A stretch of DNA of 64,000 nucleotides, from positions 1,056,001-1,120,000 of the forward strand of contig CP000068.1 of the NCBI GenBank assembly GCA_000002445.1. Direction: 5' to 3'. Below, in pieces: positions 1 through 64,000 of this stretch. Numbering within the stretch: position 1 is the first letter of the stretch; the number at the start of each line of letters is the position of its first letter. This stretch comes from Trypanosoma brucei. Taxonomy: Eukaryota. A program made the translations under genes and the position numbers. The notes beneath the pieces were generated by a model. The model saw nothing but the letters and a program-made list of their open reading frames with translations. It did not search any database and had not been told where the DNA came from.

Positions 1-3000
1 CGCAGCAACTCGGATACCATGGTAATGCGCATCGCCGAAGGTAAGAAATAGAGAAGGAGCTGCTCAGCATTTGCGATAAATTGTGGTGTGAACGGAACCA
101 GCGATTTCACAACGCGGTGGATCAAGGAGGGAGAAACGCCCAAGAAGATCAACCAGACGACCACAAGGACTGTCAAAAGAGATGCATCTCCCTGCAGCAA
201 CTCCCTTGCTTTAGCATCAAATGGAAGAATCAATACAGCGTCCTGCAGAAAATTGTTCGGCATCGATATAGCTGATTCTAGCATTATCAGCGCGACAGCC
301 AATGTTGCGCTTTGAAGAGAATCTGTGGTATTGGAAGTTTGGTAATCCACGGCATGTACAGCTGCTTCTTTGAGTAGGTTGTTGAATTCAACGTCTTTAA
401 TAGTCACCCTGCGAAGAACACTATCGAGTACCCGAAGAACCATGCGCGTGCTCCACGTCACACCAAAATTGGAGGTACCAGCACCTTCAAAAACAAGCCG
501 ACTTAGGGAATCACACAATCTTTGTAGTTTAAACATACATTTTTCCTTGTGAGAAGACTCCCCCCAAGCAGCGCACGTTCCTGTCGCCTTCGCGACAAGT
601 TGAATCAGGAAACGCACGTGTTCTGTATGTATGAAAGAAATTGAAGAGCCTCCCACTTCAATTTTGTTCACCTCCGCGGTGCGTGCGAGCGGAAGAATCC
701 AAGCGGAAAGTAGTTTGACATACGAGAACACATATTCAGCTGCCTTATGTGCCATACATGCAAATGTTCCCTCAACTGTAGCACTCAAGCTACCACTAGG
801 GTGCCCACCAACCGCCAACTGCAACAACGACTGCCGAGCGTAGAAACCAGAAAGAATTCCTTGTAAAGATACCGCACCGTACACAACTGTTGAGTAGGAT
901 GCGGTAAAGTCAGCACTGTCGAGAGGACAGGTTGGTAATTCACGAAGTTGTTGCAGCATCAAGGCAGCACCAGAGAGAAATGCAGAAAGTGACGGGTGCT
1001 TTCCAAAATGTCGGCAAAGCGTGTAAATGATGGCATCAAAAGAGCATGGAAGTAATTCTCTACGAAGTGAGTGCACGTAGGAGGTTTCACTTACACCTTC
1101 TCCCAGTTTGTGTATCATATGCAGACGATGGCACGTTTCATCAAGCGCTTTCGTCACCACATCTTTCAAAAGCGAGTCTACCGCTTCGATAGCTGCTGCG
1201 TTGTTTTCAGCGACAAACAACGAGGGACAAAACGGCGAGAGATTACTGCCTTTCCGGGCAGGAAACTTACGCCCGACAGAGCACCCCGCTAACGAATAAT
1301 GTAGTACCTTAAGCCAAAACAAACTGGCAACTGGCACAACATCACCGAATTGTTGCTGTAACTCTTCCACATGCACTATCAAAACCTCAACGAGTCCTGA
1401 AAAGGATGCCTCCTCGGAAGGTGCCTCCGACCCTGCACAACTCTCACTAGTAACCTCGGGAGGAATCGACAAAAGCACTCCAACGAAACTCGATATATCT
1501 CGCAGAAACCGGGTGTGGCTTTTAACCAAGTGGTCAAGTAAGATATGAAGCACAGAGAGCGCACGGTGCCGCATCCCCCGTTTCATAGTGCAGGTGAAAA
1601 TCGGAGTGATAGTCGTGTGATAACCTTTGTCATTGTAGAAAGGAATGCCAGACGTTATTCGGATATTGCCTCCGTTAGAATCCCACGTTGCTGCGCTCCT
1701 AAGGCTGAAAAGCACGACACAGACTCGTACAAACACGCTATTTTCTCCAGACGTGTTATGCTTCGAATCAAGATAAAGCGCCGAGTCGTGCATACTCAAC
1801 ACATCCAGCAAAACAGTTAGTAACCACGACGTTCCTTCATTCAGTGTGGCGTGGCCTCCATCCACTTCAACTACCTGCTCATCATTGAGACCCATCACAC
1901 ACAACTCCAGAAGTTTCAGCATGCTCTCCTCTGGAACTCGAAGACCCATCCGCCTCCTGCGAAACTCCCTGTAAGCGGAGGCCGCAGATTTCACATCATG
2001 GGTACGATGACACAAATCAAGCATATGCGTCAGTTCCGCTATCTCTGAATGTAGCTCCGGTGACTTGTATATGAAGCTCCGGTTGAGTAAGAAATACGCC
2101 ATTTCCACGTCACCTCCACACCCCTGCAGCACCGTTTTCCAAATAAAGGTAAAATCCACCTCCTTGACAACAGGCACCGGCCAAACCTGAAGTGCTAGAA
2201 GTATAATATGTCTCACCTCGTGCAACACAAAACACCGTCGTTGTTGATCTTCTGCCGTACTTGCGTCCTTATTCTCCTCACACAAAGTGTCATCCCCGCC
2301 ACGCCTATTACATTCCTTTCCTTGATTAGCTCTTTCCTTGTAATGGTGGCCCTGCCCCCTATGGCGAGGATTTCGGTGCTCTAGATGCCTCACACGCCGC
2401 GCACACGCCGTCAACGCCGCTTGTGCGATCCCTCGACTTTGCTGGTGACCCAACGCCAACAACGCAATGCGTATGAAGGAAAGTGGAGCGTGTGCAAAAG
2501 CAAATGAAAACCCTGCTATGTCGTGACTACTCAGCAGCCTCGCTTCATACTGTGTGAACAGAGACACTGCGTCAACCCACTGTTGCTGCTGCTTCAGTGA
2601 ATCGACCGTTTCAAACAAGTCAATATGCTCACTCTCGCTCAACGGAAGCTTCTTTGCCGGTGTGACGCTTCGTTCAGTTGTGCCGCGGTAGCGTAAAGCA
2701 GCTTCACTAGCAGTTTCAACAACTTGCAAGGCCTCCCGCCACCGCGGAGGGGTTGTTTGTGAGACCAACACGTCCATAATATACACGAGAGTGGTGCTCT
2801 TGTTAGTCGAATTATTGACTGCCACCACTTCATTACAATCACCTGCTATCGGATTGTGACACGGTTTTTGAGCACAAATAGAAATAGTCGCTTCAGCGAA
2901 AAGGGCTAGAGATAGTTCCCACATCTTTTCGCTCGGTTCAGTGCCTTCGAGAATGTTGACCGCGAGCCCTGTTTTTTCATTTGGGGGAAAGACACCACTT

Positions 3001-5390
3001 TCGTGCACAAGAGCGGCGACAGCAACCCGGCACAATTGCCACCTTTCCTTCTTTTCTTTAGTTTTCATTTGAAGTCTCTTGTTTTTTGTCAACCTTAGCA
3101 TATGCTCCAGCAACCCCTTTACGCGATAGTCCGCTATGGACTTAACGAGTGTGCCCAGCGTGGCAGTGATGTCGGGCACGGAGACTGAGTTTCTTTCCAT
3201 GTGAGTATGCGCAAGCATGGAAGCTAAATCGTTTACACTCTCTTGACGCTTCAGCACTTCTGATAGCCCGGGGACTACAACCGAGGAGTCAGACCCCATG
3301 CGAAATTGAGTGGGATTGTCATCTCGATGTTGGTGGTAAAAACAACCACCCTCTCTGAGAGAGACACCACAAATATCCACGGTAAACCGTCTGCTGAGAA
3401 ACTCCACTAGTTGCTGTATTTGCTTCATGGATTCGTCACTGACAGGAGATAGATCTTCCGTAATAATGTCATCGTCAACGTTAACGTGTGGGTCCCGCTT
3501 ACGGTTGCGACGGTTTTTATTTGTCGACTCATCGCCGCTTTGGGAAACCACCCGGGTCTTTCCTGCTTCACTTTCTCTATGTATGCGGTCCACGTAATTA
3601 TCGGCACCGAACCACATTGCCAACGCTGACGTCTCAGCAAAAAGCTCTCGTAGAAGCTCTTGCCAAGCGATGCATACACGCAGTTCATCCCCTTGTGCTT
3701 CTTTTTGGACATGGCGAAGAAACAAAGTGCTATTTGGAAAAAACACATCAGTCCAAAATTTTCTCCGCATCGCCGTACGAACAGAATTTGCGTCGAAAGA
3801 AAGTGAATCGGCAGAGCACTTTGAAACATCGCCGAAAGTGGGTTGCCGAATAACCCGGCATCCATCGATAACACGACAACTATTAACGCATGCGGTCATA
3901 ATTGTTCGGACGGTATCGACAACAACCCCAACGATAGCATCTCTCATTTCAACCTCGTGCTCATGAGTAAGGGCAGCAATCACAAGAGCGCCGTGCGACA
4001 TCAACAGCTGCAATACACGCTGCGCGTACTTGAGTTCAGAGTTGTCCAGCAGGCACACTGAGCAATCCTTCTCCCCATCCCCACCGTCCAGTAGCACTAA
4101 ACGTGCCGAAGCACACAACCGTATCAATGTGGTGGCATCCTCCTGCAAATGCTTCTCCTCGCTCTTCCGGGGTAGCAGATGTGGGGAGCACCGGAACTCA
4201 AACTGTCGCCTCCGCTGCTCAACCTTCAAAATAACCAAGTTAAGAACTGCCCTCCATTTCAATAGTTCTGTGTCGACTGCTGCACCCCAGTTTTCTCTTA
4301 GCTGTGCACACCACAAGAGTAAGTTCGCCGCATTGCACTCGAGGAAATGTGAGGGTGCCGTATCATCCCTTTTAACATCTTTTCCCTCACTCATTATGTA
4401 AGTGGGTAGATCGCGAATTACACAACCGTCAAGCATCTGTTCCAAAGCGATTTGAAGAACGTGTTCCATTGCTTGGGGCCGAAGGTTAGCGTTGTTGGCG
4501 ACCGCAGATATCAGTGAGTTTAAACTACAGCGCTCTGTCAGGTTATCGCAAACTCCGTTTCCCTCTACTCCTACCTCCCTTGGTGTGCCTTCGTGGTACG
4601 TGCAAACACGCAGTAACGTATATACTGCATCTTCCCACGATGAGGTGAAGCAGTCTGACATCTGCCCCTGTAACTTCAGCCAATGGGACTTATTACCAGG
4701 ACCATCGGCCTGATCTGAAGGTTCAAACACATCACGCACGCCAAGAAGCAGTTCAACTTGAATTACTCGAGTTTTCGTGTGTGGTCCTAAATTACACAAA
4801 TCAACAGCGCGAACTGACGAGTGCTCCTCCGTAAGTGATGCATTTGCCAGGAGAATATTCCTTGCGAACATTAACTGTTCCCTTCGCTTATCAGTCTCGA
4901 ATGTTGAAAATTCGTTAGAGTTACTACTTTGTCCACTCCCATGCTGTTGCCAGCTGTCCATAGCACGCAGAGCACTACGTACAATATCAGGCTCAAGCTG
5001 CAGCCTTTGTTCAGTGGCGTGTCGCACAAGCATCACCACCGCTCGCCAGCTCCCCATGCTGATAACGGCCTCTGACGCAAGAGCGGCGCCAAGCAGTACG
5101 TTACACAAATCCTCATCATCTTTTTTAATATCAGTAGTCACTGCACCAGTGCCCGCAGTTGTGGGGGTAGTTTTTTCATTCACTGCGATGAACTGACTAC
5201 TTAAACGGAGGACAAATTCCCACTGTCCGTTAGCTACTAAAAATGGGAAAAGTGTTTTGTATGGGAGGCTGCGAAGCGAGGTTCTGGCTTTCTCACACCC
5301 ACGGAGCACGCGTAAACAGGCGCGCCAGTCACCGCAATCAATATGTTTGGAAAAATATGTCGATAGAGAGTCACGTAGCCGTCCGGCCAT
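1..5390 (-). CDS. Large hypothetical protein, >=1796 aa inside the window, running off the window start (no stop within window)
   Basis: Manual minus-strand translation. A TAG at 5459-5457 is followed by the first ATG at 5390-5388. The frame was spot-checked open at about 4700, 4000, 3150, continuously through 2820-1320, at 620 and at 60-1. It is absent from the ORF track because it lacks an in-window stop. A T-run in minus sense lies at 5441-5460, and a polyY(-) tract at 5560-5760 sits upstream of the ATG. Confidence 0.7.
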   Translation of the reverse strand, partial: MAGRLRDSLSTYFSKHIDCGDWRACLRVLRGCEKARTSLRSLPYKTLFPFLVANGQWEFVLRLSSQFIAVNEKTTPTTAGTGAVTTDIKKDDEDLCNVLLGAALASEAVISMGSWRAVVMLVRHATEQRLQLEPDIVRSALRAMDSWQQHGSGQSSNSNEFSTFETDKRREQLMFARNILLANASLTEEHSSVRAVDLCNLGPHTKTRVIQVELLLGVRDVFEPSDQADGPGNKSHWLKLQGQMSDCFTSSWEDAVYTLLRVCTYHEGTPREVGVEGNGVCDNLTERCSLNSLISAVANNANLRPQAMEHVLQIALEQMLDGCVIRDLPTYIMSEGKDVKRDDTAPSHFLECNAANLLLWCAQLRENWGAAVDTELLKWRAVLNLVILKVEQRRRQFEFRCSPHLLPRKSEEKHLQEDATTLIRLCASARLVLLDGGDGEKDCSVCLLDNSELKYAQRVLQLLMSHGALVIAALTHEHEVEMRDAIVGVVVDTVRTIMTACVNSCRVIDGCRVIRQPTFGDVSKCSADSLSFDANSVRTAMRRKFWTDVFFPNSTLFLRHVQKEAQGDELRVCIAWQELLRELFAETSALAMWFGADNYVDRIHRESEAGKTRVVSQSGDESTNKNRRNRKRDPHVNVDDDIITEDLSPVSDESMKQIQQLVEFLSRRFTVDICGVSLREGGCFYHQHRDDNPTQFRMGSDSSVVVPGLSEVLKRQESVNDLASMLAHTHMERNSVSVPDITATLGTLVKSIADYRVKGLLEHMLRLTKNKRLQMKTKEKKERWQLCRVAVAALVHESGVFPPNEKTGLAVNILEGTEPSEKMWELSLALFAEATISICAQKPCHNPIAGDCNEVVAVNNSTNKSTTLVYIMDVLVSQTTPPRWREALQVVETASEAALRYRGTTERSVTPAKKLPLSESEHIDLFETVDSLKQQQQWVDAVSLFTQYEARLLSSHDIAGFSFAFAHAPLSFIRIALLALGHQQSRGIAQAALTACARRVRHLEHRNPRHRGQGHHYKERANQGKECNRRGGDDTLCEENKDASTAEDQQRRCFVLHEVRHIILLALQVWPVPVVKEVDFTFIWKTVLQGCGGDVEMAYFLLNRSFIYKSPELHSEIAELTHMLDLCHRTHDVKSAASAYREFRRRRMGLRVPEESMLKLLELCVMGLNDEQVVEVDGGHATLNEGTSWLLTVLLDVLSMHDSALYLDSKHNTSGENSVFVRVCVVLFSLRSAATWDSNGGNIRITSGIPFYNDKGYHTTITPIFTCTMKRGMRHRALSVLHILLDHLVKSHTRFLRDISSFVGVLLSIPPEVTSESCAGSEAPSEEASFSGLVEVLIVHVEELQQQFGDVVPVASLFWLKVLHYSLAGCSVGRKFPARKGSNLSPFCPSLFVAENNAAAIEAVDSLLKDVVTKALDETCHRLHMIHKLGEGVSETSYVHSLRRELLPCSFDAIIYTLCRHFGKHPSLSAFLSGAALMLQQLRELPTCPLDSADFTASYSTVVYGAVSLQGILSGFYARQSLLQLAVGGHPSGSLSATVEGTFACMAHKAAEYVFSYVKLLSAWILPLARTAEVNKIEVGGSSISFIHTEHVRFLIQLVAKATGTCAAWGESSHKEKCMFKLQRLCDSLSRLVFEGAGTSNFGVTWSTRMVLRVLDSVLRRVTIKDVEFNNLLKEAAVHAVDYQTSNTTDSLQSATLAVALIMLESAISMPNNFLQDAVLILPFDAKARELLQGDASLLTVLVVVWLIFLGVSPSLIHRVVKSLVPFTPQFIANAEQLLLYFLPSAMRITMVSELL

Positions 5391-6255
5391 AAAAGGAAAG
5401 TTATTATTCCTCGTATTGGTGTGCTGCGCTAATGTAAACGAAAATACGAAAAAAAAACTATTAATTAGATCAAATCCAAAGAATATCCGTCTCGGACCTT
5501 TTTTGATGTGTGCACGCGGGCAAGTAGTTGTTTTTGTAAGTAGTCCGACCTCACTGTGAAGAGGATGGCACTGCACAAGGAAATGGGCAACTTCCCACAA
5601 TAGTTATGACTAATCCCTGCAATGCGATAACGGTAAAAGGGGAGTGCCTCATTGTTTAAAGCAAAAACAGAGAAGGTGTAATGCTGAATGTGCCACAAGG
5701 AGAGTTGGAGTAGCCAAAACAGGCTAACAGTGCCATAAAGTGGCACAGGAAACGTTTTAACACTGCAGCGAGGGTTAGCAGTCATTAAAAAAAATGTGTA
5801 AAGTGCTTGTTTTATACGTGAATGATTCATTCAACTGTAAAATCGGGGGAAATGAAACAAGCAACTCTTTTCGCACTCATACAGTGTCTTTTTTCATTCA
5901 TCCCCCTTCCAACTATCTTGTCACTCACTACAATCGGCGACCTCCGCGCCATAGACACCTATAAGCTCATCCGCAAAAACGCCCTCGATCCTTTCCAGTC
6001 ACCCTTAATTTAACTCGCATTAAGACACCTTCTCTGCGTGCCATACTCTCCCAAGAGAGACCACCGACAAACCACTAATAACCGTAGCGCATTTAGAACC
6101 CCCGACCGCGCCCTTGGTAACCAACATCTGCTATATCAGTTTCCAAGCGAGGTGGTTGGGAAGCCGATACTCTTGTCCTCCCCTTAAACCAAAATAAAGA
6201 AACTTTTCCTCACGCGACACCAATGTTTCTTGAAGGAGGGAGGAGGGGGGAGGTG

Positions 6256-6543
6256 CTACTCCATACCGAGGGATCCCGGGGGCAGCCCTTGCAGCATCTC
6301 TTTTTCCCGTTGCTCCCTCGAAGCGTTCATCAAACGCATAACCTCAAAGTGCCGTGCGATGCACTTCCGCTGGCAAGCCTCCATCTTTTGTAGTTTAGCG
6401 TCCGGTAGAACCCCTTCAACTAATTCGTGTCGGGTGAGGTTACGGTCATAACATATGTCCCAGCATTGCTCAAGCGCACTATTTGCGAGATCAAGCATCC
6501 CGTAGCGCTCCATAGCCTGCATGAGCATCATTTGGCTCTGCAT
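6256..6543 (-). CDS. Small twin-CX3C protein (95 aa), possible small Tim-like/intermembrane-space protein
   Basis: Track ORF 6256..6561 opens with TTG. The first ATG is at 6543-6541 (MQSQMMLMQAMERYG...). Motifs are CWDIC ... CQRKC, two CX3C pairs about 25 residues apart. The orientation fits the surrounding minus-strand polycistronic unit. A polyY(-) tract (purine-rich on +) lies upstream at about 6780-6900. Confidence 0.4.
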   Translation of the reverse strand: MQSQMMLMQAMERYGMLDLANSALEQCWDICYDRNLTRHELVEGVLPDAKLQKMEACQRKCIARHFEVMRLMNASREQREKEMLQGLPPGSLGME

Positions 6544-6715
6544 GACTACTTCCAGCCACAAGTGATTGAAGTGGATAAGAAACGAAAGTAATTAACACTT
6601 TCCTTGTAACTTATTGCACGGCTACTCCCCCTGTGCGCTCTGTTTGACCGGCAAAAAAGATACCTACGTCTGGAGGAAAAAAAAATCCCTAAGTGATTTT
6701 TGGCACGCCTTCCTG

Positions 6716-6736
6716 TATATATATATATATATATAT
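6716..6736. repeat. (TA)10 microsatellite
   Basis: Read directly. Confidence 0.95.
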
Positions 6737-6960
6737 TAGGTCCGTAGTCCCCGTGGGTAAAGAATGCGCGAAGGTATTTGAAGATGTGAAAGTGTGCAAG
6801 GGAAGAAAAGAACCGAAAGGTGACTTGGAAAAACGTAACTTAGAAGTTACATGAATAAAAATGAAGGCAGTAGCGACAACATCGTGTAGAAATGGGGAGA
6901 AGAGAATCGTGAAGAAAGAAGATTTGCACAGCTGTCCATGTAAGATCGTACGCTACATTT

Positions 6961-7262
6961 TCTATTTTTATTTTCTTCTTTCCCCACCAACGCCACCGCC
7001 GTGAGGTGGCATCTTTCCATATAGATTTCACAGCTGGTAATTGATCTACTTTTGCTTTTTTTTTTCCTTCCCCCCTTCCCTTGTGCCGCCGTTTCACATC
7101 CCTATTTGCGCCCTCATTAAAATATACACCACCCTTTCATCAACTCGCAGTTGCAACCCTATCCACCCCTCATATTATTTTCTCCATTCGCCATTATTTA
7201 CACATTTTCCCTCCCCATTCTAAACTCCACCATTTCTTCCCCTCCTCCTCCTCCGGTTACTA
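6961..7262 (-). other. ~300-nt block that is almost pure C/T on + strand (purine/G-rich in transcript sense) between SOD and the small CX3C ORF
   Basis: ttttctatttttattttcttctttccccacc ... cctcctcctcctcc. The transcript-sense G-rich stretch GGAGGAGGAGGAGGGG could form a G-quadruplex. Confidence 0.8.
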
Positions 7263-7699
7263 AATCTTCCACTACAATGTGAACAAGTTTATGGTATTTT
7301 GAACTGAAGAAGCAAATAGGAACCAGAGGACGATAGAATCATTATAGAAGGTGCCGAAAATGTACGAGTAAAGGAAAATAAATAAAAATAAATAAGAGTC
7401 ATGGAGGAAAATACAAAGTTGTGAAGGGACCTAAGCATCCGATCCAACAGTAAGAAAAAAAGTGGGAGACATCAAGCTACGTTCGGTTGCGTATAACTTA
7501 ATTAACAGCTGCATCGCACATCCATGAACGGAAAGCACAACCTCCTTCCAGAAATATCTTCACTAAACTATAAAAGTAAGGGAGACAGTTGAGTCAAAAC
7601 CGTGAGAAGCATCAAAAAACAGTAAAGTTTAAAAAGTTAAAGGCGCGCACCGAAAAAAAAAATTAATGGATAAGCTGACCTTTTGCAGAGGCACTGAAG

Positions 7700-8416
7700 T
7701 TACTTCATAGCCTGTTCATACGTCCTTGAAACAAACTCCCAATCAACAATAGTCCAAATTTCCTTGAGGTAATCCACGCGCCGGTTTTCAAAGTCCTTGT
7801 AATATGCATGTTCCCACACATCCACTGTGAAGACGGGTCGGAGTCCTTTTGTGATTGGGCACCCGGCATTGCTGGTATTATCAATTACAAGAGGTTTACC
7901 CTTATTTTTCGGGTCCACACACAACCACGTCCAGCCAGAGCCAAAGTTGTTTGCTCCCGCTTGCATGAACGTGTCCTTAAAACCGTCAACTGAACCAAAC
8001 TGAGCAGTGAGGGCAGACTCCAGGGATTTGGGCATTGGCTTCCCATTGGGTGTAATGCACAACCAATAAAAGGAGTGGTTGAAGTGCTGTGCCGCTTGGT
8101 TGAACAAGACCTTCTTCTCAGAATCATTAGCTAAAGCAACGATAATATCCTCCATAGTTTTTCCATCGTATGTGGCTCCCGCCAGTGCATTCAACTTGTC
8201 AACATACGCCTTGTGATGCTTCGTGTAGTGCAGCTCCAACTGACGTGGGCTGAGCACCGGTGCACATCCGTCTTTCCAGTTGAACTGAAGCGGTGGCAAT
8301 TCCGCTGCTGCTCCATTTGGCTTCTTAAGGTTAGGCAAAGTTGCGTACTGCATGCACGCAAGGCCCAGTGGTGCCATGTGATGGCCCGTTGCGCAACGCA
8401 TCATGACAGACCTCAT
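7700..8416 (-). CDS. SODA: Iron superoxide dismutase with N-terminal mitochondrial-type presequence
   Basis: Fe/Mn-SOD motifs: HYTKHHKAY, FNQAAQHFNHSFYW and DVWEHAYY (metal ligands). Track ORF 7700..8443 begins with GTG. The first ATG at 8416-8414 gives MRSVMMRCATG... The gene symbol is by analogy with T. brucei mitochondrial Fe-SOD and is my recollection, not verified. Confidence 0.85.
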   Translation of the reverse strand: MRSVMMRCATGHHMAPLGLACMQYATLPNLKKPNGAAAELPPLQFNWKDGCAPVLSPRQLELHYTKHHKAYVDKLNALAGATYDGKTMEDIIVALANDSEKKVLFNQAAQHFNHSFYWLCITPNGKPMPKSLESALTAQFGSVDGFKDTFMQAGANNFGSGWTWLCVDPKNKGKPLVIDNTSNAGCPITKGLRPVFTVDVWEHAYYKDFENRRVDYLKEIWTIVDWEFVSRTYEQAMK

Positions 8417-8640
8417 ATGATAAGATAAAGTGCCTGCACACACCAGTTGCTTTCCAGTTCCTCTTATTTTCCCTATGCCAAAACCTCGCTCACAAATGAT
8501 CTATACTCTCCTCGGTTTGAACGAAACCTCTTTTTTCTCCAGTGTGTCGCAAAGCCAACTCTTGATATATAGTGACAGCAATAATTTTTTTTTTTAAATG
8601 TTTTCTTCCACTACCCAGCTGCTAATACGCAAGCTGTCAA

Positions 8641-8870
8641 TAAGTCCGTAATAATAATAGTAATAACAATGACAACAGCAACTACACGGTGCGCGTAGAA
8701 AAAAGAAACGTTTTTTTTTGACTTTTCCTCTTGCTGTATTTTTTAGTCGTAAGTGTTCAAGTAAAAAACTAAAACAAATAATAATGATAATGATAACAGT
8801 AACCTTTAACCACACAGTAAACGATAACAAACAAACAATAATAACAACAGCAATAGTAAGTCCTTAGATG
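8641..8870. repeat. Imperfect AAT/AAC/ATG trinucleotide-repeat blocks in the intergenic region between the mito-L2 and SOD genes
   Basis: taataataatagtaataacaatgacaacagcaac... and aataataatgataatgataacagtaac...caataataacaacagcaatag. The track translates these as poly-Y/poly-I artefact ORFs. Confidence 0.85.
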
Positions 8871-9354
8871 TGACAACCCTGATGGTCCCTGGTTTCTTTT
8901 ATTTCCTTAAGCGAGAAAACACACAACGTGTAAAGAGAAAAAGTGGAAACAAATTGAAGAAAGGGTTGTAAATAGTAAGAGGGATATGTTTCAAAAAAAA
9001 AAGGCAATGATGCGCGATACTGGGAAGCGTGGGGAGCCACAAATTACCTGATCGCAGCCTCGGTGGCGAACATGCCTACGAAAAAGGCGGTACAGTGGGG
9101 AGAAACCTATCGCGGGTAGTAGTTTGTAAAACAACAAAAACAACAGAATGAAAGGTAAAGAAATAGGGATCAGATGTACCACACTGAAGCATATGAAGCC
9201 TCCCCCCCTCCTCCGTTAAAAACAAAGGAAGGCGCGACAAGAGGCACGAAGAAATAATTCACGTCGTGAATAAATTTACCTCTTTTCATTATTACCGGTC
9301 ATATTACGTCAGCTTGTTTTTCCGACAACGCCACGACCGCAAATAACTCAACCT

Positions 9355-10590
9355 TTACCTGTAAACAGGATCCCGATTAGCCCAACTGTATGTCTTTGAT
9401 TTAATGTCCGCCACCGTCTGACCTTTATTGTACTGTCTACCTCGTAGAATGTAACCTGACAGCCAATATTTCGTCTTGACGCAATTGCGCGGGTGGATCC
9501 GCCAGTCTAACGGCACCAACAAGTTTGAAGAACCACCATTACCTCCACCAGCAGGGTGACTGGAAACCCTTTTTGTTTTGGAGTGTACTTTCGGTCGGTG
9601 GGGCATATACTCCTCCACGTTCCTCTTACCGAAGTTTCGCTGGTAGCGATACATCACACCTGCCCGACGACCGAACACCGCATGACACTCATTATCAAAG
9701 AGACGCACCTCCTTGGAGGGAAGGAGTAATGGAACAAGATTGGGTTCCGCGCCACGCAGCACAACCGCCGCGGCGCCACTTGCACGGCAAATGACACCTC
9801 CGTGGCCGGGGTACATCTCAACCGAGTGCAGTTCCTTGCCATAAGTCACTTCACTAAGCGATACAGTTTGCCCTATCGTCGGTAAACCGCTGCTAGATCG
9901 TTTGTTGTAACATATTCGTGGAAGCTGCTTGTACGTAAGAAGCTCAGCAACGTACGCACCATTAGCGTAAAGGAAGAAACCAACAAACTTCTTTTTCCTT
10001 GGCAGGTGCACAATGCACGCAAGCCATTTGGGGACACGTTTTTGTGGTTTGTGATTCACCATAATTCTATACCCCCAAGAGCGTTCCTCCACACGGCGGT
10101 AATGTCCCATCACCACTTTACTTCCTGGGTTCGTTCCCGAGCGGTGCCCCCAGTAATCGCGGCTGGAAAACCCTTGCCAATCGTAATACAGGGGTGTATA
10201 TATCATCATATTTGCATTCACCTGAAATGGAGACCAAATATCCTTCTGCAAAAGTTGCTGCGAAAAACCATGGTCTGGGGACCGCACGTATTCCAGTCGA
10301 AGCGTCATGGGCGGGCCTTCCTTGAAGACACCGAAGTCATCGGTGTAGCCATCATACATTTCGGTATGCTTAATTTGTACATCCTTTCCTGCCTCCAGTT
10401 TTGGTTCTGTACCGTAATGTTGGCTACCTTGCTTACCTATTGGATTCGATAGTTTTACGCCTCGCTTTGAGCCGCACAGAACGACGGGTAGAAGTGTTGA
10501 CAAGTCAGAAACCGCTGCCGTGCGGGCAGCTACTGACCGGTGCAGGACATTTCCATATATCAACGTAATGGGGCGTCGCCATGTTGCCAT
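9355..10590 (-). CDS. Mitochondrial ribosomal protein uL2m (kinetoplastid-expanded L2)
   Basis: The C-terminal half carries diverged uL2 signatures: GHGGVICRASGAAAVVLRG, and HPAGGGNGG (compare bacterial HPHGGGEG). Track start 10599 is GTG. The first ATG at 10590-10588 gives MATWRRPITLIYG. The N-terminus is basic and hydroxylated. Confidence 0.6.
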   Translation of the reverse strand: MATWRRPITLIYGNVLHRSVAARTAAVSDLSTLLPVVLCGSKRGVKLSNPIGKQGSQHYGTEPKLEAGKDVQIKHTEMYDGYTDDFGVFKEGPPMTLRLEYVRSPDHGFSQQLLQKDIWSPFQVNANMMIYTPLYYDWQGFSSRDYWGHRSGTNPGSKVVMGHYRRVEERSWGYRIMVNHKPQKRVPKWLACIVHLPRKKKFVGFFLYANGAYVAELLTYKQLPRICYNKRSSSGLPTIGQTVSLSEVTYGKELHSVEMYPGHGGVICRASGAAAVVLRGAEPNLVPLLLPSKEVRLFDNECHAVFGRRAGVMYRYQRNFGKRNVEEYMPHRPKVHSKTKRVSSHPAGGGNGGSSNLLVPLDWRIHPRNCVKTKYWLSGYILRGRQYNKGQTVADIKSKTYSWANRDPVYR

Positions 10591-10921
10591 TTGAACCACT
10601 TGTAGCGCCTGTACACTGCTAAGGAAAAGATATATATTTACATGTTACGTGGAAAGAGAAAAAATAGAAAGGGAAAATAATTGTATGCAATAAACAGTGA
10701 GTAGACGAGCCTGTGCAGGTAAACATGCATACACATAGCGAAAAAGACAAAACGACATGGCAATCAAGCAACAAACACAACGGAAAACACCACGAATCAC
10801 AAGGAATATGAGTACCATCTTCTCATAATTTTGTTTGCAAAACTCTCACGTGTGAAGAGAGTAGTGGGAACATTAGATAGAGAGAGAAGGGACGGTGCGT
10901 GAGTGATACATCACATTGCTA

Positions 10922-10945
10922 ATATATATATATATATATATATAT
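10922..10945. repeat. (AT)12 microsatellite
   Basis: Read directly. Confidence 0.95.
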
Positions 10946-11166
10946 TCGCTTGTTATAATTAAAAACAGGAAGCAGGAAAACAAGAACTATTACACATAAA
11001 CATTTGACAAAAAAAAAGTATTATAGGACAAACGGGAGGTACAAGTTAAAAAAAAAAACAGAAAAAACAACGCAAAATAGAATAGATAGACACACAACAT
11101 TAATAAAAAGGAACGTACAAAAAGCGAGAGAACAAAAAAAAAACGCCAGTGCTCACACACATATAC

Positions 11167-11183
11167 TATATATATATATATAT
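11167..11183. repeat. (TA)8 microsatellite
   Basis: Read directly. Confidence 0.9.
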
Positions 11184-11227
11184 TATATGAAGCATCGGAA
11201 CAATTCCGTGCTATCCCCAGGCTTAAG

Positions 11228-12928
11228 TTACCTTTGTAATGATGGCGACTTCGTGATGCGCAGTTCTATAGTCAGGCGACTCCCACTAAGTTCGCGCGCA
11301 GTTTCACAACCCAAAACACCACTTTTTCCGGTATGAGTAGTGCTGGCGCTGCTGTCACCCCCCTCGAGGGAAGATTCAACTGCCGCCATAGGTACTGCAG
11401 TTTCGGTAGCAGCAATACAGCAGTTCGCATCGGCACCACTACCGGAAATCCCCGAAGAAGATAGAAGTGGAAGTCCAGTGAAGAGTGCATATGTGGAAGC
11501 GGTACAATTCACAACAAAGGCGTTACCACCAGGTGTCGAGTCTCCATTAGTACACCATTCACTACCGCATTCATTACTAACCTTGATTACGTCGCGACGC
11601 TCATTTGTCCTTGGCATAACGATAGAATCATTGCGCAACGCAAGCTCAGCGGAGCGAGCAGGATGCCACTCTACAGGTACGAAGTTGGTGGGGCCACCAT
11701 TTTTCTCACTGGGGTTTCCTTTTCCATCAACCGAACTCTCAGACGAATTAAGCGACTCCTTCGGTGTGGTTGTCACTTCCCGCACCAAATGAGTTAAAGG
11801 TCGTGCTGTTTGCTTTCCCGGGCTTGGTTGCTTTTGAAAGAACGCATTTGTGCATATAAAAATATTTCCCGCTTCTTCCGTTGAACCCCCTTTTGAGCCG
11901 CCCAGTGAGTTCTCTTCCGCACTCTCCAGCTTTACAGTTGTTTCCCGATGGTTATCAAACGAGGCGCCCTGTGATTTACCACAGCGATCCGAATAATGGC
12001 TGAACAACGCGCTAACGAAACACACGGAGAAGTTAGACAACGAATGCTCCTGCGGTTCTTCTTGCACGTCACGTACGTTTTCTGGTTTTGCCTGTGAACT
12101 TATGATAAGTGCTCCCTTCGTATGAGCCTCCGTTACACAATGAAGTGCATCTTTACATGAGTGCACATGCAACAGCTCGTAGTACGTTTGAAGGGAAGGA
12201 TGCCCTTCTTCCAATACCGCTAGCGTTGCCTTAACTTCCTCATCCGTTAACTCCTCTTCAGTAACAGGAGGTGGACCATCATGCCTCTCCTCGCTGCACA
12301 CGCCGATACCGGTTGCACTACTTTGTAGCCTCCCTGGGCAAGTGTTATGGCTGATGCCAAACTCGTCAGTGCTGTACGTTTCCCTCCTCGCCAAATGCGA
12401 AACGCTAGATCTCCGCCTAAGGTCAGCACCTATGGACATTCGTCGTTGGCTACTCCCAACAGAGCCGTCTTTAGAGACAGTACTCAGTCTCCGTTTCAGT
12501 ACAGAGTTTTTATTGCCATTACCGCTACCATTGTCCGAAAGGGGCAAACTCCACTCCCGCCGCCCAAAGGCACCATTGGACACGAGGCTCCCTCGTGGTT
12601 TGCCCAAATGCCCCACGGAACTTCTTACGCTACTTCCTCGGCTGCTACTACCTTCGCGCGGATGAGTAGTGCTTGAGGCCCTCGCTAACATACCGGACGG
12701 ACAAATCAGCGGGTCAACATGCCGTACAAACGTCACTTCTCTGTCTTCCATTGCACTACTGGTTGCCTCAATAATTCTCGTTGAAAGGTCTATCACACGG
12801 TCCACAAGTTTGTTGAACTGGCGCTGCACAAGGTCCACATGACCGTTGGCGATTGCGGTGCGCGTAATATCCAAAATGGACTCACATTCCCCAGGTTTTA
12901 AGCCTGGAGAATTCCCTGTAGTGTCCAT
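11228..12928 (-). CDS. Hypothetical Ser-rich protein (566 aa)
   Basis: Long ORF in the orientation of the minus unit. ATG verified at 12928-12926. Low-complexity Ser/Gly-rich central region. No recognisable domain. Confidence 0.55.
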   Translation of the reverse strand: MDTTGNSPGLKPGECESILDITRTAIANGHVDLVQRQFNKLVDRVIDLSTRIIEATSSAMEDREVTFVRHVDPLICPSGMLARASSTTHPREGSSSRGSSVRSSVGHLGKPRGSLVSNGAFGRREWSLPLSDNGSGNGNKNSVLKRRLSTVSKDGSVGSSQRRMSIGADLRRRSSVSHLARRETYSTDEFGISHNTCPGRLQSSATGIGVCSEERHDGPPPVTEEELTDEEVKATLAVLEEGHPSLQTYYELLHVHSCKDALHCVTEAHTKGALIISSQAKPENVRDVQEEPQEHSLSNFSVCFVSALFSHYSDRCGKSQGASFDNHRETTVKLESAEENSLGGSKGGSTEEAGNIFICTNAFFQKQPSPGKQTARPLTHLVREVTTTPKESLNSSESSVDGKGNPSEKNGGPTNFVPVEWHPARSAELALRNDSIVMPRTNERRDVIKVSNECGSEWCTNGDSTPGGNAFVVNCTASTYALFTGLPLLSSSGISGSGADANCCIAATETAVPMAAVESSLEGGDSSASTTHTGKSGVLGCETARELSGSRLTIELRITKSPSLQR

Positions 12929-13860
12929 GACTTGATTCCCTGTTACTGTGGTGTGTTCAAATTTATTTATTTATTTATTAATGCAGAAGCAGTAACTCAA
13001 CCCAGAGAAAAGGAATATGCTGCAAAAAAAAAAAAGAGGGTAACCTATGCAAGGAAGGAACGAGGGAAGCTATGTGAAAAGGTGAAGTTATATGCCAAGA
13101 TGAAAAATGAAAGAGATTACATTGTAGATACGGGTTAATGGTAAATCCAGCAACGTAAATGTTGGAAGTGTTCGTAGCTATGTGCATAAAACGCAGATCA
13201 CTAACTAATCAGGTGTAGTAAACAATTTTTATTTACTTAGCTCTCCCTTTCTCTTCTTTTTATCCATTTCTTCTTCCCTTTCTCTCTAATATAACTGCAT
13301 GACAAGCGCAACTAATCGGCGCAACAAAGTGTGGGGGAAAGCTCGAATGCTCAATATATAGACACATTCCGATTGTCAACGTACACGTATATGAATACCA
13401 TATGCCACCACAACATGCGTAACAACATAACAATATATGAACAAAAATAATGCACATTTTCCCGATACCCCCTCCCCACTGTGAAGTAAACCACTACAGT
13501 CTATTTCAACCTCCTAAAAGGAAATCAAGTAATGCTTCCTTCGATTCTTCAACCTGTGTCAGCCAGATACAAAACAACGAAAACGTTTTGTATGCAAATA
13601 TATTAAAATATAAAACGTCTACGCAACGCACATGCCCTTGGTATCGGTGACACTCGTAGACATCACTTGTGCACAGCGAAACGGAGCAAAGTGAGTGCCC
13701 TGTGTATGAATAATACAGTAAAAAAAAAAAATGGTCCAATCTGCCTTCCGTCTCTTGTTTCCCTCGCTGTGTTCTGCTATTGTTGGCCTCCCACATCACA
13801 CACCAACGGCATTGGCTACGTGTAATGACCAATACAAAACTGCGCATTTAAAAAAGAATG

Positions 13861-15684
13861 TTACTGGAAGCCGAGCTGTCGCTTCACCACGGTGATGCGT
13901 TCACGGTCCATCATGTGCCGCGCTTCCAACTCTAATATCCGTTGACGCCGCTGACGTGCGGCTTCGTCCCGAGGTGAGGAATACTCCCGCCGGCGAGCTT
14001 CCGAGGGAGACGAATCGCTACTGCCGGCAGGTTTCTTGGAAGTGGCCGGCACTATACGGGGTAAATTGCGAGCATATTCCAGTGCGCGGGCCCTTCGCTG
14101 CTGTGCCTGAACACGCTCGGGTGGGGGCGGCTGTCGAATCACAGCCGTTGCCTCCGTCGCGGCGGCCGACTGAGCGCCATCCTCTTCATTGTTACTTTTC
14201 TGCTTCTGTAGCTGCGCCCGTTGTTGCTTTTCACGGATATCTTCTATTATGTGCTGTTCAGCTTGGACTCCATACTCACGTTGCCGTTGCATTCGCCTTC
14301 TCGCCTCTTGCCGCTCCTCAGTGTCCACAAACCCAAGGCTGCCAAGCTTGCGATTTGCTACCTCCTCCATCAATGCCTTGTACTCCTTCAGACCATGCGG
14401 TTTGTACGTTATGGTTCTTTTCTTCTCAGTCTCTTCTGCTCCATCACCAGTAGTATCCCCCCTTTCATCAGTGTTGGTGGTGGTGGTAAAACTGTTCACC
14501 GCGTACGCGCTGTTATTCAGCGGTGTCTGTTTCAGTGGCTGTAGTCGCCTAGGGTGCGATGCCGGTCTTCGGTGCTGATCATTACCAGATATCTCTTTTG
14601 CACGCTGCGGCTTTGGAAGTATCGGGGTATCACCTACTCTCATCTTATCTTCGCCTCCTGGGTTTGAAGCACTTGTAGACCTTGCAGGGCTCGAAAAGGG
14701 CTTCCTGTGCTTATATGAAGCATTCTCTGACATGTCTTGAAGAAGCTTTCCCATTGGTTGGTACATAGGAGGTACAATCGCATCGCCGCGCAACGCGTTC
14801 GCTTGTTTACCGTCTTCACTGCTTTGGGGAGAAGCGCCACAACCGCCTTGGCGATTCTCAACTTGGCCGCTGATGCCACCACACCGATTGGGAGAGTCCC
14901 CAGGAGTTAGTGAAACCTCCGCCACCTTCGACGGTTTAGGCATAAGGGATGTGGAGTAACCATTTACAATGCGCGGCCGAACTTGAGTCAAAGGGTGTGG
15001 CGCCAGGTCGGGTCTTTGTGCAACTCCCAAGGAATCAGCTATCGGGCGGGCAGGGCCACGAGAGGGCGATGGGTTAATATTAGAGCTGGTACGATCAGCA
15101 ATGAAAGAGCTCAACGGATCAGCGGTGCCGTTTCCTCCACAAGACGGAATATTCGAGAGAGAAAGCAGCTGCGGCCGGGGTGGCAGGGCCATCGGTTCAT
15201 ACATAATGTTGTCTTCGACACTCGGGCATGTCGACGGCTGCACGGCAGTCGCGCCAACGAGTGCACCGCTACTTACGGTATCCGCTGAATCATTCAGCGG
15301 TCGTTGTACCGTTCTGTCCTTACAAAGCACAGCACCTTGTCGAGCAACAACAGGGCACGGACGGTGCAGCTGTCCTCTTGTAGGTCTTTTTGCCACTTCG
15401 TCTGGTGCACGAATACCTCCCACTATAGTTGGTTTGCCACCCATATATTCGGGTGCTTTGTGCTTTTGATCTATTATACCCGCAGCCAGCGGACCATTCT
15501 TCGCAACGGGAGGCACTTTCAGTGACTTGACTGGTCCCGCTGTGATCAACTGCGCGTTGCTACCGTCCTTCCCGATGATTACTGCACGGTTTTGAAAGTG
15601 CAGCTGAAACGCAGAGGGAGGAGGCGGCACGTTTTGTCGGTCCTCCGGAGGGTCCCAAACATCCCTGTCTCTCCGCACCATCAT
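13861..15684 (-). CDS. Hypothetical Pro/Ser-rich protein (607 aa)
   Basis: Long ORF in the orientation of the minus unit. ATG verified at 15684-15682. Pro-rich low-complexity centre and a basic/coiled C-terminus. Confidence 0.55.
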   Translation of the reverse strand: MMVRRDRDVWDPPEDRQNVPPPPSAFQLHFQNRAVIIGKDGSNAQLITAGPVKSLKVPPVAKNGPLAAGIIDQKHKAPEYMGGKPTIVGGIRAPDEVAKRPTRGQLHRPCPVVARQGAVLCKDRTVQRPLNDSADTVSSGALVGATAVQPSTCPSVEDNIMYEPMALPPRPQLLSLSNIPSCGGNGTADPLSSFIADRTSSNINPSPSRGPARPIADSLGVAQRPDLAPHPLTQVRPRIVNGYSTSLMPKPSKVAEVSLTPGDSPNRCGGISGQVENRQGGCGASPQSSEDGKQANALRGDAIVPPMYQPMGKLLQDMSENASYKHRKPFSSPARSTSASNPGGEDKMRVGDTPILPKPQRAKEISGNDQHRRPASHPRRLQPLKQTPLNNSAYAVNSFTTTTNTDERGDTTGDGAEETEKKRTITYKPHGLKEYKALMEEVANRKLGSLGFVDTEERQEARRRMQRQREYGVQAEQHIIEDIREKQQRAQLQKQKSNNEEDGAQSAAATEATAVIRQPPPPERVQAQQRRARALEYARNLPRIVPATSKKPAGSSDSSPSEARRREYSSPRDEAARQRRQRILELEARHMMDRERITVVKRQLGFQ

Positions 15685-16089
15685 CTGTTATGTAAAATAT
15701 ACGTGAATACAGACATAAAAAAGCAAGATGAGGGGAGAGGAAATATGCAAGTAACATATATTTTCTTTTAAAATGAAACAGAAAGAACACTTCTTCAAGA
15801 AAGTAAGAATTTACCATTATCGGAAGGAGTTGTTGCCGTCTCGAAAACAGAAAAAAAAGTTAAAAACACCAACCATGTCAACAATGACAAAAAAAACATG
15901 AAACACTGATCGGCGAAATACATAAGTAAACCTCAACAAAAAATATATATACGAGAAGCGTACGGCAGAATGTTGAGTAACAACCAGCATACTGGAAAGA
16001 GTTCCCAAATGCGATTCTTAAAGTTCCCCTCCCTCCCTCACACGTACAAACAGAACCGCTGCCATTGAATGTTGCTTCCACATGCACGA

Positions 16090-16446
16090 TTATTGTGATA
16101 CGGTTGAGCCCGGTGTGAGGCAAAACTTCATGGCGGCGTCTAATCGGGCAATGCTGCGTGTTTGCTCCACATTTTGCAACTCCAACCTACGAACGGAGGC
16201 ATCGCGTGCTTTGATATCACGTGCCCAGTCCTCCTCCAGTTCCTTCATTAGCGCGCGGCTCTTCGCGAAGGCATTTTCCGATACCGCTTGGCACTTCTCC
16301 CGTGATGCACGCAGCGTAGCGGATGTGGAACGGGTGTACCACATGTAAATGAATGCATTGACACAACCAGTTGCAACACATACACCCAGCAAGGGGTTTG
16401 TACGCAGCGGCTCAAGGAGAGTTTTACAGAGCGCGCTATTTACCAT
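16090..16446 (-). CDS. Small single-pass membrane protein (118 aa), hypothetical
   Basis: Track ORF 16090..16527 opens with GTG and reads through a G10 tract. The first ATG at 16446-16444 gives MVNSALCKTLLEPLRTNPLLGVCVATGCVNAFIYMWY (one hydrophobic helix), followed by a charged coiled segment. Confidence 0.45.
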   Translation of the reverse strand: MVNSALCKTLLEPLRTNPLLGVCVATGCVNAFIYMWYTRSTSATLRASREKCQAVSENAFAKSRALMKELEEDWARDIKARDASVRRLELQNVEQTRSIARLDAAMKFCLTPGSTVSQ

Positions 16447-16510
16447 TGTATTGAGACTTTTCAAATTCAGTGCAGCGTGACAGTATTCTGATATGCTTCT
16501 TTGTGAACGT

Positions 16511-16520
16511 CCCCCCCCCC
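16511..16520 (-). repeat. C10 on + strand = G10 in transcript sense, in the leader 65 nt upstream of the ATG of gene 16090..16446
   Basis: Read directly. Lies within a 1.7-kb gene-free interval downstream of SERCA. Confidence 0.95.
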
Positions 16521-17149
16521 TTGTCACAGAACAAATACCTCGCTATGCAACAATAAATCACCTCGTCGTCACTTGTTTGACACAACGCCAACAAGATTAA
16601 CAATGACAAGTAAAAAATATTCGGCGCGCTTAATTCAAGTTTAAACCTGAGAGTAGTGCTTTATTTATTTTTTTTTTACAGGTCTTGTTTCCTTCCGTAT
16701 ATCCCGATTTCTACCACTTACTACTACTAGCACCTATATCCAGTGCTTTCTCAAATGATATATGTCAAATCTATTCAGTTACTAATGACTGTAAAGTATG
16801 TGCGTGTCTGTTTGAATGATTTCCACCCGCGAAGCTAGAGCAGTAACAACCAAAAAAGGGAAAAGCGGAAAAGAAAGTAGAACATCGGTTCACCACATGC
16901 GCTAAAACGGCCATACATAAAGAGAGGAAAACGTTAGAGAACCTCTGACGGTGCCAACAGCGGCGATAGAAGAAGAGGTGAATACGTGAGCTCAAAACCT
17001 TTGCAATATGATCACATTAAATAACATTTTAAGTGACGAAGAGGAAAACACACTAACGACAACACGGGGACACGCGCACAAGCCGACACATAGGGGAACA
17101 AACGAACGAAGAAGGTAGGCGAATCTCAGTGGATGCTTCACATACTTTC

Positions 17150-17700
17150 AAAAACCAAATACCTCTGTTGTATTCTTGTCCTCCTTTCTTCTGTTGCTAA
17201 TAGATCATATCTCCTTATCCCTTCAATATTCAACTGCTACTGCCTCATCACTCTCTTGATTGTTGGATCCCTTGGGGCTATTTCCCCTTCTTTTTTTTCG
17301 TAGAAATTACCCCCTCTATTTTTATTTTCAACCATGAGTTTCAAAAATCAGTTGCGTCACCAGGTGGTAAAGCAACCCGCACGCCGCAGCGTTACCCTTC
17401 ACAACCCTTTTCCTCACGCAAACACCACACTCCTCGCCTCTAAAAAAAAAAGTCCCTTACCGTCCTTAAAATTATTTCCTTTCTTAATAATTAAGTCCCT
17501 TTTACTTTCGGTTTCCCTCTCCCACACCCCTCCTGCTTCGATCCCCCCTCCTTCGATATTCCACTCTGTTCCCCGCCATATTCTACTTTCATGACATTTG
17601 CTTTTATTTATCATTTCTATTACTCTCTCCTTTTCCTATTTTCGATTGATGACGAATACAACGTGCTCGTGCCCTCCACTTCCAAAACTCGCTACTGCCC
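17150..17700 (-). other. ~550-nt C/T-rich (+) = purine-rich (transcript-sense) block in the gene-free interval downstream of SERCA
   Basis: tctgttgtattcttgtcctcctttcttctgttgc ... ccctcctgcttcgatcccccctccttcg. It is flanked at 17800-18000 by a purine-rich(+)/polyY(-) tract immediately after the SERCA stop. Confidence 0.8.
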
Positions 17701-18067
17701 TTCTCCCTCTCTTCACAATAAAGAGAAGGGGTAAAACAAAAACGAGTGGAGAAAATAAGAACAACAACAACTAGCGGCAAGTAGAAGGGAAGGAATACAA
17801 CACAACACCGAACATTACATCAGTGATGCGGAACGCATTAATAAATCTAAAAAGGAAGTTGAACGGTGGGGCAGTGACGGTTAGGGGAGATGGTGGGAAG
17901 GAGGGAAGAACAGGGTAACGCAAACCCCTCCGATTGGGAAATAAAAGGATGATTCGAAGGCAACAAAGACAAAAAATTAACCACGGGTTTTCGCACACCA
18001 TAATCACAAAGACAGCAAGGTGACACGGATTAATCGATGTAGCGAGAAAACGTGCACAACCGTCCGT

Positions 18068-18072
<5 letters not shown>

Positions 18073-18099
<27 letters not shown>
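18073..18099. repeat. (AT)13 microsatellite
   Basis: Read directly. Confidence 0.95.
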
Positions 18100-18203
18100 A
18101 CCAAAGTCACAGAAGAAGTAACAGTTAAAAGACCAGGGAGAGGGAGCGGACTCCCTCGGGTTAACATTTAGGTGCCGGCATTGCCCTAAATAAGAAACTA
18201 ACC

Positions 18204-21200
18204 CTAGTCCTTCTTCTTTTCCTGGGCCTTCTCCATACGCCGCGTAATAAACTTCAGCAATTCATCAAGAAAGATGACTGGTACGCTAAACACAATCACC
18301 GCCTTCCAGTCATCAAAGTTTGTTGGGGTGAGAATACTCCACGGCTGTGCCTGTTGCACAACATGCGGATCTACTCCGAGTGGCACAATGTTGAACAGCT
18401 TGGCAAAGAACGGCACGTACATTATGATTAGGTGCAGAGAAAGAGATGAAAAAATAGCGAAAAGAAGCCACACATTGCTGCTTGGTCGGGACACGATGAG
18501 CGAGGCATTTTCGCTCAGTGCATTCAGTGCGTTCAACATCTCAACCACGACGAGAATGGAGAGGGCGATGGCTCTCGCCGTCTGCGGGTTAGCAAGAAGC
18601 AAGCAAGTGCCGTTCGTCATGTCACTGCATGCCGTGTACGTGGTTAAGTCATGCCAGCTGAAGCCATGTCGCAGGAACCACCAAAGGAACCCACCGACTG
18701 TAGCCAGTCCAACGTATACACCAATAACCATGTAGCGCATAAACAACCAGCCGTTCACAATCGGCTCTTCCATGCGGCGCGGCCTCTGCTCCATGATGTC
18801 GCGGTCTGGAGCATTGAAGCCAAGGGCAGTTGCGGGAAGACCATCTGTAACAAGATTTACCCACAGGAGTTGCACTGGTGAGAGCGCCTCAGGTAAACCG
18901 AAGAGGCCTGTTACAAGGATGCACACAACCTCACCAATGTTACTGCTGATAAGGTACCGGATGAACTGTTTTGTGTTGTTGTAGATGGCTCGTCCTTCTT
19001 GCACCGCTTTGACAACGGTGGCAAAGTTGTCGTCCGCAAGGACCATTTTACTCGCTGATTTCGCCACCTCGGTTCCACTTCCCATGGCAATACCAATATC
19101 TGCCTTTTTGAGTGCCGGAGCGTCATTTACACCATCACCTGTCATAGCGCAAATGAGTCGCTCATCCTTCAGTAGTTGCACAAGCTGCATCTTGTGGGAT
19201 GGATCCGTGCGACTGAAAAGTACGGCTGTCAATACTGCTTCACGTTTCTGCGCCGGTGTCATTGCATCGAGCTCTTGTCCCGTATAACTCAGCCCAGTGG
19301 TGTCCGCTGTAGAAGACAATAGTCCCAGTTTGCAGCAAATCGCTTCCGCCGTCTCCTTGCGGTCTCCAGTGATGACGACAACACGGATGCCCGCGGTGCG
19401 GCACTTCACGATAGCATCGCGCACTTCCTCACGTGGCGGGTCAAGCATACCGCATGCACCAACAAATGTAAGGTCAGATTCGACATCCTCGAAAGTTGCA
19501 GGATCGTTCAGGCGCAGCTGCTGAACTGCCTTTGTCGGTTTAAAGGCAAATCCAATGCAACGAAGAGCGTTGGCACCACCTGATATTTTGTCCAATTGTT
19601 CTATAATGCGCTTCCGGTGTGTGGCATTGAGTTGTACAACGGCACCATTGTCCTGCATGACGTGTGTGGAACGACGCAAGACCTCTTCCGGTGCTCCCTT
19701 CACAAAAAGATTGTTTGTGCTTGAGGCCGGTGATCCCGTTACTGTGCTTGTGACGTGCACACTCATCGACTTACGCTTGCGCGTGAACTCCAATGTGGCA
19801 TTCTTTTTCCATTTCCCCTCGCAAAGTGTACGGAAGGCGTTTACCGCAGAGTCACCTTTTATATTTGCGAATTTCTCACTCATTACCAAAAGGGCTGCCT
19901 CAGTCGCTTCGCCAATCTTCTCAACCTGACCTGTGGCTGCGTTGTGGTGCAGGGATGCATCGTTGCAAAGCACAGCGATGTTCGCAAGCTTGGTGAGGGC
20001 ACCATCTTGCTCCAGCGGTGAACTCACTTGCCTTCCTTCGCATGTCACAGAGTTTGACACAATGTTAAACCTGGAGTCTTTCAACTCATATTCCTTGATG
20101 CTTCCGTCCCCCTTAAGAGTAAAGGCATGCAAAACAGACATCATGTTCGTTGTAAGTGTTCCCGTTTTATCCGAGCAAATGACAGTGCAGCGACCCAGTG
20201 TCTCTACGCTTGGAAGATCCCGTACCAAGGCATTGTGCTGCGCCATCCGTCGAGTCCCCAGTGCCAAGCAAGTTGTCACAACCGCGGGAAGACCCTCGGG
20301 AATAGCCGCAACCGCAAGTGCAACGGCAACTTTGAGGCAGTGCACACTAGGCTGAATGTACCGCGTGAAAAACGTCTCATTCTTTGTGGGTTTATGGGTT
20401 GCGTACCAGCGCACCAGGTTAACGGCGAACACAACAAGACAAATATACCCAATGACCTTCGACAAGAGCACACCAAACTCATCCAGTTTAACCTGGAGTG
20501 GTGTCTTTACTTCCTCCTGCTCACGCACGTCGCGCTCAATCGTTCCGATCTCTGTCGAGGCACCAGTGCGAACGACTACACATAGCGCTTTGCCGTAAAC
20601 GATAGCAGTACCGCTGTAAACCATACAAGCTGGAAACCGCTCCTGTCGTCCTTTCACTGCTTCGATTTGTTTCATCGCCTCCACGGACTCACCATTAAGA
20701 ATAGATTGATCAGCGCGGAGTGTCGTGCTATGTAACTCCACAACACGCATATCTGCAGGGACTCGATTGCCAACAGCAACCTCAACGAGATCGCCTGGAA
20801 CCAACTCCTCCGCATTAACGGTTTTGATGTCTCCATCACGAAGAACAACGGCGGTTTTAGGCACAAATGATTTGAGCGCTTCAATAGCCCCCTCCGCACG
20901 GTTCTCCTGCCAAACCCCAACGGTAGCATTGAGAATGAGAATGAGTAAAATGATGAACGGCTCTACAAAGTCTGCGGCGTTATTCTCCACAACGGCCATG
21001 GCAAAACTTACTGTCGCGGCCAACAGAAGAATACGGACGAGCGTATCTTCAAACTGGGCCAGCACTAGCTTCCAAAATGGTGTTGGTGGTTCACTTGGCA
21101 GTTCGTTTATTCCAAACGCTTGGCGACGTTCCTCCACCTCGTTGGAACTCAGTCCAACCTTCGTATCTACACGCAACGCAGCCGCCACCGCCGCAGGTGT

Positions 21201-21239
21201 CATCGCCGCGGGGTCGGTCGGAAGGTTCTCGGGTAGCAT
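18204..21239 (-). CDS. TBA1: SERCA-type P-type Ca2+-transporting ATPase (1011 aa)
   Basis: [12 protein letters not shown] (phospho-Asp), [36 protein letters not shown], and ten predicted TM segments. ATG verified at 21239-21237. The length equals what I recall for T. brucei TBA1. Confidence 0.92.
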
Positions 21240-21707
21240 GACGACTCCTCACGCCACACACAATCAAATGTTTAAATTATGAGCTCACAAAAACGCAGTG
21301 GCTCACTTAAACGAAGAAATGTAAAAAAAAAATGAATACGTGTAAGCTTATTCACACCGCTAATTGCTTTTCTAAAGTTTACCAAAGGGAGGAAATGAGG
21401 AAAATGTCAACCGTATCCTGTGTGGAGAAAGGAATGAAACAGAAAGCATGGGGATAGGCTACGCTTCAGCGCGCTTCCTAAGGCCTCCAAACGAACATAT
21501 ACACGAACACACGTCTGCCGTCAGCGAAGAGTAAAGAAAGACAGAGGAAACGCCTACCGCAAGCACTAAGTACCCCTCGATGCCACAAAGCGGTTACGAC
21601 AACAACACCCGTTCAATGTCGACAAGGAAAGCAATAAGGGTAGAGTGATTAGATATGTGTGGTTTACCGGTCAAAATCGCTTACCCTCGTTTCCTTTATG
21701 GATCACA

Positions 21708-22499
21708 TTAGAAGAGCTTGATTTTTCTAGCCTTGCGCTGTTTAACCGGGCCCTTACGCTGCGACACCACTCCATCACGTCCAGCGCCCGCCACGGACGA
21801 CAGGGCTATTTCCTCTGAGCCATCCCATCCGTCTTCTGGGCGATCCAAAAGCTCTGGTGGTCCGTCTTCGTACTTGCGGAATAGATACTCGATCGTATAT
21901 TTCCATCGCTCCTCATCATACCTCTGGCGCTCCAGCAACTTTTCATACTCACGAGGTGTCTTGGGTATTTCCTCATGCGTATGGTGATTCACTACGGGTA
22001 GACCAAGCAACTTATATGCTTCCGGTGTGGCGTAAATGGCGTATCGCTGTGGCATTAGTTCCTCACGCATAAACTGCCGTTCCACATAAACCGTCTCGTA
22101 CCGTCGCCCAAACCAACACCCCTTCGCCTCATCAAAGAGATTCACTAAAAATATAACAGGAATCCGTATACTCGGAATCTGCCGCGGCTCACCCACCTCC
22201 AGTAGCGGTCGGTTGCGAATTGTACACGGATACGGTGTGGGTAGATACCTAATGTCGTATTCACCTGGGCGGTGCTCGCTCATTGGGTAACGTGTAGCAT
22301 TCTCCATCATGCGCAGCTTATAAGTGGAGAGTGCCATGCGCTTCCAGTACGGTGTGCGAGCGAGGCGATCACTATAACCCTGTGAGACGCCAAAACGGCC
22401 CCCAACCTCACCGCCAGGAGGTGGTGGCATCGTTACTTTAATATCATGACGTGGCGGCGGCACCCAAGGGGCTACTCGTTGCACCACCGTGCGACGCAT
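21708..22499 (-). CDS. Hypothetical conserved protein (263 aa)
   Basis: The track ORF extends to 22853 through a (TA)n microsatellite with an implausible N-terminus. The ATG at 22499-22497 (MRRTVVQRVAPW...) is a more plausible start. Pro-rich N-terminus and Trp/Tyr-rich body. No domain recognised. Confidence 0.5.
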   Translation of the reverse strand: MRRTVVQRVAPWVPPPRHDIKVTMPPPPGGEVGGRFGVSQGYSDRLARTPYWKRMALSTYKLRMMENATRYPMSEHRPGEYDIRYLPTPYPCTIRNRPLLEVGEPRQIPSIRIPVIFLVNLFDEAKGCWFGRRYETVYVERQFMREELMPQRYAIYATPEAYKLLGLPVVNHHTHEEIPKTPREYEKLLERQRYDEERWKYTIEYLFRKYEDGPPELLDRPEDGWDGSEEIALSSVAGAGRDGVVSQRKGPVKQRKARKIKLF

Positions 22500-22538
22500 T
22501 AAGGCACTCCTCCTTTTAAGCGATATTTGTTGCACCAA

Positions 22539-22555
22539 TATATATATATATATAT
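22539..22555. repeat. (TA)8 microsatellite 40 nt upstream of the ATG of gene 21708..22499
   Basis: Read directly. Confidence 0.9.
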
Positions 22556-23336
22556 GTATGGCTTCTGCACCTTTCGAAAACACAAGATATCGGGAAATGA
22601 TGTTTATAATAGTCACTGTTATTATCACGGATAAACGAGGAGTTTCGCACTTTCCTGAACAAGAGCAAATAAGACGCGGGTGCAAAGCGTTAAAATAAAT
22701 AACACAAAAAAGCCGCACTGAACAAAGGATTATCATTATTAATAATAAACTAAGGGGTTCGTTTCGCTTCATGATTTGAGAAGGTTCAAGTAATCGAAAC
22801 AATAATGTGTATGGTGTAAGTATTTGGTCGTGTGCGCACCCCAAGATCTTCACTACATACGTCCTGGAAAAAAAAAAAGCTGACGAAGAACACGAACCTC
22901 ACTAAGTACCAGGGGGAAAAAAAAACGTCGAGTTGTGGGACGATAACTATCTCACTAATGATGACTGTGGCACTTGATATGGGGTCAACAGTGGGAGGAG
23001 GGAAAGAATTCGAAAAACGGTAACTTTCGGCACAACCCACAAATTTTTTTAAATACCACTCTCACACCCACAGACATCCGATGAACAACAACAAACTGAA
23101 AGGTCCAAAGCGGTTCGCACATAAGTGATTCTCCCTGGTTAGAAAAGCAGAGGTACATCAATTACTGTCACCTAAAATGTTAATACCATCGGAAGTTAGT
23201 GATAGCTCTTGGATGGGAATACGGTAGGGCACCCGCAAGACCTTTACCGCTTCTTCTACTTCAAACACCGACTTTCCCTCGCTCCTTCAATTCATAAATG
23301 GTACTCATCGTCTTCATTCATCACACCACCTGTCCC

Positions 23337-24923
23337 CTAACCGCTAAGTTGCAGCTGCAGGGAGTCATCAAGTGCAGTTAGTAGTTCCGGATAGCGCCAC
23401 CTTGCATATGCAAGTTGAATGGAAGAGATTAGTTCTGACCACCATGCGCGAAGCATTAGCAGTAACACGTACCATTGAGATCTATCCTCATTGCAAATTC
23501 TTGCCGAGTAACGAAGCATCCGCAAAGGCCTGTTTACAGGATCATTCAGTACCTTGTTTATCGCCTTTGCTGCCATGATGTTCCGCAAGACTAACGAGTA
23601 CTCTTTGGGAAGTTCATAAACTATTTCGTTGATCTTGTCCATCTGGTTTCGCATTTGATCTTGCATAAGTCCCTTCGTCATTTTTGTCATCACGCGCCCC
23701 TCCGCGGTAAACAATTCATACGGGTGCTGTAAGAAACAAGAGGCAAGTAATGCGTAGTCCTCAATACCAAACTTTTCGGATATCCTTTTCAGTGTCGCGG
23801 TGTCATGTGTCACGGAGGAGGTCCAAATAGTAGCCAAATCCCTCCGCATTTCATCCGTTAACTCCGTACAGAGGCCGAAATCTAATAGAACTACCTGCGG
23901 TTTCCCGTTCGGTAGACGATGCACTAAAATATTCCCCGCGTGCGGATCACCATGTACGAAGCCCGAAACAAATAGCTGATACGAGAGTGCGTCATAGAGC
24001 CATGATGCAACCATCTTGGGTTCAATACCCAACTCCATTAGCCTACTTATATCTGTTATCCTCGCAGCGTCTTTGATCAGGCGCGTCGTCAGAACTCGAC
24101 GGGTGGAATATAATCGCAGCACCTCGGGGGTAACAACACGGTCCCCGAATCCACCGGCTTTTAGATCCCGTGCGCCCCGCTCGCAGTTGTCCGCTTCTAG
24201 TGCAAAATCTAACTCGTTCCCAACGGTTTTGTTAAGCTTGGAAACAATTCCTGAGAGATCATAACCACGAAAGAAGAACCCAGCAATATTCAGCATGAGT
24301 TGGATCGTGCGCATATCACCTTTAAAGCGCTGCGCGATGTCTATGTACTGAACCTTTACCGCAACATCGATACCCTCCTTCCTGAGTTTCCCTCGGTGCA
24401 CTTGCGCAAGGGAAGCGGCGGCAAGTGGTTTGGGATCAATCACTTCGAATATTTCGTCAACAGGCCTGTCGAGATCGTGCTCCAACACCGCCATCACCTC
24501 CGTAAAGGGCCGCTTGGCCACGTTGTCTTGCAACACCGCCATCACCGAGCAGTACTGCGGGGGTAGGACATGGTTCAGATTAGCGAAAACCTGCCCTACC
24601 TTCACATAAAGGCCACCGTTTGTCTCAGCAAGTTTCACTAAACGGGAGGCGCTGCGAAGGTGAACCTCATTCCACCTCTCTTGATCCTCCACGCCATGAA
24701 GACTCCACGCGTAGTCAACGAAGATGCACCCGCTAACATATGCACAGCGAAACACGCGGCCGACGCCATCCAACAGCACGCGGGAAGGCAGCAGCGGAGC
24801 TGGAACATATTCCAATGGGGGAACCATTAGCAGTGATGTTGCCACGGCAGCGCTTCCCACGGTTAAGGAAACACAACGGCGAGGGGACCGACGAGTAAAA
24901 CGACGAATTGTGCGCCAAGCCAT
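23337..24923 (-). CDS. ABC1/UbiB-family atypical kinase (ADCK/COQ8-like)
   Basis: AAASLAQVHRGKL, FVHGDPHAGNILV and LLDFGLC motifs. ATG verified at 24923-24921. Confidence 0.8.
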   Translation of the reverse strand: MAWRTIRRFTRRSPRRCVSLTVGSAAVATSLLMVPPLEYVPAPLLPSRVLLDGVGRVFRCAYVSGCIFVDYAWSLHGVEDQERWNEVHLRSASRLVKLAETNGGLYVKVGQVFANLNHVLPPQYCSVMAVLQDNVAKRPFTEVMAVLEHDLDRPVDEIFEVIDPKPLAAASLAQVHRGKLRKEGIDVAVKVQYIDIAQRFKGDMRTIQLMLNIAGFFFRGYDLSGIVSKLNKTVGNELDFALEADNCERGARDLKAGGFGDRVVTPEVLRLYSTRRVLTTRLIKDAARITDISRLMELGIEPKMVASWLYDALSYQLFVSGFVHGDPHAGNILVHRLPNGKPQVVLLDFGLCTELTDEMRRDLATIWTSSVTHDTATLKRISEKFGIEDYALLASCFLQHPYELFTAEGRVMTKMTKGLMQDQMRNQMDKINEIVYELPKEYSLVLRNIMAAKAINKVLNDPVNRPLRMLRYSARICNEDRSQWYVLLLMLRAWWSELISSIQLAYARWRYPELLTALDDSLQLQLSG

Positions 24924-25761
24924 TTATTTCAAAGTTACGTGGCTTAGGGTGAGAAGTTCCACCTTCTTTTTGTGATGACTTTCAATCAGTGTGTGGCGGC
25001 TGCCGGACCCAAGCTTGTAAGAAGAGTGTAGTGAGGAATTCTCCGCTACGATTGTATGACTCGCTCAGACGAGGTCATCGTATCATTAAATATGCAAGTA
25101 TAAACAAAGAGGCACAAAAAGAAAGAGAAATAAATAACCGTTGAGTTTAGCGGATTCATGAACCAATGGTAACACCGTCAAAGCAAGAGGGAAATAGGCG
25201 CGTGCGGATCCCCTCACACGGCTTGACACATTTTAATAATTAGGTTTAGTAGATGTCCAACAAGTGCCATGGGGCACCTCTGTTGGTAGCCCTCATCGCC
25301 ATACAAAGGACAGCGACAGAAATAGGGGGACCGGCCTGTTAGCACCACAAATACGTTAGGGAGTTCCTTTCCGCAGCCCCTGCTCATGGACAAACCATTG
25401 TGCCTTCGTTCGTCGTCCTGCGCCAGCTGGGGTCTCTCTTGGACCGTTTCTCCATCAGATGATGTCACTCTCCCCGCACAAAACTAATAAGGTTAAGTGA
25501 GGCACCGCTTAGAGAACGACGCAACTACATGGGATTGGTCATAAGGTAGGGCACGCAAATAAGCAGAACACTGTTTCGCCCTATAATACAAAGCTGCAAA
25601 CGAACCACCAACCTGATATGCCTATGACGTGAAGCGGTCCTTTATTAGTAAACATGCGTATGCATGATCATCAGCCCCCGTTTGATCGATATTTTCGCTG
25701 CTTCACATATTTTAATCTGCTTTGCAAACTGCCGTACCCCACCAGTCCCTCCTTCCGCGAT

Positions 25762-28152
25762 CTAATCAATTTCTACAACCTCGTCACTATCTTCGTCCCC
25801 GGAGTCGATAAGCACAGGAACAGCGGCTTTGGAAAGGGTACAGCCACCCGCCGGCACATTGGCCTCACCGACAGCATCCCCAGCATCGATAGCTGCGGGA
25901 TCGGCAGTACTAATTGGCATCGCGAGAAGCGAACTCTCGAACTTTAAGGCCTCCTCAAGGCCTTCCACCACTACACCCGACTGTGGTACCTGCTCTTTGA
26001 GTTCTTCGCAATGATGAACTACCACTCGCCACTCTACGTCGTGGTCGAGATCGTCAACAAGAAGATCTAACGGCCTGTGATCATCCTTCATTTGTGATAG
26101 CAAAGGAGTAGAATTTAGGGCTTCATAGTCCCCTTTCTCGTACAAAATGCTTGCACCATGAAAAATTGTCGGCTCGTGCATATTCAAGTGTTGCTGAAGT
26201 ACGCGATGAACAAACAATTCGAACGTTACCTGCTTAGCATTCAAATACACGTCGACAGTTGGGTGACGATCGCGGCACACGAGACACTTATCACTGGCCG
26301 GATTAGGGGGCGCACTGTGAACAAGGTACATGTCTGAAACCCACCGTACCAACCCCAGTTTGCCATTTCCCCCTAAAACGGCGGAAGGATTGGCTGAAAG
26401 GCGACGGCGGCGCACTTGAGGTACTTTTCTAACGTAAATCATCTTCGGTTCAGGCGGTTGATTTCCCCCACGAGACACGAACAGTACACGCACAGCCTGC
26501 TGCACAACACCAGCAGCTATAACAGCATTTGTCGTTGCGATAGCGGGCACAATTGCCCCGGCAATGCTACGGATTTCCTCGACCGACTGCTGAGGTGATA
26601 TATGGAATATTAGAGCACGTAAATTCGACACACCCGCCACAAAATCAACCGCATCATCATCTTCCTTACGAAAGGCAACTCGTTGGCCACGCGAAGCACA
26701 GCGAACAAAAGCATCGACAAAAAGTAAAGCTGTTTCATTCAACGACATTAAACAATCCCGAGTCACTCGCGGGACTACGCCCTGGGGATTATCACACGCC
26801 GCTTTAAGTTGTTCCGCTGCTCCGTGAATAGCTGTGGGTTCAAGGGGGGACGGTGGTTGCGTTGGCCAAGCAGACTTAATGGAAAGGAGTTCCTCAATCT
26901 TCGAAACAAACAAACAACACCCTAGCGAAACCGCTAAGTTGTGCAAATTTAGTTTACCATTTTCTGTGTTGATCCCCTGCCGCTCTTTTTCCTGGTTTAG
27001 GAGATCATCGACGAAGGTTAGTTCATCCCCGGCATCTTGTTGTCCATCGCCGAAGAGACGCTCGTACAGCTCCTTTGCGTAGTGAACGCAATGAACCATA
27101 GTTGTGGGTCGAGCGTGAACTGTACAGACGGCTAGTGTTTGTTTTCCTGAAGCCTTTGGATGACAATCATAGCATTCATAGCGACCATATACAATGGGTT
27201 GAACCTGACCATTGTATCCCATCGTCCCACTCTCAACGAGCGGCACGCCTGCTTGCTTGCACATGCGATTGACACACTGACGAGCACTAACGTTGTCAAG
27301 GGCATTCAGCACAACCGCGAATTGAGCAAAGAACGCTTTACCATAGGCTTCATCCTTGATGTTGGCATGGTGAGCGCGAATGTTGGGAGGTCGCCGTGGG
27401 TTTGCAGGGGTGAACCAGTTCATGATGGCCTGACGTGCAGTGGCACTCTTGGACTGACCAACGTCATCCCTATTAAAAAGGAATTGCCGGTTGAGGTTTG
27501 TTGCGTCAACAGTGTCTAAGTCGAACACGTCGATGTCGCTAAACCCGTAAAGCACGAGAACTTTGAGCAGTTCGCACCCGATGCCTCCAGCGCCGACAAC
27601 GAGGACGCGGCTATCCAATAACACTATGTCTTTATCTGCAGCGTATTGTATATTCGTACCAGGAGTCTTTATCCGTCCTTCAACAGCTACTAGTGCAGTT
27701 GGTGTCGCCGCACACACTACTCTCTTTTCCCAGTACACCGGCAACTCCATGCCACCTACTTCATCAGAGAAGTGAAGTCTCACCTGCGTGAAACTTGGAA
27801 ACCCTGTAGCGTTCTGAATTTCGTCAAAAGTCAGTCCGGCAGGAATACAAACTTCCGTACCGGCGGGAGTGGAAAGTGACAGAGATAGGAATCCCTTAAC
27901 AAATGAAAATGAGACACCCTTACCACCCTCATGCACATGTACGTCAATGAATACATCGTCCACCGAAGTACCGTCAACAGCTTCCCGCAACGCTACGCGG
28001 ACTGCTGCAACAACTGATTCCCGAACAAAACGAGCATCGTCAGCAGCAACGCCCTGCGCGCCCTCACGTTTCACACGCTTCACAGAAACAGTCTGTGCTT
28101 CCTGCGATAGTATCGGCACGGGAAAGACAATATGTCCGACATTAACGTGCAT
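25762..28152 (-). CDS. UBA2: SUMO-activating enzyme large subunit (UBA2/SAE2-like E1) with ~190-aa N-terminal extension
   Basis: ThiF fold: RVLVVGAGGIGCELLKVLVLYGFSDIDVFDLDTVDATNLNRQF. Catalytic-Cys region: KQTLAVCTVHARPTTMVHCVHYAKELYERLFG. Acidic C-terminal tail. ATG verified at 28152-28150, with a polyY(-) tract directly upstream. Confidence 0.8.
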   Translation of the reverse strand: MHVNVGHIVFPVPILSQEAQTVSVKRVKREGAQGVAADDARFVRESVVAAVRVALREAVDGTSVDDVFIDVHVHEGGKGVSFSFVKGFLSLSLSTPAGTEVCIPAGLTFDEIQNATGFPSFTQVRLHFSDEVGGMELPVYWEKRVVCAATPTALVAVEGRIKTPGTNIQYAADKDIVLLDSRVLVVGAGGIGCELLKVLVLYGFSDIDVFDLDTVDATNLNRQFLFNRDDVGQSKSATARQAIMNWFTPANPRRPPNIRAHHANIKDEAYGKAFFAQFAVVLNALDNVSARQCVNRMCKQAGVPLVESGTMGYNGQVQPIVYGRYECYDCHPKASGKQTLAVCTVHARPTTMVHCVHYAKELYERLFGDGQQDAGDELTFVDDLLNQEKERQGINTENGKLNLHNLAVSLGCCLFVSKIEELLSIKSAWPTQPPSPLEPTAIHGAAEQLKAACDNPQGVVPRVTRDCLMSLNETALLFVDAFVRCASRGQRVAFRKEDDDAVDFVAGVSNLRALIFHISPQQSVEEIRSIAGAIVPAIATTNAVIAAGVVQQAVRVLFVSRGGNQPPEPKMIYVRKVPQVRRRRLSANPSAVLGGNGKLGLVRWVSDMYLVHSAPPNPASDKCLVCRDRHPTVDVYLNAKQVTFELFVHRVLQQHLNMHEPTIFHGASILYEKGDYEALNSTPLLSQMKDDHRPLDLLVDDLDHDVEWRVVVHHCEELKEQVPQSGVVVEGLEEALKFESSLLAMPISTADPAAIDAGDAVGEANVPAGGCTLSKAAVPVLIDSGDEDSDEVVEID

Positions 28153-28950
28153 CCTATCGCGATAGCAACACTACCACATGTAAAAAGAAAAAGAAGATGG
28201 GCACACTGATAAAATACATAATAGACAAAAAAAAATGGTCGTCACACACTAATCACAAAGAAATAAAATGATAGTCCCTCCAAGAGTAAAAAAATGCTCT
28301 CAGATTCATCAAAATATAAGGTAAGAGCAAGCCGCCTTCATAGCCAAACCCAAGTGCAAATGTCCATAAGAATGTGCATACGTAAGGCCCACTTCAGTGA
28401 AGGAGCACAACCCGCACAGGCTACAGAAAATAAACAGTGAAAAAGAAGTAACAGAAAAAAATACATCACTCAGAATAAACATAAAAGCGCGGAACAAAAA
28501 AAAATAGCACAAAAATAAGAAGATGCAGATAATTAAAAAAAAAAAGTATGTAAAGTAGTATTGCAATCAACAAAAAGCAAAAAATTAAAAAACAACTATA
28601 ATCAATAGGTAACAACACCCAGTCGAAAGAAAGTAAATATGAAACTAAAATTGTTGAGCCGCACAAATGCTGCATGGCAACTTACCACCTTAACACACAA
28701 ACAAAGAAAGAAAGAAACACGAAAACACATACAAATACGAATACAAGAAATTGTGTATCATATTGTGACAGCCTGCGACATCAAAGTTACAAACACATTA
28801 CCTGTGATAAATTATAACCATATGCTGTTTCCGTCCTAACCATTCCAAATTAAGGGACAAAAAAAAAAGGAGGACATATCCGAAAACGTTTGCCGCAAGA
28901 AATGATCATGTAACGGTGGCAAAAAAAAATAACACACCCAAGTGCAAACT

Positions 28951-30096
28951 CTAAACTTGAATCACAGAAACCCGGTCCATACACTTCCGCTGGCCAGACA
29001 AGGCATGCTGAAATAACGTGTTAGATATCGTTGTTTGATCCACATGATAAAGTGTCAATAATTCATCTCTCACAACCAAAGTAAGAGGAACACTGGCACC
29101 AGGTACAATATCACCTCCAAGAGAGCGGAGACGGGCACATGTGACAAATGTTGCAAAGGGATCTGTGCACAACTGGTGCAGTTGGCAATACCGCCGCATG
29201 TGAATAGTCAAGAGAGTGCTATAACGCCTCCCATTGGCATTTACGCATTCAACTCGAGGACAAGTCTCACTGCTTGCTGCATTGGGGTTCTCCAATTGCT
29301 CCGCATTATACAACATCAAAGGAACAGCAGATTCCCCTGGAGGAGTATCGCTGTCCTCAACACGAGGATCACGGCTTGTGGAGGAAGACATTTCAGTCAC
29401 TGTAGGAGGACAGGGCACGGGAACACAACGCCCCCGCTCACTTGTCATCACCATTGTTCCAAGTGCTGCAGCTTCCTCTTCAGTTACCCAATATTGTGAC
29501 TTGAATCGTGTATAGAAGGGGTGACTCATAAGCACCAGCCGCAGTCTTCGAGAGAAGGGTCGCCCCGTTGCGCAGAGTGGCATGGCCTTCACCGACGCAA
29601 GCGCAACGCATGAATCAGCCTCCGGAGAGTTCGTTTGCTGCAGGTTGTAAAGAACCACGTTAAACATCGAGGTGCTCACTTCAACCCCAACCTCACATTC
29701 CAGCACCGTGTAACCCCCTCGTATATATGATGCATTTGTAGCCCAAACAGGCGATCGGAAACCTCGTAACTCCGCTGCATTCGCAAGTTGTTGTGCCACA
29801 TCGCCTTCATACAATACACCACGAAGGTTCATCGGTTTGTAGTATGATGGTAGAGATCCGACCCTCGTAACCGCAGCACGCTGGGAAGCGGTTTCACCGA
29901 GCAGGTTGTCAAGTGAGTTGCAAATACTTTCATTAATTGAAACTTGAGGATGTGTTGCAACTTCCTCAACAGCACATGCGGGAGTTTCTGATGACATCGC
30001 CAGGGGTTTTAACATTTCTCTCCGTCCTCGAAAAAAGACAGCAGAGTGCCATAAACTCCGTGTAACCAGCATGTGGTGTGGTGCAAACCGTCTCAT
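28951..30096 (-). CDS. Hypothetical protein (381 aa) with presequence-like N-terminus
   Basis: Track start 30120 is TTG. The first ATG at 30096-30094 gives MRRFAPHHMLVTRSLWHSAVFFRGRR. No recognisable domain. Confidence 0.5.
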   Translation of the reverse strand: MRRFAPHHMLVTRSLWHSAVFFRGRREMLKPLAMSSETPACAVEEVATHPQVSINESICNSLDNLLGETASQRAAVTRVGSLPSYYKPMNLRGVLYEGDVAQQLANAAELRGFRSPVWATNASYIRGGYTVLECEVGVEVSTSMFNVVLYNLQQTNSPEADSCVALASVKAMPLCATGRPFSRRLRLVLMSHPFYTRFKSQYWVTEEEAAALGTMVMTSERGRCVPVPCPPTVTEMSSSTSRDPRVEDSDTPPGESAVPLMLYNAEQLENPNAASSETCPRVECVNANGRRYSTLLTIHMRRYCQLHQLCTDPFATFVTCARLRSLGGDIVPGASVPLTLVVRDELLTLYHVDQTTISNTLFQHALSGQRKCMDRVSVIQV

Positions 30097-30525
30097 TGTA
30101 CCAACGGATGTTTGTTTCAAAAGGTGCCCGAGTTTTTTTTTGTTAATAATTATATTTCTTCAAAACAAAAAAAGAAATAAAATGGCAACGCACGTCTCTC
30201 CGTGTAACGACGAACTCCTACTAAGCTCAACGCAACTAACAAAAATTTTAAAAAATAGAAAAAAGAGAGAAGATAATAATGTTAGCATTTAAGAGCGAAA
30301 GGGTTCAACGAGAAAGGAATTTTTAACTGTGGGAATCCGTTCTGTGTATGTCTCGCGCAGTTCTTGTTACGCACAATTTTAGAAGACAGAGGTCAAAAGT
30401 TTTACCTCAACCAAATTTTATGAAAGGGATAAGAACACGACATTCCGTAGGCTGCAACAAACACTGTCACACACACACACACAGAGACAGAGAAACACAC
30501 GTACACTGACAAAATTCACTTAAGT

Positions 30526-32109
30526 CTATCTCCGTTTCTTCTTCTGCACTACGACGGTCGCTCCGGGAGGGCCAGCTGGCTTGGCTTGCTTTGGTGTTGA
30601 CGAGTCTGGCCGCCTCAATAGAGCTGATGCAGCGGCACTGGCATGAGGAGGTCTGTATGGTTGCGGTTTCGCCTGAGCCTCCGTTTTCCGTGGTGAGGCT
30701 GACCGCATCGGATACAAATGCGTCTGTTGGGTCTGGACCCAGTGAGCTCCATAAAGAATTGGGTACTTCTGAGTCAAAAGCTGTTCCCCGTTATTTTTAT
30801 AAAAAACAAGTTTGTTATCGATTCTCAAACGAGTAAATATTATAGCACAGAGAAAGATGTGTGAGTCTGGTGCCCAAAGTTGTACACTGCACTTGTGATT
30901 GAACTCACCCGTCGATACGGCTACGGTGGAAGTCGTTTCGGCGGGGCCACGTCCGTTGCTCCCACTTGATGGAGGCCGAACATCGAAGAAGACAAAATCT
31001 CCTGCAAGGTTCCCCGTTCCACCGAGAGTGCAGAAACGGCCATTCGGTGACCACAAAATAACATTCCTCGGTGCTTCACCAAATGTCATCAGCGCAACAC
31101 CCGCTTTGTCGTATAGTGTTGTCTTGTTGACGGGCATCTTGCCGTGCACGACCATAAGCTCGTCAACTGTCGGGCTCCATTGACAATCATGAACTGATTC
31201 CCCGCTAGGGAACTTTATCTGTTTTATCTTCCGCCCGCCTACGTCAACGAGATAAAGTAACACCGTACCATAGTAGCTTTTCCCGCTTGCGTCTCTCTCA
31301 GACTTCACGAGCACTGCCAGATGATTTCCCGAACCACTCCACAACAACGTTGCTGACTCCGCCCGGCCGAATGTTGCCTGAAACATTGCTCCGTCCCCCA
31401 AATTAGGCAGTCTGTATATAAAGAGGGTTCCCTGAGTTTGTTTGTGAAACGGTTTGAACAAAGCAAGAATGGGCATGCTGCTGGGGCACATTGACAACTC
31501 AATCTCTTTATCCTGAGGTAGTTGTAGGTCCAACTTGGAAAGTGCGGCCGCGTCCTCACTGAGCAGGTTACCATTCAACACGTGAAGGCACCCCTGTACT
31601 GGTCGGACGCAGTACAGATCCTGTTGGGTCCAGACCATCCCCGGCCAGCGGGCTTGCATACAGCGACGCAAAAGTTGCCCCGTGGCAGCATTGTAGAGCG
31701 CCATATTCCCCTCCGGTCGCTTGCTGTCCATCACAGAGTATGTAACAAGCACTGCGCCGGTGGCGGAGAAGGACAGCGCCACTGTGTTTCGTTCTTCCAC
31801 TTCAAAGATAAGATTCAGCTGCCACGAATGGTTTTCCGATGGAGTGACATCATTGACTGATTTCCCCACGGGTACCACCTCGCTGTAGCGCACGTGAGTC
31901 GCAGTGGCGTGGGCAAACGCGGTGGAGCGAGCAGGGTTAAAGCACACTTCGCACTCACGATAATCACCTGTCATGGAACTGCTTTCGATCTCAATCAACT
32001 CTTGTTTCTTCTCGGAGAACAAAGCGAGCAGAAGGCTGTTGTCCTTCCGGAGGATGAGTGGGAGCAATGGTACACCCACCAACGAAGTATCGGACACATT
32101 CGACTCCAT
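30526..32109 (-). CDS. eIF2A-like WD-repeat protein (translation initiation factor 2A family)
   Basis: eIF2A-domain signatures: ILWSPNGRFCTLGGTGNLAGDFVFFD, and ...TTLYDKAGVALMTFGEAPRNV. C-terminal basic KKKRR tail. Track start 32112 is TTG. ATG at 32109-32107. Confidence 0.6.
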   Translation of the reverse strand: MESNVSDTSLVGVPLLPLILRKDNSLLLALFSEKKQELIEIESSSMTGDYRECEVCFNPARSTAFAHATATHVRYSEVVPVGKSVNDVTPSENHSWQLNLIFEVEERNTVALSFSATGAVLVTYSVMDSKRPEGNMALYNAATGQLLRRCMQARWPGMVWTQQDLYCVRPVQGCLHVLNGNLLSEDAAALSKLDLQLPQDKEIELSMCPSSMPILALFKPFHKQTQGTLFIYRLPNLGDGAMFQATFGRAESATLLWSGSGNHLAVLVKSERDASGKSYYGTVLLYLVDVGGRKIKQIKFPSGESVHDCQWSPTVDELMVVHGKMPVNKTTLYDKAGVALMTFGEAPRNVILWSPNGRFCTLGGTGNLAGDFVFFDVRPPSSGSNGRGPAETTSTVAVSTGEFNHKCSVQLWAPDSHIFLCAIIFTRLRIDNKLVFYKNNGEQLLTQKYPILYGAHWVQTQQTHLYPMRSASPRKTEAQAKPQPYRPPHASAAASALLRRPDSSTPKQAKPAGPPGATVVVQKKKRR

Positions 32110-32199
32110 CAAGTATGAAAAAGGTTAATGAAGCAGCAATGACAATCTTGCTCGTTCTGATCCCTCTGTCACCTCTCAGTGCGGCGCCCGGTCGAGGTA

Positions 32200-32210
32200 C
32201 CCCCCCCCCC
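32200..32210 (-). repeat. C11 on + strand = G11 in transcript sense, ~90 nt upstream of the eIF2A-like gene ATG
   Basis: Read directly. Confidence 0.95.
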
Positions 32211-32704
32211 TAATCAGAACTCTGCGCGCTAAAGCTTTGGTTCTGTCGCTCTCTCCTGTGCAACAGTCGTGGTGGACCTGTACTATACCGCGCTGCTGCC
32301 TACCTTCTGCCTAATTGTAGACTTACACTCTTAATTGACCTAGACTGGATAGCTCCCTTGCCAAAAAATATGTTTGCTCAAAAAAACAAAAAGACAACTA
32401 AAGAAAAAAAATAATACTAACATCTCAAAACTACGGCACCTGCTACAACAATAAAAACATACGAACGGAAACGAACCAAAACCAGTCGAAGAATCACAAC
32501 CACATCGGGCAATCCAAGTCCCAAACAAATTGTCCTTCACGGAACTCTCTCTATCGGTTCTTTAAAGGACATCACAATCGCATATCCACAAATCTATTTA
32601 AAAGTGTATATTCATATATTGGTTCCTGCCGAATTTATCTCTGGAATCGGCATTCAGTTATCTCTAAACCCGTCGAAGAACTGCTAAAGGTGTTTAACAG
32701 TCCT

Positions 32705-34318
32705 TCACAAAACCTGCTCCACTGGCATCGGCAACACTATAGGAAGATTTGGTGGCAAGGGATCATCCACTCCGTAACGACTCAGGTGTGGGTTCCATTC
32801 TATAATGCGACCTACCGCTATGTTTCGTTCTGCAGCTATGGAATGGAGTGTTTCAAGCTCACATCCGCTAACAGAGTGATCGCGGCTACTTGTAATATAG
32901 TCACTCTTTTCCGCGGTAAAGCTGGGTGTTTTTTCTGCGGCAAAACTGGGCGTCCTTTCGGCATCTGGCCCGTCACGCTCACCTGCTTCTTCAACAGTGG
33001 CTGCTCCGGTAGGGCCACGAGGCTGCCCCAATTTGTTGTTACTGACGCTTTCACATTGTTGTGCTGGTTCCAGAGCCCCACCGGAGGCGGAAGTATCAAC
33101 CTTTGGCTCACACTGAGGAACAGTATCATCAATTAGGTTTGGTGCATCCGAAGATGATGAACGGTCGTTGCTCTGTACATCATTAATGATACCGGTCTCG
33201 TCTACAGTCGGTGCGGGAGGGAAATTTGCAAGTGGAGGCATGCTCGCCTTGACTTGAGAGAGAAGCGACGGTGGAACAACGACGGAGGACAATCCGGTTA
33301 CAGCAATCGCGTTTTCAAGCCAGCACGTCTTGCCCTGTCCGTGTATTTCACCGGCTTCTCCAAGGGATCCACGCGCCGCAAGCATCGGCGATGCAGGTGA
33401 GTAACCTGCATGCGAATACGAGCCGCTGCGGCGAAACGCGTCTGTTGCAGCACCCACTCCTGTGGCGACAGGCATTAACCCTCTAGATTCTGGGGGCTCA
33501 ACTTGCCGTCCCTCCCATTCATCGCAATCTGTTCCAATGCTCTGCTCTCTGAAAGGGGCGCTGTAGCGAACAGGCGATGGCGAAGGCAGCATCATCATTG
33601 ACCCTCGTGTGTTGCTACCACCTCTCGCCCCCACAACACTTCGCGGGTTGCTTTCATCTCGCGGTTCGGATAAGCCAGCCACTCCCACACTGCGAGAACT
33701 CTCCCCCTGAGTGCTTGGCAGCGGGGCAAGCGGTAACGGACACTCTGTAACACCAACGTCGTCTATCCCGAGGAAAACCTCCTCACCGCGCTGATACATT
33801 GCTGCCACCTCTTCGTCCTCTACCGCACGTTGCGTACTTGGGCTTTTTTTAATTCTAATATATGTATTTGCCGGCAAAATCTCATCATCGGCATAAACAG
33901 ATAGTTTTGGGTTGTAACTGCGGAGTTCCTCCACGGGCACATCGCTGCATTTGGCAATGCTGCTGATCGTCTCCCGCTTCCAATCAGCAATGGGGTCCCC
34001 CATCACATGTTCCGTCGCTGGCGATGCCGGTGCCCTCGTAACCAAATCGGCTCCTCCCCTCAACTGCTGTTCCCCCTTTCTATGATCTAACGGAGTACTC
34101 TGGTTCTCTTTATCTTCTGCGTCGTCTGCTCCCAGGGGACGGAGACATTCATTTGCTTGCCCGCGCTTCTGCCATTCTACTGCCCTGCGGACAATGGCTG
34201 TCGTATTGGCCAGCGACAGCAGCAGTTGGTGAGCCTCATCATGAGGCAGCGTGTGTTGAAGGTCCAACCTGCTGAGTACCTGCAAAAGCCTGTCGATCTG
34301 GCACGATACGCTATTCAT
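32705..34318 (-). CDS. Protein with two LysM-like motifs (537 aa)
   Basis: TISSIAKCSDVPVEELRSYNPKLSVYADDEILPANTYIRI and TLHSIAAERNIAVGRIIEWNPHLSRYGVDDPLPPNLPIVLP both fit the LysM pattern (TLxxIA...L..xNP.L.....L..G..L.IP). ATG verified at 34318-34316. Confidence 0.5.
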   Translation of the reverse strand: MNSVSCQIDRLLQVLSRLDLQHTLPHDEAHQLLLSLANTTAIVRRAVEWQKRGQANECLRPLGADDAEDKENQSTPLDHRKGEQQLRGGADLVTRAPASPATEHVMGDPIADWKRETISSIAKCSDVPVEELRSYNPKLSVYADDEILPANTYIRIKKSPSTQRAVEDEEVAAMYQRGEEVFLGIDDVGVTECPLPLAPLPSTQGESSRSVGVAGLSEPRDESNPRSVVGARGGSNTRGSMMMLPSPSPVRYSAPFREQSIGTDCDEWEGRQVEPPESRGLMPVATGVGAATDAFRRSGSYSHAGYSPASPMLAARGSLGEAGEIHGQGKTCWLENAIAVTGLSSVVVPPSLLSQVKASMPPLANFPPAPTVDETGIINDVQSNDRSSSSDAPNLIDDTVPQCEPKVDTSASGGALEPAQQCESVSNNKLGQPRGPTGAATVEEAGERDGPDAERTPSFAAEKTPSFTAEKSDYITSSRDHSVSGCELETLHSIAAERNIAVGRIIEWNPHLSRYGVDDPLPPNLPIVLPMPVEQVL

Positions 34319-34764
34319 CGCGTTCAGTCTGTAGTAACTGGGATGCTCCTGGTAACTTTATGTCAGCAACTGTTCTTGGGAAAAGGTGCGAACGCACTTG
34401 CGATAAATGGAAAAAAAAAGTGGTGGCAGAAAGAGGACGTAAGAAAAAACCCTTATGTGTCGTCTGAGGGGAGCCAAAACATGCACTGCCCACAATCATA
34501 ACACATCAACCCCTCGCTCCTCACCGACACGGTAGGGCGACAGTTTTTGTCAAAACAAAACCGTATGCACGCATATGTGTTTTAAAAGTATAACGTGTAT
34601 CAAAAAGGAAAACGGAGAGCAAACTGTGAAGTAAAAAATAATGAGGTAGTTGGGAAAAAAATGTGAAAAAAAAAGACAGTTCACAAGAAAAAATTACTCA
34701 TAACAGATGAGACATCACCACATATAATCTGTTGAAAATAACGGCACTATCCCGCACTATTGTG

Positions 34765-36033
34765 TTACTGGTCTTCCGAAAGGGACCTCATTAGGGGAAG
34801 AACAAGCGGTAGAGTGAGAACAACGGGCGTATTGGCATACTGGGGGCTCAGGGTCGACGACAAACTGGTGTGAGCTCCGAACATTTGCATGGCGTGTGTT
34901 AGTCGGAGTTGTAACTCCGATATAGTCGTAAGTGCACATTCATGAAGCTCTTCCCCACGACGCAGCCAGTGCGAAACTTGAGCACTAAACATCGCGTCTG
35001 AAGTCCCCTTAGGGTCAGGATCCCCCTGCAGAGCACCGGCCATGGGAGCGCTGCCGATATTAGTTGCATGTGATGAAGTTGACGCTGCTTGTTCTGTAAT
35101 CTCCCTGTTAAGAATACACTGAGCGCGGAGCAGTAACTCTTCGACTCCTTCTCGGGACACCCGTGACGCCGCCGTGTTTGTGCCGCTTGCACCTGGCCCA
35201 GATTTCGCTTTTGATCCAAGTGGAAACGGTGTCTGGTCGCCCCTCGTGTCAAGTCTGAGATCCGTAGGATCCATGCAGCCCGATGAGTTTCTGGAGATAC
35301 AAAAATCATCATTGCGGCTATTGCCACCATTGTCAAGAAACTGGGTGGAGCACTGTGGCGCCACTGCGGGTGCAGGATCGCACTCCTCTGATGGACTTGG
35401 ATCAATTACCTCTAGGTCCACCGCTGTCGCACTTTCCCCCTGAGCATGTGGAGGCTCAGCCGCTAGTAGTGTCGATGTCTCTGTCGGAATAGCAACACAA
35501 GACGCTTTGAGTTCGTCTGAAGTAGAATCAAAGGTGAAATCCACGCATAGGCTTTCAGCACGTAAAGCTGCGGTGTCGCTGGGTGAGAGAAAGCGAAAGG
35601 GGTTCACCCCGTCTACCTCTTCGGCCGCTTCCACGCTCCGCGCTGGTCCATCGCTTGGTGCCACGCCTCCTGTAGGCCACGCATCATCGCTACTACAAAG
35701 ATAATCGAAGCAAAACCCATCAAACAACGCGGGCTGAGCGACATCCCCCTCGCCACCGCTCGTGTTACTTCCGGAAGGTTGGACGATACCACTGCTTTGC
35801 ATACTGTCAAAGAGGAAGTTACCAAAGGGTAAACCATCGTCTGCGGTAGTGGTTTCTTGCGCAGCTGCTGCCGTTCGATGTAGGACGTCGACCCCGGTGT
35901 GCTGAGCGGTAAAAAAAGAATCGTTAGCGGTTGTTGTGACGTCATTACGGCTGCTCGATGTTGCACTGTCCGCAACAGCACTTTTGTGAAAGCTGGTCCG
36001 TTGATTATGTGGAGACTCTACTCTCATTTGCAT
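34765..36033 (-). CDS. Hypothetical acidic/Ser-Thr-rich protein (422 aa)
   Basis: Track start 36042 is TTG. First ATG at 36033-36031. Low-complexity. No domain. Confidence 0.5.
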   Translation of the reverse strand: MQMRVESPHNQRTSFHKSAVADSATSSSRNDVTTTANDSFFTAQHTGVDVLHRTAAAAQETTTADDGLPFGNFLFDSMQSSGIVQPSGSNTSGGEGDVAQPALFDGFCFDYLCSSDDAWPTGGVAPSDGPARSVEAAEEVDGVNPFRFLSPSDTAALRAESLCVDFTFDSTSDELKASCVAIPTETSTLLAAEPPHAQGESATAVDLEVIDPSPSEECDPAPAVAPQCSTQFLDNGGNSRNDDFCISRNSSGCMDPTDLRLDTRGDQTPFPLGSKAKSGPGASGTNTAASRVSREGVEELLLRAQCILNREITEQAASTSSHATNIGSAPMAGALQGDPDPKGTSDAMFSAQVSHWLRRGEELHECALTTISELQLRLTHAMQMFGAHTSLSSTLSPQYANTPVVLTLPLVLPLMRSLSEDQ

Positions 36034-36663
36034 CGTGGACAATGTCCTTTTTGCAATGTTAGACTCCCCTTCGCGCGTAAATGGTGAAGAACGAAGAAAA
36101 AAAATGCAGCGTCAAAGCGGAATCGTAGCATAAATCACATGAAGTTTTGCATGAAACTGCAAACGCTTCGGAATATGTGCCTTCTCCAGCTATGTCAAGC
36201 CAGCCCACCAGATTATCCAATAATCACACAAATAAACAATGTAAGCTGTTGACAAGTTGTCAAAAGGGAGGAAACCCCCTTTCTACCACGCCGGGGGCAG
36301 ATGAACTTCTGTTCTTGTTTCCCATTAAACAGATCCCCCAAAGTCATCAGTTAATCGCAGAGGGAGGTAGGCAGCGTTTACCGTAACAACACAGCGGCAG
36401 CCAGTCAAAACGGGGTACACAAAAGCTTGTGACTTTCTCTATCTATAAACAAAGGGAAGAGAACAAGAAGGCTGAGCCTTGAGGCACCAGCCGCCCAGGA
36501 GCGAAAACAGGCGGGCCCTAACCCTTCCTTGACATCCTTGTCAGCATCCCAAAATTTCGTCGAGGAGCGCTTATGGGGGGAACGAAGATAGGCAACTTCT
36601 TGCAGATGGGCATACGACTGCACATTTTGCACATGTGCGAAACTGGAAGCCGCTTTATGAGCG

Positions 36664-38334
36664 CTAAGGTTTCTTAACCGCAAGTTGTACCTGTTGCTGA
36701 AGCTTAGCGACGGCTTGCACTAATTGACCATGCCGAGCTATGTTTTCCTCCAAACACTTTCGGTACGAATGAGCGTCATCGCTTGCACAATTGTCCTCTT
36801 CAACGGAAATAGGTACGGTAGGCAACTGTCTGCTGGTCATCGGGAGAGCGACCGACTGATCGGGAGCAGGTGAAGAATTGCCCTTACTTCGAATATGACA
36901 CATTGGCAAGCAGCATGTGCGGCCAACAGGGTTAGCACCTGCTTCAACGGGTACGGCAGGCGGAACCCGTGAGTTGTGGGGTATATGATGTGTGGAAGTC
37001 AGCAAAGGCACAGTCCCGGTCGGGGTAAATGTTGGAGTGACGACACCAGAAGGGTCAGTGGCCCATAAATCAAGTCGCGAACATGCTGCCTCGCAATTCG
37101 TGCGCAGACTGTCGCCACACAATCTCCTTAAAGGGACAGCAGACGGGGAACCTGGTTCGGTTTGGGTTTCGGCCGTCGCCATTCCACAGCTCACTTGTAC
37201 GCCTACAGAACGTTGGCTACCGTGCATCCTAAGACACAACTCGTGACCACCAACTGTTTCGGTGTGTGCACCTATTTTCCCTTCAAAAGAGTAAGGCGGT
37301 TGCTGAATGAAGTGATGCTCCCCTTGATCTATCGAGTCGCCCCCCACATTCAAAAGAGTGGCACTGACACACCCGCGATGCTGCGCAATGGGGTAGCGAC
37401 GAGGCATCGTGCAGACATCCACTGCAGGAACGGCAATGCTATCGTGTGACTTGGAGGTGTAATTTGTCTCATTTAAACCGTCTACTACTTGTTGTTGCTT
37501 CTCGTTCCCTAGCGCACACCCATACTTGGCGGAGACTCGGACGTCCCCTGCTACCGTTCGAAACCAATGCACCGCCGGTTCTTCGACAAAATTTAGGTAA
37601 CGCTCCTTCCATTTAGCAGCCTCCTCTTTGAGAGATTTCATATTAGTTTCAAGGAGAAGCCTGTGACTGCGTTCATGCTCTAATTTTTGCTGAAGAATAC
37701 GAATTTCGTGGCGATGATATAAAGCTTCCTGCTCCTCACTTATCCGAAACACAAGCTGTTGCACCTCCCGAAGCTGTGCATCACTTTCAGTCATTGTTTT
37801 GTCGTGAAAGTGCTTCAGTCGGGCATATTTCTTCTTCCAGTGGTTAGTCGAAGCGTCGCTACAGGTGGCATTGACCCCCTCCCGTGCAACTGTCAATTTC
37901 TCATCGGCGCCGACAGCTGGACGACATGTGGACGGTGGCTTGGTACTGCAGCACTCCGGTGGGCATGACTGGTGCTCACCACAGGCGAAAATCGACCCCG
38001 ACATATCTTTCGTTACATTTGCTCCCTCCGAACACTCATTCTGGTGTCGTGTAGTATAATTAATACTGACGGTGTCGCCCATCCCATTAGAAGTATACAA
38101 ATGCTCGTTTTCCACGGCAAGACTGCCAGTGCTTCCTCCATCGTGCTGATTAATCGTGCCGTGTTGGAAAAAGTCGCTTTCGCGATGGTGCGACTCAATC
38201 CGATGCCTCAACACCTTTGACTCGTACTGCGCCTCCGCCAGTTGCCGAACTAATTCCGCCACTTTGATGGGTGTGAGTACTACATTGAGACCAGTGCTAC
38301 TAGAAATTTGAGATCCATCCTTTGTAGAACTCAT
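36664..38334 (-). CDS. Hypothetical coiled-coil protein (556 aa)
   Basis: Track start 38403 is GTG. First ATG at 38334-38332 (MSSTKDGSQ...). The heptad-rich segment is LREVQQLVFRISEEQEALYHRHEIRILQQKLEHERSHRLLLETNMKSLKEEAAKWKERY. Confidence 0.5.
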   Translation of the reverse strand: MSSTKDGSQISSSTGLNVVLTPIKVAELVRQLAEAQYESKVLRHRIESHHRESDFFQHGTINQHDGGSTGSLAVENEHLYTSNGMGDTVSINYTTRHQNECSEGANVTKDMSGSIFACGEHQSCPPECCSTKPPSTCRPAVGADEKLTVAREGVNATCSDASTNHWKKKYARLKHFHDKTMTESDAQLREVQQLVFRISEEQEALYHRHEIRILQQKLEHERSHRLLLETNMKSLKEEAAKWKERYLNFVEEPAVHWFRTVAGDVRVSAKYGCALGNEKQQQVVDGLNETNYTSKSHDSIAVPAVDVCTMPRRYPIAQHRGCVSATLLNVGGDSIDQGEHHFIQQPPYSFEGKIGAHTETVGGHELCLRMHGSQRSVGVQVSCGMATAETQTEPGSPSAVPLRRLCGDSLRTNCEAACSRLDLWATDPSGVVTPTFTPTGTVPLLTSTHHIPHNSRVPPAVPVEAGANPVGRTCCLPMCHIRSKGNSSPAPDQSVALPMTSRQLPTVPISVEEDNCASDDAHSYRKCLEENIARHGQLVQAVAKLQQQVQLAVKKP

Positions 38335-38628
38335 CCTCTTATTTGAGGAAAGGAATAAAAAGGAACTGATCTCTGAGAGTTGACTGCCACCGCACAACAC
38401 CACAGAAGTAAGCGCTGAAAACTTTCACTACATGGAACGCGTAACGGAGGACTAAATGCGTGAAGGGAGAGGTAGGGAATGGGAACGATTTGAAGCGTGT
38501 CTCGTTGCGTTTACCACCACAACCTTTTTATTAATATACAAGGTAAGGCATAGTGCAAACCCCCAATAAAAATAGTATTGTAAATTCACATGTCACCACG
38601 TTCTCCAAAGCTCATTTCTTATCACGCA

Positions 38629-39543
38629 TCATCTATCTATATGATTGGTGTAGTACTCCTGTAGAGCCTTCTTTGTCCGCTTGTTAACAGCGAGTTTCGC
38701 TTCTATAGCATCCAATACGCCGGGAGGAAAACCATTGTTGCCTACCTCAAGTACTTCTATAGAGTTGTTGAGTAACAGTGCGTCCACAAGCGGGTAAAAA
38801 CCGTAAAGCGTACACTGCACTTCTTTTCCATCAACCACAGTATTGTAAAGTCCTCTCCGGTATAACCCTAGGGTATTGAAACGCAAATCAACGTGCTGAA
38901 GCATGCAAGCCCGACTTGCCTTCACGAGCCATTCCGCTATGGCGCCCACACACGACTCACAACAGCCACTTACCATGTTGTCAGCGATGTGAACCTCCCG
39001 AAGAGCCGGGTGATATCCCATAGCAGCGCACAGAAGTGCAAACCCTGGGGGGCGAGTACCAAAGCGGTTGCTTGATACATCAAGTAACTGAAGAGAACGC
39101 AGCGCCGTTACCAGCAACGCAACCGAAGACCCGTCACTGGCACTGATTCCGCGGAGTTCAAGCACGCGTAGACCACCAGTGGAGTGGGAACTTGCACTCA
39201 GTGTCTCCGCAAGCACACGCAACCCTGCGTCACCAAGGTAACATTCACTAAGATTAAGAACCTTAAGTGGGAGAGAAGCAAGGGCAGGTGCGAGTGCACG
39301 TGTGCCACCTATTCCAAGTGCTGCAGCAGAGACAACGTATGATAACAAGTCCGGTGCATGGGAGTTGCTCTGCATAACCGTGGCGGCTTGCAATACGCGG
39401 GAGTTCGCCTCTACTTCAGCAACGTCACAGTATTCCTCATAAAGCCGAAGGAAAAGGTCAAGATATCGCACTGCGCTCGTTCTATCGCCCTCTGAGATGA
39501 ACGCATTCGCATAGGATTGGTGTCCCTCTGCCACATCAGTCAT
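38629..39543 (-). CDS. Leucine-rich-repeat (RNI-like) protein
   Basis: Repeated units: LKVLNLSECYLGDAGLRVLAETL, LRVLELRGISASDGSS and LQLLDVSSNRFG. Track start 39549 is TTG. First ATG at 39543-39541. Confidence 0.6.
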   Translation of the reverse strand: MTDVAEGHQSYANAFISEGDRTSAVRYLDLFLRLYEEYCDVAEVEANSRVLQAATVMQSNSHAPDLLSYVVSAAALGIGGTRALAPALASLPLKVLNLSECYLGDAGLRVLAETLSASSHSTGGLRVLELRGISASDGSSVALLVTALRSLQLLDVSSNRFGTRPPGFALLCAAMGYHPALREVHIADNMVSGCCESCVGAIAEWLVKASRACMLQHVDLRFNTLGLYRRGLYNTVVDGKEVQCTLYGFYPLVDALLLNNSIEVLEVGNNGFPPGVLDAIEAKLAVNKRTKKALQEYYTNHIDR

Positions 39544-40815
39544 TAACAAATTGCACGATACTACACACGTATATAAAAGTGTGCGTCTTGTCGGTACCGA
39601 AACTGATGGAAATTAGTGAAAACAGTATACAAGCCTGGCCTCGTTCGGGAATGTTTGAGACACTATTTACATCACCATCATCAATATAAAAGGAAATGAA
39701 AATGGAGAAACTGCTACAGAAGTAGGACATATACATAAGCACAGATACAGTAGTGGCAAAACCAATACCTCTATACATCAGAAGAGCAAATCACAATAAT
39801 ATTTTTAATTATGCTCAACACCACAATCACACATAGTTATCTTGCATGTTGGCGTTAAAACGATAGGCGGGTGTAAAAGGTATTTACGAACACCCTATGC
39901 CTAGTGTTCTTTAAGGAAAGAAATGGAAAGTTTTATCGACAAAGGGAAAGAAAACATGCGTGTAGAAGTTAACGGGAAACCCCCCAAAAAGTTCTGTACA
40001 TTTTCAGTCACACGCGTACACGTGCATTTTTATGTAGCATGCGCTGACCCAGGTGTACCAGTGGTGATGCAGACCTCAGGTTCAGCCAACTCAACCAACA
40101 GCTGGACAGTGGTTATTTTGACACCAATGTGACGCATCATCAAGTACACAATCATTTTCGACCGCTACTACTGCCTAAATCTTGCGCCCCGTTTCAGCGA
40201 CGAAATGTTCACAGGAATTGAAATTTACCTCAATTATCAACCGGACGCATTTTAAGTCTGAATTCCATTTGGCCTCCGCAATCACGAGAGCGCTATACAC
40301 GCACCAAAGACAAGGGTCGCAATTTTCTCCGCTACGTCCACTTACAAATCTCAATACGCATCAGACACGTCGCATCGTTAGACCATCTTCACAGAAATCT
40401 TCAACGTAGGCGACAATACGCCTCACATTGGAATTTATGTCCTAAAAAATCCAACGTCTGAAAATTTGTGGTAGGATACATTCATTTTCCTTTTTAATAG
40501 GGCAAAGGTAGCCTTTGTTGGTCTGACAACTCACCAAATGCGTATCATGCCATCGTCGCCTCTGCAACTGGTACAGAGCGCGGGTCACAGCGAATCCAGC
40601 GGGATCACTCCACTAATTGATCAATTTTTACCCGACAGTAATGCAACGTGACCTCACAACGTCCCCCTACTGCTCATTTCGTTTCATTCCGTCGCATGAG
40701 CATTGAAGCGAAACAATGCAACCAAAGTTTATGAAGAGGTTCACAATGTCGATGGGAGAAAATACATGCACACACTGCTGGCTAGGTTAAGTCAAGCAGT
40801 TCAAATGGATTAGCG

Positions 40816-42576
40816 CTAAACGCAGTCATGTAGGAAATAAACACGCAACTCATCTTCGGTTGCTTCCACCGCCAGAAAGTACAACAGATAGGCCGCATCC
40901 ACAGAAACTTGTCGGGCCATGTTGCCTACGTGCCCTTCAGAGAGGGGTACCATTTCATTCTTCGGTCCGAAAGGGCATAGTAACGCATCCACTGGACAGT
41001 CAAATTCGCCTACGATGCCGTTACAAACAAGCTCTGCCCAACAAATAGCCCTCAACACAGCGGTAGGAACAAGACAAGTGTCTGGGCTAAACTTCCGACA
41101 TACTCGACTTACATATTTCAGTAACGACAGCATTGAGTTGGACGGGGCCCAAACACCAACAGTGCATCCGGGTTCGGTTAGGCGCCGGTGGTCCCAAACT
41201 ACGGTTCCTCGGGTAAGGACCCTACATAATTCATCGGCCGCCTTCACTGCCGTATGTACGTTGCCAGATACATCAAAAGCTTTGTGCCCCGCAACCGCAT
41301 CCTTATACGAGGTAAACAAGGACTCAAGCCACGACGCGCCTTTCTTTGAAGGTGGATAAGAGCCATCCGCTTTAGCCCAAGGTGAAAAACAATGACCGAG
41401 TGCAGTATTCAGACTCGACAGCCATGCGTCGCGTTCAGAGCCCAAATTTCCCACCTCCTCGTGTCGTAGATGCTCCAAAAGAACCTTTCGGAGCAAGCTC
41501 ATGCGACTTCGTATATCATCATTACTCGAAAATTTTGGTAAAAGTGAAGGAGTCGTGATGAAACCGTACCACAGAACAAGCTCCGCATCTGTGTACGAAC
41601 CATATTGCAGAAATACCTGATCTCCCTTCGATACAGGAGCTGTCGTCACAAATATGTACGCGCCCATACATCTGTCAAATCTCATAGTGGCATTATTTGT
41701 TAGTGAATGATTGAAATAATCGACCCATGGAATGACAGCCCAAACCTCAGGATCGTAAGAAAACCCACGGCTCATGAGGGTGTTATAAGCCCAAATAAAC
41801 TGTTGCATTGTAAACGGTGTTGCACACGACATCGTGCAGCCACCAGAAGGTTGCACCAAGGGAAGATGCAGCGAAAGAATTGACATCACGATATTGAACT
41901 CTTTTTCTAGCTGCATCCGTTCTTCCAGCACCTTTCTTCTGTGCCTCTCAAAACACAGAAAGTTACGAAGACACGCACCACCCCCTTCACAGTCATGTGA
42001 CCTTGCGACGCCCACACAAGTACTGTCCAGGTGCGTGTGTTCCAACAACTCAAGGAGGTTATCGTACTTGGTTGGTAGGGACAATAGCCACGTTCTCATC
42101 CAACGGTGTATGAAAAATGGCCCTAAATCTGCATTTCCGCCTCCAGTGGACACGGTAAACATAACTTCAGAGGCACTACCAGCTTTTTTATGGAAAGCAT
42201 TGTTACTAAACCGACCACATTGCCCTGCGGCAACGAGCAAAGAGAAGATAATCATGGAGCCTGGTGATAACATTTGGTCTAAATCCCCTAGGATATCCAC
42301 AGATGTCTCCCTTCTCGACCTCCCATCGAAGGGGGTCCAACCGAGACGCTCTTGCTTCTGCTGAGAAATCCAAAAATTAAGATGATTTCGAGCCTTCTGG
42401 GCGGTAATCATAGATGACTCTGGAATCTTTACTATCACTGTGTTCGACGGCAAATTTTCCGTGGCAATAACGCCGTGTCCACCACCCATTTGGTGGATTG
42501 GCAGTACGCCGATGGAAGGGTGGAAGAAAGCGCCTTCTTCCTGCAACATAAGTTGGATAAGCGACACGCTCTCCAT
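40816..42576 (-). CDS. SET-domain lysine methyltransferase (Rubisco-LSMT/SETD6-like); first gene of the minus-strand polycistronic unit
   Basis: WVDYFNHS...GDQVFLQYGSYTDAELVLWYGF. Track start 42756 is TTG, followed by 60 hydrophobic non-homologous residues. The first ATG at 42576-42574 gives MESVSLIQLML. Confidence 0.6.
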   Translation of the reverse strand: MESVSLIQLMLQEEGAFFHPSIGVLPIHQMGGGHGVIATENLPSNTVIVKIPESSMITAQKARNHLNFWISQQKQERLGWTPFDGRSRRETSVDILGDLDQMLSPGSMIIFSLLVAAGQCGRFSNNAFHKKAGSASEVMFTVSTGGGNADLGPFFIHRWMRTWLLSLPTKYDNLLELLEHTHLDSTCVGVARSHDCEGGGACLRNFLCFERHRRKVLEERMQLEKEFNIVMSILSLHLPLVQPSGGCTMSCATPFTMQQFIWAYNTLMSRGFSYDPEVWAVIPWVDYFNHSLTNNATMRFDRCMGAYIFVTTAPVSKGDQVFLQYGSYTDAELVLWYGFITTPSLLPKFSSNDDIRSRMSLLRKVLLEHLRHEEVGNLGSERDAWLSSLNTALGHCFSPWAKADGSYPPSKKGASWLESLFTSYKDAVAGHKAFDVSGNVHTAVKAADELCRVLTRGTVVWDHRRLTEPGCTVGVWAPSNSMLSLLKYVSRVCRKFSPDTCLVPTAVLRAICWAELVCNGIVGEFDCPVDALLCPFGPKNEMVPLSEGHVGNMARQVSVDAAYLLYFLAVEATEDELRVYFLHDCV

Positions 42577-43802
42577 GTTAACAGGACAAAAAGCTTCTAC
42601 CAATTTTACTACTGATACCAATTTCAGAACATAAAGCACACAATTGAAACTAATGGGGAAATAGAGATAGCTTATTACTCGCACATGGCACGAAACTAGA
42701 ACCAACAGCTGAGGAAGTCTAATGAACCAAACAATAAAATGAAGGTCCGGCAACAAAAAGGAACTTGGAGACCGAATATCGACAACAGATCATGGGGATG
42801 GAGAGGTTTAGCATACGCATGGAGAAAGCAAATACAGTTATCGGTGAGACGACACACAAAAACAAAGAAGCTAATATTACGTGGACGCAGGGCTGAAACA
42901 CCATTCAGAGCTGGTCTATACTGTCACCAACCCGCCAAAGCAGCAGCAAAGCAGTAAATATATACCTACGTACGTATATACTTGAAGATACCTATCTCCA
43001 GAATGGCAAAGACGATCCTCATACCCACATCGCCCCTCTACCGGACACACACACGCACACCCTGGGGTGGCATAAGCACATCTAAAAAGCATACCCAATA
43101 TGACATTTGGTGTTACAATTTTTGGCATGTCACGCGAGTGCACACATGTGCGAAGGTGAAAGCTTGCTTTACCCCCAAGTAAACAGAAGATGGTTGCCCA
43201 CCAAGTAAGCCTGCATACAACCCAGTGAGAGCGCGCAGTGCGCACCTTTGTAACAAAGTTTATTTGCACGATATGCGCAAGTAACAGGAAATTCCTAAAA
43301 ATATGTGGCGTATTTTTTGTAGTCGTATATGTAGGTTGTATCCCATAAAGCTGTCGTCCACCATGTTAATATACAATAGTCAAAAAACAAGAGGTTTCTG
43401 AATAGATGACATGGGATATGGTGTAAGCAAAGTAGTAAAGACGTTGGTACGCACCTAAACTCGCTGATCACGTGGGTAAGGTGAAGCACAAAGGTAAAAA
43501 AAATAACTCTGATCTCCACTTTAGCGACCTTCAGTATTCCCGACAGACCACCAATTACAATGCAGTTGCACTAGAATATCCCATATACACACTATTAAAT
43601 ATACCATCAACGTTTATTCATAATTTACAGTGTGCTGTGCCAAAAAAAAAATTTTGCTTACACTTTGTCGCAAACACATCTCGGTGGCATCACGTGTGCT
43701 AACACGGGGCAAGCAGTACGGTAGTGCAGCAATTTCTTCACCAATCTCTGTACTCGGTAAACTGGTCGAGGTACACCCCAGTCTCTTTTTTTTTACATAA
43801 TA

Positions 43803-43814
43803 GGGGGGGGGGGG
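43803..43814 (+). repeat. G12 homopolymer
   Basis: ggggggggggggg read directly from the sequence. Confidence 0.95.
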
Positions 43815-44224
43815 TAAAGGCTGCCTCAGTGGCGGTGCCACGCGAAAGAGATTGCCGAAGGATATTACCGATGGAATCTCTCCACCAGCGGGAGAATTAC
43901 CTTACAGTTTTCAACTAGAAAGGTGACAATAAAAAAAACGCACCTCGTTCACGATCCAATGAGCTTGTAAGTGTCACCGTAGTGTACATGTAGCGCCACC
44001 GCAACTACCAGCAGATAGACATATACGTGCATAAGTTACCCAACAATGCTACGTCTTCTCACAAGGCGCAGGCTGACCTCCCCCCGTCTATTTACCCAAT
44101 GCGCCAGACTTTTGCAACGCACAATCCCTCCTAGCACACCAGACAGCCCTTAATTCAGTATCAGCAAATTTGGACACGATAGTTCACAACCCCTCTGTCC
44201 TCTCAACCACACTTGTCCGGCTAC

Positions 44225-44294
44225 CGGCACGTGCGCGTCCCATTTTCGTGTACAGCCCCACTTTCCTTCAGCGTAACTGCACGCGCACGTGCCG
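44225..44294. repeat. 14-bp perfect inverted repeat (cggcacgtgcgcgt / acgcgcacgtgccg) with 42-nt spacer; each arm contains a CACGTG palindrome
   Basis: Arm 1 at 44225-44238. Arm 2 at 44281-44294 is its exact reverse complement. Confidence 0.9.
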
Positions 44295-44661
44295 CTCCCA
44301 CAACTAGGCAGATTAAAAGGCGGCTGAAAGACTCCTGGCAGTGAACCCCTACACACGTTGCGCCGCACCTGCTTGTTGGGCTCCCGCTCCTCGGCCCCTG
44401 TAGGACGGTGTGGCCACTGAAGCGTCCTCTGACTTCATTTACCCGGCGGAAGCGTCCTATCGATCATATTCTTTTACCTGTTAGCTCTCTTTCTCGGGCG
44501 CTTCCTCTTGAAATTTAGCCCTCCCCCTCCCCTTAGGGCTCGAGCGTATAGTTCACCGCCCAGAACGCATTGCCACCACGCCCTCCCAGCCTCTCGGCCA
44601 GTTCTTTTTTTTTTTTTTGCGTTGCCCTCTCCGACTCCTCGAAAGGCTTAATGTTTTCGCA

Positions 44662-44672
44662 GTCTCCATTCC
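44662..44672 (-). repeat. C11 on + strand (G11 in minus-unit sense), preceded by T14 at 44605-44618
   Basis: Read directly from the sequence. Confidence 0.95.
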
Positions 44673-46064
44673 CCCCCCCCCCGCTTTCAGGCCAGTGCTC
44701 CCCTAGCTAATTAAAGACGCTGCTTCTCCATACGTGGTGGTATCTTTCAAAGCGGATCTCCCCCACAACAGCCTGTGCACTTGGTATACAAACCCTTTCA
44801 TTGCCACAGTTGGCCCCAACATATTTCCCTTTTTGACGAGTGTAACAGCGCCTCGTAGGAAGGGTATTACCCCTCAAGGTTTTGTAACCACTCTCATTCT
44901 TCATATATCTTGTTTTCCCCCTGCGCAGCCATCTCCTGTAGGGCGTCTCCTCTCCTCGGTTCCCTCTCGTGAGCCGTGTGTGCGTGCGTGCATGTGTAAT
45001 AATGCGTTTTTGCAGCTCTTTAGAGGGGCTGAGAGTTTTAACATGCATCCGAAACGGCCCTCAACACACGCTCTGCGGTAGCACACCCGTTTAGATTTGC
45101 TCCTGCAAGGCAATACCCATCGACGACATTAGAAGTGGAGTCTGTTACCATCCGTGGTGCTGCTGGACTTGAGTTCGACATAATGACGTTTGCGGGTGGC
45201 CCTCCATTTCGGACTCCGTGTCATTGCGACACATCCCTCGCACATTTTCGCACCGTCCTTTGGTGGCCTCCACCGTGCCGAAGACCCTCTTGTGACTCCC
45301 TCCGTTTTAAATATTCTCGAGCTTTCTAGCGAGCACTGCTGTGTGGTACGATCAGCTCTGCAACCGGGCGGTGTGGGTGTATCCGGTTTTCATCTGCACG
45401 AGGAATCTTACACAACTATTTTCATTGTGGCTCCTTTCGATGACGGTATGTTCGACGCCCCCTTTTTTTTAAAATGTTGTGTTACGGATTCATGTCGGTG
45501 CAAATGTGATGTGGATCCTGCACTTAGGGGCGACGATGGTCGGTGGTGTTTGTGGAGCTCCCGTCTATCTGGGTCCCTTCACGGAATCTGTACCGTGTCG
45601 TGTTGAGATGGCCTCGCCGCCCCCTTTTAAGATCGGATAGAGGTAACAAGTGAATTGTCGGGTATTAGGGTTACTCTCTTCTTTTGCGTGGAAGTATATT
45701 CCCCACCCGATGCAGAAGTGACGGTTCTGTTTGCGGAACTGGTTGAATCAAAACATATCTTTGCCGGTCTTGATGGGTGCGGCAGCCTCTTGATATTTTA
45801 TTGTAGCCCGAGTAGAAGTGGAGCCGAGGTCCGCGGTAAGTTGTTGGCCGGTCATTGTTGTAGCGTATGGTGCGCCACGTGATCTATCGTTTTTTATTTC
45901 CCCCTCATTTTCTTCGTAGCCGTCATTTTTCCTTTTTTTAGTATTGTAGAAAAGATGTGTATGGATGGTAAATGACGGATCATTCCCCTCGTTAGAGGAA
46001 GCTACTTTACTAATGCTTTTGTTGCCTTAGTCAAACTGCTTGTCTAATGAAACCGTGCTAAACT

Positions 46065-46091
46065 GTGGTGTGTGTGTGTGGGGGGGGGGGG
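46065..46091 (+). promoter_or_regulatory. (GT)7-8 followed by G11, 345 nt upstream of SMC3 ATG in sense orientation; GT-rich/G-tract promoter-like element
   Basis: tgtggtgtgtgtgtgtgggggggggggg read directly. GT-rich elements and G-runs have been reported at trypanosome Pol II start regions. Confidence 0.5.
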
Positions 46092-46383
46092 AAGGCCGTG
46101 TGCCGCGCCTGCTAGCACACCACAGCAGGTAACCATGCGCGGACGTTGCTTACACCTTGGTAGCTTCACTATCATTTTGCTGCTTAATGGTACCGTTTGT
46201 TAATTACCTTCAAGCAATGAGATAACCTTCTTATTACTGTTTTGTTTAATGTTGTCTTTTGTTCCACATCCTAAGCTTCTACATCAGGAGAGTGGTGTAT
46301 GTTGTTGCGCTGACTTTGTACTTTCCCCCTTAGACTGCACGGTTGCCAACATGAAATAACCTGAACTGATTGTTTAACATTAC

Positions 46384-46418
46384 CGTTTGTTTTGTTTTTT
46401 GACTACCCTCTTTCTTAG
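46384..46418 (+). promoter_or_regulatory. Polypyrimidine tract + AG immediately upstream of SMC3 ATG (candidate trans-splice acceptor)
   Basis: tttgttttgttttttgactaccctctttcttag, with AG at 46417-46418 and the ATG at 46436. Confidence 0.55.
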
Positions 46419-46435
46419 ACCACTTACAGGATACT

Positions 46436-49400
46436 ATGTATATCAAAAATATTCTTATTTCCGGATTCCGCTCGTACCGAGAACAAGCGTTTGAGCAGGA
46501 GCTCTCGCCGAAAAACAACGTGATCGTTGGGAAAAACGGAGCAGGCAAGTCGAATTTCTTCGCTGCGATCCAGTTTGTTCTTTGTGAGAAATTTATGAAC
46601 CTTTCTTCTGTAGAGAGAAAGGATCTGTTCCACGTTGGATCCGGGAGGCCTGCGTTGCCCATCTTTGTGGAAATTATTTTTGATAATTCTGATGGTCGTC
46701 TTGTAATACCGGGAAAATCTGCTGTGAATGAAGTGCGTATACGGCGTACACTGGGCCTTAAGCAAGACGAATTTCGTGTAAATGACAAACGGTTCACGGC
46801 CACTGATATCCGGCAACTGCTGGAAAGCGCTGGGTTCTCGTCAACCAACCCTTACTATATTGTTGAGCAAGGCCAAATTTCAAGTTTGGCAAACATGAGT
46901 GATGAAGAACGGTTCCAACTTATAAAAGATGTGGCAGGTACGAGAGTTTATGAAGTAAGGCGAAAGGAGAGCGAGAAGATTTTGGAAGAAACGGAGGTGC
47001 AGCACGAGAAAATCGGGGAGTCTATTGCTCAACTCGAGGAGCGTCTTGAAGAGCTTCGGTCTGAGTCTGATGAACTCATGTCGTTCCAAGAGATTGACAA
47101 AAAAAGAAAGTGTGTTCAGTACTGTATCCTTAACTCAGACCTGAACGCTGCAAGAGAAGAACTTCGGAGGCTGGATGATGAGAGGAACTCTTACATGTCC
47201 CGCAGCGGAAGGGATCATTACGATATTGATGAAGCGAAAGCCATCATCAGTGAAGCTGAATCGGAGATACGTAATTGCGATCAGCGTATCTTGAGGTTGG
47301 AGGGGGAGCTACAGGACCTGGATACGAAAAGGGGCACATTGATGCGTGAAAAAGAGATTGTGCAATTAAATTGTATGTCATCTCTCAACACGATGAAAAG
47401 AACAGAGAGTGTGAAAACGAACGTTCTGAAGAGGGTTGGAGAACTGAACAAACAGATAGCAGAGACGAATGCTGGCTTGAAGAAGAAGCTTGCTATCATA
47501 CAACAGGAGCAGCTTACTGTTGATCAGAAAAGTGAGGAACTGTCCGCCATAGAAGGAAAACTTAAGGCACTTGAAGCGAGACGGGCTCGTCAATTGCTTT
47601 TCAAGAACAAGCAAGAGCGGGACAACTGGCTTGCTGAAGAGTCTAATAGAAACAGAAAAACCATAGAGAATTATAAACATGAATTAAAGTTTACGTGTAG
47701 TGAGATACAGAAAGTTGAAAAGCAAATTGAGGATGAGGAAACTGAACAGAAAAATTGGGAGGAATCATTAAAGAAATCAGATTCAGTTATAACGGAGCTT
47801 AAATCAAAGTACGAAGAGACGATGGCCTTCAGGAATTCACTGAGCGTTAAAAAGGGTGACCTCTGGAGAGAACAGTCTGCCCTTGTACAGACGGTTCGGA
47901 CACTACGCGAGAATCACAACAAAGCCCGCAGTCAACTCGAAAAAGTAATTCGCTCAGATGTTCGTCAAGGGTTGCAGTCTCTTAAAGAGGTTCTGGACGA
48001 GCTGGCCGACCCATCGCTAACAAATGCTGTACATGGCCAATTAATTGAGCTCATCGGCGTCTCGAACGGCTACGAGACAGCTGTTGAAGTGACAGCTGGT
48101 AATTCACTCTTTAACGTTGTTGTTGATTCATTCGAAGTTAGTGCGATTTTGCTGGAGAATATGAACAGCAGGAAGAAACCTGGACGTATATCATTTTTCC
48201 CAATGGATACGTGTAGGGGCACGGTGACACGGTTCGGTGAAGGTGTCGAGTGTAGCAGCTTGGCAGACCATATAATTTGTGATCCGAAGTTTGCTGGCAT
48301 TGTTGCCGAACTATTTGGAAATACTGCTGTTGTGACCTCCATTGCAGATGGTGAAAATGTTTCAAAAAAGTACGCATGTGACGCGGTAACGTTGGATGGG
48401 GATCAAGTCAGCCGGAGAGGTGGTATAACAGGTGGTTATATCGAATCTCGGAGTTTGAAACTCTCTGCTTTCAAGTATGAAAAGGTTGCTGCTGCAGATT
48501 TTTTAAGAGGAGATGAGGCCCTGAAGAAGATTACTCAGGAGTTGGACAACGTTAACCAGGCCTTAACAGGTGTTGTGACCACCCTTAGCTCGCTCAAGAC
48601 GGAGATGTCCTCCATAACGAAATCTAAAGACGGCTCACAAGTTGTCGAACAACATGCACAAAGAAAAGCAGCACTGGATAGGCAGAAGGATAAGTTATAC
48701 GCATCAAAGAAGCAGTTGGAGGACATGATAAATACTGCCCAAGTAAACATAGCCACCTACCAGCATGAGGGAAAAGAAGCGTTCAAATCGGCATGGAGCG
48801 AAGGTGAACAACGAGAGTTGGAGGCGCTGGTGAAAGATGTCGACGACCGCCGCATGAAACTCTCAAAACTTCAGCGGCGGAGTGCACAGTTGGCTGCGGA
48901 AGTGAGGGCCTTGGAGGATATGCGGCTTAACTTAAACGTCCAACTCACGGCTACTAAAAAGTTCTTTCACGATTCCGCTCAACTCAGTGCAAGTAATACC
49001 GCTATTACTAATGAAAAAGAAAATCTTGACGATGATATTTCTTTTAACTCGCAGCAAGCCAACGAAGTCTACAGGTTATTGGATGAGACCAGGAAAGAGA
49101 AACTTCGCAGGGAGGAAGAAGTCGAGAAGCTTAGGAGTGGCTACCTTGAGGCTCTGAATTCTATTCAGGAAAGAAGAGATTTCGACGGAAGGACTCTAAT
49201 GCAGCAGGCACATTGCATTAGACGTCGTGATGGCGCGGCGGAGAAGATAAGGCAACTGGGCGTAATACCCAAGGAAGCTGAGACATATTCTGGGTTGTCC
49301 AGAGAAAAACTAATACAAACACTCAAAGAGTGCAATAAAGCTGCTGAGAAATATGCACATATAAACCGAAAGGCAGTTGATCAGTACAATACATTAATGG

Positions 49401-50035
49401 AAACGAAAAACGGTCTTGTCGCCCAGAAAGAGGATCTTCAGAATGAACTGAAGAGTATTCGTGACTTAATGGACCACCTCGACTGCAAAAAGGATGAAGC
49501 AGTTGAGCGGACATACAAGCAAATTCAGTTGCACTTTGAGCAAGTTTTCAAAGAGTTAGTTACGACCGATGACTGTTACGGTAAACTTCAACTCATCATG
49601 TCAAACACCAGAAAAGAGGCAGGTGAGGATCCGTATGTTGCTGTTCAGATAAAAGTTTCTTTCGGACTAGGAGCTGCCGTCACTGACCTGAAACAACTGA
49701 GTGGTGGACAAAAATCACTTGTGGCGCTGGCGTTGATTTTTGCTATTCAGCGCTGTGATCCTGCACCATTTTATCTTTTCGATGAAATCGATGCTGCCCT
49801 CGATACTGAGTATCGGGCGTCTGTAGCGAAGCTTCTTTCTAAAGAATCAGGGTCGTGCCAATTTATTACAGCAACATTCAAAAACGAAATGCTTGACGTG
49901 GCCGATCACGTGCTCGGTGTTTTCTTTCACAACAAAATAAGTCGTATTCAAGCAATTACGGTTGAAGAAGGTAACAAGCTTTTGAAACAAGCAGTTGTTG
50001 AGGAAAGAAAAAGAGTCCGTGAGCATGTTGAATGA
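46436..50035 (+). CDS. SMC3: Structural maintenance of chromosomes protein 3 (cohesin SMC3); first gene of the plus-strand polycistronic unit
   Basis: MYIKNILISGFRSYREQ..GKNGAGKSNFFAAIQFVL (Walker A), hinge, and the signature LSGGQKSLVALALIFAIQRCDPAPFYLFDEIDAALD. 1199 aa. ATG verified at 46436. polyY+AG lies 10-50 nt upstream. Confidence 0.9.
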   Translation: MYIKNILISGFRSYREQAFEQELSPKNNVIVGKNGAGKSNFFAAIQFVLCEKFMNLSSVERKDLFHVGSGRPALPIFVEIIFDNSDGRLVIPGKSAVNEVRIRRTLGLKQDEFRVNDKRFTATDIRQLLESAGFSSTNPYYIVEQGQISSLANMSDEERFQLIKDVAGTRVYEVRRKESEKILEETEVQHEKIGESIAQLEERLEELRSESDELMSFQEIDKKRKCVQYCILNSDLNAAREELRRLDDERNSYMSRSGRDHYDIDEAKAIISEAESEIRNCDQRILRLEGELQDLDTKRGTLMREKEIVQLNCMSSLNTMKRTESVKTNVLKRVGELNKQIAETNAGLKKKLAIIQQEQLTVDQKSEELSAIEGKLKALEARRARQLLFKNKQERDNWLAEESNRNRKTIENYKHELKFTCSEIQKVEKQIEDEETEQKNWEESLKKSDSVITELKSKYEETMAFRNSLSVKKGDLWREQSALVQTVRTLRENHNKARSQLEKVIRSDVRQGLQSLKEVLDELADPSLTNAVHGQLIELIGVSNGYETAVEVTAGNSLFNVVVDSFEVSAILLENMNSRKKPGRISFFPMDTCRGTVTRFGEGVECSSLADHIICDPKFAGIVAELFGNTAVVTSIADGENVSKKYACDAVTLDGDQVSRRGGITGGYIESRSLKLSAFKYEKVAAADFLRGDEALKKITQELDNVNQALTGVVTTLSSLKTEMSSITKSKDGSQVVEQHAQRKAALDRQKDKLYASKKQLEDMINTAQVNIATYQHEGKEAFKSAWSEGEQRELEALVKDVDDRRMKLSKLQRRSAQLAAEVRALEDMRLNLNVQLTATKKFFHDSAQLSASNTAITNEKENLDDDISFNSQQANEVYRLLDETRKEKLRREEEVEKLRSGYLEALNSIQERRDFDGRTLMQQAHCIRRRDGAAEKIRQLGVIPKEAETYSGLSREKLIQTLKECNKAAEKYAHINRKAVDQYNTLMETKNGLVAQKEDLQNELKSIRDLMDHLDCKKDEAVERTYKQIQLHFEQVFKELVTTDDCYGKLQLIMSNTRKEAGEDPYVAVQIKVSFGLGAAVTDLKQLSGGQKSLVALALIFAIQRCDPAPFYLFDEIDAALDTEYRASVAKLLSKESGSCQFITATFKNEMLDVADHVLGVFFHNKISRIQAITVEEGNKLLKQAVVEERKRVREHVE

Positions 50036-52060
50036 TGTCGATAATTTTTTTTATTATTTAGGTGCTAGGGCATGTGGGGAGGAAAGGTTACTTATTATTT
50101 TCATTTTCTATCTACGCCATTTGGATGACAGAGGGTTCGCTGTTCCGTTACACTGAGCAAAAATGTAACGCAACGTTTTACATACGAGTATGGCTTGATG
50201 TATAGAACATTTTTTTCTTAACGGCATTTCTTTACATATGGTAACAGTAGTTTTACTTGGGTAACATATTTCCACTTCCTCTACCTGACCAATTTACTTA
50301 GCATCCTATATACTAGAAAGGCATATAATATGTAGTGTCGGTTCTTGTGCATTGGAAAAAGAGGGCGGCTACACGGTCTTTGCTTTGTGCAAAACTTGTT
50401 GTTACCCTACGGGAGTTTTTCCTTTGAAAACCGTTTGTATACCCTCAATTTGAAGTTTTTCAGCGTCTTTATGCCTGTACGAGCGGGGTAACTTCGTGAA
50501 GCTGCGACCCCTTGAATACGTCTCTGACTCGCTGAAACACACTAGCGTGTGGCAAAGGGCATATTCTTTGTTTCGGGAGGTTTCTGGCTTGTTACTGTGT
50601 GGTCGACTTATGTGTGTTGCTCACGTGGCTGACAAGACAGAATCGATAGACGACAAGTAAGCGCCACCACTACAGAAGACTGTCACAGAATTTGGTGCAG
50701 GAAATGACTGTTACAGTTGTTTGAATTCCCCTCATGCTTTGCAGCAGCGCCTAATCTACCGCTGATTTAACGTGCAGTGCTACACCACGCCTCCCACAAT
50801 GTACGACCTACAAAGTGAACGGGTACAACTCCCTGCCAGGAACGGGCGGCGTTAAGGCGGCAATACAGAAAAGACCACTGTTATCACGTAGGCAAATATT
50901 TTTTTTTTTATGTTCATCGACATGTAGTCGTACATAAAACGAAATGACTTATTGTGACATTAACCACTCCACTTACATGTTAATATAATATTCGTTTTTA
51001 ATATTTTCTCTGCACGTCAGCCCGACCTGTGAGCTGACGCCAGCGGATAATCGTGTTCAAATTTAGCGTCACCGTATTATATATTAATATGTATATATTT
51101 GTGCAGAGCATAAAGCGACCCTGCACGTATATCGGCTTTCTAATGTTAAAATAAGTATTCGAGAAGGCGGGACAGTTACTACACTACGATCATGTGACTG
51201 CAAGGTCGCTTCACCGCCATTGTAAAAATGACCGTATACTGGAGAGTAAAAATCCAGATGAAATGTTGTCGCTCCGAGTGCGGGTCAAACAATTTCTTCA
51301 GGTTTTGTATAAGTGGCGACATTCGAGTAGAAGTTGATGAGCATACTTAAACCCAAGATTCATAATTGGCATTTCACTTGCAGACAGTGAAGTAGTTATT
51401 TTTTTCGGCAACAACTGATTGTCCTCGGCGTTTCATTGTCATCTCAGCTATTATTTTCAACCATCTTTTTAGCCAGCGGTTTGAATACATTTTCGGCAGT
51501 GCTCGTTCGTATCGCTGTACACTCATCCTCTCTCTTTCCCTCTAGATATATGTCCAAACTGTTAGGAGGGAGCAGTCTATCAAGGGATGGAGGAGTGAAG
51601 GAGGTTTTGATGTGGTGCAAAAGGTGGAGAGAAATGAGAAACTATTCCAACTATCCTCTTTCCTTTTTTCTTTTCTTTCTTTTTTTTTTTGTCTTCTCTG
51701 AGTGGAGGTATGAATCGTTTACTTTGGTTGCTTTGAACTTTTCTCCATTTGAAGGAGTATGTTACTCAAAGTGTCGCATCTCTACACTTTCACAAATTGT
51801 ATACATATCCTCTCTCTTTTCTTGAAAACTTCTGTCCATGAATTAACTGTGATTCCTCTTATAGCGTTTTTACGCGTAAAGGAACCATTGTTCCCTTCAG
51901 GTGCACCACAGATAATAGCACAGCGGCGCCAACAACCAGCTGCACGTGAAGTATCGTTTAGTTGCATATTTTATTGGTTAGGTTTCTTGCATATTTCACG
52001 TGTTACTCATTTTTAAAATGTTTTGTATGTTTCTTTAGTGTTGGGAACGAACGTGCCAAC

Positions 52061-52111
52061 TTTTTTTTTTTTTACCTGACAACTTTTTTATTTAATTTTG
52101 CTTTTTCTTAG
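52061..52111 (+). promoter_or_regulatory. Polypyrimidine tract (T13 then T/C-rich) ending in AG: candidate trans-splice acceptor for the TGT-like gene
   Basis: T13 at 52061-52073. AG at 52110-52111. The ATG is 21 nt downstream. Confidence 0.6.
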
Positions 52112-52131
52112 AGGTGGCAGCAAATAGTGGA

Positions 52132-53139
52132 ATGCACGGAGTGTATCCTATTTTAGTTGTTCCATGCAGACGTGGTGGTATACCGTACCTAACACCCGAA
52201 CAGGCGCGTGATATTCTTGGAGAAGAAGAGAGGATTTTAAGCCTGTCTATATTTGATGCATACGAATATAAGGATGCGTGCAAAAAAGCGGGAAAAAGTT
52301 TTGCTGAATTTTGCGGACTTGGAGAGTTCAGAGTAATATTGACGGTACGGAGCCCGTATGTAGGAGCTCATGCCAGTGTTTCTGCATCTGAGACGGCGGT
52401 GTTTGGGGTCCACGAGAAAGGCAGGATATCTTTTAGCAATGAAAGCTGGGCGGAAATCGTAAAGTCCGTCATGCCCAACATGGCCATTACTCTTTACGAC
52501 AGTGTTCCCTTGCATGAACAACATTCAAAACGGAGGAAGACAGCATCAACAAGATCGCTGAAGTGGGCTAAATCCGCCGAGTGTGCCCCGGACATTGGTT
52601 GTGAGTTGATAAAGGCCTCGTCTGTTGCTGATAGGGAAAATGTGTTTGTATGCGCAGACGAACTGGGACAAAATGAGACGATTGTACAATATGCATCGCG
52701 GTTGTGCGAAATAACGAAGAATCACTACGTCATGAGTCCTACGCCTTCCCTCGGTGCTGTTCTGATGGCGCTGAAGGTTGGTGCTAGTTTCATTGAGTGT
52801 GCCTTACCGTGGACGTTGGCGGAAAGAGGTATAGCGCTTGTGTTTGACATGAATCCTGTCCACGGTTGCTCACCACAACGGTATGAGTCGCAGATAGATC
52901 TGAATGATCATTGTTTTGCAGTAGATATCAACCCTTTGTCACAAGCCTGTGTGTGTTCCACCTGTAGGAGACATACTCGGGCATATGTGCACCATCTCCT
53001 AACAGTCCAGGAGATGAACAGTTGTATTTTGCTTGTTGTTCATAATTTAGCCTTCCTGGTGCAGCTAATAGGGCTTTACAGAAGGTCAACTGCGGAGGCT
53101 CGAGAAAGTCTGCTAACTTGGGTGCTGGCACAGTTGTGA
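52132..53139 (+). CDS. Queuine tRNA-ribosyltransferase (TGT) family protein, short form (possibly the non-catalytic QTRT2-type subunit)
   Basis: C-terminal Zn-site and helix: ACVCSTCRRHTRAYVHHLLTVQEMNSCILLVVHNLAF (CxCxxC..H as in TGT). Track start 52114 is GTG. First ATG at 52132. T13 (52061-52073) plus AG (52110-52111) upstream. Confidence 0.55.
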   Translation: MHGVYPILVVPCRRGGIPYLTPEQARDILGEEERILSLSIFDAYEYKDACKKAGKSFAEFCGLGEFRVILTVRSPYVGAHASVSASETAVFGVHEKGRISFSNESWAEIVKSVMPNMAITLYDSVPLHEQHSKRRKTASTRSLKWAKSAECAPDIGCELIKASSVADRENVFVCADELGQNETIVQYASRLCEITKNHYVMSPTPSLGAVLMALKVGASFIECALPWTLAERGIALVFDMNPVHGCSPQRYESQIDLNDHCFAVDINPLSQACVCSTCRRHTRAYVHHLLTVQEMNSCILLVVHNLAFLVQLIGLYRRSTAEARESLLTWVLAQL

Positions 53140-53308
53140 GAACATTCAACTTAATGAACGAATAATGATAATGATGATCGCATAATTTTTTTTCTTTCAC
53201 GTTCTCCTTTCTATGGAAACTCCTGCTCTGTCTTGACGCCTGTAAGAAAGCGCCTCTGCGTTGGTATGTCGGTCTCCTCCATTTTTCTATCTGTTGTACC
53301 CTTGTTAG

Positions 53309-54103
53309 ATGGCCGCTGTCCCTTCAGCACATGTGGTAGTAAAGCGAGGGAGAGAAGAGGGTACGGAACAGTGTGGGCAATACAGCGCGTACTTTCGCTG
53401 TGGTGAATGGAGCTCGCTTGTTACGCTATACAGGCCAATAACGACGGAGATGATCGAGGAAAAGCTGTTCCGTGGCGTCGATTTCTTTTTTTCGCCGCAC
53501 GTATCCGATGTGGTGGGAAGCAGGCTGGTCCTCACTATCTGTGAGTCAGGAACTCCATGTGATAAACTGTTCAAGGATCGACCTTGGAAACCATGCAGTG
53601 TGCATGGTCCCTTTCGTTGTTCGTGTCACGCTCTAGAACATGTGGCACGTCAGGTAATTCAGTTGCAACGCGAGTTGTTGTGGTTTCAAGGGAAGTTGGA
53701 GGTATTCGACAGAGAGGAAGCACAGCATCCCGATACTCCTTTCTTCCAGGTGGACGTAGCGGGAGGAAGTGTGTCTCTCGTTCTCTGTGGGCTTCCATTC
53801 CCTGAGCGCCGCTTCGGCCCCTTTCCGCTCTTTTCCGTCGACAGCCGTTATTCCATAGGCAAGGCTATCGCAGCCGCGTCAATCACCGCGGAAACAACGG
53901 AGCCCGCTGTTCATAAGTGTGTCCTCTGTTCTATTAGTGCGGAGAGCAGGTGTTGTATTTGTAGGTGTATAGTTTGTGCTGAATGTGGAAGTGTTTGTGA
54001 CTGCTGCATGAGAGGGGCGTGCCGAGCCTGCGTTGTCACGGATATTGGCCCACAACAGTGTGAGTGTGCGCTCTGCATAGCGTGCCATAATTGGGCCGGA
54101 TAA
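53309..54103 (+). CDS. Hypothetical protein with Cys-cluster C-terminus (264 aa)
   Basis: ATG verified at 53309 with AG at 53307-53308. The C-terminus is CVLCSISAESRCCICRCIVCAECGSVCDCCMRGACRACV...CECALCIACHNW (multiple CxxC pairs). Confidence 0.5.
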   Translation: MAAVPSAHVVVKRGREEGTEQCGQYSAYFRCGEWSSLVTLYRPITTEMIEEKLFRGVDFFFSPHVSDVVGSRLVLTICESGTPCDKLFKDRPWKPCSVHGPFRCSCHALEHVARQVIQLQRELLWFQGKLEVFDREEAQHPDTPFFQVDVAGGSVSLVLCGLPFPERRFGPFPLFSVDSRYSIGKAIAAASITAETTEPAVHKCVLCSISAESRCCICRCIVCAECGSVCDCCMRGACRACVVTDIGPQQCECALCIACHNWAG

Positions 54104-55042
54104 TGAGCTTTAGAAGGCAACCCCACTACGTTCTCGTCGACTAAATAAGTGCTGTAGGGCAAATTCGTTTCCGAAGCGTACTGCACTCCTCGCGGTTGAG
54201 TTTCTTTTCTGCCCAGAATGAATGTGATCACGGATAGATGATCCTTTCCGCTTCATTTTCTAGCGGTGATCCCGCCGCAGTTAAAAAAAAATGCTTTATA
54301 GCGGTTGATTGACGAGCAGCTAACAGTACCTGATCGGCGCAGATGTGAACCTTGTGTATTTGTGCCAGCACAGCGGAATGCAAATGTACTCGCATGATGT
54401 GCTGAGTGTATGCGGAGTGCACTGCATCCGTGTTTGACGTTCGTAAAAGTATTGTCACCACTGAAGTTTTCCTGCGTTCGATCCTCTGGCTACCTCTCTT
54501 TTCCTTTGCAGCATTATTACTTTCGTGCGCTTGCGAACGTTACACCCGTTACTGGACCGTCTTTTCCCTCTCTGGCTTTAGAGAGTGAACGGTCGAAGGT
54601 GATGCCATCCAAGTCAACGTGAAGTTGCGAGTATCGTGTGTGGAACCGACGTGCTTTATTTGTGAGAGGATACATCACTTTTGCGCCGCTAGCTTCACCC
54701 TGTTGTGGGCATCGGTAGCGTAGCCACTCTCGTCGTGTAGCTTCGGGAATATTAGTTGCGTCGTCGTGCTGTTTATATGTCTTGGATGTAAACATGTGCC
54801 ACCAATATTGACAATCGATGTCTTTCTAGCCGTGAGGAGCGTTTCATTGAGGGAGTCGGTTCCCACAGCGTAAAAGACCATTAAGCATTATACAGGACGA
54901 TGGAAGCTGCTCCCTAGCAGTAACAATATCAGTTTACTGTGTTTCCGCACATATATAGCTTGTTTTTGCAGTGTCAAAGGGCATGGAGTTGTTTAAGCTC
55001 TCTTATTACGTTCTACACCTCTTAAACTTTCTTCGTGCTGCA

Positions 55043-55045
<3 letters not shown>

Positions 55046-55083
<38 letters not shown>
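55046..55083. repeat. (AT)19 microsatellite, the longest in the window
   Basis: Read directly. Confidence 0.95.
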
Positions 55084-55086
<3 letters not shown>

Positions 55087-56026
55087 TCTGTGTGTCTGTG
55101 TAACAGTTGAGCTGAAGTGGTGGCTTGACTTTTTTTTTTTTGCTAACACATTGTTACCACTTTGACGCTTTGCCGTGATTTTTTTTTTTTTACCTAGAAG
55201 GGATGCGAGTAGACTCTCTGTCATTCCCTTTACTTAACGGGTTGTTTGCATTGCGCATTGGTGAAAGATCGACGGGGGGAAGCACGCTGCATATTATTGC
55301 GCTCTGTTTGCGGTCGCGTCTTTGGTGCCTACCTGCAAAAACATGTTGTAGTTGGCGCAACTTTTACGTACAAGAGGGGGAGGAGAAAGGGGCTGATATG
55401 TTGTCTACGGCCAACTGGAACTTTTGGCATATTTTCTTTTTACCACTACACAACCGAGAACAAGCGTCGACGCAATGCGTTGCTTCCCTTGACAAATGGG
55501 TGGGTTTTCTAGCTTTTCATTAATATATGTTCGTATCACCGCTTGTGGCGATCGCATTACTCCAATCGGTGGTTGTTTACTTTTCCTTGGTGAGTATATT
55601 TTATACATAAATGGGCACGCCGCGTTGGAAATGCCAGCCCCTGAAGAATATGGTGAGGTGTTGCGATAGATCTTTTAATCACCTGTATCTTTTGAATAGA
55701 TCCATCTTTGTTTTGTGTGTGTGTGCTAGTTTATCTATTACCAAGTAACCGTCTTTCGGTATTTTATTCGGTTCCTGTTCGAGATTACAGAGCGAGATCA
55801 ACCACATGGGGCGGCCGTGGATTTCAACACCTCTTTTTGTATATCTTCCCAAAGGGTTTGTCGCATCTGTTTACGTATTGTACGGTGTGGCTGTCAACGT
55901 TGTAATGTGTTACTACCTGCCTATTTATTGTCTTCCCCGTCATCGCTATTGTAGTTACTCTCATCGGCACTTGTTTCCACGGTTACAAACGTGGAGCAAG
56001 CAAAATTGAACCGATCAGCGGGTGGG

Positions 56027-59000
56027 ATGAATGCCATCCCACTCGTCCTCGTGTATGTGTTTATTGTCAGCAGCAGTTTGCCCGCACCGTTTCTTCCCGG
56101 CATTCGGACATTAACTGGAGTTGACGCCGTACGTAGTGGTTCGGTAGGTGGGAAATACTCTGCGATGCGGCTAGATAAAACCGTGTCAGTTATAGAGCGC
56201 GCGCTGATAGGGTTCCGAAAGGGACATGACATGTGCCCGTACGGGTTCGCAATGGTGGAGCGTGTTGACACCGGTGCGTTGCTCTGTGTGAATTGTTCGC
56301 AAACGCAAGCTGTTGTTGGACTTGTGCCGCACAGTAACCAGTCGCAACGGTGTGTACAATGTGGCGGTGACAACCGTATTGCTGGGTTGAGGGATGCTAC
56401 CTACGTGAAGGATACCGGGACATGCGCCTGCCCCCAAGGGTATCAAGTGGTTGAGTTCATTGGTACTGTGGTGCTTGTCGCGCAGATGTGTGCACCTTGT
56501 GCAGATGGAGATTGTAACACATGTACTTCCCCGTTAGTCAAAGATAGGAAAGGTCGCTGTGTCTGTGCTGGCGTTTATGTCCAACTCGATGACGGTTCTT
56601 GTGTTCTGCCATCGGTGCAGGTCGAGGCACGTAAGCCGGTGGAGGCTACCACGGCAACACTGTTGCCAGTGGATACAGAGGGTGGAGGAATATGGGGGCC
56701 GCCTCTGACTTGTGAAAATATTGAAGAATATTCCGCTGATGCGGCCGTGAGGTGTGAGGGTTTGGACAAAAGCGCATGCAACATGTTGGCTAACTTGTGT
56801 GTGTTTATGAATTTCGACGAGGCATCAACACCGTGCCGTTTATACGATACTCTTTTTTCGCAAAGCCCCACTAAACCCTATATGCCACCGCTTTACTACG
56901 GTAGAGATGACACTGTCGGGTCGGTCGTCTTGAACTCCTCTTCGCTTACCGGAGCACCGGCTACTCTGACATTTGTGGTTGCACGTTACGATTTGAATGG
57001 TATCTTGGTTGGAAAGAGCCTATTGTCGCGTGATTTTAAGTTATGCAACACTCCAGGCTCGATTTTCACGAACTTCTTTGTAGTTGCGTCCAACAGGGAA
57101 CTTCGATGCTCTGTTAAGTGGGAAGAATTGGAATCCGACTACTCGACTACACAGTTCTTTGAACTGTTTCTTGTTAATCCGTTTAATGTTTCTGATGATA
57201 TTCCCATTCCCCTCGTTGTGGACGACACAGACGGCGGTATATCTCCCAGTAACGCTCGAGAAGTTCACGTCTTAAGCATGATCACAGGGGGTTACAAACG
57301 CCGGTTTTACATGTATGGCAGGGGTTGTACTCGAAAAGGCAATTCGACCGAGCAGGTGCTAACCGATTATCACGTTACAACCGTGCGGCGGGTGGTTTTT
57401 GTATTCAACGTGGAGGGCCCCTCGATTCAGCGGCGGCTGAAGGCTCCTGCTGCCATTTTGCAACTAGCTTCAACAAAGTTGTATGATGATGCACCCTCCT
57501 TTTCGGCACCTTCAAATGATACCTACTTGACCAGGAGTGTTGCAGTGCTATTCACATTGGTAGACGATCCCATGGACGTAGTCGCTATGAGAGCGATGGT
57601 AACGGCTTGTGTCTTGTGTTTTTGCACAGCGTGGATGAGAACATTTGGCTGGATGCGCAGAAGACAAAACATGATACTGAATGGCGGTGCAGCCATTCGC
57701 TTCTTGGTGTATTTTTGTGACCACTCCGGGAACATGTTTGCGCTCATCACGTTGCTAGCATCATGGTACTTGTTTTTTGTGTATAAGTTTCAGGACGTTT
57801 CCGCAGTTGTTGTGATTAAGGATAAGTATGTGTGTTTTGAGGCTATGATGTACGTGTCCGCGGCGGCTAAGGGGATTGCTGTTCTTTTTGCCGTTATAGA
57901 ACAATGCAACGCCGATTACTTCGTGATAGACTGGGAAAGAAGCAAAGGCCAGCTACTGCGTGAGAACCGCGTGTTGCCCGTAAGCATGTGGCGATCTACC
58001 TTTGTCGCCAATGAATTGAATGGCCTGCAGGTGCTGCGCCAGTGGCATCCTCTTTTTACCATGGTAATGATGCTGTTCTTCCTTTCAGGCTTGAACTATG
58101 TAAGATATGCGGAAAGTGTGCCTATCGACTCTGCACCCGGTGGTGTGGGTGTGTACCAAGTTACCACGCTGCGCTTCGCGCTTGTCACATTAGTGTGTAT
58201 TATCGTATTTGTTGTGGTGCATGTTCTTGAGTTTCAGTTCTATTACCGCTTTGTTTGTGTTCACCCACTGCAGAGTTTTGTGGACCTTTGCTCTGTGTCC
58301 AATATTTCCGTATTGATATTGCCTGAAGAACAGTGGGGTTACTATATCCACGGTGAGTCTATCCACGCTCACTCGGATGTGAGCATGGAGGAATTCCAGC
58401 AAAACTTGTGCTTGGAAGCTCAAGGTGATTTGCCGGTGCGTGGTCTCGGAGGACAAAGCGAGTGCCAAACATTTGAGGTATTTATGGGTGTGCACACGCG
58501 GCAATACCTTTACGTTTGCTCGGCCAGTATTGAGGAGGAGCAACAACGGGCACTCGGTAAACCACCGAGCCCGGTGTACACTGGTAAGAAGTGGCATTTT
58601 TTGAAGTGCCTTTTCGGTGTGTCACGTAAGCCCCGCGCTTATGATTCAGGCACGCTTGCACTAAAGAAACTCATCAATGATACGCTCCGGAAGAGCATTA
58701 GACGTGCGGAGGGAACGCTGCTGTCGAAGTCTGTAATGCATGGTTCACTCGACATAGCACCAAATGTACTTTATATGAATGGTCCACAGTCGGGAGATAA
58801 GGCAGGCAAGGATGTGTTTTTTGTGGATGATGTAACGGCATACGGCAAAGCGTTTCTTTACGGTATGGACATTGATTTGTTCATATTTTACATGATGCTG
58901 TACGCATCGGTAGATGTGGCCACACACAACTTATTTTATGCATTTGCCATCACTTTTGCCGTCGAGTTTCTCCTTCGATGGTACAGAATGACTGAAGGCG

Positions 59001-59050
59001 TCGTAAATATTAGCTCTAAAACTCTTATAGACGATCGGTTCTTTATTTAA
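56027..59050 (+). CDS. Large polytopic membrane protein with signal peptide and Cys-rich ectodomain; Meckelin/TMEM67-like architecture (tentative)
   Basis: Track start 55991 is GTG. First ATG at 56027 gives MNAIPLVLVYVFIVSSSLPAP (signal peptide). An approximately 450-aa Cys-rich region follows, then at least 7 hydrophobic helices. Total about 1007 aa. Confidence 0.5.
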   Translation: MNAIPLVLVYVFIVSSSLPAPFLPGIRTLTGVDAVRSGSVGGKYSAMRLDKTVSVIERALIGFRKGHDMCPYGFAMVERVDTGALLCVNCSQTQAVVGLVPHSNQSQRCVQCGGDNRIAGLRDATYVKDTGTCACPQGYQVVEFIGTVVLVAQMCAPCADGDCNTCTSPLVKDRKGRCVCAGVYVQLDDGSCVLPSVQVEARKPVEATTATLLPVDTEGGGIWGPPLTCENIEEYSADAAVRCEGLDKSACNMLANLCVFMNFDEASTPCRLYDTLFSQSPTKPYMPPLYYGRDDTVGSVVLNSSSLTGAPATLTFVVARYDLNGILVGKSLLSRDFKLCNTPGSIFTNFFVVASNRELRCSVKWEELESDYSTTQFFELFLVNPFNVSDDIPIPLVVDDTDGGISPSNAREVHVLSMITGGYKRRFYMYGRGCTRKGNSTEQVLTDYHVTTVRRVVFVFNVEGPSIQRRLKAPAAILQLASTKLYDDAPSFSAPSNDTYLTRSVAVLFTLVDDPMDVVAMRAMVTACVLCFCTAWMRTFGWMRRRQNMILNGGAAIRFLVYFCDHSGNMFALITLLASWYLFFVYKFQDVSAVVVIKDKYVCFEAMMYVSAAAKGIAVLFAVIEQCNADYFVIDWERSKGQLLRENRVLPVSMWRSTFVANELNGLQVLRQWHPLFTMVMMLFFLSGLNYVRYAESVPIDSAPGGVGVYQVTTLRFALVTLVCIIVFVVVHVLEFQFYYRFVCVHPLQSFVDLCSVSNISVLILPEEQWGYYIHGESIHAHSDVSMEEFQQNLCLEAQGDLPVRGLGGQSECQTFEVFMGVHTRQYLYVCSASIEEEQQRALGKPPSPVYTGKKWHFLKCLFGVSRKPRAYDSGTLALKKLINDTLRKSIRRAEGTLLSKSVMHGSLDIAPNVLYMNGPQSGDKAGKDVFFVDDVTAYGKAFLYGMDIDLFIFYMMLYASVDVATHNLFYAFAITFAVEFLLRWYRMTEGVVNISSKTLIDDRFFI

Positions 59051-59570
59051 TGCTTAACCGTTTTCTTGCGTTGCCATCTCCATTGTTATTTTTTATTAGT
59101 TATTTTTTTTTTAATTTTCCTACCTCGGAGCAGCAGGATGAACAGGCCCCGTGTCTTCTCACGTCGCCACACATAAGTAAGGAAACTTATTTGTCTCTTG
59201 TTTTCAGGGATGTCCAGGTGGCAGAGTTGGAGTGTATGTCTGTTTACGCGTGGTTCTTTTTTAGTTGGAGTGCAAAATGGCTAAGGAGAGGGACAGTGAG
59301 TAATGAGATGTACAGCATTTTCAGCCGTTTCTTTACGCGGCGAGCAGTGACAGATGTTGTTCGTGCATGGTCACTCACTTTTTTCTTCTCTCTTTCGTAT
59401 TTCTGTGGTTCTGTTTTTAAGCCCACGCTGATTCCCTTCGCCGTTGAACGTGGTTAGGAAAGTGAAGGGAAGGAAGGAAAGGTGTAGTGTGGGAGGATAA
59501 TATTCACATAAGCCTCTTAAAACCGCGAAAAAAAAAAGAAACAACTTCCGAATACGACGGATATCTTATT

Positions 59571-60845
59571 ATGTCCAGGAGGTGGTCTTGCTTTATTGTA
59601 TCCATTGGTGGCCCGTTAGCGCCGTTTCGCAGCTGTTCTCACAGTTCTCAGTTCCACACGCAGAAGAAAGAGCGACTCGGCGTAGTCGACATTTCCTCGC
59701 GCAACATAAACGAAGAAATGGCGTCGAAGGTTCCACTTTTCCTTTATTTTCATGTCACAAACAATGCGGACGTCGCCTCCTACACGGAGCGGTTAGCGGG
59801 GCAGGTGGACGCCACAAACCGAAGATTGCAGAACAACAATATGGCAGAAGTGTACCAAGAGTTTGGAAAGGACCGTGGGTTGGCAATCAAGCTTGGACTC
59901 GTGGACTGCGTTAGGAATGGGTCGCTAACTCAGCAGTTCAACGTGGATCCGCACATGTTTCCCATAGTGTATTTCGTGCGGAATAAGATTTACGCGGATA
60001 AAATGGTGGGTATTGTGCCAGAATCACAAGTGAAAGAAGCAATTGATGCTTTCATCGAGTATTCGGCTCAGGAGAGCAAGAATGAAATGGAGGGAACTTC
60101 AGTCTTTCAGAAAGTTAAACGTAGTGATGAATACGACGAAAATGCCATGACGCTACTGAACGCAGCCCATACAAGGTTGAAAAATAAAGATATACCTAAA
60201 GCAAGGGAACTCTTTCAGAAGGCATACGACGTAGCAGTTACCGAGACAGATGCCGTTTGTAAACGTCTTGGTATCTCAAAGGAAAAGAAAGTGACCCCAG
60301 AGATGTGGGAGGCCCTGAAGCGTGAGGGATCTTATAATGCTAGCCCACAGGCACTTTGTGGGTTGGCCATGTGTGCTATGGCAAGTAAAGATTCAAAGGA
60401 GGCCCAACGCATTGTACTGAGAATACGGGAAGAATTCCCATTTGCTACACGTGACCTTCGTGACGTTGCGGAAGCTGTTGTCCGCATCGAGTTGCTTGTC
60501 ATCAGTGACTTTGACGTTGAGAAGGATACGTATGCCACACTCTTGACGTATGATGATCTTACTAAGGACCCCGCAGCGCTGTATCGTCAGCGTCTCAAGT
60601 TAGCCGTCGCGCACTTTGTGGAAAAACGCCACCATAAGGGCATTGAGGAGTGCCTTCGTCTCATTCGTGCCGAACCAAAGTTGCTTTCTGCGTTGAAAGA
60701 AGCTGAAATTGTACCGAAAGACACTATCCTCGGCCCAACTACAAAAACCCCGGCGCGGCAGGTTATTGTGGGGATATTTGAAGCTCTTGGAAATAGCAAC
60801 GAGCACACTATTAAGGGTCGCGAGTTGCTGCAAGCATACCTTTAG
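59571..60845 (+). CDS. Thioredoxin-like domain + TPR-like helical repeat protein (YbbN/CnoX-like architecture)
   Basis: Track start 59487 is GTG and reads through an A10 run. First ATG at 59571 (MSRRWSCFIVS...). The thioredoxin-like segment VPLFLYFHV...IVYFVRNKIYADKMVGIVPESQVKEAIDAFI is followed by helical TPR-like repeats. Confidence 0.5.
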   Translation: MSRRWSCFIVSIGGPLAPFRSCSHSSQFHTQKKERLGVVDISSRNINEEMASKVPLFLYFHVTNNADVASYTERLAGQVDATNRRLQNNNMAEVYQEFGKDRGLAIKLGLVDCVRNGSLTQQFNVDPHMFPIVYFVRNKIYADKMVGIVPESQVKEAIDAFIEYSAQESKNEMEGTSVFQKVKRSDEYDENAMTLLNAAHTRLKNKDIPKARELFQKAYDVAVTETDAVCKRLGISKEKKVTPEMWEALKREGSYNASPQALCGLAMCAMASKDSKEAQRIVLRIREEFPFATRDLRDVAEAVVRIELLVISDFDVEKDTYATLLTYDDLTKDPAALYRQRLKLAVAHFVEKRHHKGIEECLRLIRAEPKLLSALKEAEIVPKDTILGPTTKTPARQVIVGIFEALGNSNEHTIKGRELLQAYL

Positions 60846-61161
60846 CTTCACCCTGTGCCGGATTTGACGAACTTTGTGCGCACGTTTTTTCCCCCGCCAA
60901 CCCTTGCTCTCTTTCTCCCTCGGACGTGTTCTGTTTCATTCGTCTTTATAGAACGATGTGAATTGAGTGTATCATTCATGTTCGCTTGTTTCCCCTTTCT
61001 TCCTACTGTTTCTCGCTTTTCTTTACCTTTCCCCACCTCATACGCACCGAAACACCCATTGTATAGGAGGTGTGTCGTCAACTATAGGAATTATAGGGTA
61101 TCCAACAACTAGGAGAGAGAAACATAACCGTGTTTGTGTTGCAAATCGCAGACCAGATCAG

Positions 61162-61812
61162 ATGCCCATTAAATATAGTTGTGTCAATGAAGGGACAACC
61201 ATCCTAGCCGAGCACCCACAGGGTGAACTCCCTAAACTTGCGGAGTTGACGCAAAAGGTTATAGCCACAGTGCCCGGAAACGAGTATCGAAGGAAGACGG
61301 TTGAAGATAAGGATGGTGGAGTCAACTATCACTATATCAGCAACGGTGAGGGCCGCACTGTGGCGTGCGTAACAACGAATGATATGAGGATGCGAACGGT
61401 TTTTGCATTTCTTGAGGCTGTCGAGTCCGTTGTTCGGTCGAGTGCCGGTCAGTCGGGGGGCGAATTGCGCAACGGCAAGAAACTTCTTCAGCAGAAAATG
61501 GAGTTTTACAACAACCCGCAAAACGACCGTATTACGGCCTTAAACGACGACATCAATCAGGTTGTGGATGTAATGATGGACAATATGGACAAGGTACTGG
61601 CCCGTGGGGATCGTATTGACACATTACATGAAAGGTCTGCAACTCTCTCGGAGCAAGCGCAGCAGTTTCAGCGGCGTTCCACGCAGCTCAAGCGTAATAT
61701 GTGTCTGAAAAACCTTAAACTCACAATTATGATTGTCCTTACGGTAGTTGTGATCATATTCATTATCATTATCTTTATCTGCAAACCGAACTTTTCCAAC
61801 TGCAAGTCATAA
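61162..61812 (+). CDS. Longin-domain R-SNARE (VAMP7-like)
   Basis: Track start 60967 is GTG with junk N-terminus. ATG at 61162 (MPIKYSCVNEG). Longin domain. SNARE heptads KVLARGDRIDTLHERSATL with zero-layer Arg. C-terminal TM LTIMIVLTVVVIIFIIIIFIC. Confidence 0.7.
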   Translation: MPIKYSCVNEGTTILAEHPQGELPKLAELTQKVIATVPGNEYRRKTVEDKDGGVNYHYISNGEGRTVACVTTNDMRMRTVFAFLEAVESVVRSSAGQSGGELRNGKKLLQQKMEFYNNPQNDRITALNDDINQVVDVMMDNMDKVLARGDRIDTLHERSATLSEQAQQFQRRSTQLKRNMCLKNLKLTIMIVLTVVVIIFIIIIFICKPNFSNCKS

Positions 61813-63549
61813 GTCGTAGTAGGAAAGGAAATGCAGTTGAGCAACATGGGGAGAGAAAGGGTAAAAAATTCCAGATTGAAAATAGAAAATTTCAGCGCGT
61901 GTTTTTTTTTTGTGTAGTGATTGACTTTTTTTTTTTTTTCTTTCCTTTCCTTTCTTGTTTGGTTTGCATGTTTCTTCCCTTCAGTTTCCCTTCCTCCTTT
62001 CGGTTTGGGGGGAGAGAGAAGGAGCAGGGAAGAGTGATAAAGTCAAAGGAAGAGGCGGTGCTGGTACATGTGTTCCTGGGGCGAACACCAGCATGATTTT
62101 TTTTTTTGAGTAAATAAAATGTTTTTGTTGAATTTGGAGGGTCTCCTACCTCCACTGCAGTTGTCGTTGTTTGTATATCTCCTGCCTCCATGCTGTCGCC
62201 TCCACCATTTCATTTTGGTTTGCCTTGCCTTGACTGATACCACCAGATGAAGAGCGGAGGGGCAAACTCAAGGACTGGGACAGTGGCTACCGCAACCGAG
62301 CGTTTTTTTTTTTGCTACTTTCGCCTTCTACTCTCTCTCTCCTCCATTTTTTCTTTCTTTTCATTTAGGACCATTTCTACGCGATGGTTCACGGGCCCTA
62401 CGAAATTTATGCTACCCCTGTGTGACGAACCAACGACTGCGTACTGTGGCCCTCGTTGTTGTTGTCCTTGTCTCGTCATAATAATCATCATTTTCCGTTT
62501 ACTTCCTCGCATTCGTCACCGGCATCAGTATCATTAGGGGGTTTCGATTTCCCTTTTGCTTTGATGTTTTTCTTATCTTAACTGCTATTAAACGTTAAAA
62601 AAAAAATGAAAGATAATCTAATGATATTGTGACACAAGATAAGCCACAAGCAGACGAGAAAAGAGTGGAATGTTTGTCATCATTGGGAAAGCTTCATCCG
62701 TTCATTTCTTTTGGTTGCTTGAGGAAAAGAATGAAGCTGATGAAACCACCTAGATGCAGAAGGTATATATATATCTTAGGTAAGAATGAGAGGAAGACGG
62801 AATGCTCTTTCTGAGGGAAGAAAAAAAAATGAGGAAAATGTTTCTAAAAAGTTTCTTTTTACCAATTGTTGCTTTGTAGATCACCTCCTCCCCTTCGCAT
62901 GATCATACATCAAATATATGTGTATGCGTGCATGTGCGCGTGCGCCCGCAATGGAAATGCTGGCATCTTGTGTGAAATATATATTTGGCAAGCTTCCACT
63001 CTTCATGGTGGTGGGAAGGTATGTTTGAAAAATGAAGTGTAACCATTTGGTGTCCTTGCTTGCACTTGTATTTGTCGCTTTTCGTGGAGAAAAGTAAAAC
63101 GAAACAAACTGGAAAAGAACGAGGGAAGAGAGAGAAACCAAGCGATTGTGCGGTCTCGTACCGGCACCTGTACCCGTCTGCATATGTATGTTTGTGTTTG
63201 TAACCTTGCTAGCTACTGTCCGAACAACGATTATTCCTACTTGTACCTCTTTACTTTTACTTGTCGGGTCCAGTAGAGGATTATTATTATTAATTTTTTT
63301 TTTTTTTGGTGGGACGAGAGTCACGGCATACACAACAGTCACAAAGGTTCAGCAACGAGAAAGATTGAGCAGAAAGAAAGGCGACAATCCGCTGAGAACA
63401 AACTGAATTCTTTCCACCGATTTATTTGTAACTATCAGTGTTGGTGAGACGAGTTCGCATACGAAGAGGAGGAAGTGGGGAACAATTTAGCTGTATTGTG
63501 GAGGGAGAGAGGAAATATTTAGTGAAAATTTTCTTCAACCAAACGAAAG

Positions 63550-64000
63550 ATGAATTCGTGTGATAACGTCGGCTGGCGCTTCATTGAGGAGGCTGTTATT
63601 CGCGATAAAGGCTATGACGAGGAGGCTATCCTCACAGCCGTTTTGCAGTCGCACTTCATTCGTCACGGTTTTGTCAATTCACTCAAGGCGTTTACCAAAG
63701 AGTTGCGTGACCTGGAACAGAGGGGAAAGCAACACCATAGCGTATTGGGAGCCAGCGGTGTCTGCGGTAAAGCAGATGCGAATGGCGGCGAGAAAGACGG
63801 GCAGTTGCAACAAGGAGTTTTGGAGTGTGAAGGAAATAATAGTGGGGAATGGGACACGCGAAATGGTAATGACGGTTGTGCCACTGGTGCTGAATGTGTT
63901 GGGTCGGTATTGGAGGGGATGCAGGTACGCAAGTGTGTTCAGGTTCTCTGCCACAACGAGGAATATGAAAAGGCAGCCGCGCTTTTACCAAGCAGTAATG
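63550..64000 (+). CDS. LisH-motif protein, 5' part only (runs off window end)
   Basis: ATG at 63550. WRFIEEAVIRDKGYDEEAILTAVLQSHFIRHGFVNSLKAF fits the LisH motif. The frame is open to 64000. It is absent from the track for lack of a stop. A polyY tract at 61900-62010 and T-runs at 63290-63305 lie upstream. Confidence 0.55.
   Translation, partial: MNSCDNVGWRFIEEAVIRDKGYDEEAILTAVLQSHFIRHGFVNSLKAFTKELRDLEQRGKQHHSVLGASGVCGKADANGGEKDGQLQQGVLECEGNNSGEWDTRNGNDGCATGAECVGSVLEGMQVRKCVQVLCHNEEYEKAAALLPSSN

What the first reader, a model, noticed from the sequence alone, without database searches (positions are those of the whole stretch)
1..5390. A >1.79-kaa gene that the ORF track cannot see; the listed plus-strand ORFs here are antisense artefacts
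The track shows only short plus-strand ORFs over 1-5560. The minus strand carries one uninterrupted frame from ATG 5390 to the window edge, checked at many points. This is the largest protein in the window and has no domain I recognise. It is probably a kinetoplastid-specific large helical protein.
Basis: seen in the sequence. Interest (0 to 1): 0.5.

Follow-up and report, generated by a model that had tools for sequence, protein, structure and literature searches.

The report
Start of a giant trypanosome mitochondrial protein
The long open frame is real: it is the first 38% of an already annotated but unstudied 4,692-residue (522 kDa) Trypanosoma brucei gene, Tb927.5.3330, whose all-helical product is imported into the mitochondrion and sits beside the mitochondrial DNA.

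Summary
Observation confirmed. The minus strand of 1-5390 is one open frame of 1796 codons starting at ATG 5390 (chance about 2e-41). The ORF tool omits it only because it runs off the window edge.

It is identical over all 1796 residues to T. brucei TREU927 XP_845005.1 / UniProt Q57Z60, a 4,692-aa "hypothetical protein, conserved". Published tables tie Q57Z60 to Tb927.5.3330. The window therefore holds the N-terminal 38% of an annotated gene.

No Pfam family and no PDB sequence relative was found for the whole protein. Two low-confidence AlphaFold models of the window part are entirely helical. They match only generic helical-repeat proteins. Homologues were found only in kinetoplastids. They are collinear, syntenic and fast-evolving (about 30% identity within Trypanosoma).

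Two published high-throughput data sets bear on it. One shows ATOM40-dependent mitochondrial import. The other places it at the kinetoplast antipodal sites.

Best reading, inferred: a non-enzymatic helical scaffold of the antipodal-site assemblies. A role in mitochondrial RNA processing is the main rival.

The gene is already known, so interest is modest.

The parts
1..5390 (-). Codons 1-1796 (plus 2 bases of codon 1797) of Tb927.5.3330. This is the N-terminal 38% of a 4,692-aa protein; the remaining 2,896 codons lie beyond window position 1.
   Evidence: No stop in 1796 codons. 100% identity over 1796/1796 residues to P0003 = XP_845005.1/Q57Z60. Codon-usage score is positive only in this frame.
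5388..5390 (-). Start codon ATG.
   Evidence: First ATG in the open frame. It is the same start as the annotated protein. The N-terminus M-x-x-R-L-R-x-S-L is conserved in T. congolense, T. cruzi marinkellei, T. rangeli, T. conorhini and T. cruzi; T. vivax has MPSRLGSAL.
5424..5457 (-). Polypyrimidine tract (about 5431-5457) followed by AG dinucleotides (5430/5429 and 5425/5424). This is a candidate trans-splice acceptor, giving a 5' UTR of about 33-38 nt.
   Evidence: Read directly from the sequence. The assignment rests on the known polypyrimidine-AG rule of trypanosome trans-splicing; it is not tested.
5001..5390 (-). Residues 1-130, the best conserved N-terminal block. It is the part that still detects the most distant homologues.
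   Evidence: 52% mean identity across five Trypanosoma species for residues 1-100, against 32% overall. P0006, P0008 and P0009 match here. pLDDT is mostly 70-86, apart from a dip at residues 71-90.
2541..2750 (-). Residues 881-950, the family signature block PPRW-EALQVVE ... PLSESE-IDL ... QW--A--LF--YE.
   Evidence: Columns invariant within Trypanosoma. Bodo saltans P0007 matches the profile across positions 882-1142 and aligns to T. brucei residues 848-953. The motif can be seen in P0007, P0008 and P0009.
1791..2243 (-). Residues 1050-1200, a conserved helical block and the most confidently modelled part.
   Evidence: pLDDT is 75-92 for model residues 190-310. There are many invariant columns.
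3450..3605 (-). Residues 596-647, a poorly conserved, low-complexity, probably disordered linker.
   Evidence: pLDDT below 50 and no secondary structure. The orthologues have unalignable Gly/Arg/Ser-rich inserts here.
2250..2390 (-). Residues 1001-1047, a basic/charged variable linker.
   Evidence: pLDDT 32-40. Variable in the alignments.
108..200 (-). Residues 1731-1761, the only strongly hydrophobic stretch in the window part. It is not conserved, so probably a buried helix rather than a membrane span.
   Evidence: Kyte-Doolittle peak of 2.45. This is the least conserved 100-residue block, at 18% identity. The T. cruzi marinkellei composite has no equivalent segment.
3488..5559 (+). Four plus-strand ORFs (3488-3853, 4030-4401, 4777-5196, 5257-5559). 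They are antisense artefacts of a bacterial-code ORF caller.
   Evidence: GTG/TTG starts. Codon-usage scores from -0.12 to 0.00. They lie opposite a conserved coding frame.

Best explanation
SHOWN: the region encodes residues 1-1796 of Tb927.5.3330 (UniProt Q57Z60), a 4,692-aa, 522-kDa protein of Trypanosoma brucei chromosome 5. The gene lies in a minus-strand polycistronic unit just downstream of the small-Tim gene TbTim11 and the mitochondrial superoxide dismutase SODA. The protein has no detectable catalytic or known domain. The window part is predicted to be all alpha-helical, with short disordered linkers. The family is restricted to kinetoplastids, collinear over the full length, conserved in gene position and fast-evolving.

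FROM PUBLISHED DATA: the protein is expressed. Its level in purified mitochondria falls about six-fold when the outer-membrane import pore ATOM40 is depleted. The tagged protein localises to the kinetoplast antipodal sites.

INFERRED: it works as a very large, non-enzymatic helical-repeat (alpha-solenoid) scaffold. Its long concave and convex helical surfaces would hold together, or position, the protein assemblies at the two poles of the kinetoplast DNA disc. Those assemblies are where newly replicated minicircles are processed and re-attached. The few conserved blocks (residues 1-130, 881-950 and 1050-1200 in the window part) would be the partner-binding sites, and the rest would be fast-evolving spacer.
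For: Identity: 1796/1796 identical residues to P0003, which is XP_845005.1 / Q57Z60 on a 1,608,198-bp T. brucei TREU927 contig. The ImportOmics tables give 'Tb927.5.3330 | hypothetical protein, conserved | Q57Z60 | 521.76 kDa'.

Neighbours fit chromosome 5. A twin-Cx3C small Tim lies at 6256-6561 and corresponds to Tb927.5.3340. An Fe-SOD lies at 7700-8416 and corresponds to Tb927.5.3350.

No domain: no Pfam match on the full protein and no PDB sequence match.

Mitochondrial: ATOM40-knockdown ratio 0.16, n=4, p=0.0028, 32 peptides; listed among the 'new mitochondrial candidate proteins'.

Antipodal sites: one of 58 proteins so annotated by TrypTag. [quoted passage not shown]

Conservation: full-length collinear orthologues of 4,672-4,685 aa in T. 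rangeli, T. conorhini and T. cruzi. The same Tim11-to-giant-gene adjacency is seen in two distant kinetoplastid contigs.
Against: The scaffold role is inference. No interaction, knock-down or binding data for this protein were found in the searchable literature.

The models are of low confidence (mean pLDDT 56-58, pTM 0.47-0.52) and rest on six-sequence alignments, so the helix packing is not established.

The TrypTag 'antipodal sites' class also contains RNA-editing subunits KREPA2, KREPA3 and KREPA5. The location therefore does not prove a DNA-replication context.

The high-throughput localisation is a single tagging experiment, and I could not see its details.

The N-terminus is conserved from residue 1, which is not typical of a cleaved presequence. 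The import signal is unidentified.
Confidence: 0.6

Rival explanations
1. It is a giant RNA-binding helical-repeat protein, a degenerate relative of pentatricopeptide (PPR) or heptatricopeptide (HPR) repeat proteins. On this view it acts in mitochondrial RNA processing, editing or ribosome assembly next to the kinetoplast, rather than in DNA replication.
Confidence: 0.25
2. It is what some database labels say: a 'microtubule-associated protein' (T. equiperdum records) or a 'DNA repair and recombination protein RAD54' (T. rangeli and T. conorhini records).
For: Only the source names themselves.
Against: No SNF2/helicase domain or any other Pfam domain in T. brucei or in the labelled orthologues; their precomputed Pfam entry is '-'. 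The published data place the protein in the mitochondrion at the kinetoplast, not on the cytoskeleton or in the nucleus.
Confidence: 0.02
3. The long frame is a chance or non-coding open frame, or a pseudogene.
For: None, beyond the lack of known domains.
Against: Chance probability is about 2e-41. The codon usage is gene-like. Full-length collinear orthologues exist in at least five other Trypanosoma species. 32 peptides were detected by mass spectrometry.
Confidence: 0.01

Closest known systems
Tb927.5.3330 (XP_845005.1, UniProt Q57Z60), 'hypothetical protein, conserved', T. brucei brucei TREU927 chromosome 5
   Same: It is this gene: 100% identity over all 1796 window-encoded residues, the same start codon and the same neighbours.
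   Different: The window holds only residues 1-1796 of 4,692.
Eukaryotic giant alpha-solenoid scaffolds (HEAT/ARM-type: cohesin SA and condensin HEAT subunits, FANCD2/FANCI, karyopherins, MMS19, the N-terminal solenoids of ATM/TRRAP)
   Different: No sequence or profile similarity. TM-scores are only 0.1-0.2, and no HEAT/ARM Pfam match. The protein is mitochondrial and confined to kinetoplastids. The resemblance is one of class, not of family.
Organellar helical-hairpin repeat RNA binders (PPR, HPR; for example T. brucei mt-LAF14, Toxoplasma mL146, plant PRORP1)
   Different: No Pfam PPR match, no regular 35-38-residue periodicity, no detectable internal repeats, and about ten times longer than typical members.
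Known structural or non-enzymatic kinetoplast proteins of T. brucei (for example MiRF172 at the antipodal sites, p197 of the tripartite attachment complex)
   Same: Large, kinetoplastid-specific, domain-poor proteins that organise kDNA replication or segregation. They share the same cellular neighbourhood.
   Different: I compared no sequences with them, and none of them turned up in the homology searches. Tb927.5.3330 is in TrypTag's antipodal-site list, not its TAC list, and has not been functionally studied.

Membership tests
Tb927.5.3330 orthologue group (giant kinetoplastid protein) | Sequence identity or collinear homology to Q57Z60 from the N-terminus | tested here: met
   1796/1796 identical. 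Collinear alignments to the T. vivax, T. rangeli, T. congolense and T. cruzi marinkellei proteins.
Tb927.5.3330 orthologue group (giant kinetoplastid protein) | Conserved genomic position: downstream of Tim11 and SODA, on the same strand | tested here: met
   In the window, a Tim11-like ORF at 6256-6561 and an Fe-SOD at 7700-8416. The same order is seen in L003, and Tim11 adjacency in L004. Gene identifiers come from the literature.
Pentatricopeptide repeat (PPR) proteins | Match to the Pfam PPR models | tested here: not met
   No family at E<=1 on the full protein or on P0006. On the 1796-aa window part the only match is one sub-threshold, non-repeat hit (PLA2_B, E=0.23, 10.3 bits against a cutoff of 23).
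Pentatricopeptide repeat (PPR) proteins | Tandem repeats of about 35 residues | tested here: not met
   The W-x-x-A-L motif positions are irregular. hhalign of 400-residue segments against each other gives probabilities below 4%.
HEAT/ARM alpha-solenoid class (a structural class, not a homologous family) | Stacked helical hairpins forming a solenoid | tested here: inconclusive
   The models are all-alpha and hit solenoids. However, mean pLDDT is 56-58, TM-scores are 0.1-0.2 and E-values about 1e-3.
RAD54 / SNF2 ATPases (label on the T. rangeli and T. conorhini orthologues) | SNF2_N and Helicase_C domains | tested here: not met
   No Pfam domain in the T. brucei protein. The precomputed Pfam entry is '-' for the labelled orthologues.
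Mitochondrial matrix-imported proteins of T. brucei | Abundance in mitochondria depends on the import pore ATOM40 | not testable with these tools
   Taken from published tables: ratio 0.16, p=0.0028, n=4.
Mitochondrial matrix-imported proteins of T. brucei | Recognisable N-terminal presequence | not tested
   No predictor was available. The N-terminus MAGRLRDSL is basic but conserved from residue 1, so the signal remains unidentified.
Kinetoplast antipodal-site proteins | Two foci flanking the kDNA disc by microscopy | not testable with these tools
   Listed under 'antipodal sites' in the TrypTag source data, one of 58 proteins.

The most novel reading that the evidence does not exclude
Tb927.5.3330 could be the missing architectural core of the antipodal sites. 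On this reading a half-megadalton helical scaffold, conserved from free-living bodonids to parasites, nucleates the two replication/re-attachment factories at the poles of the kinetoplast DNA disc and sets their number and position. Because it also exists in Bodo saltans, whose kDNA is not a catenated network, it would predate the network and point to an older role in organising mitochondrial nucleoid poles.
Probability: 0.25. Interest if true: 0.6.

Novelty: already known. Interest (0 to 1): 0.3.

Why it matters
As a sequence finding it is ordinary. The ORF list misses the gene only because the gene runs off the window, and the gene has been annotated since the T. brucei genome was published.

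The protein itself is a real gap in knowledge. It is 522 kDa, with no recognisable domain, and it is confined to kinetoplastids. Published screens show it is expressed, imported into the mitochondrion and located at the antipodal sites. A recent paper still calls the composition and structure of those sites 'poorly defined'. No paper in the searchable library names it in its main text.

If it organises those sites, it would be a parasite-specific structural target. It would also offer a handle on how the kinetoplast replication factories are built. The work also corrects misleading database names on its orthologues ('RAD54', 'microtubule-associated protein') and shows that the T. congolense and T. 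cruzi marinkellei gene models are frameshift fragments.

Tried and rejected
- Pfam on the window part, on the full protein, on the Leishmania-like orthologue P0006 and on the downstream frames of the T. cruzi marinkellei and T. congolense loci gave nothing usable.
- PDB sequence search gave no hit, so the protein is not a chain of any solved trypanosome mitoribosome, assembly-intermediate or editosome structure.
- The first word-indexed protein search returned only two truncated orthologues. The exhaustive profile search first failed because the profile exceeded 1200 positions. It was repeated with trimmed sequences.
- Exact look-ups of the window's SODA and of P0003 found neither on record, so the DNA beyond the window could not be fetched.
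- Foldseek against AFDB50 was not available.
- Internal repeats were looked for and not found: TRF on the DNA and hhalign self-comparison.
- A membrane-protein reading was rejected. There is a single, non-conserved hydrophobic segment.
- tRNA and Rfam scans of the window found nothing.
- Literature: there is no main-text mention of Tb927.5.3330, Q57Z60 or XP_845005. It is absent from the supplements of the 2026 kDNA genetic screen and of the 2017 mitoproteome compilation. The mtTF1 paper has no supplements held. The MitoTag paper and the original RIT-seq paper are not held.

Full report
**1. The observation**

Translating the reverse complement of window 1-5390 gives 1796 sense codons and no stop. 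The frame is open upstream as far as 5603, but the first ATG in it is at 5390. With the local base composition, a stop is expected every 20 codons or so. The chance of 1796 stop-free codons is about 2e-41.

A codon-usage log-likelihood trained on six other genes of the window is positive only for this frame: +0.15 per codon, against -0.20 to -0.45 for the other five. The ORF tool lists only short ORFs over this stretch. By its stated rule, ORFs that run off either end of the source are not listed.

The four plus-strand ORFs start with GTG or TTG under the bacterial code and have codon-usage scores of zero or below. They lie antisense to a conserved coding frame and are artefacts.

**2. Where the window comes from**

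Long stop-free frames lie on the minus strand from 1 to about 42.8 kb and on the plus strand from 46.4 kb onward. The GC skew changes sign at that point. This is a divergent strand-switch region between two polycistronic units, as in trypanosomatids.

The neighbours upstream of the target on the minus strand are as follows:
- a twin-Cx3C small Tim (6256-6561);
- an Fe-superoxide dismutase with an N-terminal extension (7700-8416);
- mitochondrial ribosomal protein L2;
- a SERCA-type ATPase;
- mitochondrial L9;
- an ABC1 kinase;
- UBA2;
- a Tc-38/p38 protein;
- eIF2A.

The literature gives Tb927.5.3340 as TbTim11 and Tb927.5.3350 as TbSODA. That placed the target at Tb927.5.3330 on T. brucei chromosome 5.

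**3. Identity**

The word-indexed protein search found only two truncated relatives: T. congolense (39% identity, 1544 aa) and T. cruzi marinkellei (33%, 1197 aa). Their contigs show that the homology continues in another reading frame straight after each called gene. These gene models are fragments produced by frameshifts in draft assemblies. In T. cruzi marinkellei the three consecutive pieces add up to about 4,700 residues.

An exhaustive profile search of 1.84 billion representative proteins then returned P0003, of 4,692 aa. It is identical to the window product at all 1796 positions. P0003 is XP_845005.1 / AAZ11446.1 / UniProt Q57Z60, 'hypothetical protein, conserved', on the 1,608,198-bp contig of T. 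brucei brucei TREU927.

The ImportOmics supplementary tables carry the row 'Tb927.5.3330; Tb11.v5.0868; Tb11.v5.0867 | hypothetical protein, conserved | Q57Z60 | 521.76 kDa'. This fixes the gene identifier. The last two window bases on the minus strand ('cg') fit Arg1797 of that protein. So the window holds 38% of an annotated gene, and the other 2,896 codons lie beyond position 1.

**4. Anatomy**

A polypyrimidine tract (about 5431-5457) followed by AG dinucleotides lies 33-38 nt upstream of the ATG. This would suit a trans-splice acceptor, but that is inference only.

The protein is Leu/Val/Ser/Ala-rich. Its window part has a single strongly hydrophobic stretch (residues 1731-1761). That stretch falls in the least conserved block and has no counterpart in T. 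cruzi marinkellei. A membrane span is therefore unlikely.

No Pfam family matches the full protein even at E<=1. The only match on the window fragment is a meaningless sub-threshold one (PLA2_B, E=0.23). No PDB chain matches by sequence. There are no DNA tandem repeats and no internal protein repeats detectable by profile-profile comparison.

A W-x-x-[AGSV]-[LIVMA] motif is about 2.5-fold enriched over shuffles in every long homologue, but its spacing is irregular.

AlphaFold2 on six-sequence alignments gave two models:
- residues 1-1000: mean pLDDT 56, pTM 0.47;
- residues 861-1796: mean pLDDT 58, pTM 0.52.

Both are entirely helical, with about 40 helices each. The confident stretches are residues 1-150, 700-830, 1050-1170 and 1270-1370. 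Low-confidence linkers lie at 596-647 and 1001-1047.

**5. Distribution and evolution**

Full-length orthologues of 4,672-4,685 aa exist in T. rangeli, T. conorhini and T. cruzi. T. vivax has one of 4,338 aa. Alignments are collinear end to end, yet only 30-32% identical. Mean identity of T. brucei to four other Trypanosoma species is 0.32. The peaks are at residues 1-100, 901-1000, 2901-3000 and 3301-3400. T. b. gambiense and T. equiperdum differ from TREU927 at 48-49 residues.

A 4,374-aa protein from a sequencing-run assembly (P0006) matches in only three collinear patches, at 21-38% identity. It nevertheless sits in the same gene order: mitochondrial L2, Fe-SOD, small Tim, giant gene. A metagenomic 2,879-aa protein (P0009) matches only at the N-terminus (residues 1-63) but also has a Tim11-like ORF directly upstream. 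Bodo saltans P0007 shares the signature block at residues 881-950.

The exhaustive search returned nothing outside this set. The family is therefore kinetoplastid-specific, old, positionally conserved and fast-evolving.

**6. Published experimental data**

In ImportOmics (PMC5436138), Tb927.5.3330 was identified with 32 peptides. It dropped to a ratio of 0.16 (log2 -2.65, n=4, p=0.0028) in gradient-purified mitochondria after ATOM40 RNAi. It is listed among the 'new mitochondrial candidate proteins'.

In the TrypTag genome-wide localisation resource (PMC9981465), it is one of 58 proteins annotated 'antipodal sites' of the kinetoplast. That list mixes two kinds of protein:
- kDNA replication enzymes: TOP2mt, Pol beta-PAK and ligases k-alpha/k-beta, whose identifiers were checked;
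- editosome subunits: KREPA2, KREPA3 and KREPA5, checked.

The location therefore does not tell DNA work from RNA work. No paper in the searchable library names the gene in its main text. It is absent from the supplements of a 2026 kDNA genetic screen.

**7. How it most likely works**

Shown here or in published screens: a real, expressed, mitochondrial, kinetoplast-adjacent protein of 522 kDa. It has no detectable catalytic domain, and the modelled window part is predicted to be all-helical.

Inferred: it acts as a scaffold. Very long alpha-solenoids offer extended surfaces for many partners. They are the usual solution for organising DNA-transaction machines; cohesin and condensin HEAT subunits and FANCD2/I are examples. 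This is established knowledge of those families, not tested here. The antipodal sites are described as large protein conglomerates of poorly defined composition. The pattern of a few conserved islands in a fast-evolving helical body fits partner-binding sites separated by spacers. I put about 0.6 on the combined statement. The identity part is near certain; the scaffold part is roughly even odds.

The database names 'RAD54' and 'microtubule-associated protein' on some orthologues have no support.

**8. Verdict**

The thing is, however, an already annotated gene seen through a window edge, so the finding is not new.

The remaining interest lies in the protein. It is one of the largest mitochondrial proteins of T. 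brucei, it is domain-less, and it has not been studied functionally. Interest 0.3; novelty: already known.

Noticed in passing
window 6256-6561 (-), first ATG at 6543; also L003:5293-5547 and L004:1-306: A roughly 95-aa twin-Cx3C small Tim (TbTim11, Tb927.5.3340) lies directly upstream of the giant gene. The same adjacency is kept in a distant trypanosomatid assembly and in a metagenomic kinetoplastid contig, whose giant protein is otherwise barely alignable.
   Followed up: partly
L001 (T. cruzi marinkellei AHKC01018384) 292-13885; L002 (T. congolense CAEQ01002231) 2329-9246: In both draft genomes the orthologous gene is split into two or three overlapping gene models by frameshifts. The public proteins of 1197 aa and 1544 aa are therefore fragments of a protein of about 4,700 aa.
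   Followed up: yes
orthologues P0010/P0011 (T. equiperdum), P0016 (T. rangeli), P0017 (T. conorhini): Source names ('microtubule-associated protein', 'putative DNA repair and recombination protein RAD54') are attached to orthologues that have no Pfam domain at all. These look like annotation errors.
   Followed up: partly
window about 42800-46400: A divergent strand-switch region. Minus-strand genes end at about 42.8 kb (a SET-domain protein), plus-strand genes begin at 46403 (an SMC protein), and the GC skew changes sign here. This is a likely transcription start region of two polycistronic units.
   Followed up: no
window 7700-30159 (-): The same polycistronic unit carries several other mitochondrial genes: SODA, mitochondrial ribosomal proteins L2 and L9, an ABC1 kinase, and a Tc-38/p38-family protein at 28954-30159. 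From my own knowledge, not checked here, that family binds kDNA. The clustering may be coincidence, since trypanosome polycistrons are not operons.
   Followed up: no
window 5465-5830 (-): A 121-aa ATG ORF sits in the intergenic stretch between Tim11 and the giant gene. It has an odd, hydrophobic, low-complexity composition and no evidence of coding. It probably lies in untranslated-region or intergenic sequence.
   Followed up: no
window 55955-59047 (+) and 46403-50032 (+): A very strong Meckelin/TMEM67 match (E 1e-232), which is a ciliary transition-zone protein, and an SMC-family ATPase lie in the plus-strand unit.
   Followed up: no
whole window: The exact protein sequences of this window (SODA, and the full-length giant protein) are 'not on record' in the contig look-up, although the proteins are in the protein collection. 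The T. brucei source assembly seems to be withheld from that index.
   Followed up: partly

What the first reader, a model, noticed from the sequence alone, without database searches (positions are those of the whole stretch)
6256..6543. Compact twin-CX3C ORF between SOD and the giant gene: candidate small Tim-like protein
A 95-aa product has CWDIC and CQRKC pairs, the hallmark of IMS small Tim/Mia40 substrates. It lies in minus-unit orientation with its own upstream polyY tract. The spacer between the pairs (about 25 aa) is longer than in canonical Tim9/10/8/13. It may therefore be a divergent, kinetoplastid-specific member or an unrelated disulfide-relay substrate.
Basis: partly seen in the sequence, partly recalled or inferred. 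Interest (0 to 1): 0.55.

Follow-up and report, generated by a model that had tools for sequence, protein, structure and literature searches.

The report
Known trypanosome small Tim, TbTim11

Summary
Window 6256-6543 (minus strand) encodes a 95-aa, 11.1-kDa protein with CWDIC (residues 27-31) and CQRKC (57-61), 25 residues apart. It lies between a mitochondrial Fe-SOD (SODA) gene and a giant ORF, and has its own polypyrimidine tract and AG upstream.

It is not new. Three of the four published T. brucei TbTim11 primers match the window exactly, and the core of the fourth does too. TbTim11 is Tb927.5.3340, next to TbSODA, Tb927.5.3350. T. cruzi has the same order: SODA, small Tim, giant gene.

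Wenger et al. 2017 showed that TbTim11 is an ERV1-dependent intermembrane-space protein. It sits in ~70-kDa soluble complexes and on the single TIM complex, is needed for growth and for TbTim17 import, and has an over-long CX3C spacing. Verdict: correct reading, already known, low interest.

The parts
6256..6543 (-). Coding sequence of TbTim11 (Tb927.5.3340 or a near-identical allele): 95 codons plus the TAG stop at 6258-6256
   Evidence: ORF and translation. Pfam PF02953 at 34.6 bits, cut-off 22.3. The published TbTim11 RNAi forward primer matches 6543-6525 exactly, and 17 nt of the reverse primer match 6259-6275. The substitution pattern against T. cruzi is that of a coding sequence.
6451..6465 (-). 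First CX3C motif, C27-W-D-I-C31, in the N-terminal helix
   Evidence: C27, W28 and C31 are invariant in alignment A1. C27 and C31 are invariant in the wider alignment A3.
6376..6450 (-). 25-residue spacer between the motifs (residues 32-56), about 10 residues longer than the canonical 11-16. The model places a short extra helix (residues 38-43) in the loop.
   Evidence: The spacer is 25 in all 14 close homologues. In the 12 distant representatives it is 23-28, with one of 38. The model has helices at 2-33, 38-43 and 48-84. The canonical 11-16 spacing and the note that TbTim11 and TbTim13 exceed 16 come from PMC5584982.
6361..6375 (-). Second CX3C motif, C57-Q-R-K-C61, in the C-terminal helix
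   Evidence: C57, K60 and C61 are invariant in A1. C57 and C61 are invariant in A3.
6544..6669 (-). Inferred 5' UTR
   Evidence: The published TbTim11 qRT-PCR primers map to 6656-6637 (-) and 6552-6573 (+). That amplicon was used on cDNA to measure about 90% knock-down. The mature mRNA should therefore reach at least 6656. This is an inference.
6670..6685 (-). Polypyrimidine tract (6685-6672, TTTTTTTTTCCTCC) followed by AG (6671-6670): candidate trans-splicing acceptor
   Evidence: Read directly from the sequence. The position fits the qRT amplicon lying just downstream. The splice site itself was not tested.
7700..8443 (-). Upstream neighbour in the same transcription unit: mitochondrial Fe-superoxide dismutase SODA (context only). 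The listed ORF starts at a GTG, so the true ATG start is probably a few codons further in.
   Evidence: Pfam Sod_Fe_N and Sod_Fe_C. The best solved structure is 4H3E, E 7e-126, which is TcSODA according to the paper read. TbSODA is Tb927.5.3350.
1..5390 (-). Downstream neighbour: giant ORF running off the window start (context only)
   Evidence: An open frame of 1867 codons with its first ATG at 5390. The T. cruzi gene in the same position encodes 4702 aa.

Best explanation
The ORF is TbTim11, one of the six small Tim proteins of Trypanosoma brucei. The window comes from T. brucei or a very close Trypanozoon relative, chromosome 5.

Proposed mechanism, from the published work on this gene:
- The ~11-kDa protein is made in the cytosol and enters the mitochondrial intermembrane space.
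- It is trapped there by oxidation of its two CX3C pairs. Presumably C27-C61 form the outer and C31-C57 the inner disulfide, through the ERV1-dependent MIA pathway. This locks a helix-loop-helix hairpin.
- The hairpin assembles with other small Tims into soluble ~70-kDa, hexamer-sized complexes. It also docks on the single TIM (TbTim17) translocase.
- It acts as a chaperone for hydrophobic precursors, and it is required for import of TbTim17 itself.

Shown here: the ORF, family membership by profile, the fold, Cys and spacer conservation, synteny, and identity to TbTim11 through the published primers.

Taken from the literature: localisation, ERV1 dependence, the complexes and the RNAi phenotype.

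Inferred: the disulfide pairing and the splice acceptor.
For: Family and conservation:
- Pfam zf-Tim10_DDP, E 1.4e-8, 34.6 bits against a cut-off of 22.3, covering residues 6-74.
- Orthologues at 83-49% identity in T. grayi, T. cruzi, T. vivax (named 'Tim10 DDP family zinc finger'), Leptomonas seymouri ('Mitochondrial import inner membrane translocase subunit') and Bodo saltans.
- The four Cys are invariant and the spacer is fixed at 25.

Structure:
- AlphaFold2 model with mean pLDDT 85.3, a helical hairpin.

Identity with TbTim11:
- TbTim11 RNAi-F, qRT-F and qRT-R primers match the window with 0 mismatches at 6543-6525, 6656-6637 and 6552-6573. The reverse primer core matches at 6259-6275.
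- TbTim11 is Tb927.5.3340 and TbSODA is Tb927.5.3350, so they are neighbouring gene numbers. The window's SOD best matches TcSODA, 4H3E.
- T. cruzi has the order SODA, 95-aa Tim10_DDP protein, 4702-aa gene on three contigs.
- Calculated mass 11.09 kDa; the TbTim numbers denote molecular weight.

Published function (PMC5584982):
- Mitochondrial and carbonate-soluble; levels collapse on TbERV1 RNAi.
- Co-immunoprecipitates with Tim9, TbTim17, TbTim42 and TimRhom I.
- Found in 70-kDa soluble and >=700-kDa membrane complexes.
- RNAi stops growth, removes the TIM complex and strongly lowers TbTim17.
Against: I could not obtain the full Tb927.5.3340 protein sequence. Identity therefore rests on primer matches at both ORF ends and in the UTR, on gene-number adjacency and on synteny.

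The published reverse primer encodes ...GMEE*, whereas the window has ...GME*. That is a one-codon difference, so the window is not the exact strain sequence used for the primer.

Direct sequence matches to solved small Tims are weak: E 0.03 to yeast Tim10 with the family profile, and Foldseek E about 0.7. The 25-residue spacer lies outside the canonical 11-16.
Confidence: 0.97

Rival explanations
1. It is a small Tim, but a different paralogue: TbTim13, which also has an over-long CX3C spacing, or TbTim9, TbTim10, TbTim8/13 or TbTim12.
For: TbTim13 also has CX3C motifs more than 16 residues apart. The Pfam profile cannot tell paralogues apart.
Against: The published primers give different ORF starts for the other five paralogues. 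For example, TbTim13 starts ATGCAACCCCCCAACCCAC (MQPPNP) and TbTim12 starts ATGGGTCAGGACCAATCC. Only the TbTim11 primers match the window. The other genes are on other chromosomes: Tb927.10.11520, Tb927.4.3430, Tb927.7.2200, Tb927.3.1600 and Tb927.11.5390. This locus lies next to SODA, which is on chromosome 5. TbTim12 has only two Cys, whereas this ORF has four.
Confidence: 0.01
2. It is a twin-CX3C substrate of the disulfide relay that resembles small Tims but has a function other than precursor chaperoning. One possibility is a purely structural subunit of the TIM complex or of a respiratory complex, as with the small-Tim-like subunits of Tetrahymena complex IV.
Against: TbTim11 is also found in soluble ~70-kDa complexes with other small Tims. 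Its depletion strongly lowers TbTim17, which the authors interpret as a requirement for TbTim17 import, the canonical small Tim role. It co-purifies with TIM subunits, while CoxIV stays in the unbound fraction.
Confidence: 0.02
3. It is a chance ORF in an intergenic spacer whose Cys pairs are coincidental.
For: Twin CX3C patterns occur in 4 of the 94 short ATG-ORFs of the window. Overlapping ORFs exist on the plus strand at 6230-6451 and 6427-6591.
Against: The Pfam hit is above the curated cut-off. Conservation reaches out to Bodo saltans. Conservation against T. cruzi is confined to the ORF, and substitutions are biased to the third codon position, 18/14/52. Published protein-level detection exists.
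Confidence: 0.003

Closest known systems
TbTim11 (Tb927.5.3340) of Trypanosoma brucei (Harsman et al. 2016; Wenger et al. 2017, PMC5584982; Quinones et al. 2024, PMC10855554)
   Same: The ORF start, the ORF end and the upstream UTR match the published primers. The mass is 11 kDa. The twin CX3C motifs are more than 16 residues apart. The gene lies next to SODA.
   Different: There is one codon fewer at the C-terminus than the published reverse primer implies (GME* against GMEE*). A Logan contig from run ERR7929164 carries the same shorter allele.
Canonical small Tims: yeast and human Tim9, Tim10, Tim12/Tim10B, Tim8 and Tim13 (Pfam PF02953)
   Different: The spacer is 25 rather than 11-16 residues, with a predicted short helix in the loop. 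No one-to-one yeast or human orthologue can be assigned. It associates with a single TIM complex that handles both presequence and carrier substrates. No Mia40 is known in trypanosomes: TbERV1 is the only known MIA component.
TbTim13 (Tb927.10.11520)
   Same: [quoted passage not shown]
   Different: It is a different gene on a different chromosome with a different N-terminus (MQPPNP). TbTim13 acts in TIM complex assembly rather than TbTim17 import. In the 2024 size-exclusion study it was not in the 70-kDa pool.
Twin CX9C (CHCH) intermembrane-space proteins
   Same: They are small helical hairpins stapled by two disulfides and imported by the disulfide relay.
   Different: The motif here is CX3C, not CX9C. 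No CHCH family was reported at E<=10.

Membership tests
Small Tim family (Pfam PF02953, zf-Tim10_DDP) | Profile match above Pfam's gathering score | tested here: met
   34.6 bits against a cut-off of 22.3, E 1.4e-8, residues 6-74 on profile positions 2-60 of 64. Eleven of the 13 homologues carry a precomputed PF02953 hit.
Small Tim family (Pfam PF02953, zf-Tim10_DDP) | Twin CX3C motif with four conserved Cys | tested here: met
   C27, C31, C57 and C61 are the only Cys. They are invariant in 14 close sequences and in the 13-sequence alignment A3, which holds the query and 12 distant representatives.
Small Tim family (Pfam PF02953, zf-Tim10_DDP) | CX3C motifs normally separated by 11-16 residues | tested here: not met
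   The spacer is 25. This is a typical feature rather than an absolute one. The literature accepts TbTim11 and TbTim13 as members although they exceed 16.
Small Tim family (Pfam PF02953, zf-Tim10_DDP) | Helix-loop-helix hairpin of about 10 kDa | tested here: met
Small Tim family (Pfam PF02953, zf-Tim10_DDP) | Intermembrane-space localisation with import dependent on the MIA/Erv1 pathway | not testable with these tools
   Published for TbTim11-HA: it co-fractionates with mitochondria, is carbonate-soluble, and its levels drop on TbERV1 RNAi (PMC5584982).
Small Tim family (Pfam PF02953, zf-Tim10_DDP) | Assembly into ~70-kDa hetero-oligomers that chaperone hydrophobic precursors | not testable with these tools
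   Published: 70-kDa soluble complexes, association with the TIM complex, and a requirement for TbTim17 import. Pairwise Y2H interactions are also published.
TbTim11 orthogroup (Tb927.5.3340) | Sequence identity with the T. brucei gene | tested here: met
   Three published primers match exactly, at the ORF start and at two sites in the UTR. Seventeen nt of the reverse primer match at the ORF end. None of these matches is expected by chance.
TbTim11 orthogroup (Tb927.5.3340) | Position immediately downstream of SODA (Tb927.5.3350) and upstream of a giant gene | tested here: met
   Window order on the minus strand: SOD 7700-8443, Tim 6256-6543, giant ORF from 5390 downwards. The same order is found in T. 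cruzi. The SOD best matches TcSODA, 4H3E.
Twin CX9C / CHCH proteins | Two CX9C motifs, or a CHCH profile match | tested here: not met
   The motifs are CX3C. The Pfam scan at E<=10 returned only zf-Tim10_DDP.

The most novel reading that the evidence does not exclude
The conserved 25-residue loop between the CX3C motifs, about 10 residues longer than in canonical small Tims and predicted to hold a short extra helix at residues 38-43, may be a kinetoplastid-specific docking surface. It could explain why TbTim11 is the only one of the six small TbTims that binds loop 2 of TbTim17 in the published yeast two-hybrid table. On this reading TbTim11 would be the adaptor that tethers small Tim hexamers to the single TIM complex. 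Nothing here tests this. The fixed spacer length and the conserved loop residues (N35, L36, E40, L41, G44, K53, M54) are compatible with it.
Probability: 0.15. Interest if true: 0.35.

Novelty: already known. Interest (0 to 1): 0.08.

Why it matters
The result matters mainly as a calibration.

The gene itself is a named and experimentally characterised subunit of the trypanosome mitochondrial import machinery, and it is essential for normal growth of procyclic cells. Re-finding it adds no new biology.

The only open point is mechanistic: what the conserved, extended loop does.

Tried and rejected
- **Exhaustive profile search of 1.84 billion representatives.** It gave only 15 hits. One (P0028, 1253 aa) is a spurious match to a Cys-rich repeat protein. 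P0018 (934 aa) looks like a fused gene model, and P0014 (158 aa) like an N-terminally over-extended one. The library carries no names, so I could not establish how far beyond Kinetoplastida the orthogroup reaches.
- **No T. brucei entry.** The protein search returned none, so I could not make a full-length alignment with Tb927.5.3340. Published primer sequences served as a substitute.
- **Plus-strand ORFs overlapping the locus** (6230-6451, 6427-6591). I rejected them because the codon-position bias of substitutions fits the minus-strand frame.
- **CHCH / CX9C family.** No match.

Full report
**Observation.** On the minus strand, window 6543-6256 holds an ATG-initiated ORF of 95 codons ending in TAG. 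Its product is MQSQMMLMQAMERYGMLDLANSALEQCWDICYDRNLTRHELVEGVLPDAKLQKMEACQRKCIARHFEVMRLMNASREQREKEMLQGLPPGSLGME. It has a mass of 11.09 kDa and a pI of 5.7. It contains exactly four cysteines, arranged as C27-x3-C31 and C57-x3-C61 with 25 residues between the pairs.

- An Fe/Mn superoxide dismutase ORF lies upstream on the same strand at 7700-8443.
- A stop-free frame of 1867 codons, with its first ATG at 5390, runs off the start of the window downstream.
- A 14-nt polypyrimidine tract at 6685-6672 is followed by AG at 6671-6670, 127 nt upstream of the ATG.

**Is it more than chance?** The motif alone is not: 4 of the 94 short ATG-ORFs in the window contain two CX3C patterns. Three other results settle the matter.
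- The protein scores 34.6 bits on Pfam zf-Tim10_DDP, against a gathering cut-off of 22.3, E 1.4e-8. Nothing else is reported at E<=10, so there is no CHCH match.
- Aligned with two T. cruzi haplotypes, the DNA is conserved from the ATG to the stop codon and diverges immediately outside.
- Within the ORF, differences fall 18/14/52 on codon positions 1/2/3, with 38 synonymous against 22 non-synonymous codon changes.

**Relatives.** The word-indexed protein search found 13 homologues:
- one 100%-identical fragment from a Logan assembly;
- T. grayi (83%), T. cruzi (77%) and T. vivax (74%, named 'Tim10 DDP family zinc finger');
- Leptomonas seymouri (71%, named 'Mitochondrial import inner membrane translocase subunit');
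- Bodo saltans (66%);
- several unnamed metagenomic sequences.

In their alignment C27, W28, C31, C57, K60 and C61 are invariant, as is a C-terminal GLPPGxL motif. The spacer is exactly 25 in all 14 sequences.

An exhaustive profile search of 1.84 billion cluster representatives found only 15 proteins at E<=0.001. Twelve of the fourteen genuine hits were aligned with the query. The other two, P0014 and P0018, look like over-extended or fused gene models. All twelve keep the four Cys, with spacers of 23-28 and one of 38. The fifteenth hit is a spurious match to a Cys-rich repeat protein. This is therefore a small, tight orthogroup with a characteristically long loop.

**Structure.** AlphaFold2 on the 14-sequence alignment gives mean pLDDT 85.3. 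The model is a helical hairpin with helices at 2-33 and 48-84 and a short helix at 38-43 in the loop.

Tim8 and human Tim9 follow further down the list. Foldseek also ranks the Tim9-Tim10 hexamer first, but not significantly (E 0.69). Direct sequence searches of PDB are weak, E 0.03 at best.

**Identity.** Wenger et al. [quoted passage not shown] The numbers are molecular weights. The authors state that small Tim CX3C motifs are normally 11-16 residues apart. They add that TbTim11 and TbTim13 were probably missed by earlier bioinformatics because theirs are more than 16 apart.

TbSODA is Tb927.5.3350, the neighbouring gene number. The window's SOD best matches PDB 4H3E at E 7e-126, which is TcSODA. 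In T. cruzi the order SODA (233 aa), Tim10_DDP protein (95 aa), giant gene (4702 aa) is seen on three contigs.

The decisive result comes from the TbTim11 primers in Table S1 of Quinones et al. 2024 (PMC10855554). They map to the window as follows:
- RNAi-forward ATGCAGAGCCAAATGATGC matches 6543-6525 with no mismatch.
- qRT-forward matches 6656-6637 with no mismatch.
- qRT-reverse matches 6552-6573 with no mismatch.
- The core of RNAi-reverse matches 6259-6275.

The primers for the other five small TbTims begin with different codons. The window is therefore T. brucei, or a very close Trypanozoon relative, chromosome 5, and the ORF is TbTim11.

The only discrepancy is that the published reverse primer encodes ...GMEE*, whereas the window has ...GME*. 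A Logan contig from run ERR7929164 is 99.1% identical to window 5919-7352 and carries the same shorter allele.

**How it works.** This section rests on the literature for this gene:
- Tagged TbTim11 co-fractionates with mitochondria and is released by carbonate at pH 11.5, like cytochrome c.
- Its steady-state level collapses when TbERV1, the only known trypanosomal MIA component, is depleted.
- It co-immunoprecipitates with Tim9, TbTim12, TbTim17, TbTim42 and TimRhom I.
- It occurs in soluble ~70-kDa complexes and in TIM complexes of 700 kDa or more.
- RNAi stops growth, abolishes the TIM complex and strongly reduces TbTim17. The authors interpret this as a requirement for TbTim17 import.

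By analogy with solved small Tims, C27-C61 and C31-C57 should form the outer and inner disulfides that staple the hairpin. This pairing is inferred, not shown.

The qRT amplicon lies upstream of the ATG and was amplified from cDNA. The 5' UTR should therefore extend at least to 6656, which fits trans-splicing at the AG at 6671-6670. This too is an inference.

**Comparison and novelty.** The ORF meets the profile, motif, size and fold criteria of the small Tim family. It fails only the typical 11-16-residue spacing, an exception already documented for this very protein. It is not a CX9C/CHCH protein.

The gene is already known and characterised, so interest is low.

One speculative reading remains unexcluded. 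The conserved extended loop might be the surface through which TbTim11, alone among the six small TbTims, binds loop 2 of TbTim17 in yeast two-hybrid assays. I give this about 15% probability.

Noticed in passing
window 6256-6261 (-): The ORF ends ...LGME*, but the published TbTim11 RNAi reverse primer (CTACTCCTCCATACCGAGGGATC) encodes ...LGMEE*. This is a one-codon (GAG) length difference at the C-terminus between this sequence and the strain used for primer design. A Logan contig (L004, run ERR7929164, 99.1% identical to window 5919-7352) has the same shorter allele.
   Followed up: partly
window 6552-6656 (-): The published 'TbTim11-qRT' primer pair maps upstream of the ATG, in the 5' UTR. 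The paper says the qRT primers were designed from the 3' UTR. This does no harm to their assay, and it incidentally shows that the mature mRNA includes this region.
   Followed up: yes
window 6716-6735: A (TA)10 microsatellite lies about 30 nt upstream of the polypyrimidine tract of the Tim11 gene. T. cruzi carries TA and TG microsatellites at the equivalent intergenic position.
   Followed up: no
window 1-5603 (-): A giant open frame of 1867 codons, with its first ATG at 5390, runs off the window start. The syntenic T. cruzi gene encodes 4702 aa and has no Pfam hit on record. Its function was not examined.
   Followed up: no
window 42757-46435: All ORFs of at least 200 aa lie on the minus strand up to 42756 and on the plus strand from 46436. 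This looks like a divergent strand-switch region between two polycistronic units, a likely transcription start region.
   Followed up: no
window 7700-8443 (-): The SOD ORF as listed starts at a GTG and is 247 aa, whereas T. cruzi SODA is 233 aa. The real start is probably one of the internal Met codons (M10, M14 or M15), leaving a short mitochondrial presequence.
   Followed up: no
P0018 and P0014 (database proteins, not in the window): Two database representatives of the Tim11 orthogroup are 934 aa and 158 aa long. The Tim11 domain is at the N-terminus of the first and the C-terminus of the second. Both are probably gene-model artefacts (a fusion and an over-extended start) rather than real fusions.
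   Followed up: no

What the first reader, a model, noticed from the sequence alone, without database searches (positions are those of the whole stretch)
42577..46435. Divergent strand-switch region with oriented G-tracts, GT-repeats and a GC-rich island: likely bidirectional Pol II start zone
Gene orientation flips exactly here. Eighteen minus-strand genes lie to the left and seven plus-strand genes to the right. The 3.9-kb gap has no credible ORF. It contains G12 (+) at 43803-43814, T14 at 44605-44618, C11 at 44662-44672 (G11 in minus sense), and (GT)nG11 at 46065-46091 in plus sense. An AC-rich stretch at 43035-43055 is GT-rich in minus sense. The interval about 44150-45700 is unusually GC-rich against the AT-rich intergenic background. 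In trypanosomes Pol II initiates in such regions. They are marked by H2A.Z/H2B.V and H4K10ac, and G-runs and GT-rich elements have been implicated there.
Basis: partly seen in the sequence, partly recalled or inferred. Interest (0 to 1): 0.6.

Follow-up and report, generated by a model that had tools for sequence, protein, structure and literature searches.

The report
Known trypanosome divergent transcription start region

Summary
The window is T. brucei TREU927 chromosome 5 (window position = Tb927_05_v4 position minus 1,056,000). The finding is the strand-switch region between the SET-domain gene Tb927.5.3500 (minus strand) and SMC3, Tb927.5.3510 (plus strand).

The described features are real. 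There are 18 minus-strand and 7 plus-strand genes, three G/C12 tracts, a T14, a (GT)6, an (AC)5 and a GC-rich island. The C-run is misplaced by about 10 nt: it is C12 at 44671-44682.

Kolev et al. 2010 (Table S14) already list both flanking units as "Divergent" putative Pol II units. G10 and (GT)nGn 10-mers are the top coding-strand-enriched words at T. brucei start regions (Wedel et al. 2017).

The gap is not empty. Published trans-spliced, polyadenylated transcripts fill 42767-43397 (minus, Tb5.NT.76) and 44929-46315 (plus, Tb5.NT.79). The transcription that yields them must therefore start inside a 1.53-kb core, 43398-44928. The (GT)6G12 and the AC-rich stretch lie inside those transcripts.

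The window-wide G+T skew minimum falls at 44821.

Verdict: interpretation supported, already known, low interest.

The parts
40819..42576 (-). CDS of Tb927.5.3500, a SET-domain protein and the first annotated gene of the minus-strand unit. Its trans-splice site is at 42649 and its 5'UTR is 73 nt.
   Evidence: ORF. Pfam SET, E 1.6e-11. 100% identical to a TREU927 protein. Splice site from Kolev Table S12. CT at 42650-42651 is AG on the minus strand.
42767..43397 (-). Tb5.NT.76, a published trans-spliced, polyadenylated transcript of 630 nt at about 1 RNA per cell. It has no long ORF (at most 70 aa) and is the true first cistron of the minus-strand unit. It contains the (AC)5 / AC-rich stretch at 43045-43054.
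   Evidence: Kolev Tables S7 and S12. AG checks at 43351-52 and 43398-99, read as CT on the plus strand. ORFs.
43398..44928 (.). Core of the strand-switch region, 1,531 bp, between the outermost mapped splice acceptors of the two strands. The transcription that yields Tb5.NT.76 and Tb5.NT.79 must start here.
   Evidence: Inference from the splice-site positions. GC 0.496, GC skew -0.20.
43803..43814 (+). G12 tract, preceded by T9 at 43786-43794. It reads as G on the plus strand but sits on the minus-unit side of the core, 405 bp from the first minus-strand splice site. It is G13 in T. b. gambiense.
44225..44294 (.). Perfect 14-nt inverted repeat, CGGCACGTGCGCGT / ACGCGCACGTGCCG, with a 42-nt spacer. 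It lies almost midway between the two core G12 tracts.
   Evidence: DNA fold z = -4.4. GCACGTGC occurs only at these two places in the 64 kb.
44605..44618 (+). T14 tract (A14 in minus sense). It is T13 in T. b. gambiense.
44671..44682 (-). C12 on the plus strand, equal to G12 on the minus (coding) strand of the leftward unit. It lies 1.27 kb upstream of the first minus-strand splice site and 247 bp from the first plus-strand splice site. It is 11 nt long in T. b. gambiense.
44821..44821 (.). Global minimum of the cumulative (G+T)-(A+C) skew of the whole 64-kb window. This is the compositional switch point between the two units.
44150..45700 (.). GC-rich island (GC 0.525). It is C- and T-rich on the plus strand up to about 45300. 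It spans the right half of the core and the 5' half of Tb5.NT.79.
44929..46315 (+). Tb5.NT.79, a published trans-spliced, polyadenylated transcript of 1,386 nt at about 0.7 RNA per cell. Its longest ATG-ORF is 52 aa. It is the true first cistron of the plus-strand unit.
   Evidence: Kolev Tables S7 and S12. AG at 44927-44928 preceded by a pyrimidine tract. ORFs.
46068..46091 (+). (GT)6 followed by G12, on the coding strand of the plus-strand unit. It matches nine overlapping 10-mer positions from Wedel's start-region-enriched list. It lies inside Tb5.NT.79, 1.14 kb downstream of the first plus-strand splice site. The G-tract is G14 in T. b. gambiense.
46436..50035 (+). CDS of SMC3 (Tb927.5.3510), the first annotated gene of the plus-strand unit. 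Its trans-splice site is at 46419 and its 5'UTR is 17 nt.
   Evidence: 100% identical to TREU927 SMC3. Gene identifier. Splice site. AG at 46417-46418.

Best explanation
The interval is the divergent strand-switch region of T. brucei chromosome 5 (Tb927_05_v4 1,098,577-1,102,435). It lies between the polycistronic units Tb927.5.3500->3100 (leftward) and Tb927.5.3510->3990 (rightward).

RNA polymerase II starts here in both directions, without a focused promoter. The first processed product on each side is not the annotated gene but a low-abundance, spliced and polyadenylated, non-coding-looking RNA: Tb5.NT.76 leftward and Tb5.NT.79 rightward. Their polyadenylation sites lie 118 and 104 nt upstream of the splice sites of the SET and SMC3 mRNAs. 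This fits the known coupling of upstream polyadenylation to downstream trans-splicing.

Because a spliced RNA needs precursor upstream of its acceptor, the initiation that yields these two RNAs must lie in the 1.53-kb core 43398-44928. The core holds G12 (plus), T14 and G12 (minus), and the G+T skew of the whole window turns over in it, at 44821.

Shown here or in print: the orientation flip, the published status as a start region, the splice and poly(A) sites, the composition switch, and the tracts.

Inferred: the coding-strand G-tracts and GT-rich sequence help to set direction and to recruit H2A.Z-type chromatin, as Wedel 2017 showed for synthetic GT-rich elements. Also inferred: further dispersed initiation occurs downstream, for example near the (GT)6G12.
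For: - Identity of the locus: SMC3 and the SET protein are 100% identical to TREU927 proteins on a 1,608,198-bp record. Tb927.5.3510 is SMC3.
- The coordinate offset was verified at five splice sites by the AG dinucleotide.
- Published status: Kolev 2010 Table S14 lists both units as 'Divergent'. The text says 5'-triphosphate reads were enriched at every divergent unit and at all sites with the Siegel 2009 marks.
- The novel transcripts are trans-spliced and polyadenylated.
- G10 and (GT)nGn words are the most coding-strand-biased 10-mers at the 5' ends of start regions. Plus-strand matches to that list peak in 46001-48000 (16, the highest count in the window). Minus-strand matches reach 13 in 42001-44000, equal highest.
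- G-tracts are far above chance: 12 matches against 0.07 expected.
- The skew minimum is at 44821.
- No tRNA or Rfam gene, so this is not a Pol III-adjacent start.
- The divergent SET/SMC3 arrangement is kept in T. cruzi and T. melophagium. In L. major SMC3 is the first called gene from one end of the chromosome 8 record, with nothing called in the 4 kb before it.
Against: - No ChIP or nascent-RNA track could be read at nucleotide level. The positions of the start sites inside the core are therefore inferred, not seen.
- The G12 at 43803 reads as G on the plus strand yet lies on the leftward side of the skew switch. It does not fit a simple 'G on the sense strand' rule unless the two initiation zones overlap by about 0.9 kb.
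- The gap diverges about 3.5 times faster than the flanking CDS between T. b. brucei and T. b. gambiense (0.96% against 0.26-0.28%), and the tract lengths vary.
- The T. cruzi, T. melophagium and (partial) T. congolense counterparts have no G-tract of 10 or more. Sequence-specific function of these tracts is therefore not demonstrated.
Confidence: 0.9

Rival explanations
1. The region is a start region, but the G-tracts, GT repeats and T-runs are passive by-products. They would arise from slippage-prone simple sequence accumulating in unconstrained, nucleosome-poor DNA with strand-biased mutation. Start-site choice would be set by chromatin rather than by these sequences.
For: Tract lengths differ between T. 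b. brucei and T. b. gambiense: G12/13, C12/11, G12/14 and T14/13. The gap evolves about 3.5 times faster than the flanking CDS. The T. cruzi, T. melophagium and T. congolense counterparts lack long G-tracts, and there is no DNA-level conservation. Two further G-tracts of 10 or more lie on the coding strand in ordinary intergenic regions of the minus-strand unit, at 16511 and 32200, with no published start site there.
Against: Genome-wide, G10 is 132:17 coding versus non-coding at the 5' fifth of start regions. Synthetic promoters built from such 10-mers drive orientation-dependent reporter expression, and the paper reports that they promote targeted H2A.Z deposition.
Confidence: 0.35
2. Each unit starts at the peripheral elements next to its first annotated gene: (GT)6G12 for SMC3 and the AC-rich stretch for the SET gene. 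The roughly 3-kb centre of the gap would be silent. This is implied by the reader's choice of reporter fragments.
For: The (GT)6G12 is the best match in the window to Wedel's enriched 10-mers, with nine overlapping hits. Start regions are broad, so some initiation there is plausible.
Against: A spliced plus-strand transcript begins at 44929, 1.14 kb upstream of the (GT)6G12. A spliced minus-strand transcript begins at 43397, about 340 nt upstream (in minus sense) of the AC stretch. Both elements are inside transcripts.
Confidence: 0.05
3. The GC-rich island is the decayed remnant of a gene that once sat in the gap. In T. cruzi, T. melophagium, T. theileri and T. grayi a small conserved gene lies on the minus strand next to the SET gene; in T. 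cruzi and T. melophagium, where the locus was read, it lies between the SET gene and SMC3.
For: A profile of that family hits the stop-free minus-strand piece 45751-46026 at 14.3 bits, with two colinear motifs: SFTIHTHLF and YATTMTGQQLT. None of 200 dinucleotide shuffles reached this score (maximum 10.0). It is the best of 15 equal-sized chunks of the window; the next best score 11.5 and 10.1. The island's GC content equals that of coding sequence.
Against: T. brucei has an intact copy on chromosome 8, between an Exo_endo_phos gene and a JAB gene. T. vivax and L. infantum also have the gene just upstream of a JAB gene. That location is therefore probably ancestral, and the position in the gap in T. 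cruzi and its relatives is derived. The hit lacks the central 35 or so residues, is short, and lies mostly outside the GC island. No Pfam hit was found for any piece of the gap.
Confidence: 0.1
4. The region also, or mainly, serves as an ORC1/CDC6 binding site or replication origin. Many T. brucei transcription-unit boundaries do.
For: Only the general statement of Tiengwe et al. 2012 that replication initiation interacts with transcription-unit boundaries (abstract).
Against: Nothing about this locus appears in the held supplementary text of that paper. No sequence test for origins exists in trypanosomes.
Confidence: 0.15

Closest known systems
T. brucei divergent transcription start regions (Siegel et al. 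2009, from memory; Kolev et al. 2010, PMC2936537; Wedel et al. 2017, PMC5579346)
   Same: Back-to-back polycistronic units with no focused promoter. Long G-runs and GT-rich words lie on the coding strand at the 5' end. There is a G+T skew switch. The first products are low-abundance processed RNAs. This very locus is in Kolev's list.
   Different: Nothing essential differs. Local details: the distance between the outermost splice acceptors is short (1.5 kb). One G12 lies on the 'wrong' side of the switch. A perfect 14-nt inverted repeat sits midway between the two core G-tracts.
Sequence-specific strand-switch-region promoters of T. brucei (Cordon-Obras et al. 2022, Cell Rep 38:110221)
   Same: Citing papers describe two oppositely oriented, orientation-dependent core promoters inside a divergent strand-switch region.
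   Different: The paper is not held, so its motifs could not be scanned here. Whether this strand-switch region carries them is unknown.
Strand-switch region of Leishmania major chromosome 1 (Martinez-Calvillo et al. 2003, from memory)
   Same: Divergent Pol II initiation from a short region without a TATA box or other canonical elements, with homopolymer G/C tracts.
   Different: The Leishmania region is much shorter, with initiation within less than 100 bp. It is a different genus and there is no sequence similarity.
Dispersed / CpG-island promoters of animals
   Same: A GC-rich island, dispersed initiation, divergent transcripts including short-lived non-coding ones, and H2A.Z-marked chromatin (the comparison drawn by Wedel 2017).
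   Different: Here each start feeds a polycistronic array of dozens of genes. The RNAs are capped by trans-splicing. Initiation is reported as largely constitutive and has a 4:1 strand bias.

Membership tests
T. brucei divergent Pol II transcription start region | Two gene arrays pointing away from each other. | tested here: met
   All minus-strand ORFs lie left of 42576 and all plus-strand ORFs lie right of 46436. There are 18 and 7 annotated genes.
T. brucei divergent Pol II transcription start region | Experimental evidence of initiation (5'-triphosphate RNA ends) at the locus. | tested here: met
   By look-up of published data, not raw reads. Kolev 2010 Table S14 lists both units as 'Divergent', and the text says enrichment was seen at every divergent unit.
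T. brucei divergent Pol II transcription start region | Twin peaks of H2A.Z, H2B.V, H4K10ac and BDF3. | not testable with these tools
   No ChIP tracks are available here. Kolev states that the 5'-triphosphate enrichment was seen at all sites suspected to be Pol II promoters from the Siegel 2009 histone marks.
T. brucei divergent Pol II transcription start region | First splice acceptors face outward on both strands, with upstream poly(A) sites coupled to them. | tested here: met
   Splice sites at 43397/43350 and 42649 (minus strand) and at 44929 and 46419 (plus strand), all preceded by AG. Poly(A) sites at 42767 and 46315 lie 118 and 104 nt upstream of the next splice site.
GT-rich promoter class (Wedel 2017) | G-runs and GT-rich 10-mers enriched on the coding strand at the 5' end of the start region. 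| tested here: met
   (GT)6G12 on the plus strand at 46068-91 and G12 on the minus strand at 44671-82 are on the coding strands. Counts of listed 10-mers peak in the region, with 16 plus-strand and 13 minus-strand matches per 2 kb. The G12 on the plus strand at 43803 is ambiguous. The G+T skew minimum is at 44821.
GT-rich promoter class (Wedel 2017) | Drives orientation-dependent reporter expression and H2A.Z deposition. | not testable with these tools
   This needs transfection and ChIP.
Sequence-specific strand-switch-region core promoters (Cordon-Obras 2022) | The defined core promoter motifs of that paper. | not tested
Start region next to a Pol III gene (tRNA/snRNA-adjacent type of Kolev's Table S14) | A tRNA, snRNA or rRNA gene at the boundary. 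| tested here: not met
   ARAGORN found 0 genes. Rfam found 0 at gathering score. The only match below gathering score is SCARNA7 at 19.7 bits against a cut-off of 65.
Protein-coding gene or pseudogene in the gap | An ORF, or frame-consistent similarity to a known protein family. | tested here: inconclusive
   No Pfam hit for 14 pieces. The longest sense ATG-ORF in the transcripts is 70 aa. One weak hit of 14.3 bits to a small kinetoplastid family lies on the minus strand at 45751-46026, but synteny argues against it.

The most novel reading that the evidence does not exclude
The core may not be a featureless dispersed promoter. It could be a roughly dyad-symmetric unit: G12 (plus strand, 43803-14), then 410 nt, then a perfect 14-nt inverted repeat carrying GCACGTGC (44225-44294), then 376 nt, then G12 (minus strand, 44671-82). 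In this reading the inverted repeat or CACGTG element acts as a discrete factor-binding or cruciform boundary. The two crossed G-tracts would then launch overlapping, convergent-then-divergent initiation zones. A related word, TGGGCACGTG, is 6:1 coding-strand-enriched at start-region 5' ends in Wedel's list.
Probability: 0.06. Interest if true: 0.5.

Novelty: already known. Interest (0 to 1): 0.12.

Why it matters
As a discovery it matters little. The locus, its class and its sequence hallmarks have been in print since 2009-2017. It is useful as a validation: a reader with no tools recognised a trypanosome Pol II start region from sequence alone. The one practical refinement concerns promoter dissection at this locus. 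Any such work should target 43398-44928 rather than the fragments next to the annotated genes, because published splice sites show that both strands are already transcribed beyond that core.

Tried and rejected
- tRNA and Rfam scans of the window and a permissive Rfam scan of the gap found nothing.
- Pfam scans of 14 ORFs or stop-free pieces of the gap found nothing above threshold.
- Tandem repeats: only a trivial 13-nt array of 2.5 copies.
- DNA comparison of the gap with the T. cruzi, T. melophagium, L. major, T. vivax and T. congolense counterparts gave only low-complexity matches.
- The exact-protein look-up of TREU927 SMC3 failed because the TREU927 genome is not indexed. The locus was reached through T. 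b. gambiense instead.
- Pseudogene relic of the small gene found in this gap in T. cruzi and its relatives: pursued with two profiles, shuffles and real-sequence controls. It was downgraded after synteny showed the chromosome 8 context is shared by T. brucei, T. vivax and Leishmania.
- The 421-nt stretch with no difference between the two subspecies (44167-44586) is no longer than expected for 37 random differences, so it is not evidence of constraint (my calculation).
- Papers not held: Siegel 2009 and Cordon-Obras 2022.
- A search for 'guanine runs' found nothing.
- The 2026 G4 map has no held supplement.
- The supplement of the ORC/origin paper says nothing on this locus.
- The bacterial promoter/terminator scan was not used because it does not apply to trypanosomes.
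Full report
**Identity of the window.** The 1,199-aa ORF at 46436-50035 is 100% identical to SMC3 of Trypanosoma brucei brucei TREU927, on a record of 1,608,198 bp. The literature gives SMC3 the identifier Tb927.5.3510. The 586-aa minus-strand ORF ending at 42576 is a SET-domain protein, also 100% identical to a TREU927 protein. Kolev et al. 2010 (PMC2936537), Table S12, puts the main trans-splice site of Tb927.5.3510 at 1,102,419 with a 17-nt 5'UTR. It puts that of Tb927.5.3500 at 1,098,649 with a 73-nt 5'UTR. Both fit the two start codons if window position = Tb927_05_v4 position minus 1,056,000. I checked this offset in the sequence. An AG dinucleotide lies directly upstream of every mapped acceptor:
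- 46417-18 for the site at 46419;
- 44927-28 for the site at 44929;
- CT on the plus strand (AG on the minus strand) at 42650-51, 43351-52 and 43398-99 for the minus-strand sites.

**The observation.** The orientation flip is real. Tb927.5.3330, a 14-kb gene, runs off the left end of the window, and .3570 runs off the right end. G12 at 43803-14, T14 at 44605-18, (GT)6 plus G12 at 46068-91 and (AC)5 at 43045-54 are all present. The C-run is C12 at 44671-82, not C11 at 44662-72. G10 occurs 12 times, in five tracts, against 0.07 expected from shuffles, and three of the five tracts are in the gap. The island 44150-45700 has GC 0.525. That is above every other intergenic stretch (0.34-0.49; best 1.5-kb intergenic window outside the gap 0.449) and equals coding sequence. 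No convincing ORF exists and no Pfam domain is found.

**What it is.** Table S14 of Kolev et al. lists, for Tb927_05_v4, the units Tb927.5.3500->Tb927.5.3100 (minus) and Tb927.5.3510->Tb927.5.3990 (plus), both typed 'Divergent'. No tRNA or other Pol III gene is present, so it is the plain divergent type.

The gap is not empty.
- Kolev's Table S7 lists Tb5.NT.76 at 1,099,397->1,098,767 (minus strand, 630 nt, about 1 RNA per cell), which is window 43397-42767.
- It lists Tb5.NT.79 at 1,100,929->1,102,315 (plus strand, 1,386 nt, about 0.7 RNA per cell), which is window 44929-46315.
- The paper says such novel transcripts are trans-spliced and polyadenylated.
- Their 3' ends lie 118 and 104 nt upstream of the splice sites of the SET and SMC3 mRNAs. 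That is the usual coupling distance, so they are the true first cistrons of the two units.
- Their longest sense ATG-ORFs are 70 and 52 aa, with no homology found.
- The numbers NT.77 and NT.78 are absent from the held tables. They may be the SL-less start-site RNAs that the authors excluded, but that is only a guess.

It follows that the initiation producing these RNAs lies in the 1,531-bp core 43398-44928. The (GT)6G12 and the AC-rich stretch are inside transcripts. They are not upstream of the first transcribed sequence.

**Sequence signals against the literature.** Wedel et al. 2017 (PMC5579346) found three things:
- Initiation peaks at the 5' end of H2A.Z domains.
- It is about 4:1 strand-biased.
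- Synthetic promoters made of coding-strand-enriched 10-mers drive orientation-dependent expression. The abstract also reports targeted H2A.Z deposition.

Their Dataset EV1 is headed by GGGGGGGGGG, at 132 coding versus 17 non-coding in the 5' fifth of 199 start regions. It is followed by GTGTGTGTGG, GGTGTGTGTG, TGTGTGTGGG and GTGTGTGGGG. The element at 46066-46091 contains nine overlapping positions matching that list. Plus-strand hits peak in 46001-48000 (16, the highest count in the window). Minus-strand hits reach 13 in 42001-44000, equal highest. The cumulative (G+T)-(A+C) skew of the entire 64 kb has its minimum at 44821. That point is inside the core, 108 nt before the first plus-strand acceptor and 139 nt right of the minus-sense G12. 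Two of the three G-tracts thus sit on the coding strand of their unit. The third, on the plus strand at 43803, lies left of the switch. It fits only if the two initiation zones overlap by about 0.9 kb, or if it is one of the minority non-coding-strand tracts.

**Evolution.**
- In T. b. gambiense DAL972 the gap is 3,861 nt long and 99.0% identical (37 differing columns). The SET and SMC3 coding sequences diverge by only 0.28% and 0.26%.
- All four long tracts are kept but change length: G12->13, C12->11, G12->14 and T14->13.
- T. cruzi and T. melophagium keep the divergent SET/SMC3 arrangement. In L. major SMC3 is the first called gene, 4 kb from one end of the chromosome 8 record. A unit start upstream of SMC3 is therefore old.
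- The gap has no alignable DNA with these species or with the 1.1 kb available from T. congolense. None of them has a G-tract of 10 or more there.
- This leaves room for the view that the tracts are consequences of the start region rather than causes of it.

**A side trail.** T. cruzi and T. melophagium carry an extra small gene (173-199 aa) on the minus strand between the SET gene and SMC3. In T. theileri and T. grayi its locus tag adjoins that of the SET gene. A profile of this family gives a weak hit on the minus strand at 45751-46026, at 14.3 bits. None of 200 shuffles reached that score, and the next best real chunks of the window score 11.5 and 10.1. However, an exhaustive profile search found intact family members in T. 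brucei, T. congolense, T. vivax and Leishmania. In T. brucei, T. vivax and L. infantum the gene sits just upstream of a JAB gene, downstream of Nop52 and a kinase. That context is therefore probably ancestral, and the position in the gap in T. cruzi and its relatives is derived. I rate the relic reading at about 10%.

**Verdict.** The feature is an already known, published Pol II divergent start region. The useful refinement is the 1.5-kb core defined by published splice sites, together with the skew minimum at 44821. The only mildly unusual details are the crossed orientation of the two core G12 tracts and a perfect 14-nt inverted repeat carrying GCACGTGC midway between them. Their significance is untested.

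Noticed in passing
window 44225-44238 and 44281-44294: Perfect 14-nt inverted repeat CGGCACGTGCGCGT / ACGCGCACGTGCCG with a 42-nt spacer, in the GC-richest part of the core. The DNA hairpin folds at -20.6 kcal/mol (z = -4.4). GCACGTGC occurs nowhere else in the 64 kb. The repeat is unchanged in T. b. gambiense and lies nearly midway between the two core G12 tracts.
   Followed up: partly
window 45751-46026 (minus strand); L001 7309-7908; L002 6611-7165; L005, L007, L008 10001 onward: A small conserved kinetoplastid protein family (170-230 aa, no Pfam domain) lies just upstream of a JAB gene in T. brucei (chromosome 8), T. vivax and L. infantum. In T. cruzi and T. melophagium it lies in the SET/SMC3 strand-switch region, and in T. 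theileri and T. grayi its locus tag adjoins that of the SET gene. This looks like a lineage-specific relocation of a single gene into a strand-switch region. The T. brucei gap shows only a weak 14-bit match.
   Followed up: yes
L010 4495-4836 = window 44707-45048 (minus strand): The T. b. gambiense DAL972 annotation calls a 113-aa gene inside the gap. It has no Pfam domain (best match E 0.03, below the curated cut-off) and no homologue found. It overlaps the Tb5.NT.79 splice site in antisense. It is probably an over-call.
   Followed up: partly
window 43803-14, 44605-18, 44671-82, 46080-91 versus L010: All four long homopolymer tracts are length-polymorphic between T. b. brucei and T. b. gambiense (by +1, -1, -1 and +2 nt), while their positions are kept.
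   Followed up: yes
window 50036-52113; L001 14134-17688: T. cruzi and T. melophagium have a myosin gene between SMC3 and the TGT-like gene. T. brucei has none there. Its 2.1-kb spacer instead carries the published transcript Tb5.NT.80 (window 50302-52014, plus strand), whose longest complete ATG-ORF is 91 aa.
   Followed up: no
window 16511-16520 and 32200-32210: Two further C-tracts of 10 nt or more on the plus strand, equal to G-tracts on the coding strand of the minus-strand unit. Both are intergenic. No internal start site is listed there by Kolev 2010.
   Followed up: no
L004 1-4055: In L. major Friedlin, SMC3 is the first called gene, 4 kb from the start of the chromosome 8 record, and is transcribed away from that end. 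The unit start upstream of SMC3 is therefore conserved even where the divergent partner unit is absent.
   Followed up: partly
window 1-5390 (minus strand): The left end of the window is the 5' part of Tb927.5.3330, whose CDS is about 14 kb. The ORF lister does not show it because it runs off the window.
   Followed up: no
window 6717-36, 10922-45, 18073-98, 55046-83 and others: Several (AT)n microsatellites of up to 38 nt lie in intergenic regions of both units.
   Followed up: no

What the first reader, a model, noticed from the sequence alone, without database searches (positions are those of the whole stretch)
44225..44294. Perfect 14-bp inverted repeat with CACGTG cores inside the strand-switch region
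cggcacgtgcgcgt at 44225-44238 and its exact reverse complement at 44281-44294 lie 42 nt apart. Each arm contains the palindromic hexamer CACGTG. A 14-bp perfect inverted repeat within 100 nt is unlikely by chance in about 4 kb. It could form a hairpin or cruciform, or be a symmetric protein-binding site at the centre of the divergent region.
Basis: seen in the sequence. Interest (0 to 1): 0.5.

Follow-up and report, generated by a model that had tools for sequence, protein, structure and literature searches.

The report
Lone inverted repeat in trypanosome promoter gap
A perfect 14-base inverted repeat really does sit in the middle of a Trypanosoma brucei region where two gene arrays are transcribed in opposite directions, but it is a one-off, lineage-specific sequence with no sign of conservation, recurrence or a known binding factor, so it is most likely an ordinary by-product of DNA copying rather than a regulatory element.

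Summary
CGGCACGTGCGCGT (44225-44238) and its exact reverse complement (44281-44294) lie 42 nt apart, and each arm contains CACGTG inside the 8-bp palindrome GCACGTGC.

The window is T. brucei TREU927 chromosome 5 (window = chr5_v4 minus 1,056,000). The repeat lies in the divergent strand-switch region between Tb927.5.3500 (SET-domain gene) and Tb927.5.3510 (SMC3). Published splice-site data bound the initiation core to 43398-44928, and the repeat centre is about 97 bp from that core's midpoint.

Locally it is improbable: P about 0.03 per 64 kb, and 0.0006 for the core. About 10-13 such repeats are still expected by chance across the genome.

- It is isolated, with sharp edges and no wider palindrome.
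- It has no other copy in the window, no target-site duplication and no Rfam match.
- It lies in no mapped mature transcript.
- It is identical in T. b. gambiense and T. equiperdum, but those genomes are about 99% identical here, so this says little.
- Four complete orthologous regions in other trypanosomes contain no CACGTG at all.
- The 42-nt spacer argues against a cruciform.
- No CACGTG-binding factor is described in trypanosomes.

Best reading: a neutral repeat from replication template switching or chance. Interest is low. The decisive genome-wide enrichment test could not be run.

The parts
44225..44238 (.). Left arm of the inverted repeat, CGGCACGTGCGCGT (79% GC). It contains CACGTG at 44228-44233 and the 8-bp palindrome GCACGTGC at 44227-44234.
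   Evidence: (I8)
44239..44280 (.). 42-nt spacer, CCCATTTTCGTGTACAGCCCCACTTTCCTTCAGCGTAACTGC (52% GC). It has no internal symmetry.
44281..44294 (.). Right arm, ACGCGCACGTGCCG, the exact reverse complement of the left arm. It contains CACGTG at 44286-44291 and GCACGTGC at 44285-44292.
43398..44928 (.). Context: the initiation core of the divergent strand-switch region. This is the DNA between the first mapped trans-splice acceptor on the minus strand (Tb5.NT.76 5' end, 43397) and on the plus strand (Tb5.NT.79, 44929). It holds the repeat, a G12 tract (43803-43814), a T-run (44603-44620) and a C12 tract (44671-44682).
   Evidence: (Kolev 2010 supplements; offset verified at 7 of 7 acceptor sites)
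42767..43397 (-). Context: published novel transcript Tb5.NT.76 (630 nt, chr5 1099397-1098767), the first processed RNA of the leftward unit. It does not include the repeat.
44929..46315 (+). Context: published novel transcript Tb5.NT.79 (1386 nt, chr5 1100929-1102315), the first processed RNA of the rightward unit. It does not include the repeat.
40816..42576 (-). Context: Tb927.5.3500, a SET-domain protein (586 aa), first annotated gene of the leftward unit. Its splice acceptor is at 42649.
46436..50035 (+). Context: Tb927.5.3510, SMC3 (1199 aa), first annotated gene of the rightward unit. Its splice acceptor is at 46419.

Best explanation
The feature is an isolated perfect 14-bp inverted repeat specific to the T. 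brucei lineage. It lies in the non-coding 1.5-kb initiation core between the two divergent Pol II transcription units that begin with Tb927.5.3500 and Tb927.5.3510 (SMC3). The most likely origin is neutral. In a short-range replication template switch, the nascent strand briefly copied about 14 nt from the complementary strand some 40-60 nt away, creating the second arm in one step. Failing that, it is a plain chance coincidence. On this reading it has no sequence-specific function. When the region is transcribed, the repeat will fold into a stable hairpin, but only in the unspliced leader RNA upstream of the first splice acceptors, which is discarded.

Shown: the anatomy, the position relative to published transcripts, the isolation, and the lack of recurrence or conservation.

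Inferred: the template-switch origin and the absence of function.
For: - Boundaries are sharp. Complementarity is 14/14 and then nothing, and the flanks show no reverse-complement similarity beyond chance (score 10 against a shuffle mean of 10.0).
- The arms are 42 nt apart, within the range documented for template-switch events that create perfect repeats of 14 bp or more in eukaryotes (PMC5453318).
- The 6 bases outside the GCACGTGC core are mirrored too, as expected from copying.
- There is no general excess of short-range repeats in the window, and none with 11-13-nt arms. This fits a single event.
- About 10-13 such repeats are expected per genome by chance alone.
- The 14-mer and GCACGTGC occur only here in 64 kb, and the element is not a dispersed repeat.
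- Four complete orthologous strand-switch regions (T. cruzi, T. grayi, T. melophagium, T. conorhini) and two partial ones (T. congolense, T. vivax) have no CACGTG and no comparable repeat.
- The literature describes T. brucei start regions as dispersed, GT-rich and lacking consensus motifs (PMC5579346; PMC9566855; PMC12227686). No trypanosome CACGTG biology was found.
- The repeat lies outside all mapped mature transcripts. It matches no Rfam family and no ORF with a Pfam domain.
Against: - It is locally improbable: P = 0.0006 for the core and 0.0017 for the strand-switch region. With roughly 65 divergent pairs, only about 0.04-0.1 such repeats are expected in all cores together. Its position within 100 bp of the core midpoint is therefore mildly suspicious, though this is a post hoc observation.
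- CACGTG occurs 5 times in the strand-switch region against 1.06 expected.
- It is perfectly conserved, spacer included, in T. b. gambiense and T. equiperdum. This is uninformative at about 1% divergence.
- The template-switch origin could not be polarised because no outgroup sequence aligns.
- Absence from distant species has little power, since the whole region is unalignable at that distance.
Confidence: 0.62

Rival explanations
1. The repeat is a paired protein-binding site. Two identical palindromes (GCACGTGC, centres 58 bp apart) would each bind a dimeric sequence-specific factor. This would mark or insulate the gap between the two oppositely oriented core promoters.
For: - The palindromic cores are perfect and unique in 64 kb.
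- The position is close to the midpoint of the experimentally bounded core.
- CACGTG occurs 5 times against 1.06 expected in the strand-switch region.
- Two unidirectional sequence-specific core promoters per divergent region are reported in T. brucei (Cordon-Obras 2022, as cited in PMC11796357).
Against: - No CACGTG-binding protein or E-box biology is described in trypanosomes. From my own knowledge, kinetoplastids lack bHLH factors.
- No motif was found under promoter-complex or Pol II peaks (PMC9566855).
- There are no CACGTG sites in four orthologous regions.
- The enrichment is not significant after correcting for 64 palindromic hexamers, and two of the five copies are the repeat itself.
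- A 58-bp spacing is about 5.5 helical turns, which puts the two sites on opposite faces of the helix.
- The mirrored flanks are not required by this model.
Confidence: 0.12
2. The repeat acts as an RNA hairpin. Promoter-proximal primary transcripts in either direction would fold a 14-bp GC-rich stem that influences the 5' leader. Possible effects are on stability, Pol II pausing, R-loop formation, or limiting antisense read-through between the divergent promoters.
For: - The predicted stems are very stable on both strands: -31.7 and -43.4 kcal/mol, z = -3.5 and -4.1, with no shuffle folding as well.
- Initiation at T. brucei start regions is bidirectional, and SL-lacking leader RNAs accumulate there (PMC2936537).
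- The repeat lies upstream of the first acceptor on both strands, so it would be in such leaders.
- A gap in the numbering of the novel transcripts (NT.77 and NT.78 are missing) falls in this core.
Against: - The stability is an automatic consequence of the repeat.
- There is no covariation to test, because all three available sequences are identical.
- There is no Rfam match.
- The leader RNAs are discarded by-products.
- A selected RNA stem would tolerate G-U pairs and mismatches, so perfection points to recency or a DNA-level origin.
- The structure is not conserved in other species.
Confidence: 0.12
3. The repeat forms a DNA cruciform or hairpin that extrudes under transcription-driven negative supercoiling between the divergent promoters. 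The structure would be recognised by structure-specific proteins such as an HMG-box protein, a topoisomerase or origin factors.
For: - The arms are GC-rich and perfect, and ssDNA folds at -20.6 kcal/mol with z = -3.9.
- Negative supercoiling is expected between divergent promoters (general knowledge).
- The trypanosomatid HMG protein TDP1 is said to bind non-canonical DNA structures such as cruciforms (PMC8893665).
Against: - The 42-nt spacer means 70 bp must melt, leaving two large loops. Established knowledge is that cruciform extrusion falls off steeply with spacer length beyond a few bases.
- The spacer is not AT-rich (52% GC).
- An earlier hairpin-content analysis of Leishmania strand-switch regions found no common feature (PMC1805754).
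Confidence: 0.04
4. The repeat is the relic of a tiny mobile element: 14-bp terminal inverted repeats around a 42-bp body, like a MITE.
For: The layout formally fits terminal inverted repeats with a short internal segment.
Against: - There is no target-site duplication of 2-11 bp.
- There is no second copy in 64 kb.
- From my own knowledge, no DNA transposons are known in T. brucei, only retroelements.
- No transposase or reverse-transcriptase relic is present in nearby ORFs.
Confidence: 0.02

Closest known systems
Template-switch (quasi-palindrome correction, four-point model) inverted repeats. Sources: Ripley 1982; Dutra and Lovett 2006; Loytynoja and Goldman 2017 (PMC5453318).
   Same: The arms are perfect with abrupt ends and lie within tens of bases of each other. 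Arm length matches the 14-bp threshold used for high-confidence events. The arms can form a hairpin. No selection is needed.
   Different: The event cannot be polarised here, because no outgroup shows one arm without the other. The process has not been documented in trypanosomes.
E-box / G-box CACGTG sites bound by bHLH or bZIP dimers (for example MYC/MAX, USF, yeast Cbf1/Pho4, plant G-box factors).
   Same: It has an identical palindromic core. GCACGTGC is used as an E-box oligonucleotide in bHLH studies. It is located near a promoter.
   Different: No such factor or motif is described in trypanosomes. The motif is not conserved in orthologous regions. The bases beyond the core are mirrored, which site selection does not require.
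T. brucei Pol II start regions: dispersed GT-rich promoters (Wedel 2017, PMC5579346) and paired unidirectional core promoters (Cordon-Obras 2022).
   Same: It lies in the same genomic compartment, an experimentally supported divergent initiation region.
   Different: Those promoter elements are strand-asymmetric (GT-rich on the coding strand) and directional. The repeat is symmetric and sits in a stretch that is C-rich on the plus strand (GT 43%). I could not read the 75-bp promoter motifs, so no direct comparison was possible.
Structural analyses of Leishmania strand-switch regions (Tosato 2001; Puechberty 2007, PMC1805754).
   Same: They ask the same question: do hairpins or structural features mark strand-switch regions?
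   Different: Those studies found high intrinsic curvature but no common hairpin feature. Here there is a single discrete perfect repeat in one locus of another genus.
siRNA-producing inverted repeats of T. brucei (Tschudi 2012, PMC3447711).
   Same: It is an inverted repeat in T. brucei that could give double-stranded RNA.
   Different: From my own knowledge, those repeats are long (hundreds of bp or more). A 14-bp stem is too short to be a Dicer substrate. I did not read the paper in detail.

Membership tests
E-box/G-box transcription-factor site | CACGTG core present | tested here: met
   CACGTG lies at 44228-44233 and 44286-44291.
E-box/G-box transcription-factor site | Motif over-represented in regulatory DNA relative to background | tested here: inconclusive
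   There are 5 copies against 1.06 expected in the strand-switch region, but 18 against 18.1 in the whole window. The excess is not significant after correcting for 64 palindromic hexamers, and two copies are the repeat itself. A genome-wide test was not possible.
E-box/G-box transcription-factor site | Site conserved in orthologous regulatory regions | tested here: not met
   No CACGTG occurs in the T. cruzi, T. grayi, T. melophagium or T. conorhini strand-switch regions, nor in the partial T. congolense and T. vivax pieces. Power is low because the regions do not align.
E-box/G-box transcription-factor site | Cognate bHLH/bZIP-type factor encoded by the organism | not testable with these tools
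   No T. brucei proteome was available. The literature search found no trypanosome CACGTG biology.
Cruciform-forming inverted repeat | Perfect arms of about 10 bp or more | tested here: met
   14/14 complementary.
Cruciform-forming inverted repeat | Short spacer (a few bases), so that extrusion is energetically feasible | tested here: not met
   The spacer is 42 nt and 52% GC.
Cruciform-forming inverted repeat | Extrusion detected in supercoiled DNA or in vivo | not testable with these tools
   This needs chemical or enzymatic probing.
Template-switch-generated inverted repeat | Perfect arms with abrupt boundaries and no wider palindrome | tested here: met
   There is no extension, and flank similarity equals the shuffles.
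Template-switch-generated inverted repeat | Arms within tens of bases of each other | tested here: met
   42-nt spacer; range per PMC5453318.
Template-switch-generated inverted repeat | An outgroup carries one arm but not the other (polarised event) | not testable with these tools
   T. b. gambiense and T. equiperdum already have both arms. The T. congolense contig stops 1093 bp from the SET gene. More distant regions do not align.
T. brucei Pol II promoter element | Lies in an experimentally supported start region | tested here: met
   Kolev 2010 Table S14 lists the units as 'Divergent'. The core is bounded by mapped splice acceptors.
T. brucei Pol II promoter element | GT-rich on the coding strand, with directional activity | tested here: not met
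   The repeat is symmetric. The local 100-bp window is 43% GT and 41% C on the plus strand. The cumulative GT-skew minimum lies at 44821.
T. brucei Pol II promoter element | Drives reporter transcription | not testable with these tools
   This needs a reporter assay.
MITE/TIR transposon | Target-site duplication flanking the terminal repeats | tested here: not met
   No direct repeat of 2-11 bp flanks the element.
MITE/TIR transposon | Multiple dispersed copies | tested here: not met
   There is no second copy in 64 kb. The whole genome could not be searched.
Known structured RNA (Rfam) | Match to a curated covariance model | tested here: not met
   No hit at gathering score in the window. In the strand-switch region, the only hit was SCARNA7 at 19.7 bits against a cut-off of 65, located elsewhere at 43566-43629.

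The most novel reading that the evidence does not exclude
The two GCACGTGC palindromes form a bipartite, sequence-specific element recognised by an as yet unknown dimeric DNA-binding factor. It would mark the boundary between the two unidirectional core promoters of a T. brucei divergent start region. This would be a discrete cis-element in a system long thought to lack them, perhaps one of a small class that only a genome-wide scan would reveal.
Probability: 0.07. Interest if true: 0.6.

Novelty: new member of a known kind. Interest (0 to 1): 0.15.

Why it matters
Whether trypanosome Pol II initiation uses discrete sequence elements is still an open question. Only GT-rich tracts and one dissected 75-bp promoter are known. 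A recurrent palindromic element at the centre of divergent start regions would therefore matter. The evidence here does not support that. The repeat is a single, unconserved, non-recurring sequence, so as it stands it adds nothing to that debate.

The useful by-products are two. One is a verified coordinate map (window = chr5_v4 minus 1,056,000), which lets anyone overlay published ChIP-seq and 5'-triphosphate data on chr5 1,100,225-1,100,294. The other is a precise anatomy of this strand-switch region.

Tried and rejected
- Exact-protein look-ups for the TREU927 SMC3 failed. Cluster members from T. b. gambiense and T. equiperdum worked instead.
- Conservation in close relatives turned out uninformative, because the three genomes are about 99% identical across the region.
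- The T. vivax contig has only 821 bp upstream of SMC3, and the T. congolense contig only 1093 bp upstream of SET. Neither reaches the orthologous position.
- A sensitive blastn between the T. brucei region and four other species found no conserved non-coding block.
- The idea of a larger degenerate palindrome between the G12 and C12 tracts was rejected, because flank similarity equals the shuffles.
- tRNA and Rfam searches were negative. Tandem repeats were irrelevant.
- The Pfam scan of the region's longer ORFs, including the ones spanning the repeat, was negative.
- The transposon reading was rejected for lack of a target-site duplication and of further copies.
- Cordon-Obras 2022 and Siegel 2009 are not held, so the 75-bp promoter motifs and the published orientation of G-runs could not be checked.
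- Siegel 2010 supplements are not held. A search for Tb927.5.3500 found no paper.
- A genome-wide scan of T. brucei was impossible, because none of the searchable DNA collections contains it.
- No protein question bears on the verdict.

Full report
**Observation.** The reported sequence is present exactly as described. CGGCACGTGCGCGT lies at 44225-44238 and its perfect reverse complement at 44281-44294, with a 42-nt spacer. Complementarity stops dead at both ends of the arms. Each arm contains CACGTG inside the longer palindrome GCACGTGC. Neither the 14-mer nor GCACGTGC occurs anywhere else in the 64-kb window. The arms are 79% GC, the spacer is 52% GC, and the two palindrome centres are 58 bp apart.

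**Chance.** Dinucleotide-preserving shuffles give the following frequencies for a perfect repeat of at least 14 bp with a 3-100 nt loop:

| Sequence shuffled | Frequency |
|---|---|
| 64-kb window | 3% |
| 3.7-kb strand-switch region | 0.17% |
| 1.5-kb initiation core | 0.06% |

The analytic expectation is 0.024 per window but about 10-13 per 26-35 Mb genome. Repeats with 8-11-nt arms occur at exactly the shuffled rate in this window, with 78, 24, 4 and 2 observed against 76, 19, 5.1 and 1.3 expected. None has 11-13-nt arms apart from a (TA)n tract. The repeat is therefore a genuine local outlier. It is still of a kind that a genome this size should contain about ten times by chance alone.

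**Where it is.** The plus-strand gene starting at 46436 is 100% identical to SMC3 of Trypanosoma brucei brucei TREU927, which is Tb927.5.3510 (PMC2926603 and PMC3034197). All large ORFs to the left are on the minus strand and all to the right are on the plus strand. The nearest minus-strand gene is a SET-domain protein.

The supplements of Kolev et al. 2010 (PMC2936537) supply splice-acceptor positions for this locus. They give window coordinate = chr5_v4 coordinate minus 1,056,000. I verified this mapping: all seven published acceptor sites fall immediately after a polypyrimidine tract plus AG in the window, and both start codons match. Their Table S14 lists Tb927.5.3500 (-) and Tb927.5.3510 (+) as the first genes of two 'Divergent' Pol II units.

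Two published novel transcripts are the first processed RNAs on each side. Tb5.NT.76 is on the minus strand at window 43397 to 42767. Tb5.NT.79 is on the plus strand at window 44929 to 46315. Both sets of start sites must therefore lie within 43398-44928, a core of 1531 bp with midpoint 44163.

The repeat centre, 44259.5, is 97 bp from that midpoint. The cumulative GT-skew minimum for the whole window lies at 44821, with a plateau from about 44400 to 44900. The repeat is not part of any mapped mature transcript. Any RNA that carries it is an unspliced leader upstream of the first acceptor.

**What it is not.**
- It matches no tRNA and no Rfam family.
- No ORF with a Pfam domain crosses it.
- It is not a dispersed repeat.
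- It has no target-site duplication.
- It is not the core of a wider degenerate palindrome. The 400-bp flanks out to the G12 tract (43803-43814) and the C12 tract (44671-44682) show reverse-complement similarity equal to shuffles, with score 10 against a mean of 10.0.

**Conservation.** The repeat and its spacer are identical in T. b. gambiense (L001 7792-7861) and T. equiperdum (L002 7784-7853). The three strand-switch regions differ at only about 1% of positions. The invariant stretch around the repeat (44193-44586, 394 bp) is matched by another of 415 bp elsewhere, so this says nothing.

Gene order (SET, switch, SMC3) is kept in T. melophagium, T. conorhini, T. cruzi and T. grayi. None of these four complete regions contains a single CACGTG or an inverted repeat longer than 12 bp. 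The same is true of the partial T. congolense and T. vivax pieces. No non-coding block aligns at that distance, so this absence is only weak evidence against function. It does show that the feature is specific to the T. brucei lineage.

**Motif recurrence.** CACGTG occurs 18 times in the window against 18.1 expected. It occurs 5 times in the 3.86-kb strand-switch region against 1.06 expected. Two of the five copies are the arms themselves. With 64 palindromic hexamers tested, the excess is not significant. Literature searches found CACGTG in trypanosome papers only inside PCR primers. GCACGTGC appears only as a bHLH E-box oligonucleotide in other organisms.

Work on T. brucei start regions describes dispersed GT-rich promoters without consensus motifs (PMC5579346; PMC12227686). 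It also describes two unidirectional core promoters per divergent region (Cordon-Obras 2022, as cited in PMC11796357). An explicit search found no shared motif under promoter-complex and Pol II peaks (PMC9566855).

**Structure.** A single strand folds into the expected hairpin. The free energies are -20.6 kcal/mol for ssDNA, -31.7 for plus-strand RNA and -43.4 for minus-strand RNA. The z-scores are -3.5 to -4.1 and no shuffle does as well. That is a restatement of the repeat and not independent evidence.

Cruciform extrusion from duplex DNA would need 70 bp to melt and would leave two 42-nt loops. By established knowledge of cruciform energetics, this makes extrusion very unlikely. An earlier hairpin-content survey of Leishmania strand-switch regions found no common feature (PMC1805754).

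**Most likely explanation.** I commit to a neutral origin with about 0.6 confidence. Several observations point the same way:
- The boundaries are abrupt.
- The arm distance is 42 nt.
- There is no background of shorter repeats.
- The six bases outside the 8-bp palindromic core are mirrored as well.

Together these are what a single short-range template switch during replication produces. That process is documented to create perfect repeats of 14 bp or more in eukaryotic genomes without selection (PMC5453318). Pure coincidence remains possible, given about ten expected per genome. What is shown is the anatomy and the negative evidence. What is inferred is the mutational origin and the lack of function.

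**Rivals.**
- A paired binding site for an unknown dimeric factor (0.12).
- A functional hairpin in promoter-proximal leader RNA (0.12).
- A cruciform (0.04).
- A transposon relic (0.02).

The residual points in favour of function are the low local probability, the near-central position and the mild CACGTG excess. All three are post hoc.

**Novelty and score.** This is an ordinary short inverted repeat, a new instance of a known kind of sequence feature. Nothing sets it apart except its location. Interest is 0.15.

The most novel reading not excluded is a discrete palindromic boundary element between divergent trypanosome promoters. I give it about 7% probability, and it would deserve about 0.6 interest if true. 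The decisive test is a genome-wide scan of T. brucei for such repeats and for GCACGTGC at the roughly 65 divergent cores. It could not be run because no searchable collection here contains that genome.

Noticed in passing
window 45754-46059 (minus strand); L004 6611-7165, L006 6653-7165, L007 7309-7908, L008 8151-8672: T. melophagium, T. conorhini, T. cruzi and T. grayi all carry a conserved small gene (170-199 aa, no Pfam domain) as the first gene on the SET side of the switch. T. brucei has none called. Both tblastn (E = 0.019) and a four-sequence profile (E = 0.006-0.02) point to the same minus-strand stretch next to SMC3. It has three collinear motifs (VTVSL.., SFTIxxHxF, TMxGxQ) but also an in-frame stop and an indel between T. 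brucei strains. It is probably a decayed relic, and it is now overlapped by the plus-strand transcript Tb5.NT.79. If real, the ancestral switch point lay to the right of about 46000 and has since moved.
   Followed up: partly
window 50036-52113; L007 14134-17688, L006 14149-17718, L004 14369-16327, L008 1-3268: A myosin gene of about 1185 aa lies between SMC3 and the TGT gene in the four stercorarian species. It is absent in T. brucei and T. vivax. T. brucei has the published novel transcript Tb5.NT.80 (window 50302-52014) in its place, and tblastn finds no myosin relic there.
   Followed up: partly
window 44707-45048 (minus strand) = L001 8272-8613: The T. b. gambiense annotation calls a 113-aa arginine/lysine-rich hypothetical protein here. 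It has no Pfam match. It is antisense to the 5' end and splice acceptor of the mapped plus-strand transcript Tb5.NT.79, and it has three amino-acid differences from TREU927. It is probably a spurious gene call.
   Followed up: partly
window 43803-43814 (G12), 44671-44682 (C12), 46080-46091 (G12): Homopolymer G/C tracts of 12 bases bracket the initiation core. The G12/C12 pair is symmetric about 44242.5, only 17 bp from the repeat centre. Their length varies between T. brucei strains. Each reads as a C-run on the sense strand of the unit it faces, so they may belong to the polypyrimidine tracts of the first splice acceptors. The near-coincidence of centres is post hoc.
   Followed up: partly
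window 43469, 43691, 44228, 44286, 45876: There are five CACGTG sites in the 3.86-kb strand-switch region against 1.06 expected, while the window as a whole is at expectation. GATCACGTGG occurs at 43466 and, inverted, at 45874. Four orthologous regions in other trypanosomes have none. The excess is not significant after multiple-test correction.
   Followed up: yes
L002 about 7745-7763 (equivalent to window 44186): T. equiperdum has a 19-bp insertion (CAACCGAACTAGCCATCAG) 39 bp to the left of the repeat, relative to TREU927 and T. b. gambiense. It is not a duplication or an inverted copy of nearby sequence.
   Followed up: partly
chr5_v4 between 1099397 and 1100929 (window 43398-44928): The numbering of Kolev's novel transcripts jumps from Tb5.NT.76 to Tb5.NT.79. 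Two provisional transcripts, NT.77 and NT.78, were apparently dropped and would fall in the core that holds the repeat. They may have been SL-lacking leader RNAs.
   Followed up: no
L006 5030-6193: T. conorhini has a JAB/MPN-domain gene (387 aa) between SET and the small gene. It is not called at this position in the other species examined and has no relic in the T. brucei window.
   Followed up: partly
window 55045-55080: A (TA)n microsatellite accounts for every other 'perfect inverted repeat' of 12 bp or more in the window.
   Followed up: yes

What the first reader, a model, noticed from the sequence alone, without database searches (positions are those of the whole stretch)
46065..46091. 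(GT)nG11 element in sense orientation 345 nt upstream of the first plus-unit gene
This is a compact GT-dinucleotide run fused to an 11-G tract. GT-rich promoters and G-runs were reported to drive Pol II initiation and H2A.Z deposition in African trypanosomes. Orientation and position fit a start-site proximal element for the SMC3-led unit.
Basis: partly seen in the sequence, partly recalled or inferred. Interest (0 to 1): 0.5.

Follow-up and report, generated by a model that had tools for sequence, protein, structure and literature searches.

The report
Known-type GT/G-run element in trypanosome start region
The GT-repeat plus 12-G tract is real and is a textbook example of the strand-biased "GT-rich/G-run" sequences already described at Trypanosoma brucei RNA polymerase II start regions, but it lies inside an already-spliced upstream transcript, so it is not the start-site element of an SMC3-led unit.

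Summary
The window is T. brucei TREU927 chromosome 5 (window coordinate = chr5 v4 coordinate minus 1,056,000). The element is real: GTG(GT)6 at 46065-46079 fused to G12, not G11, at 46080-46091. It is on the sense strand, 345 nt before the SMC3 (Tb927.5.3510) ATG, and far beyond chance.

Nine of its eighteen 10-mers are in the published list of 10-mers enriched on the coding strand at T. brucei start regions (Wedel 2017), including ranks 1, 2 and 4. So it belongs, by sequence and strand, to a known class.

The positional reading fails. Kolev 2010 maps a trans-spliced, polyadenylated plus-strand transcript, Tb5.NT.79, at window 44929-46315, and the element lies inside it. It is 1,136 nt after the spliced-leader acceptor and 224 nt before the poly(A) site. 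Plus-strand transcription therefore starts more than 1.1 kb upstream, and SMC3 is not the first processed transcript.

Coding-strand G runs also occur inside the neighbouring unit, one of them in a 5'UTR. The element is absent from T. cruzi, T. melophagium and T. vivax, and its G-run length varies among T. brucei-group genomes.

The likeliest role is one redundant module of a dispersed GT-rich start region, or neutral slippage DNA. Low novelty.

The parts
46065..46079 (+). GTG(GT)6 dinucleotide repeat, the 5' half of the element
   Evidence: identical in T. b. gambiense and T. equiperdum
46080..46091 (+). G12 homopolymer, the 3' half of the element; G14 in T. b. gambiense, G10-C-G7 in T. equiperdum
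   Evidence: highest G4Hunter score in the window, 2.28
45300..46100 (+). About 800-bp block with roughly 60% G+T on the + strand; the element sits at its 3' end
   Evidence: 300-nt windows; comparable blocks upstream of SMC3 in T. cruzi and T. melophagium
44929..46315 (+). Tb5.NT.79, a trans-spliced and polyadenylated novel transcript (1,386 nt, 0.69 RNA/cell) that contains the element
   Evidence: Kolev 2010 Tables S7 and S12 and text; AG at 44927-44928 preceded by a pyrimidine tract; no Pfam match for its ORFs
46419..50035 (+). SMC3 (Tb927.5.3510) mRNA from its major spliced-leader acceptor (46419; 17-nt 5'UTR) to the stop codon; CDS 46436-50035
   Evidence: AG at 46417-46418
43803..43814 (+). 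Second G12 on the + strand, in the gap between the two first acceptor sites, 1.1 kb upstream of the Tb5.NT.79 acceptor
44671..44682 (-). G12 on the minus strand (C12 on +), 258 nt upstream of the Tb5.NT.79 acceptor
42767..43397 (-). Tb5.NT.76, the first processed minus-strand transcript, upstream of SET16 (Tb927.5.3500)
   Evidence: CT at 43398-43399 and 43351-43352 = AG on the minus strand
43030..43054 (-). Mirror-image (GT)5 + G-rich stretch on the minus strand (GTGTGTGTGTCCGGTAGAGGGGCGA), about 455-480 nt upstream of the SET16 ATG, inside Tb5.NT.76
   Evidence: inverted-repeat pairs I1 and I2 with the element
40816..42576 (-). SET16 (Tb927.5.3500), first annotated ORF of the divergent minus unit

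Best explanation
The element is a compound microsatellite, (GT)6-G12, on the coding (non-template) strand in the 5' part of the plus-strand Pol II start region of the SET16/SMC3 divergent strand-switch region on T. brucei chromosome 5. It is an instance of the known coding-strand G-run / GT-rich sequences that mark T. brucei start regions. Shown: its sequence, strand, class match and position relative to mapped RNA processing sites. It lies downstream of the primary start region and is transcribed as part of the leader transcript Tb5.NT.79. Inferred: it acts, if at all, as one of several redundant, orientation-dependent GT-rich modules. The roughly 800-bp GT-rich block at 45300-46100 is the larger unit. 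Together these modules would favour H2A.Z-containing chromatin and low-level dispersed initiation ahead of the first protein-coding gene. It is not a focused promoter or the determinant of the start site.
For: The organism and locus are identified. The coordinate map to chr5 v4 is validated at five splice acceptors and two poly(A) sites. The divergent Pol II units are supported by 5'-triphosphate RNA-seq. Nine of the element's eighteen 10-mers are in Wedel's EV1 list, and the bin 46001-46500 has 15 + strand hits, the maximum in the 64-kb window. Synthetic promoters made of such 10-mers are directional and recruit H2A.Z, and every fragment of the start regions tested had activity, which indicates a dispersed promoter. 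The element lies inside Tb5.NT.79. A coding-strand GT-rich block upstream of SMC3 recurs in T. cruzi and T. melophagium.
Against: There is no functional or chromatin data for this position. G runs of 6 or more are coding-strand biased throughout the units (14 vs 4), so the bias is not specific to start regions. G11 at 32200-32210 lies in the 5'UTR of Tb927.5.3450, and G10 at 16511-16520 lies just upstream of Tb927.5.3390, where no start site is listed. A second-hand report says Cordon-Obras 2022 found poly-GTGT outside the essential 75-bp core promoter. In L. major, G tracts are judged insufficient for initiation. The element is not conserved outside the T. brucei group, and its length varies within the group.
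Confidence: 0.55

Rival explanations
1. It is neutral slippage DNA. The compound (GT)n/(G)n microsatellite arose and drifts in non-coding transcribed sequence. Its strand orientation simply reflects the general G>C and T>A coding-strand mutational skew of trypanosome transcription units, and it has no role of its own.
For: The G-run length differs among close relatives (12, 14, 10+C+7) while 100 nt of flank on each side are identical. The element is absent at the orthologous site in T. cruzi, T. melophagium and T. vivax. The coding-strand bias of G runs holds across the whole window. Similar runs occur at non-start sites. The surrounding sequence may be a decayed gene.
Against: All three 12-mers of the window fall within the 3.7-kb strand-switch region. 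Genome-wide, G10 is 8-fold coding-biased specifically in the first fifth of start regions: 132 there against 7-27 in the later fifths.
Confidence: 0.3
2. One reading: a start-site-proximal promoter element from which the SMC3-led unit is initiated.
For: Class, orientation and proximity to SMC3 fit. SMC3 mRNA (5.77/cell) is about 8-fold more abundant than Tb5.NT.79 (0.69/cell), which extra initiation downstream of 44929 could explain.
Against: The element is inside a spliced, polyadenylated upstream transcript. The abundance difference is equally explained by RNA stability. Poly-GTGT was reportedly dispensable in the one promoter that has been dissected.
Confidence: 0.1
3. It is a non-B DNA or RNA element. 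G12 on the non-template strand, abutting a Z-DNA-prone (GT)n, would promote G-quadruplex or R-loop formation when transcribed. That would slow Pol II about 220 nt before the Tb5.NT.79 poly(A) site and 330 nt before the SMC3 acceptor, aiding coupled polyadenylation/trans-splicing or local nucleosome depletion.
For: It has the highest G4Hunter score in the window, 2.28. G4 ChIP-seq reports enrichment at T. brucei start sites (abstract only).
Against: A single G12 does not satisfy the canonical four-tract G3+ motif. The RNA fold of the region is no better than shuffles (z = -0.36). No locus-specific G4 or R-loop data could be obtained.
Confidence: 0.05

Closest known systems
GT-rich promoter elements of T. 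brucei Pol II transcription start regions (Wedel et al. 2017, EMBO J, PMC5579346)
   Same: Same organism, coding strand and 10-mers. The (GT)n-to-G junction 10-mers and G10 top their Dataset EV1. Their synthetic GT_210_nt promoter contains the near-identical stretch CGGTGGTGTGTGTGTGGAGGG.
   Different: Activity was shown for 210-416-nt synthetic concatemers and 1.8-kb fragments, not for a single 27-nt element. Here the element lies inside a processed transcript. H2A.Z occupancy and activity at this site are untested.
G tracts at Leishmania major strand-switch regions (chr1 73-bp region; Thomas et al. 2009, PMC2679053)
   Same: A homopolymeric G/C tract of 10 nt or more was the only motif recovered at divergent start regions. 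L. major has a G10 preceded by GT-rich sequence 2.8 kb upstream of its SMC3.
   Different: The authors found such tracts peppered through the genome, absent from about half the start sites, and unlikely to be sufficient. There is no GT repeat component.
Sequence-specific 75-bp core promoters of T. brucei units (Cordon-Obras et al. 2022, Cell Rep 38:110221; seen only through citing papers)
   Same: [quoted passage not shown]
   Different: [quoted passage not shown] The motifs could not be obtained, so they were not tested here.
Dispersed (CpG-island-like) promoters and nucleosome-disfavouring homopolymer tracts of other eukaryotes (own knowledge)
   Same: Low-complexity, strand-asymmetric sequence associated with broad initiation zones and H2A.Z-type chromatin.
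   Different: In T. brucei, nucleosome-depleted regions track splice sites rather than start sites, and initiation has a 4:1 strand bias.

Membership tests
T. brucei start-region GT-rich / G-run coding-strand elements (Wedel 2017) | Made of 10-mers at least 6-fold enriched on the coding strand of start regions | tested here: met
   Nine of the eighteen 10-mers in 46065-46091 are in Dataset EV1, including ranks 1, 2 and 4
T. brucei start-region GT-rich / G-run coding-strand elements (Wedel 2017) | On the coding strand of the downstream unit | tested here: met
   The + strand is the strand of Tb5.NT.79 and SMC3
T. brucei start-region GT-rich / G-run coding-strand elements (Wedel 2017) | Lies in an H2A.Z-marked start region, mainly its 5' fifth | not testable with these tools
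   The locus is a 5'-PPP-supported divergent start region and the element is 1.1-2.3 kb from the centre, but no H2A.Z profile or start-region coordinates were obtainable
T. brucei start-region GT-rich / G-run coding-strand elements (Wedel 2017) | Drives orientation-dependent transcription and H2A.Z deposition | not testable with these tools
   Needs a reporter or deletion experiment
Start-site-proximal / core promoter of the unit | Lies at or upstream of the 5' ends of the unit's primary transcripts | tested here: not met
   The element is 1,136 nt downstream of the spliced-leader acceptor of Tb5.NT.79
Cordon-Obras 75-bp sequence-specific core promoter | [quoted passage not shown] | not tested
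   The paper is not held. The second-hand description places poly-GTGT outside the core. The element ends 328 nt before the SMC3 acceptor.
Canonical intramolecular G-quadruplex motif | Four G tracts of 3 or more separated by 1-7-nt loops | tested here: inconclusive
   A single G12 cannot give four G3 tracts with loops (15 nt needed), although G4Hunter gives 2.28. The T. equiperdum allele G10CG7 would satisfy the motif.

The most novel reading that the evidence does not exclude
The (GT)6-G12 composite might be a discrete secondary initiation and H2A.Z-nucleation module. It would work through non-B DNA on the non-template strand: a Z-DNA-prone GT repeat abutting a G4/R-loop-prone G tract. It would be placed about 330 nt before the first protein-coding gene's splice site so that SMC3 and downstream genes are transcribed more than the upstream leader. 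This would explain the roughly 8-fold excess of SMC3 mRNA over Tb5.NT.79. The junction 10-mer counts in Wedel's Dataset EV1 suggest similar (GT)n-G junctions at about 6-18 of 199 start regions.
Probability: 0.1. Interest if true: 0.5.

Novelty: already known. Interest (0 to 1): 0.15.

Why it matters
How RNA polymerase II chooses where to start in trypanosomes, which lack conventional promoters, is still only partly understood. This locus adds no new principle: it re-finds the published GT-rich/G-run signature in the reference genome. One point is modestly useful. The strongest such element of this strand-switch region lies within the transcribed leader, more than 1 kb downstream of the first splice acceptor. 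This fits the view that these sequences shape chromatin over a broad start region rather than position a start site. The locus would be a clean place to test single-element necessity, because all RNA processing sites around it are already mapped.

Tried and rejected
- An exact look-up of the window's SMC3 protein found no contig. Orthologous loci were reached through T. b. gambiense, T. equiperdum, T. vivax, T. cruzi, T. melophagium and L. major proteins instead.
- There are no tRNA genes or Rfam families in the window. The only weak hit in the strand-switch region is SCARNA7, at 19.7 bits against a threshold of 65.
- Tandem Repeats Finder does not report the element, because its score falls below the threshold.
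- The RNA fold of 46040-46140 is no better than shuffles (z = -0.36), so the local hairpin idea was dropped.
- ORFs inside Tb5.NT.79, Tb5.NT.76 and the gambiense-annotated 113-aa ORF have no Pfam family above threshold.
- Cordon-Obras 2022 and Siegel 2009 are not held.
- The G4 ChIP-seq paper has no held supplement. The Staneva 2021 and Tiengwe 2012 supplements hold no start-region or origin coordinates for this locus. Wedel's Dataset EV2 lists libraries only.
- The missing IDs Tb5.NT.77 and Tb5.NT.78 were considered as possible SL-less start-site transcripts. This was rejected because ID gaps are common throughout Table S7.
- The long-range inverted matches between 43030-43433 and 46068-46405 are not collinear, so no large palindrome is inferred.

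Full report
**Identity of the window**

The 1,199-aa ORF at 46436-50035 is 100% identical to SMC3 of Trypanosoma brucei brucei TREU927 (XP_845021.1), on a 1,608,198-bp record that I take to be chromosome 5. Minus-strand ORFs run up to 42756 and plus-strand ORFs begin at 46436, so the finding lies in a divergent strand-switch region. The left neighbour is SET16 (Tb927.5.3500) and SMC3 is Tb927.5.3510.

**The observation**

- The sequence at 46065-46091 is GTGGTGTGTGTGTGT followed by twelve Gs, not eleven.
- G10 matches the window 12 times, against 0.07 expected from dinucleotide shuffles.
- The (GT)4G6 junction occurs only at this site.
- Only six G/C homopolymers of 7 or more exist in 64 kb. 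The three 12-mers all lie in the 3.7-kb strand-switch region: G12 at 43803, C12 at 44671 and G12 at 46080.

**Coordinate map and transcripts**

The supplementary tables of Kolev et al. 2010 (PMC2936537) give processing sites in chr5 v4 coordinates. The major SMC3 spliced-leader acceptor is at 1,102,419 with a 17-nt 5'UTR. This puts the ATG at 1,102,436, which is window 46436, an offset of exactly 1,056,000.

I checked the offset at further sites:

- AG|A at 46417-46419.
- AG|C at 44927-44929, with a pyrimidine tract before it.
- CT (AG on the minus strand) at 43398-43399 and at 43351-43352.
- AG|T on the minus strand at 32399-32397, for Tb927.5.3450.
- The SMC3 poly(A) site, 162 nt after the stop codon.

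All of them fit.

Table S14 lists Tb927.5.3500-to-3100 (minus) and Tb927.5.3510-to-3990 (plus) as 'Divergent' Pol II units, supported by 5'-triphosphate reads. Table S7 lists two 'novel transcripts' in the strand-switch region:

| Transcript | Window coordinates | Strand | Length | Abundance |
|---|---|---|---|---|
| Tb5.NT.76 | 43397 to 42767 | minus | 630 nt | 1.06 RNAs/cell |
| Tb5.NT.79 | 44929 to 46315 | plus | 1,386 nt | 0.69 RNAs/cell |

The paper states that these novel transcripts are trans-spliced and polyadenylated.

The element therefore lies inside Tb5.NT.79. It is 1,136 nt downstream of that transcript's acceptor and 224 nt upstream of its poly(A) site. Plus-strand primary transcripts must start to the left of 44929. 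The ORFs inside Tb5.NT.79 match no Pfam family, so it looks like a processed leader or a non-coding RNA.

**Class assignment**

Wedel et al. 2017 (PMC5579346) made four relevant points:

- Initiation occurs at the 5' end of H2A.Z regions with a 4:1 strand bias.
- Every fragment of the two start regions they tested had promoter activity.
- The most strand-biased 10-mers at the 5' fifth of start regions are G and T rich.
- Synthetic 210- and 416-nt concatemers of these 10-mers drive orientation-dependent transcription and recruit H2A.Z.

Their Dataset EV1 is headed by GGGGGGGGGG (132 coding vs 17 non-coding in region 1), GTGTGTGTGG (18/1) and GGTGTGTGTG (15/0). It also contains TGTGTGTGGG, GTGTGTGGGG, TGTGTGGGGG and TGGTGTGTGT.

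Nine of the eighteen 10-mers of the element are in this list. The 500-bp bin 46001-46500 has 15 plus-strand hits, the highest density in the 64-kb window. The element closes an 800-bp block (45300-46100) with about 60% G+T on the plus strand. A mirror-image block and a (GT)5 + G-rich stretch sit on the minus strand at 42500-43100, upstream of SET16 and inside Tb5.NT.76.

By sequence and strand, the element is a textbook member of the published class.

**Limits on a functional reading**

- G runs of 6 or more are coding-strand biased across the whole window (14 vs 4).
- G11 at 32200-32210 lies in the 5'UTR of Tb927.5.3450. G10 at 16511-16520 lies about 70 nt before the Tb927.5.3390 ATG. No start site is listed at either place.
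[quoted passage not shown] I could not read the original paper.

**Comparative evidence**

The SET16/SMC3 divergent arrangement is conserved in T. b. gambiense, T. equiperdum, T. cruzi and T. melophagium. In L. major, SMC3 is the first gene at a chromosome end.

Within the T. brucei group, the flanks are identical and only the G run varies: 12, 14, and 10+C+7. Some of this variation could be homopolymer sequencing error. The T. equiperdum assembly has a gap next to the C12 run.

T. cruzi, T. melophagium and the 821 bp available for T. vivax have no long G run or GT repeat near SMC3. T. cruzi and T. melophagium do keep a roughly 60% G+T block on the coding strand 200-700 nt upstream of SMC3. 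A T. cruzi preprint reports poly-T/poly-A rather than GT motifs at core strand-switch regions. So the compositional feature is conserved, but the element itself is not.

**Structure**

The element has the top G4Hunter score in the window (2.28), followed by the two other G12 runs. A single G12 is not a canonical four-tract motif, however. The RNA fold of the region is no better than shuffles.

**Conclusion**

It is not a start-site-proximal element of an SMC3-led unit. It is most likely one redundant piece of a dispersed GT-rich start region that lies in the transcribed leader (confidence about 0.55). Neutral slippage DNA is the main rival (about 0.3). This is a re-finding of a published phenomenon in the reference genome, so novelty and interest are low.

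Noticed in passing
window 44225-44238 and 44281-44294: A perfect 14-bp GC-rich inverted repeat (CGGCACGTGCGCGT / ACGCGCACGTGCCG, 42-nt spacer, each arm holding CACGTG) lies in the gap between the two first splice acceptors, where the + strand T/A skew changes sign. As a DNA hairpin it gives -20.6 kcal/mol, z = -4.39, with 0 of 200 shuffles as good. It is the only non-AT perfect inverted repeat of 12 or more within 150 nt in the whole 64-kb window. It could mark the true centre of the bidirectional start region.
   Followed up: partly
window 45832-46002, minus strand; L004 7309-7908 (-); L005 6611-7165 (-): T. cruzi, T. melophagium, T. conorhini, T. rangeli and T. grayi have a conserved hypothetical gene (170-200 aa) on the minus strand between SET16 and SMC3. 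T. brucei has no annotated homologue. A family HMM gives a weak two-segment collinear hit (11.8 bits, E = 0.0012; 0 of 300 shuffles reach it, best shuffle 11.7) just left of the element, antisense to Tb5.NT.79. This is possibly a decayed relic, implying that the T. brucei strand-switch region was remodelled.
   Followed up: partly
window 43803-43821, 44659-44682, 46080-46096: All three G12 runs are followed on their own strand by (T)AA(A/T)GG: G12-TAAAGGC, G12-AATGGAG and G12-AAGGCC. The two core runs are each preceded on the + strand by CCAGT(C)TC-T9/T16 (43778-43794 and 44598-44620). Three instances only, so this may be chance. By the skew boundary near 44200, the two core runs sit on the non-coding strand of their own side, or else the two start regions interdigitate by about 870 bp.
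   Followed up: partly
window 46181-46201, 46243-46263, 46371-46391: There are three degenerate copies (76-81% identical to the first) of a 21-nt GT-rich motif, TGYTTAAYRTTRYCKTTTGTT, between the element and the SMC3 splice acceptor, spaced 62 and 128 nt apart. The third copy is part of the SMC3 pyrimidine tract.
   Followed up: no
window 43377-43390 and 46392-46405: A perfect 14-nt inverted match places TTGTTTTTTGACTA on each coding strand, just upstream of the Tb5.NT.76 acceptor (43350) and of the SMC3 acceptor (46419). The same pyrimidine-tract sequence is therefore used on both sides of the strand-switch region.
   Followed up: no
window 32200-32210 and 16511-16520: Two coding-strand G runs lie inside the minus unit. 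G11 lies within the 288-nt 5'UTR of Tb927.5.3450, about 90 nt before the ATG. G10 lies about 70 nt before the ATG of the small gene Tb927.5.3390. A sense G run shortly upstream of an ATG is therefore not specific to start regions.
   Followed up: partly
L001 8272-8613 (-) = window 44707-45048 (-): The T. b. gambiense annotation calls a 113-aa hypothetical gene here. It overlaps, on the opposite strand, the spliced-leader acceptor of Tb5.NT.79, and it has no Pfam family above threshold. It is probably a spurious gene call.
   Followed up: partly
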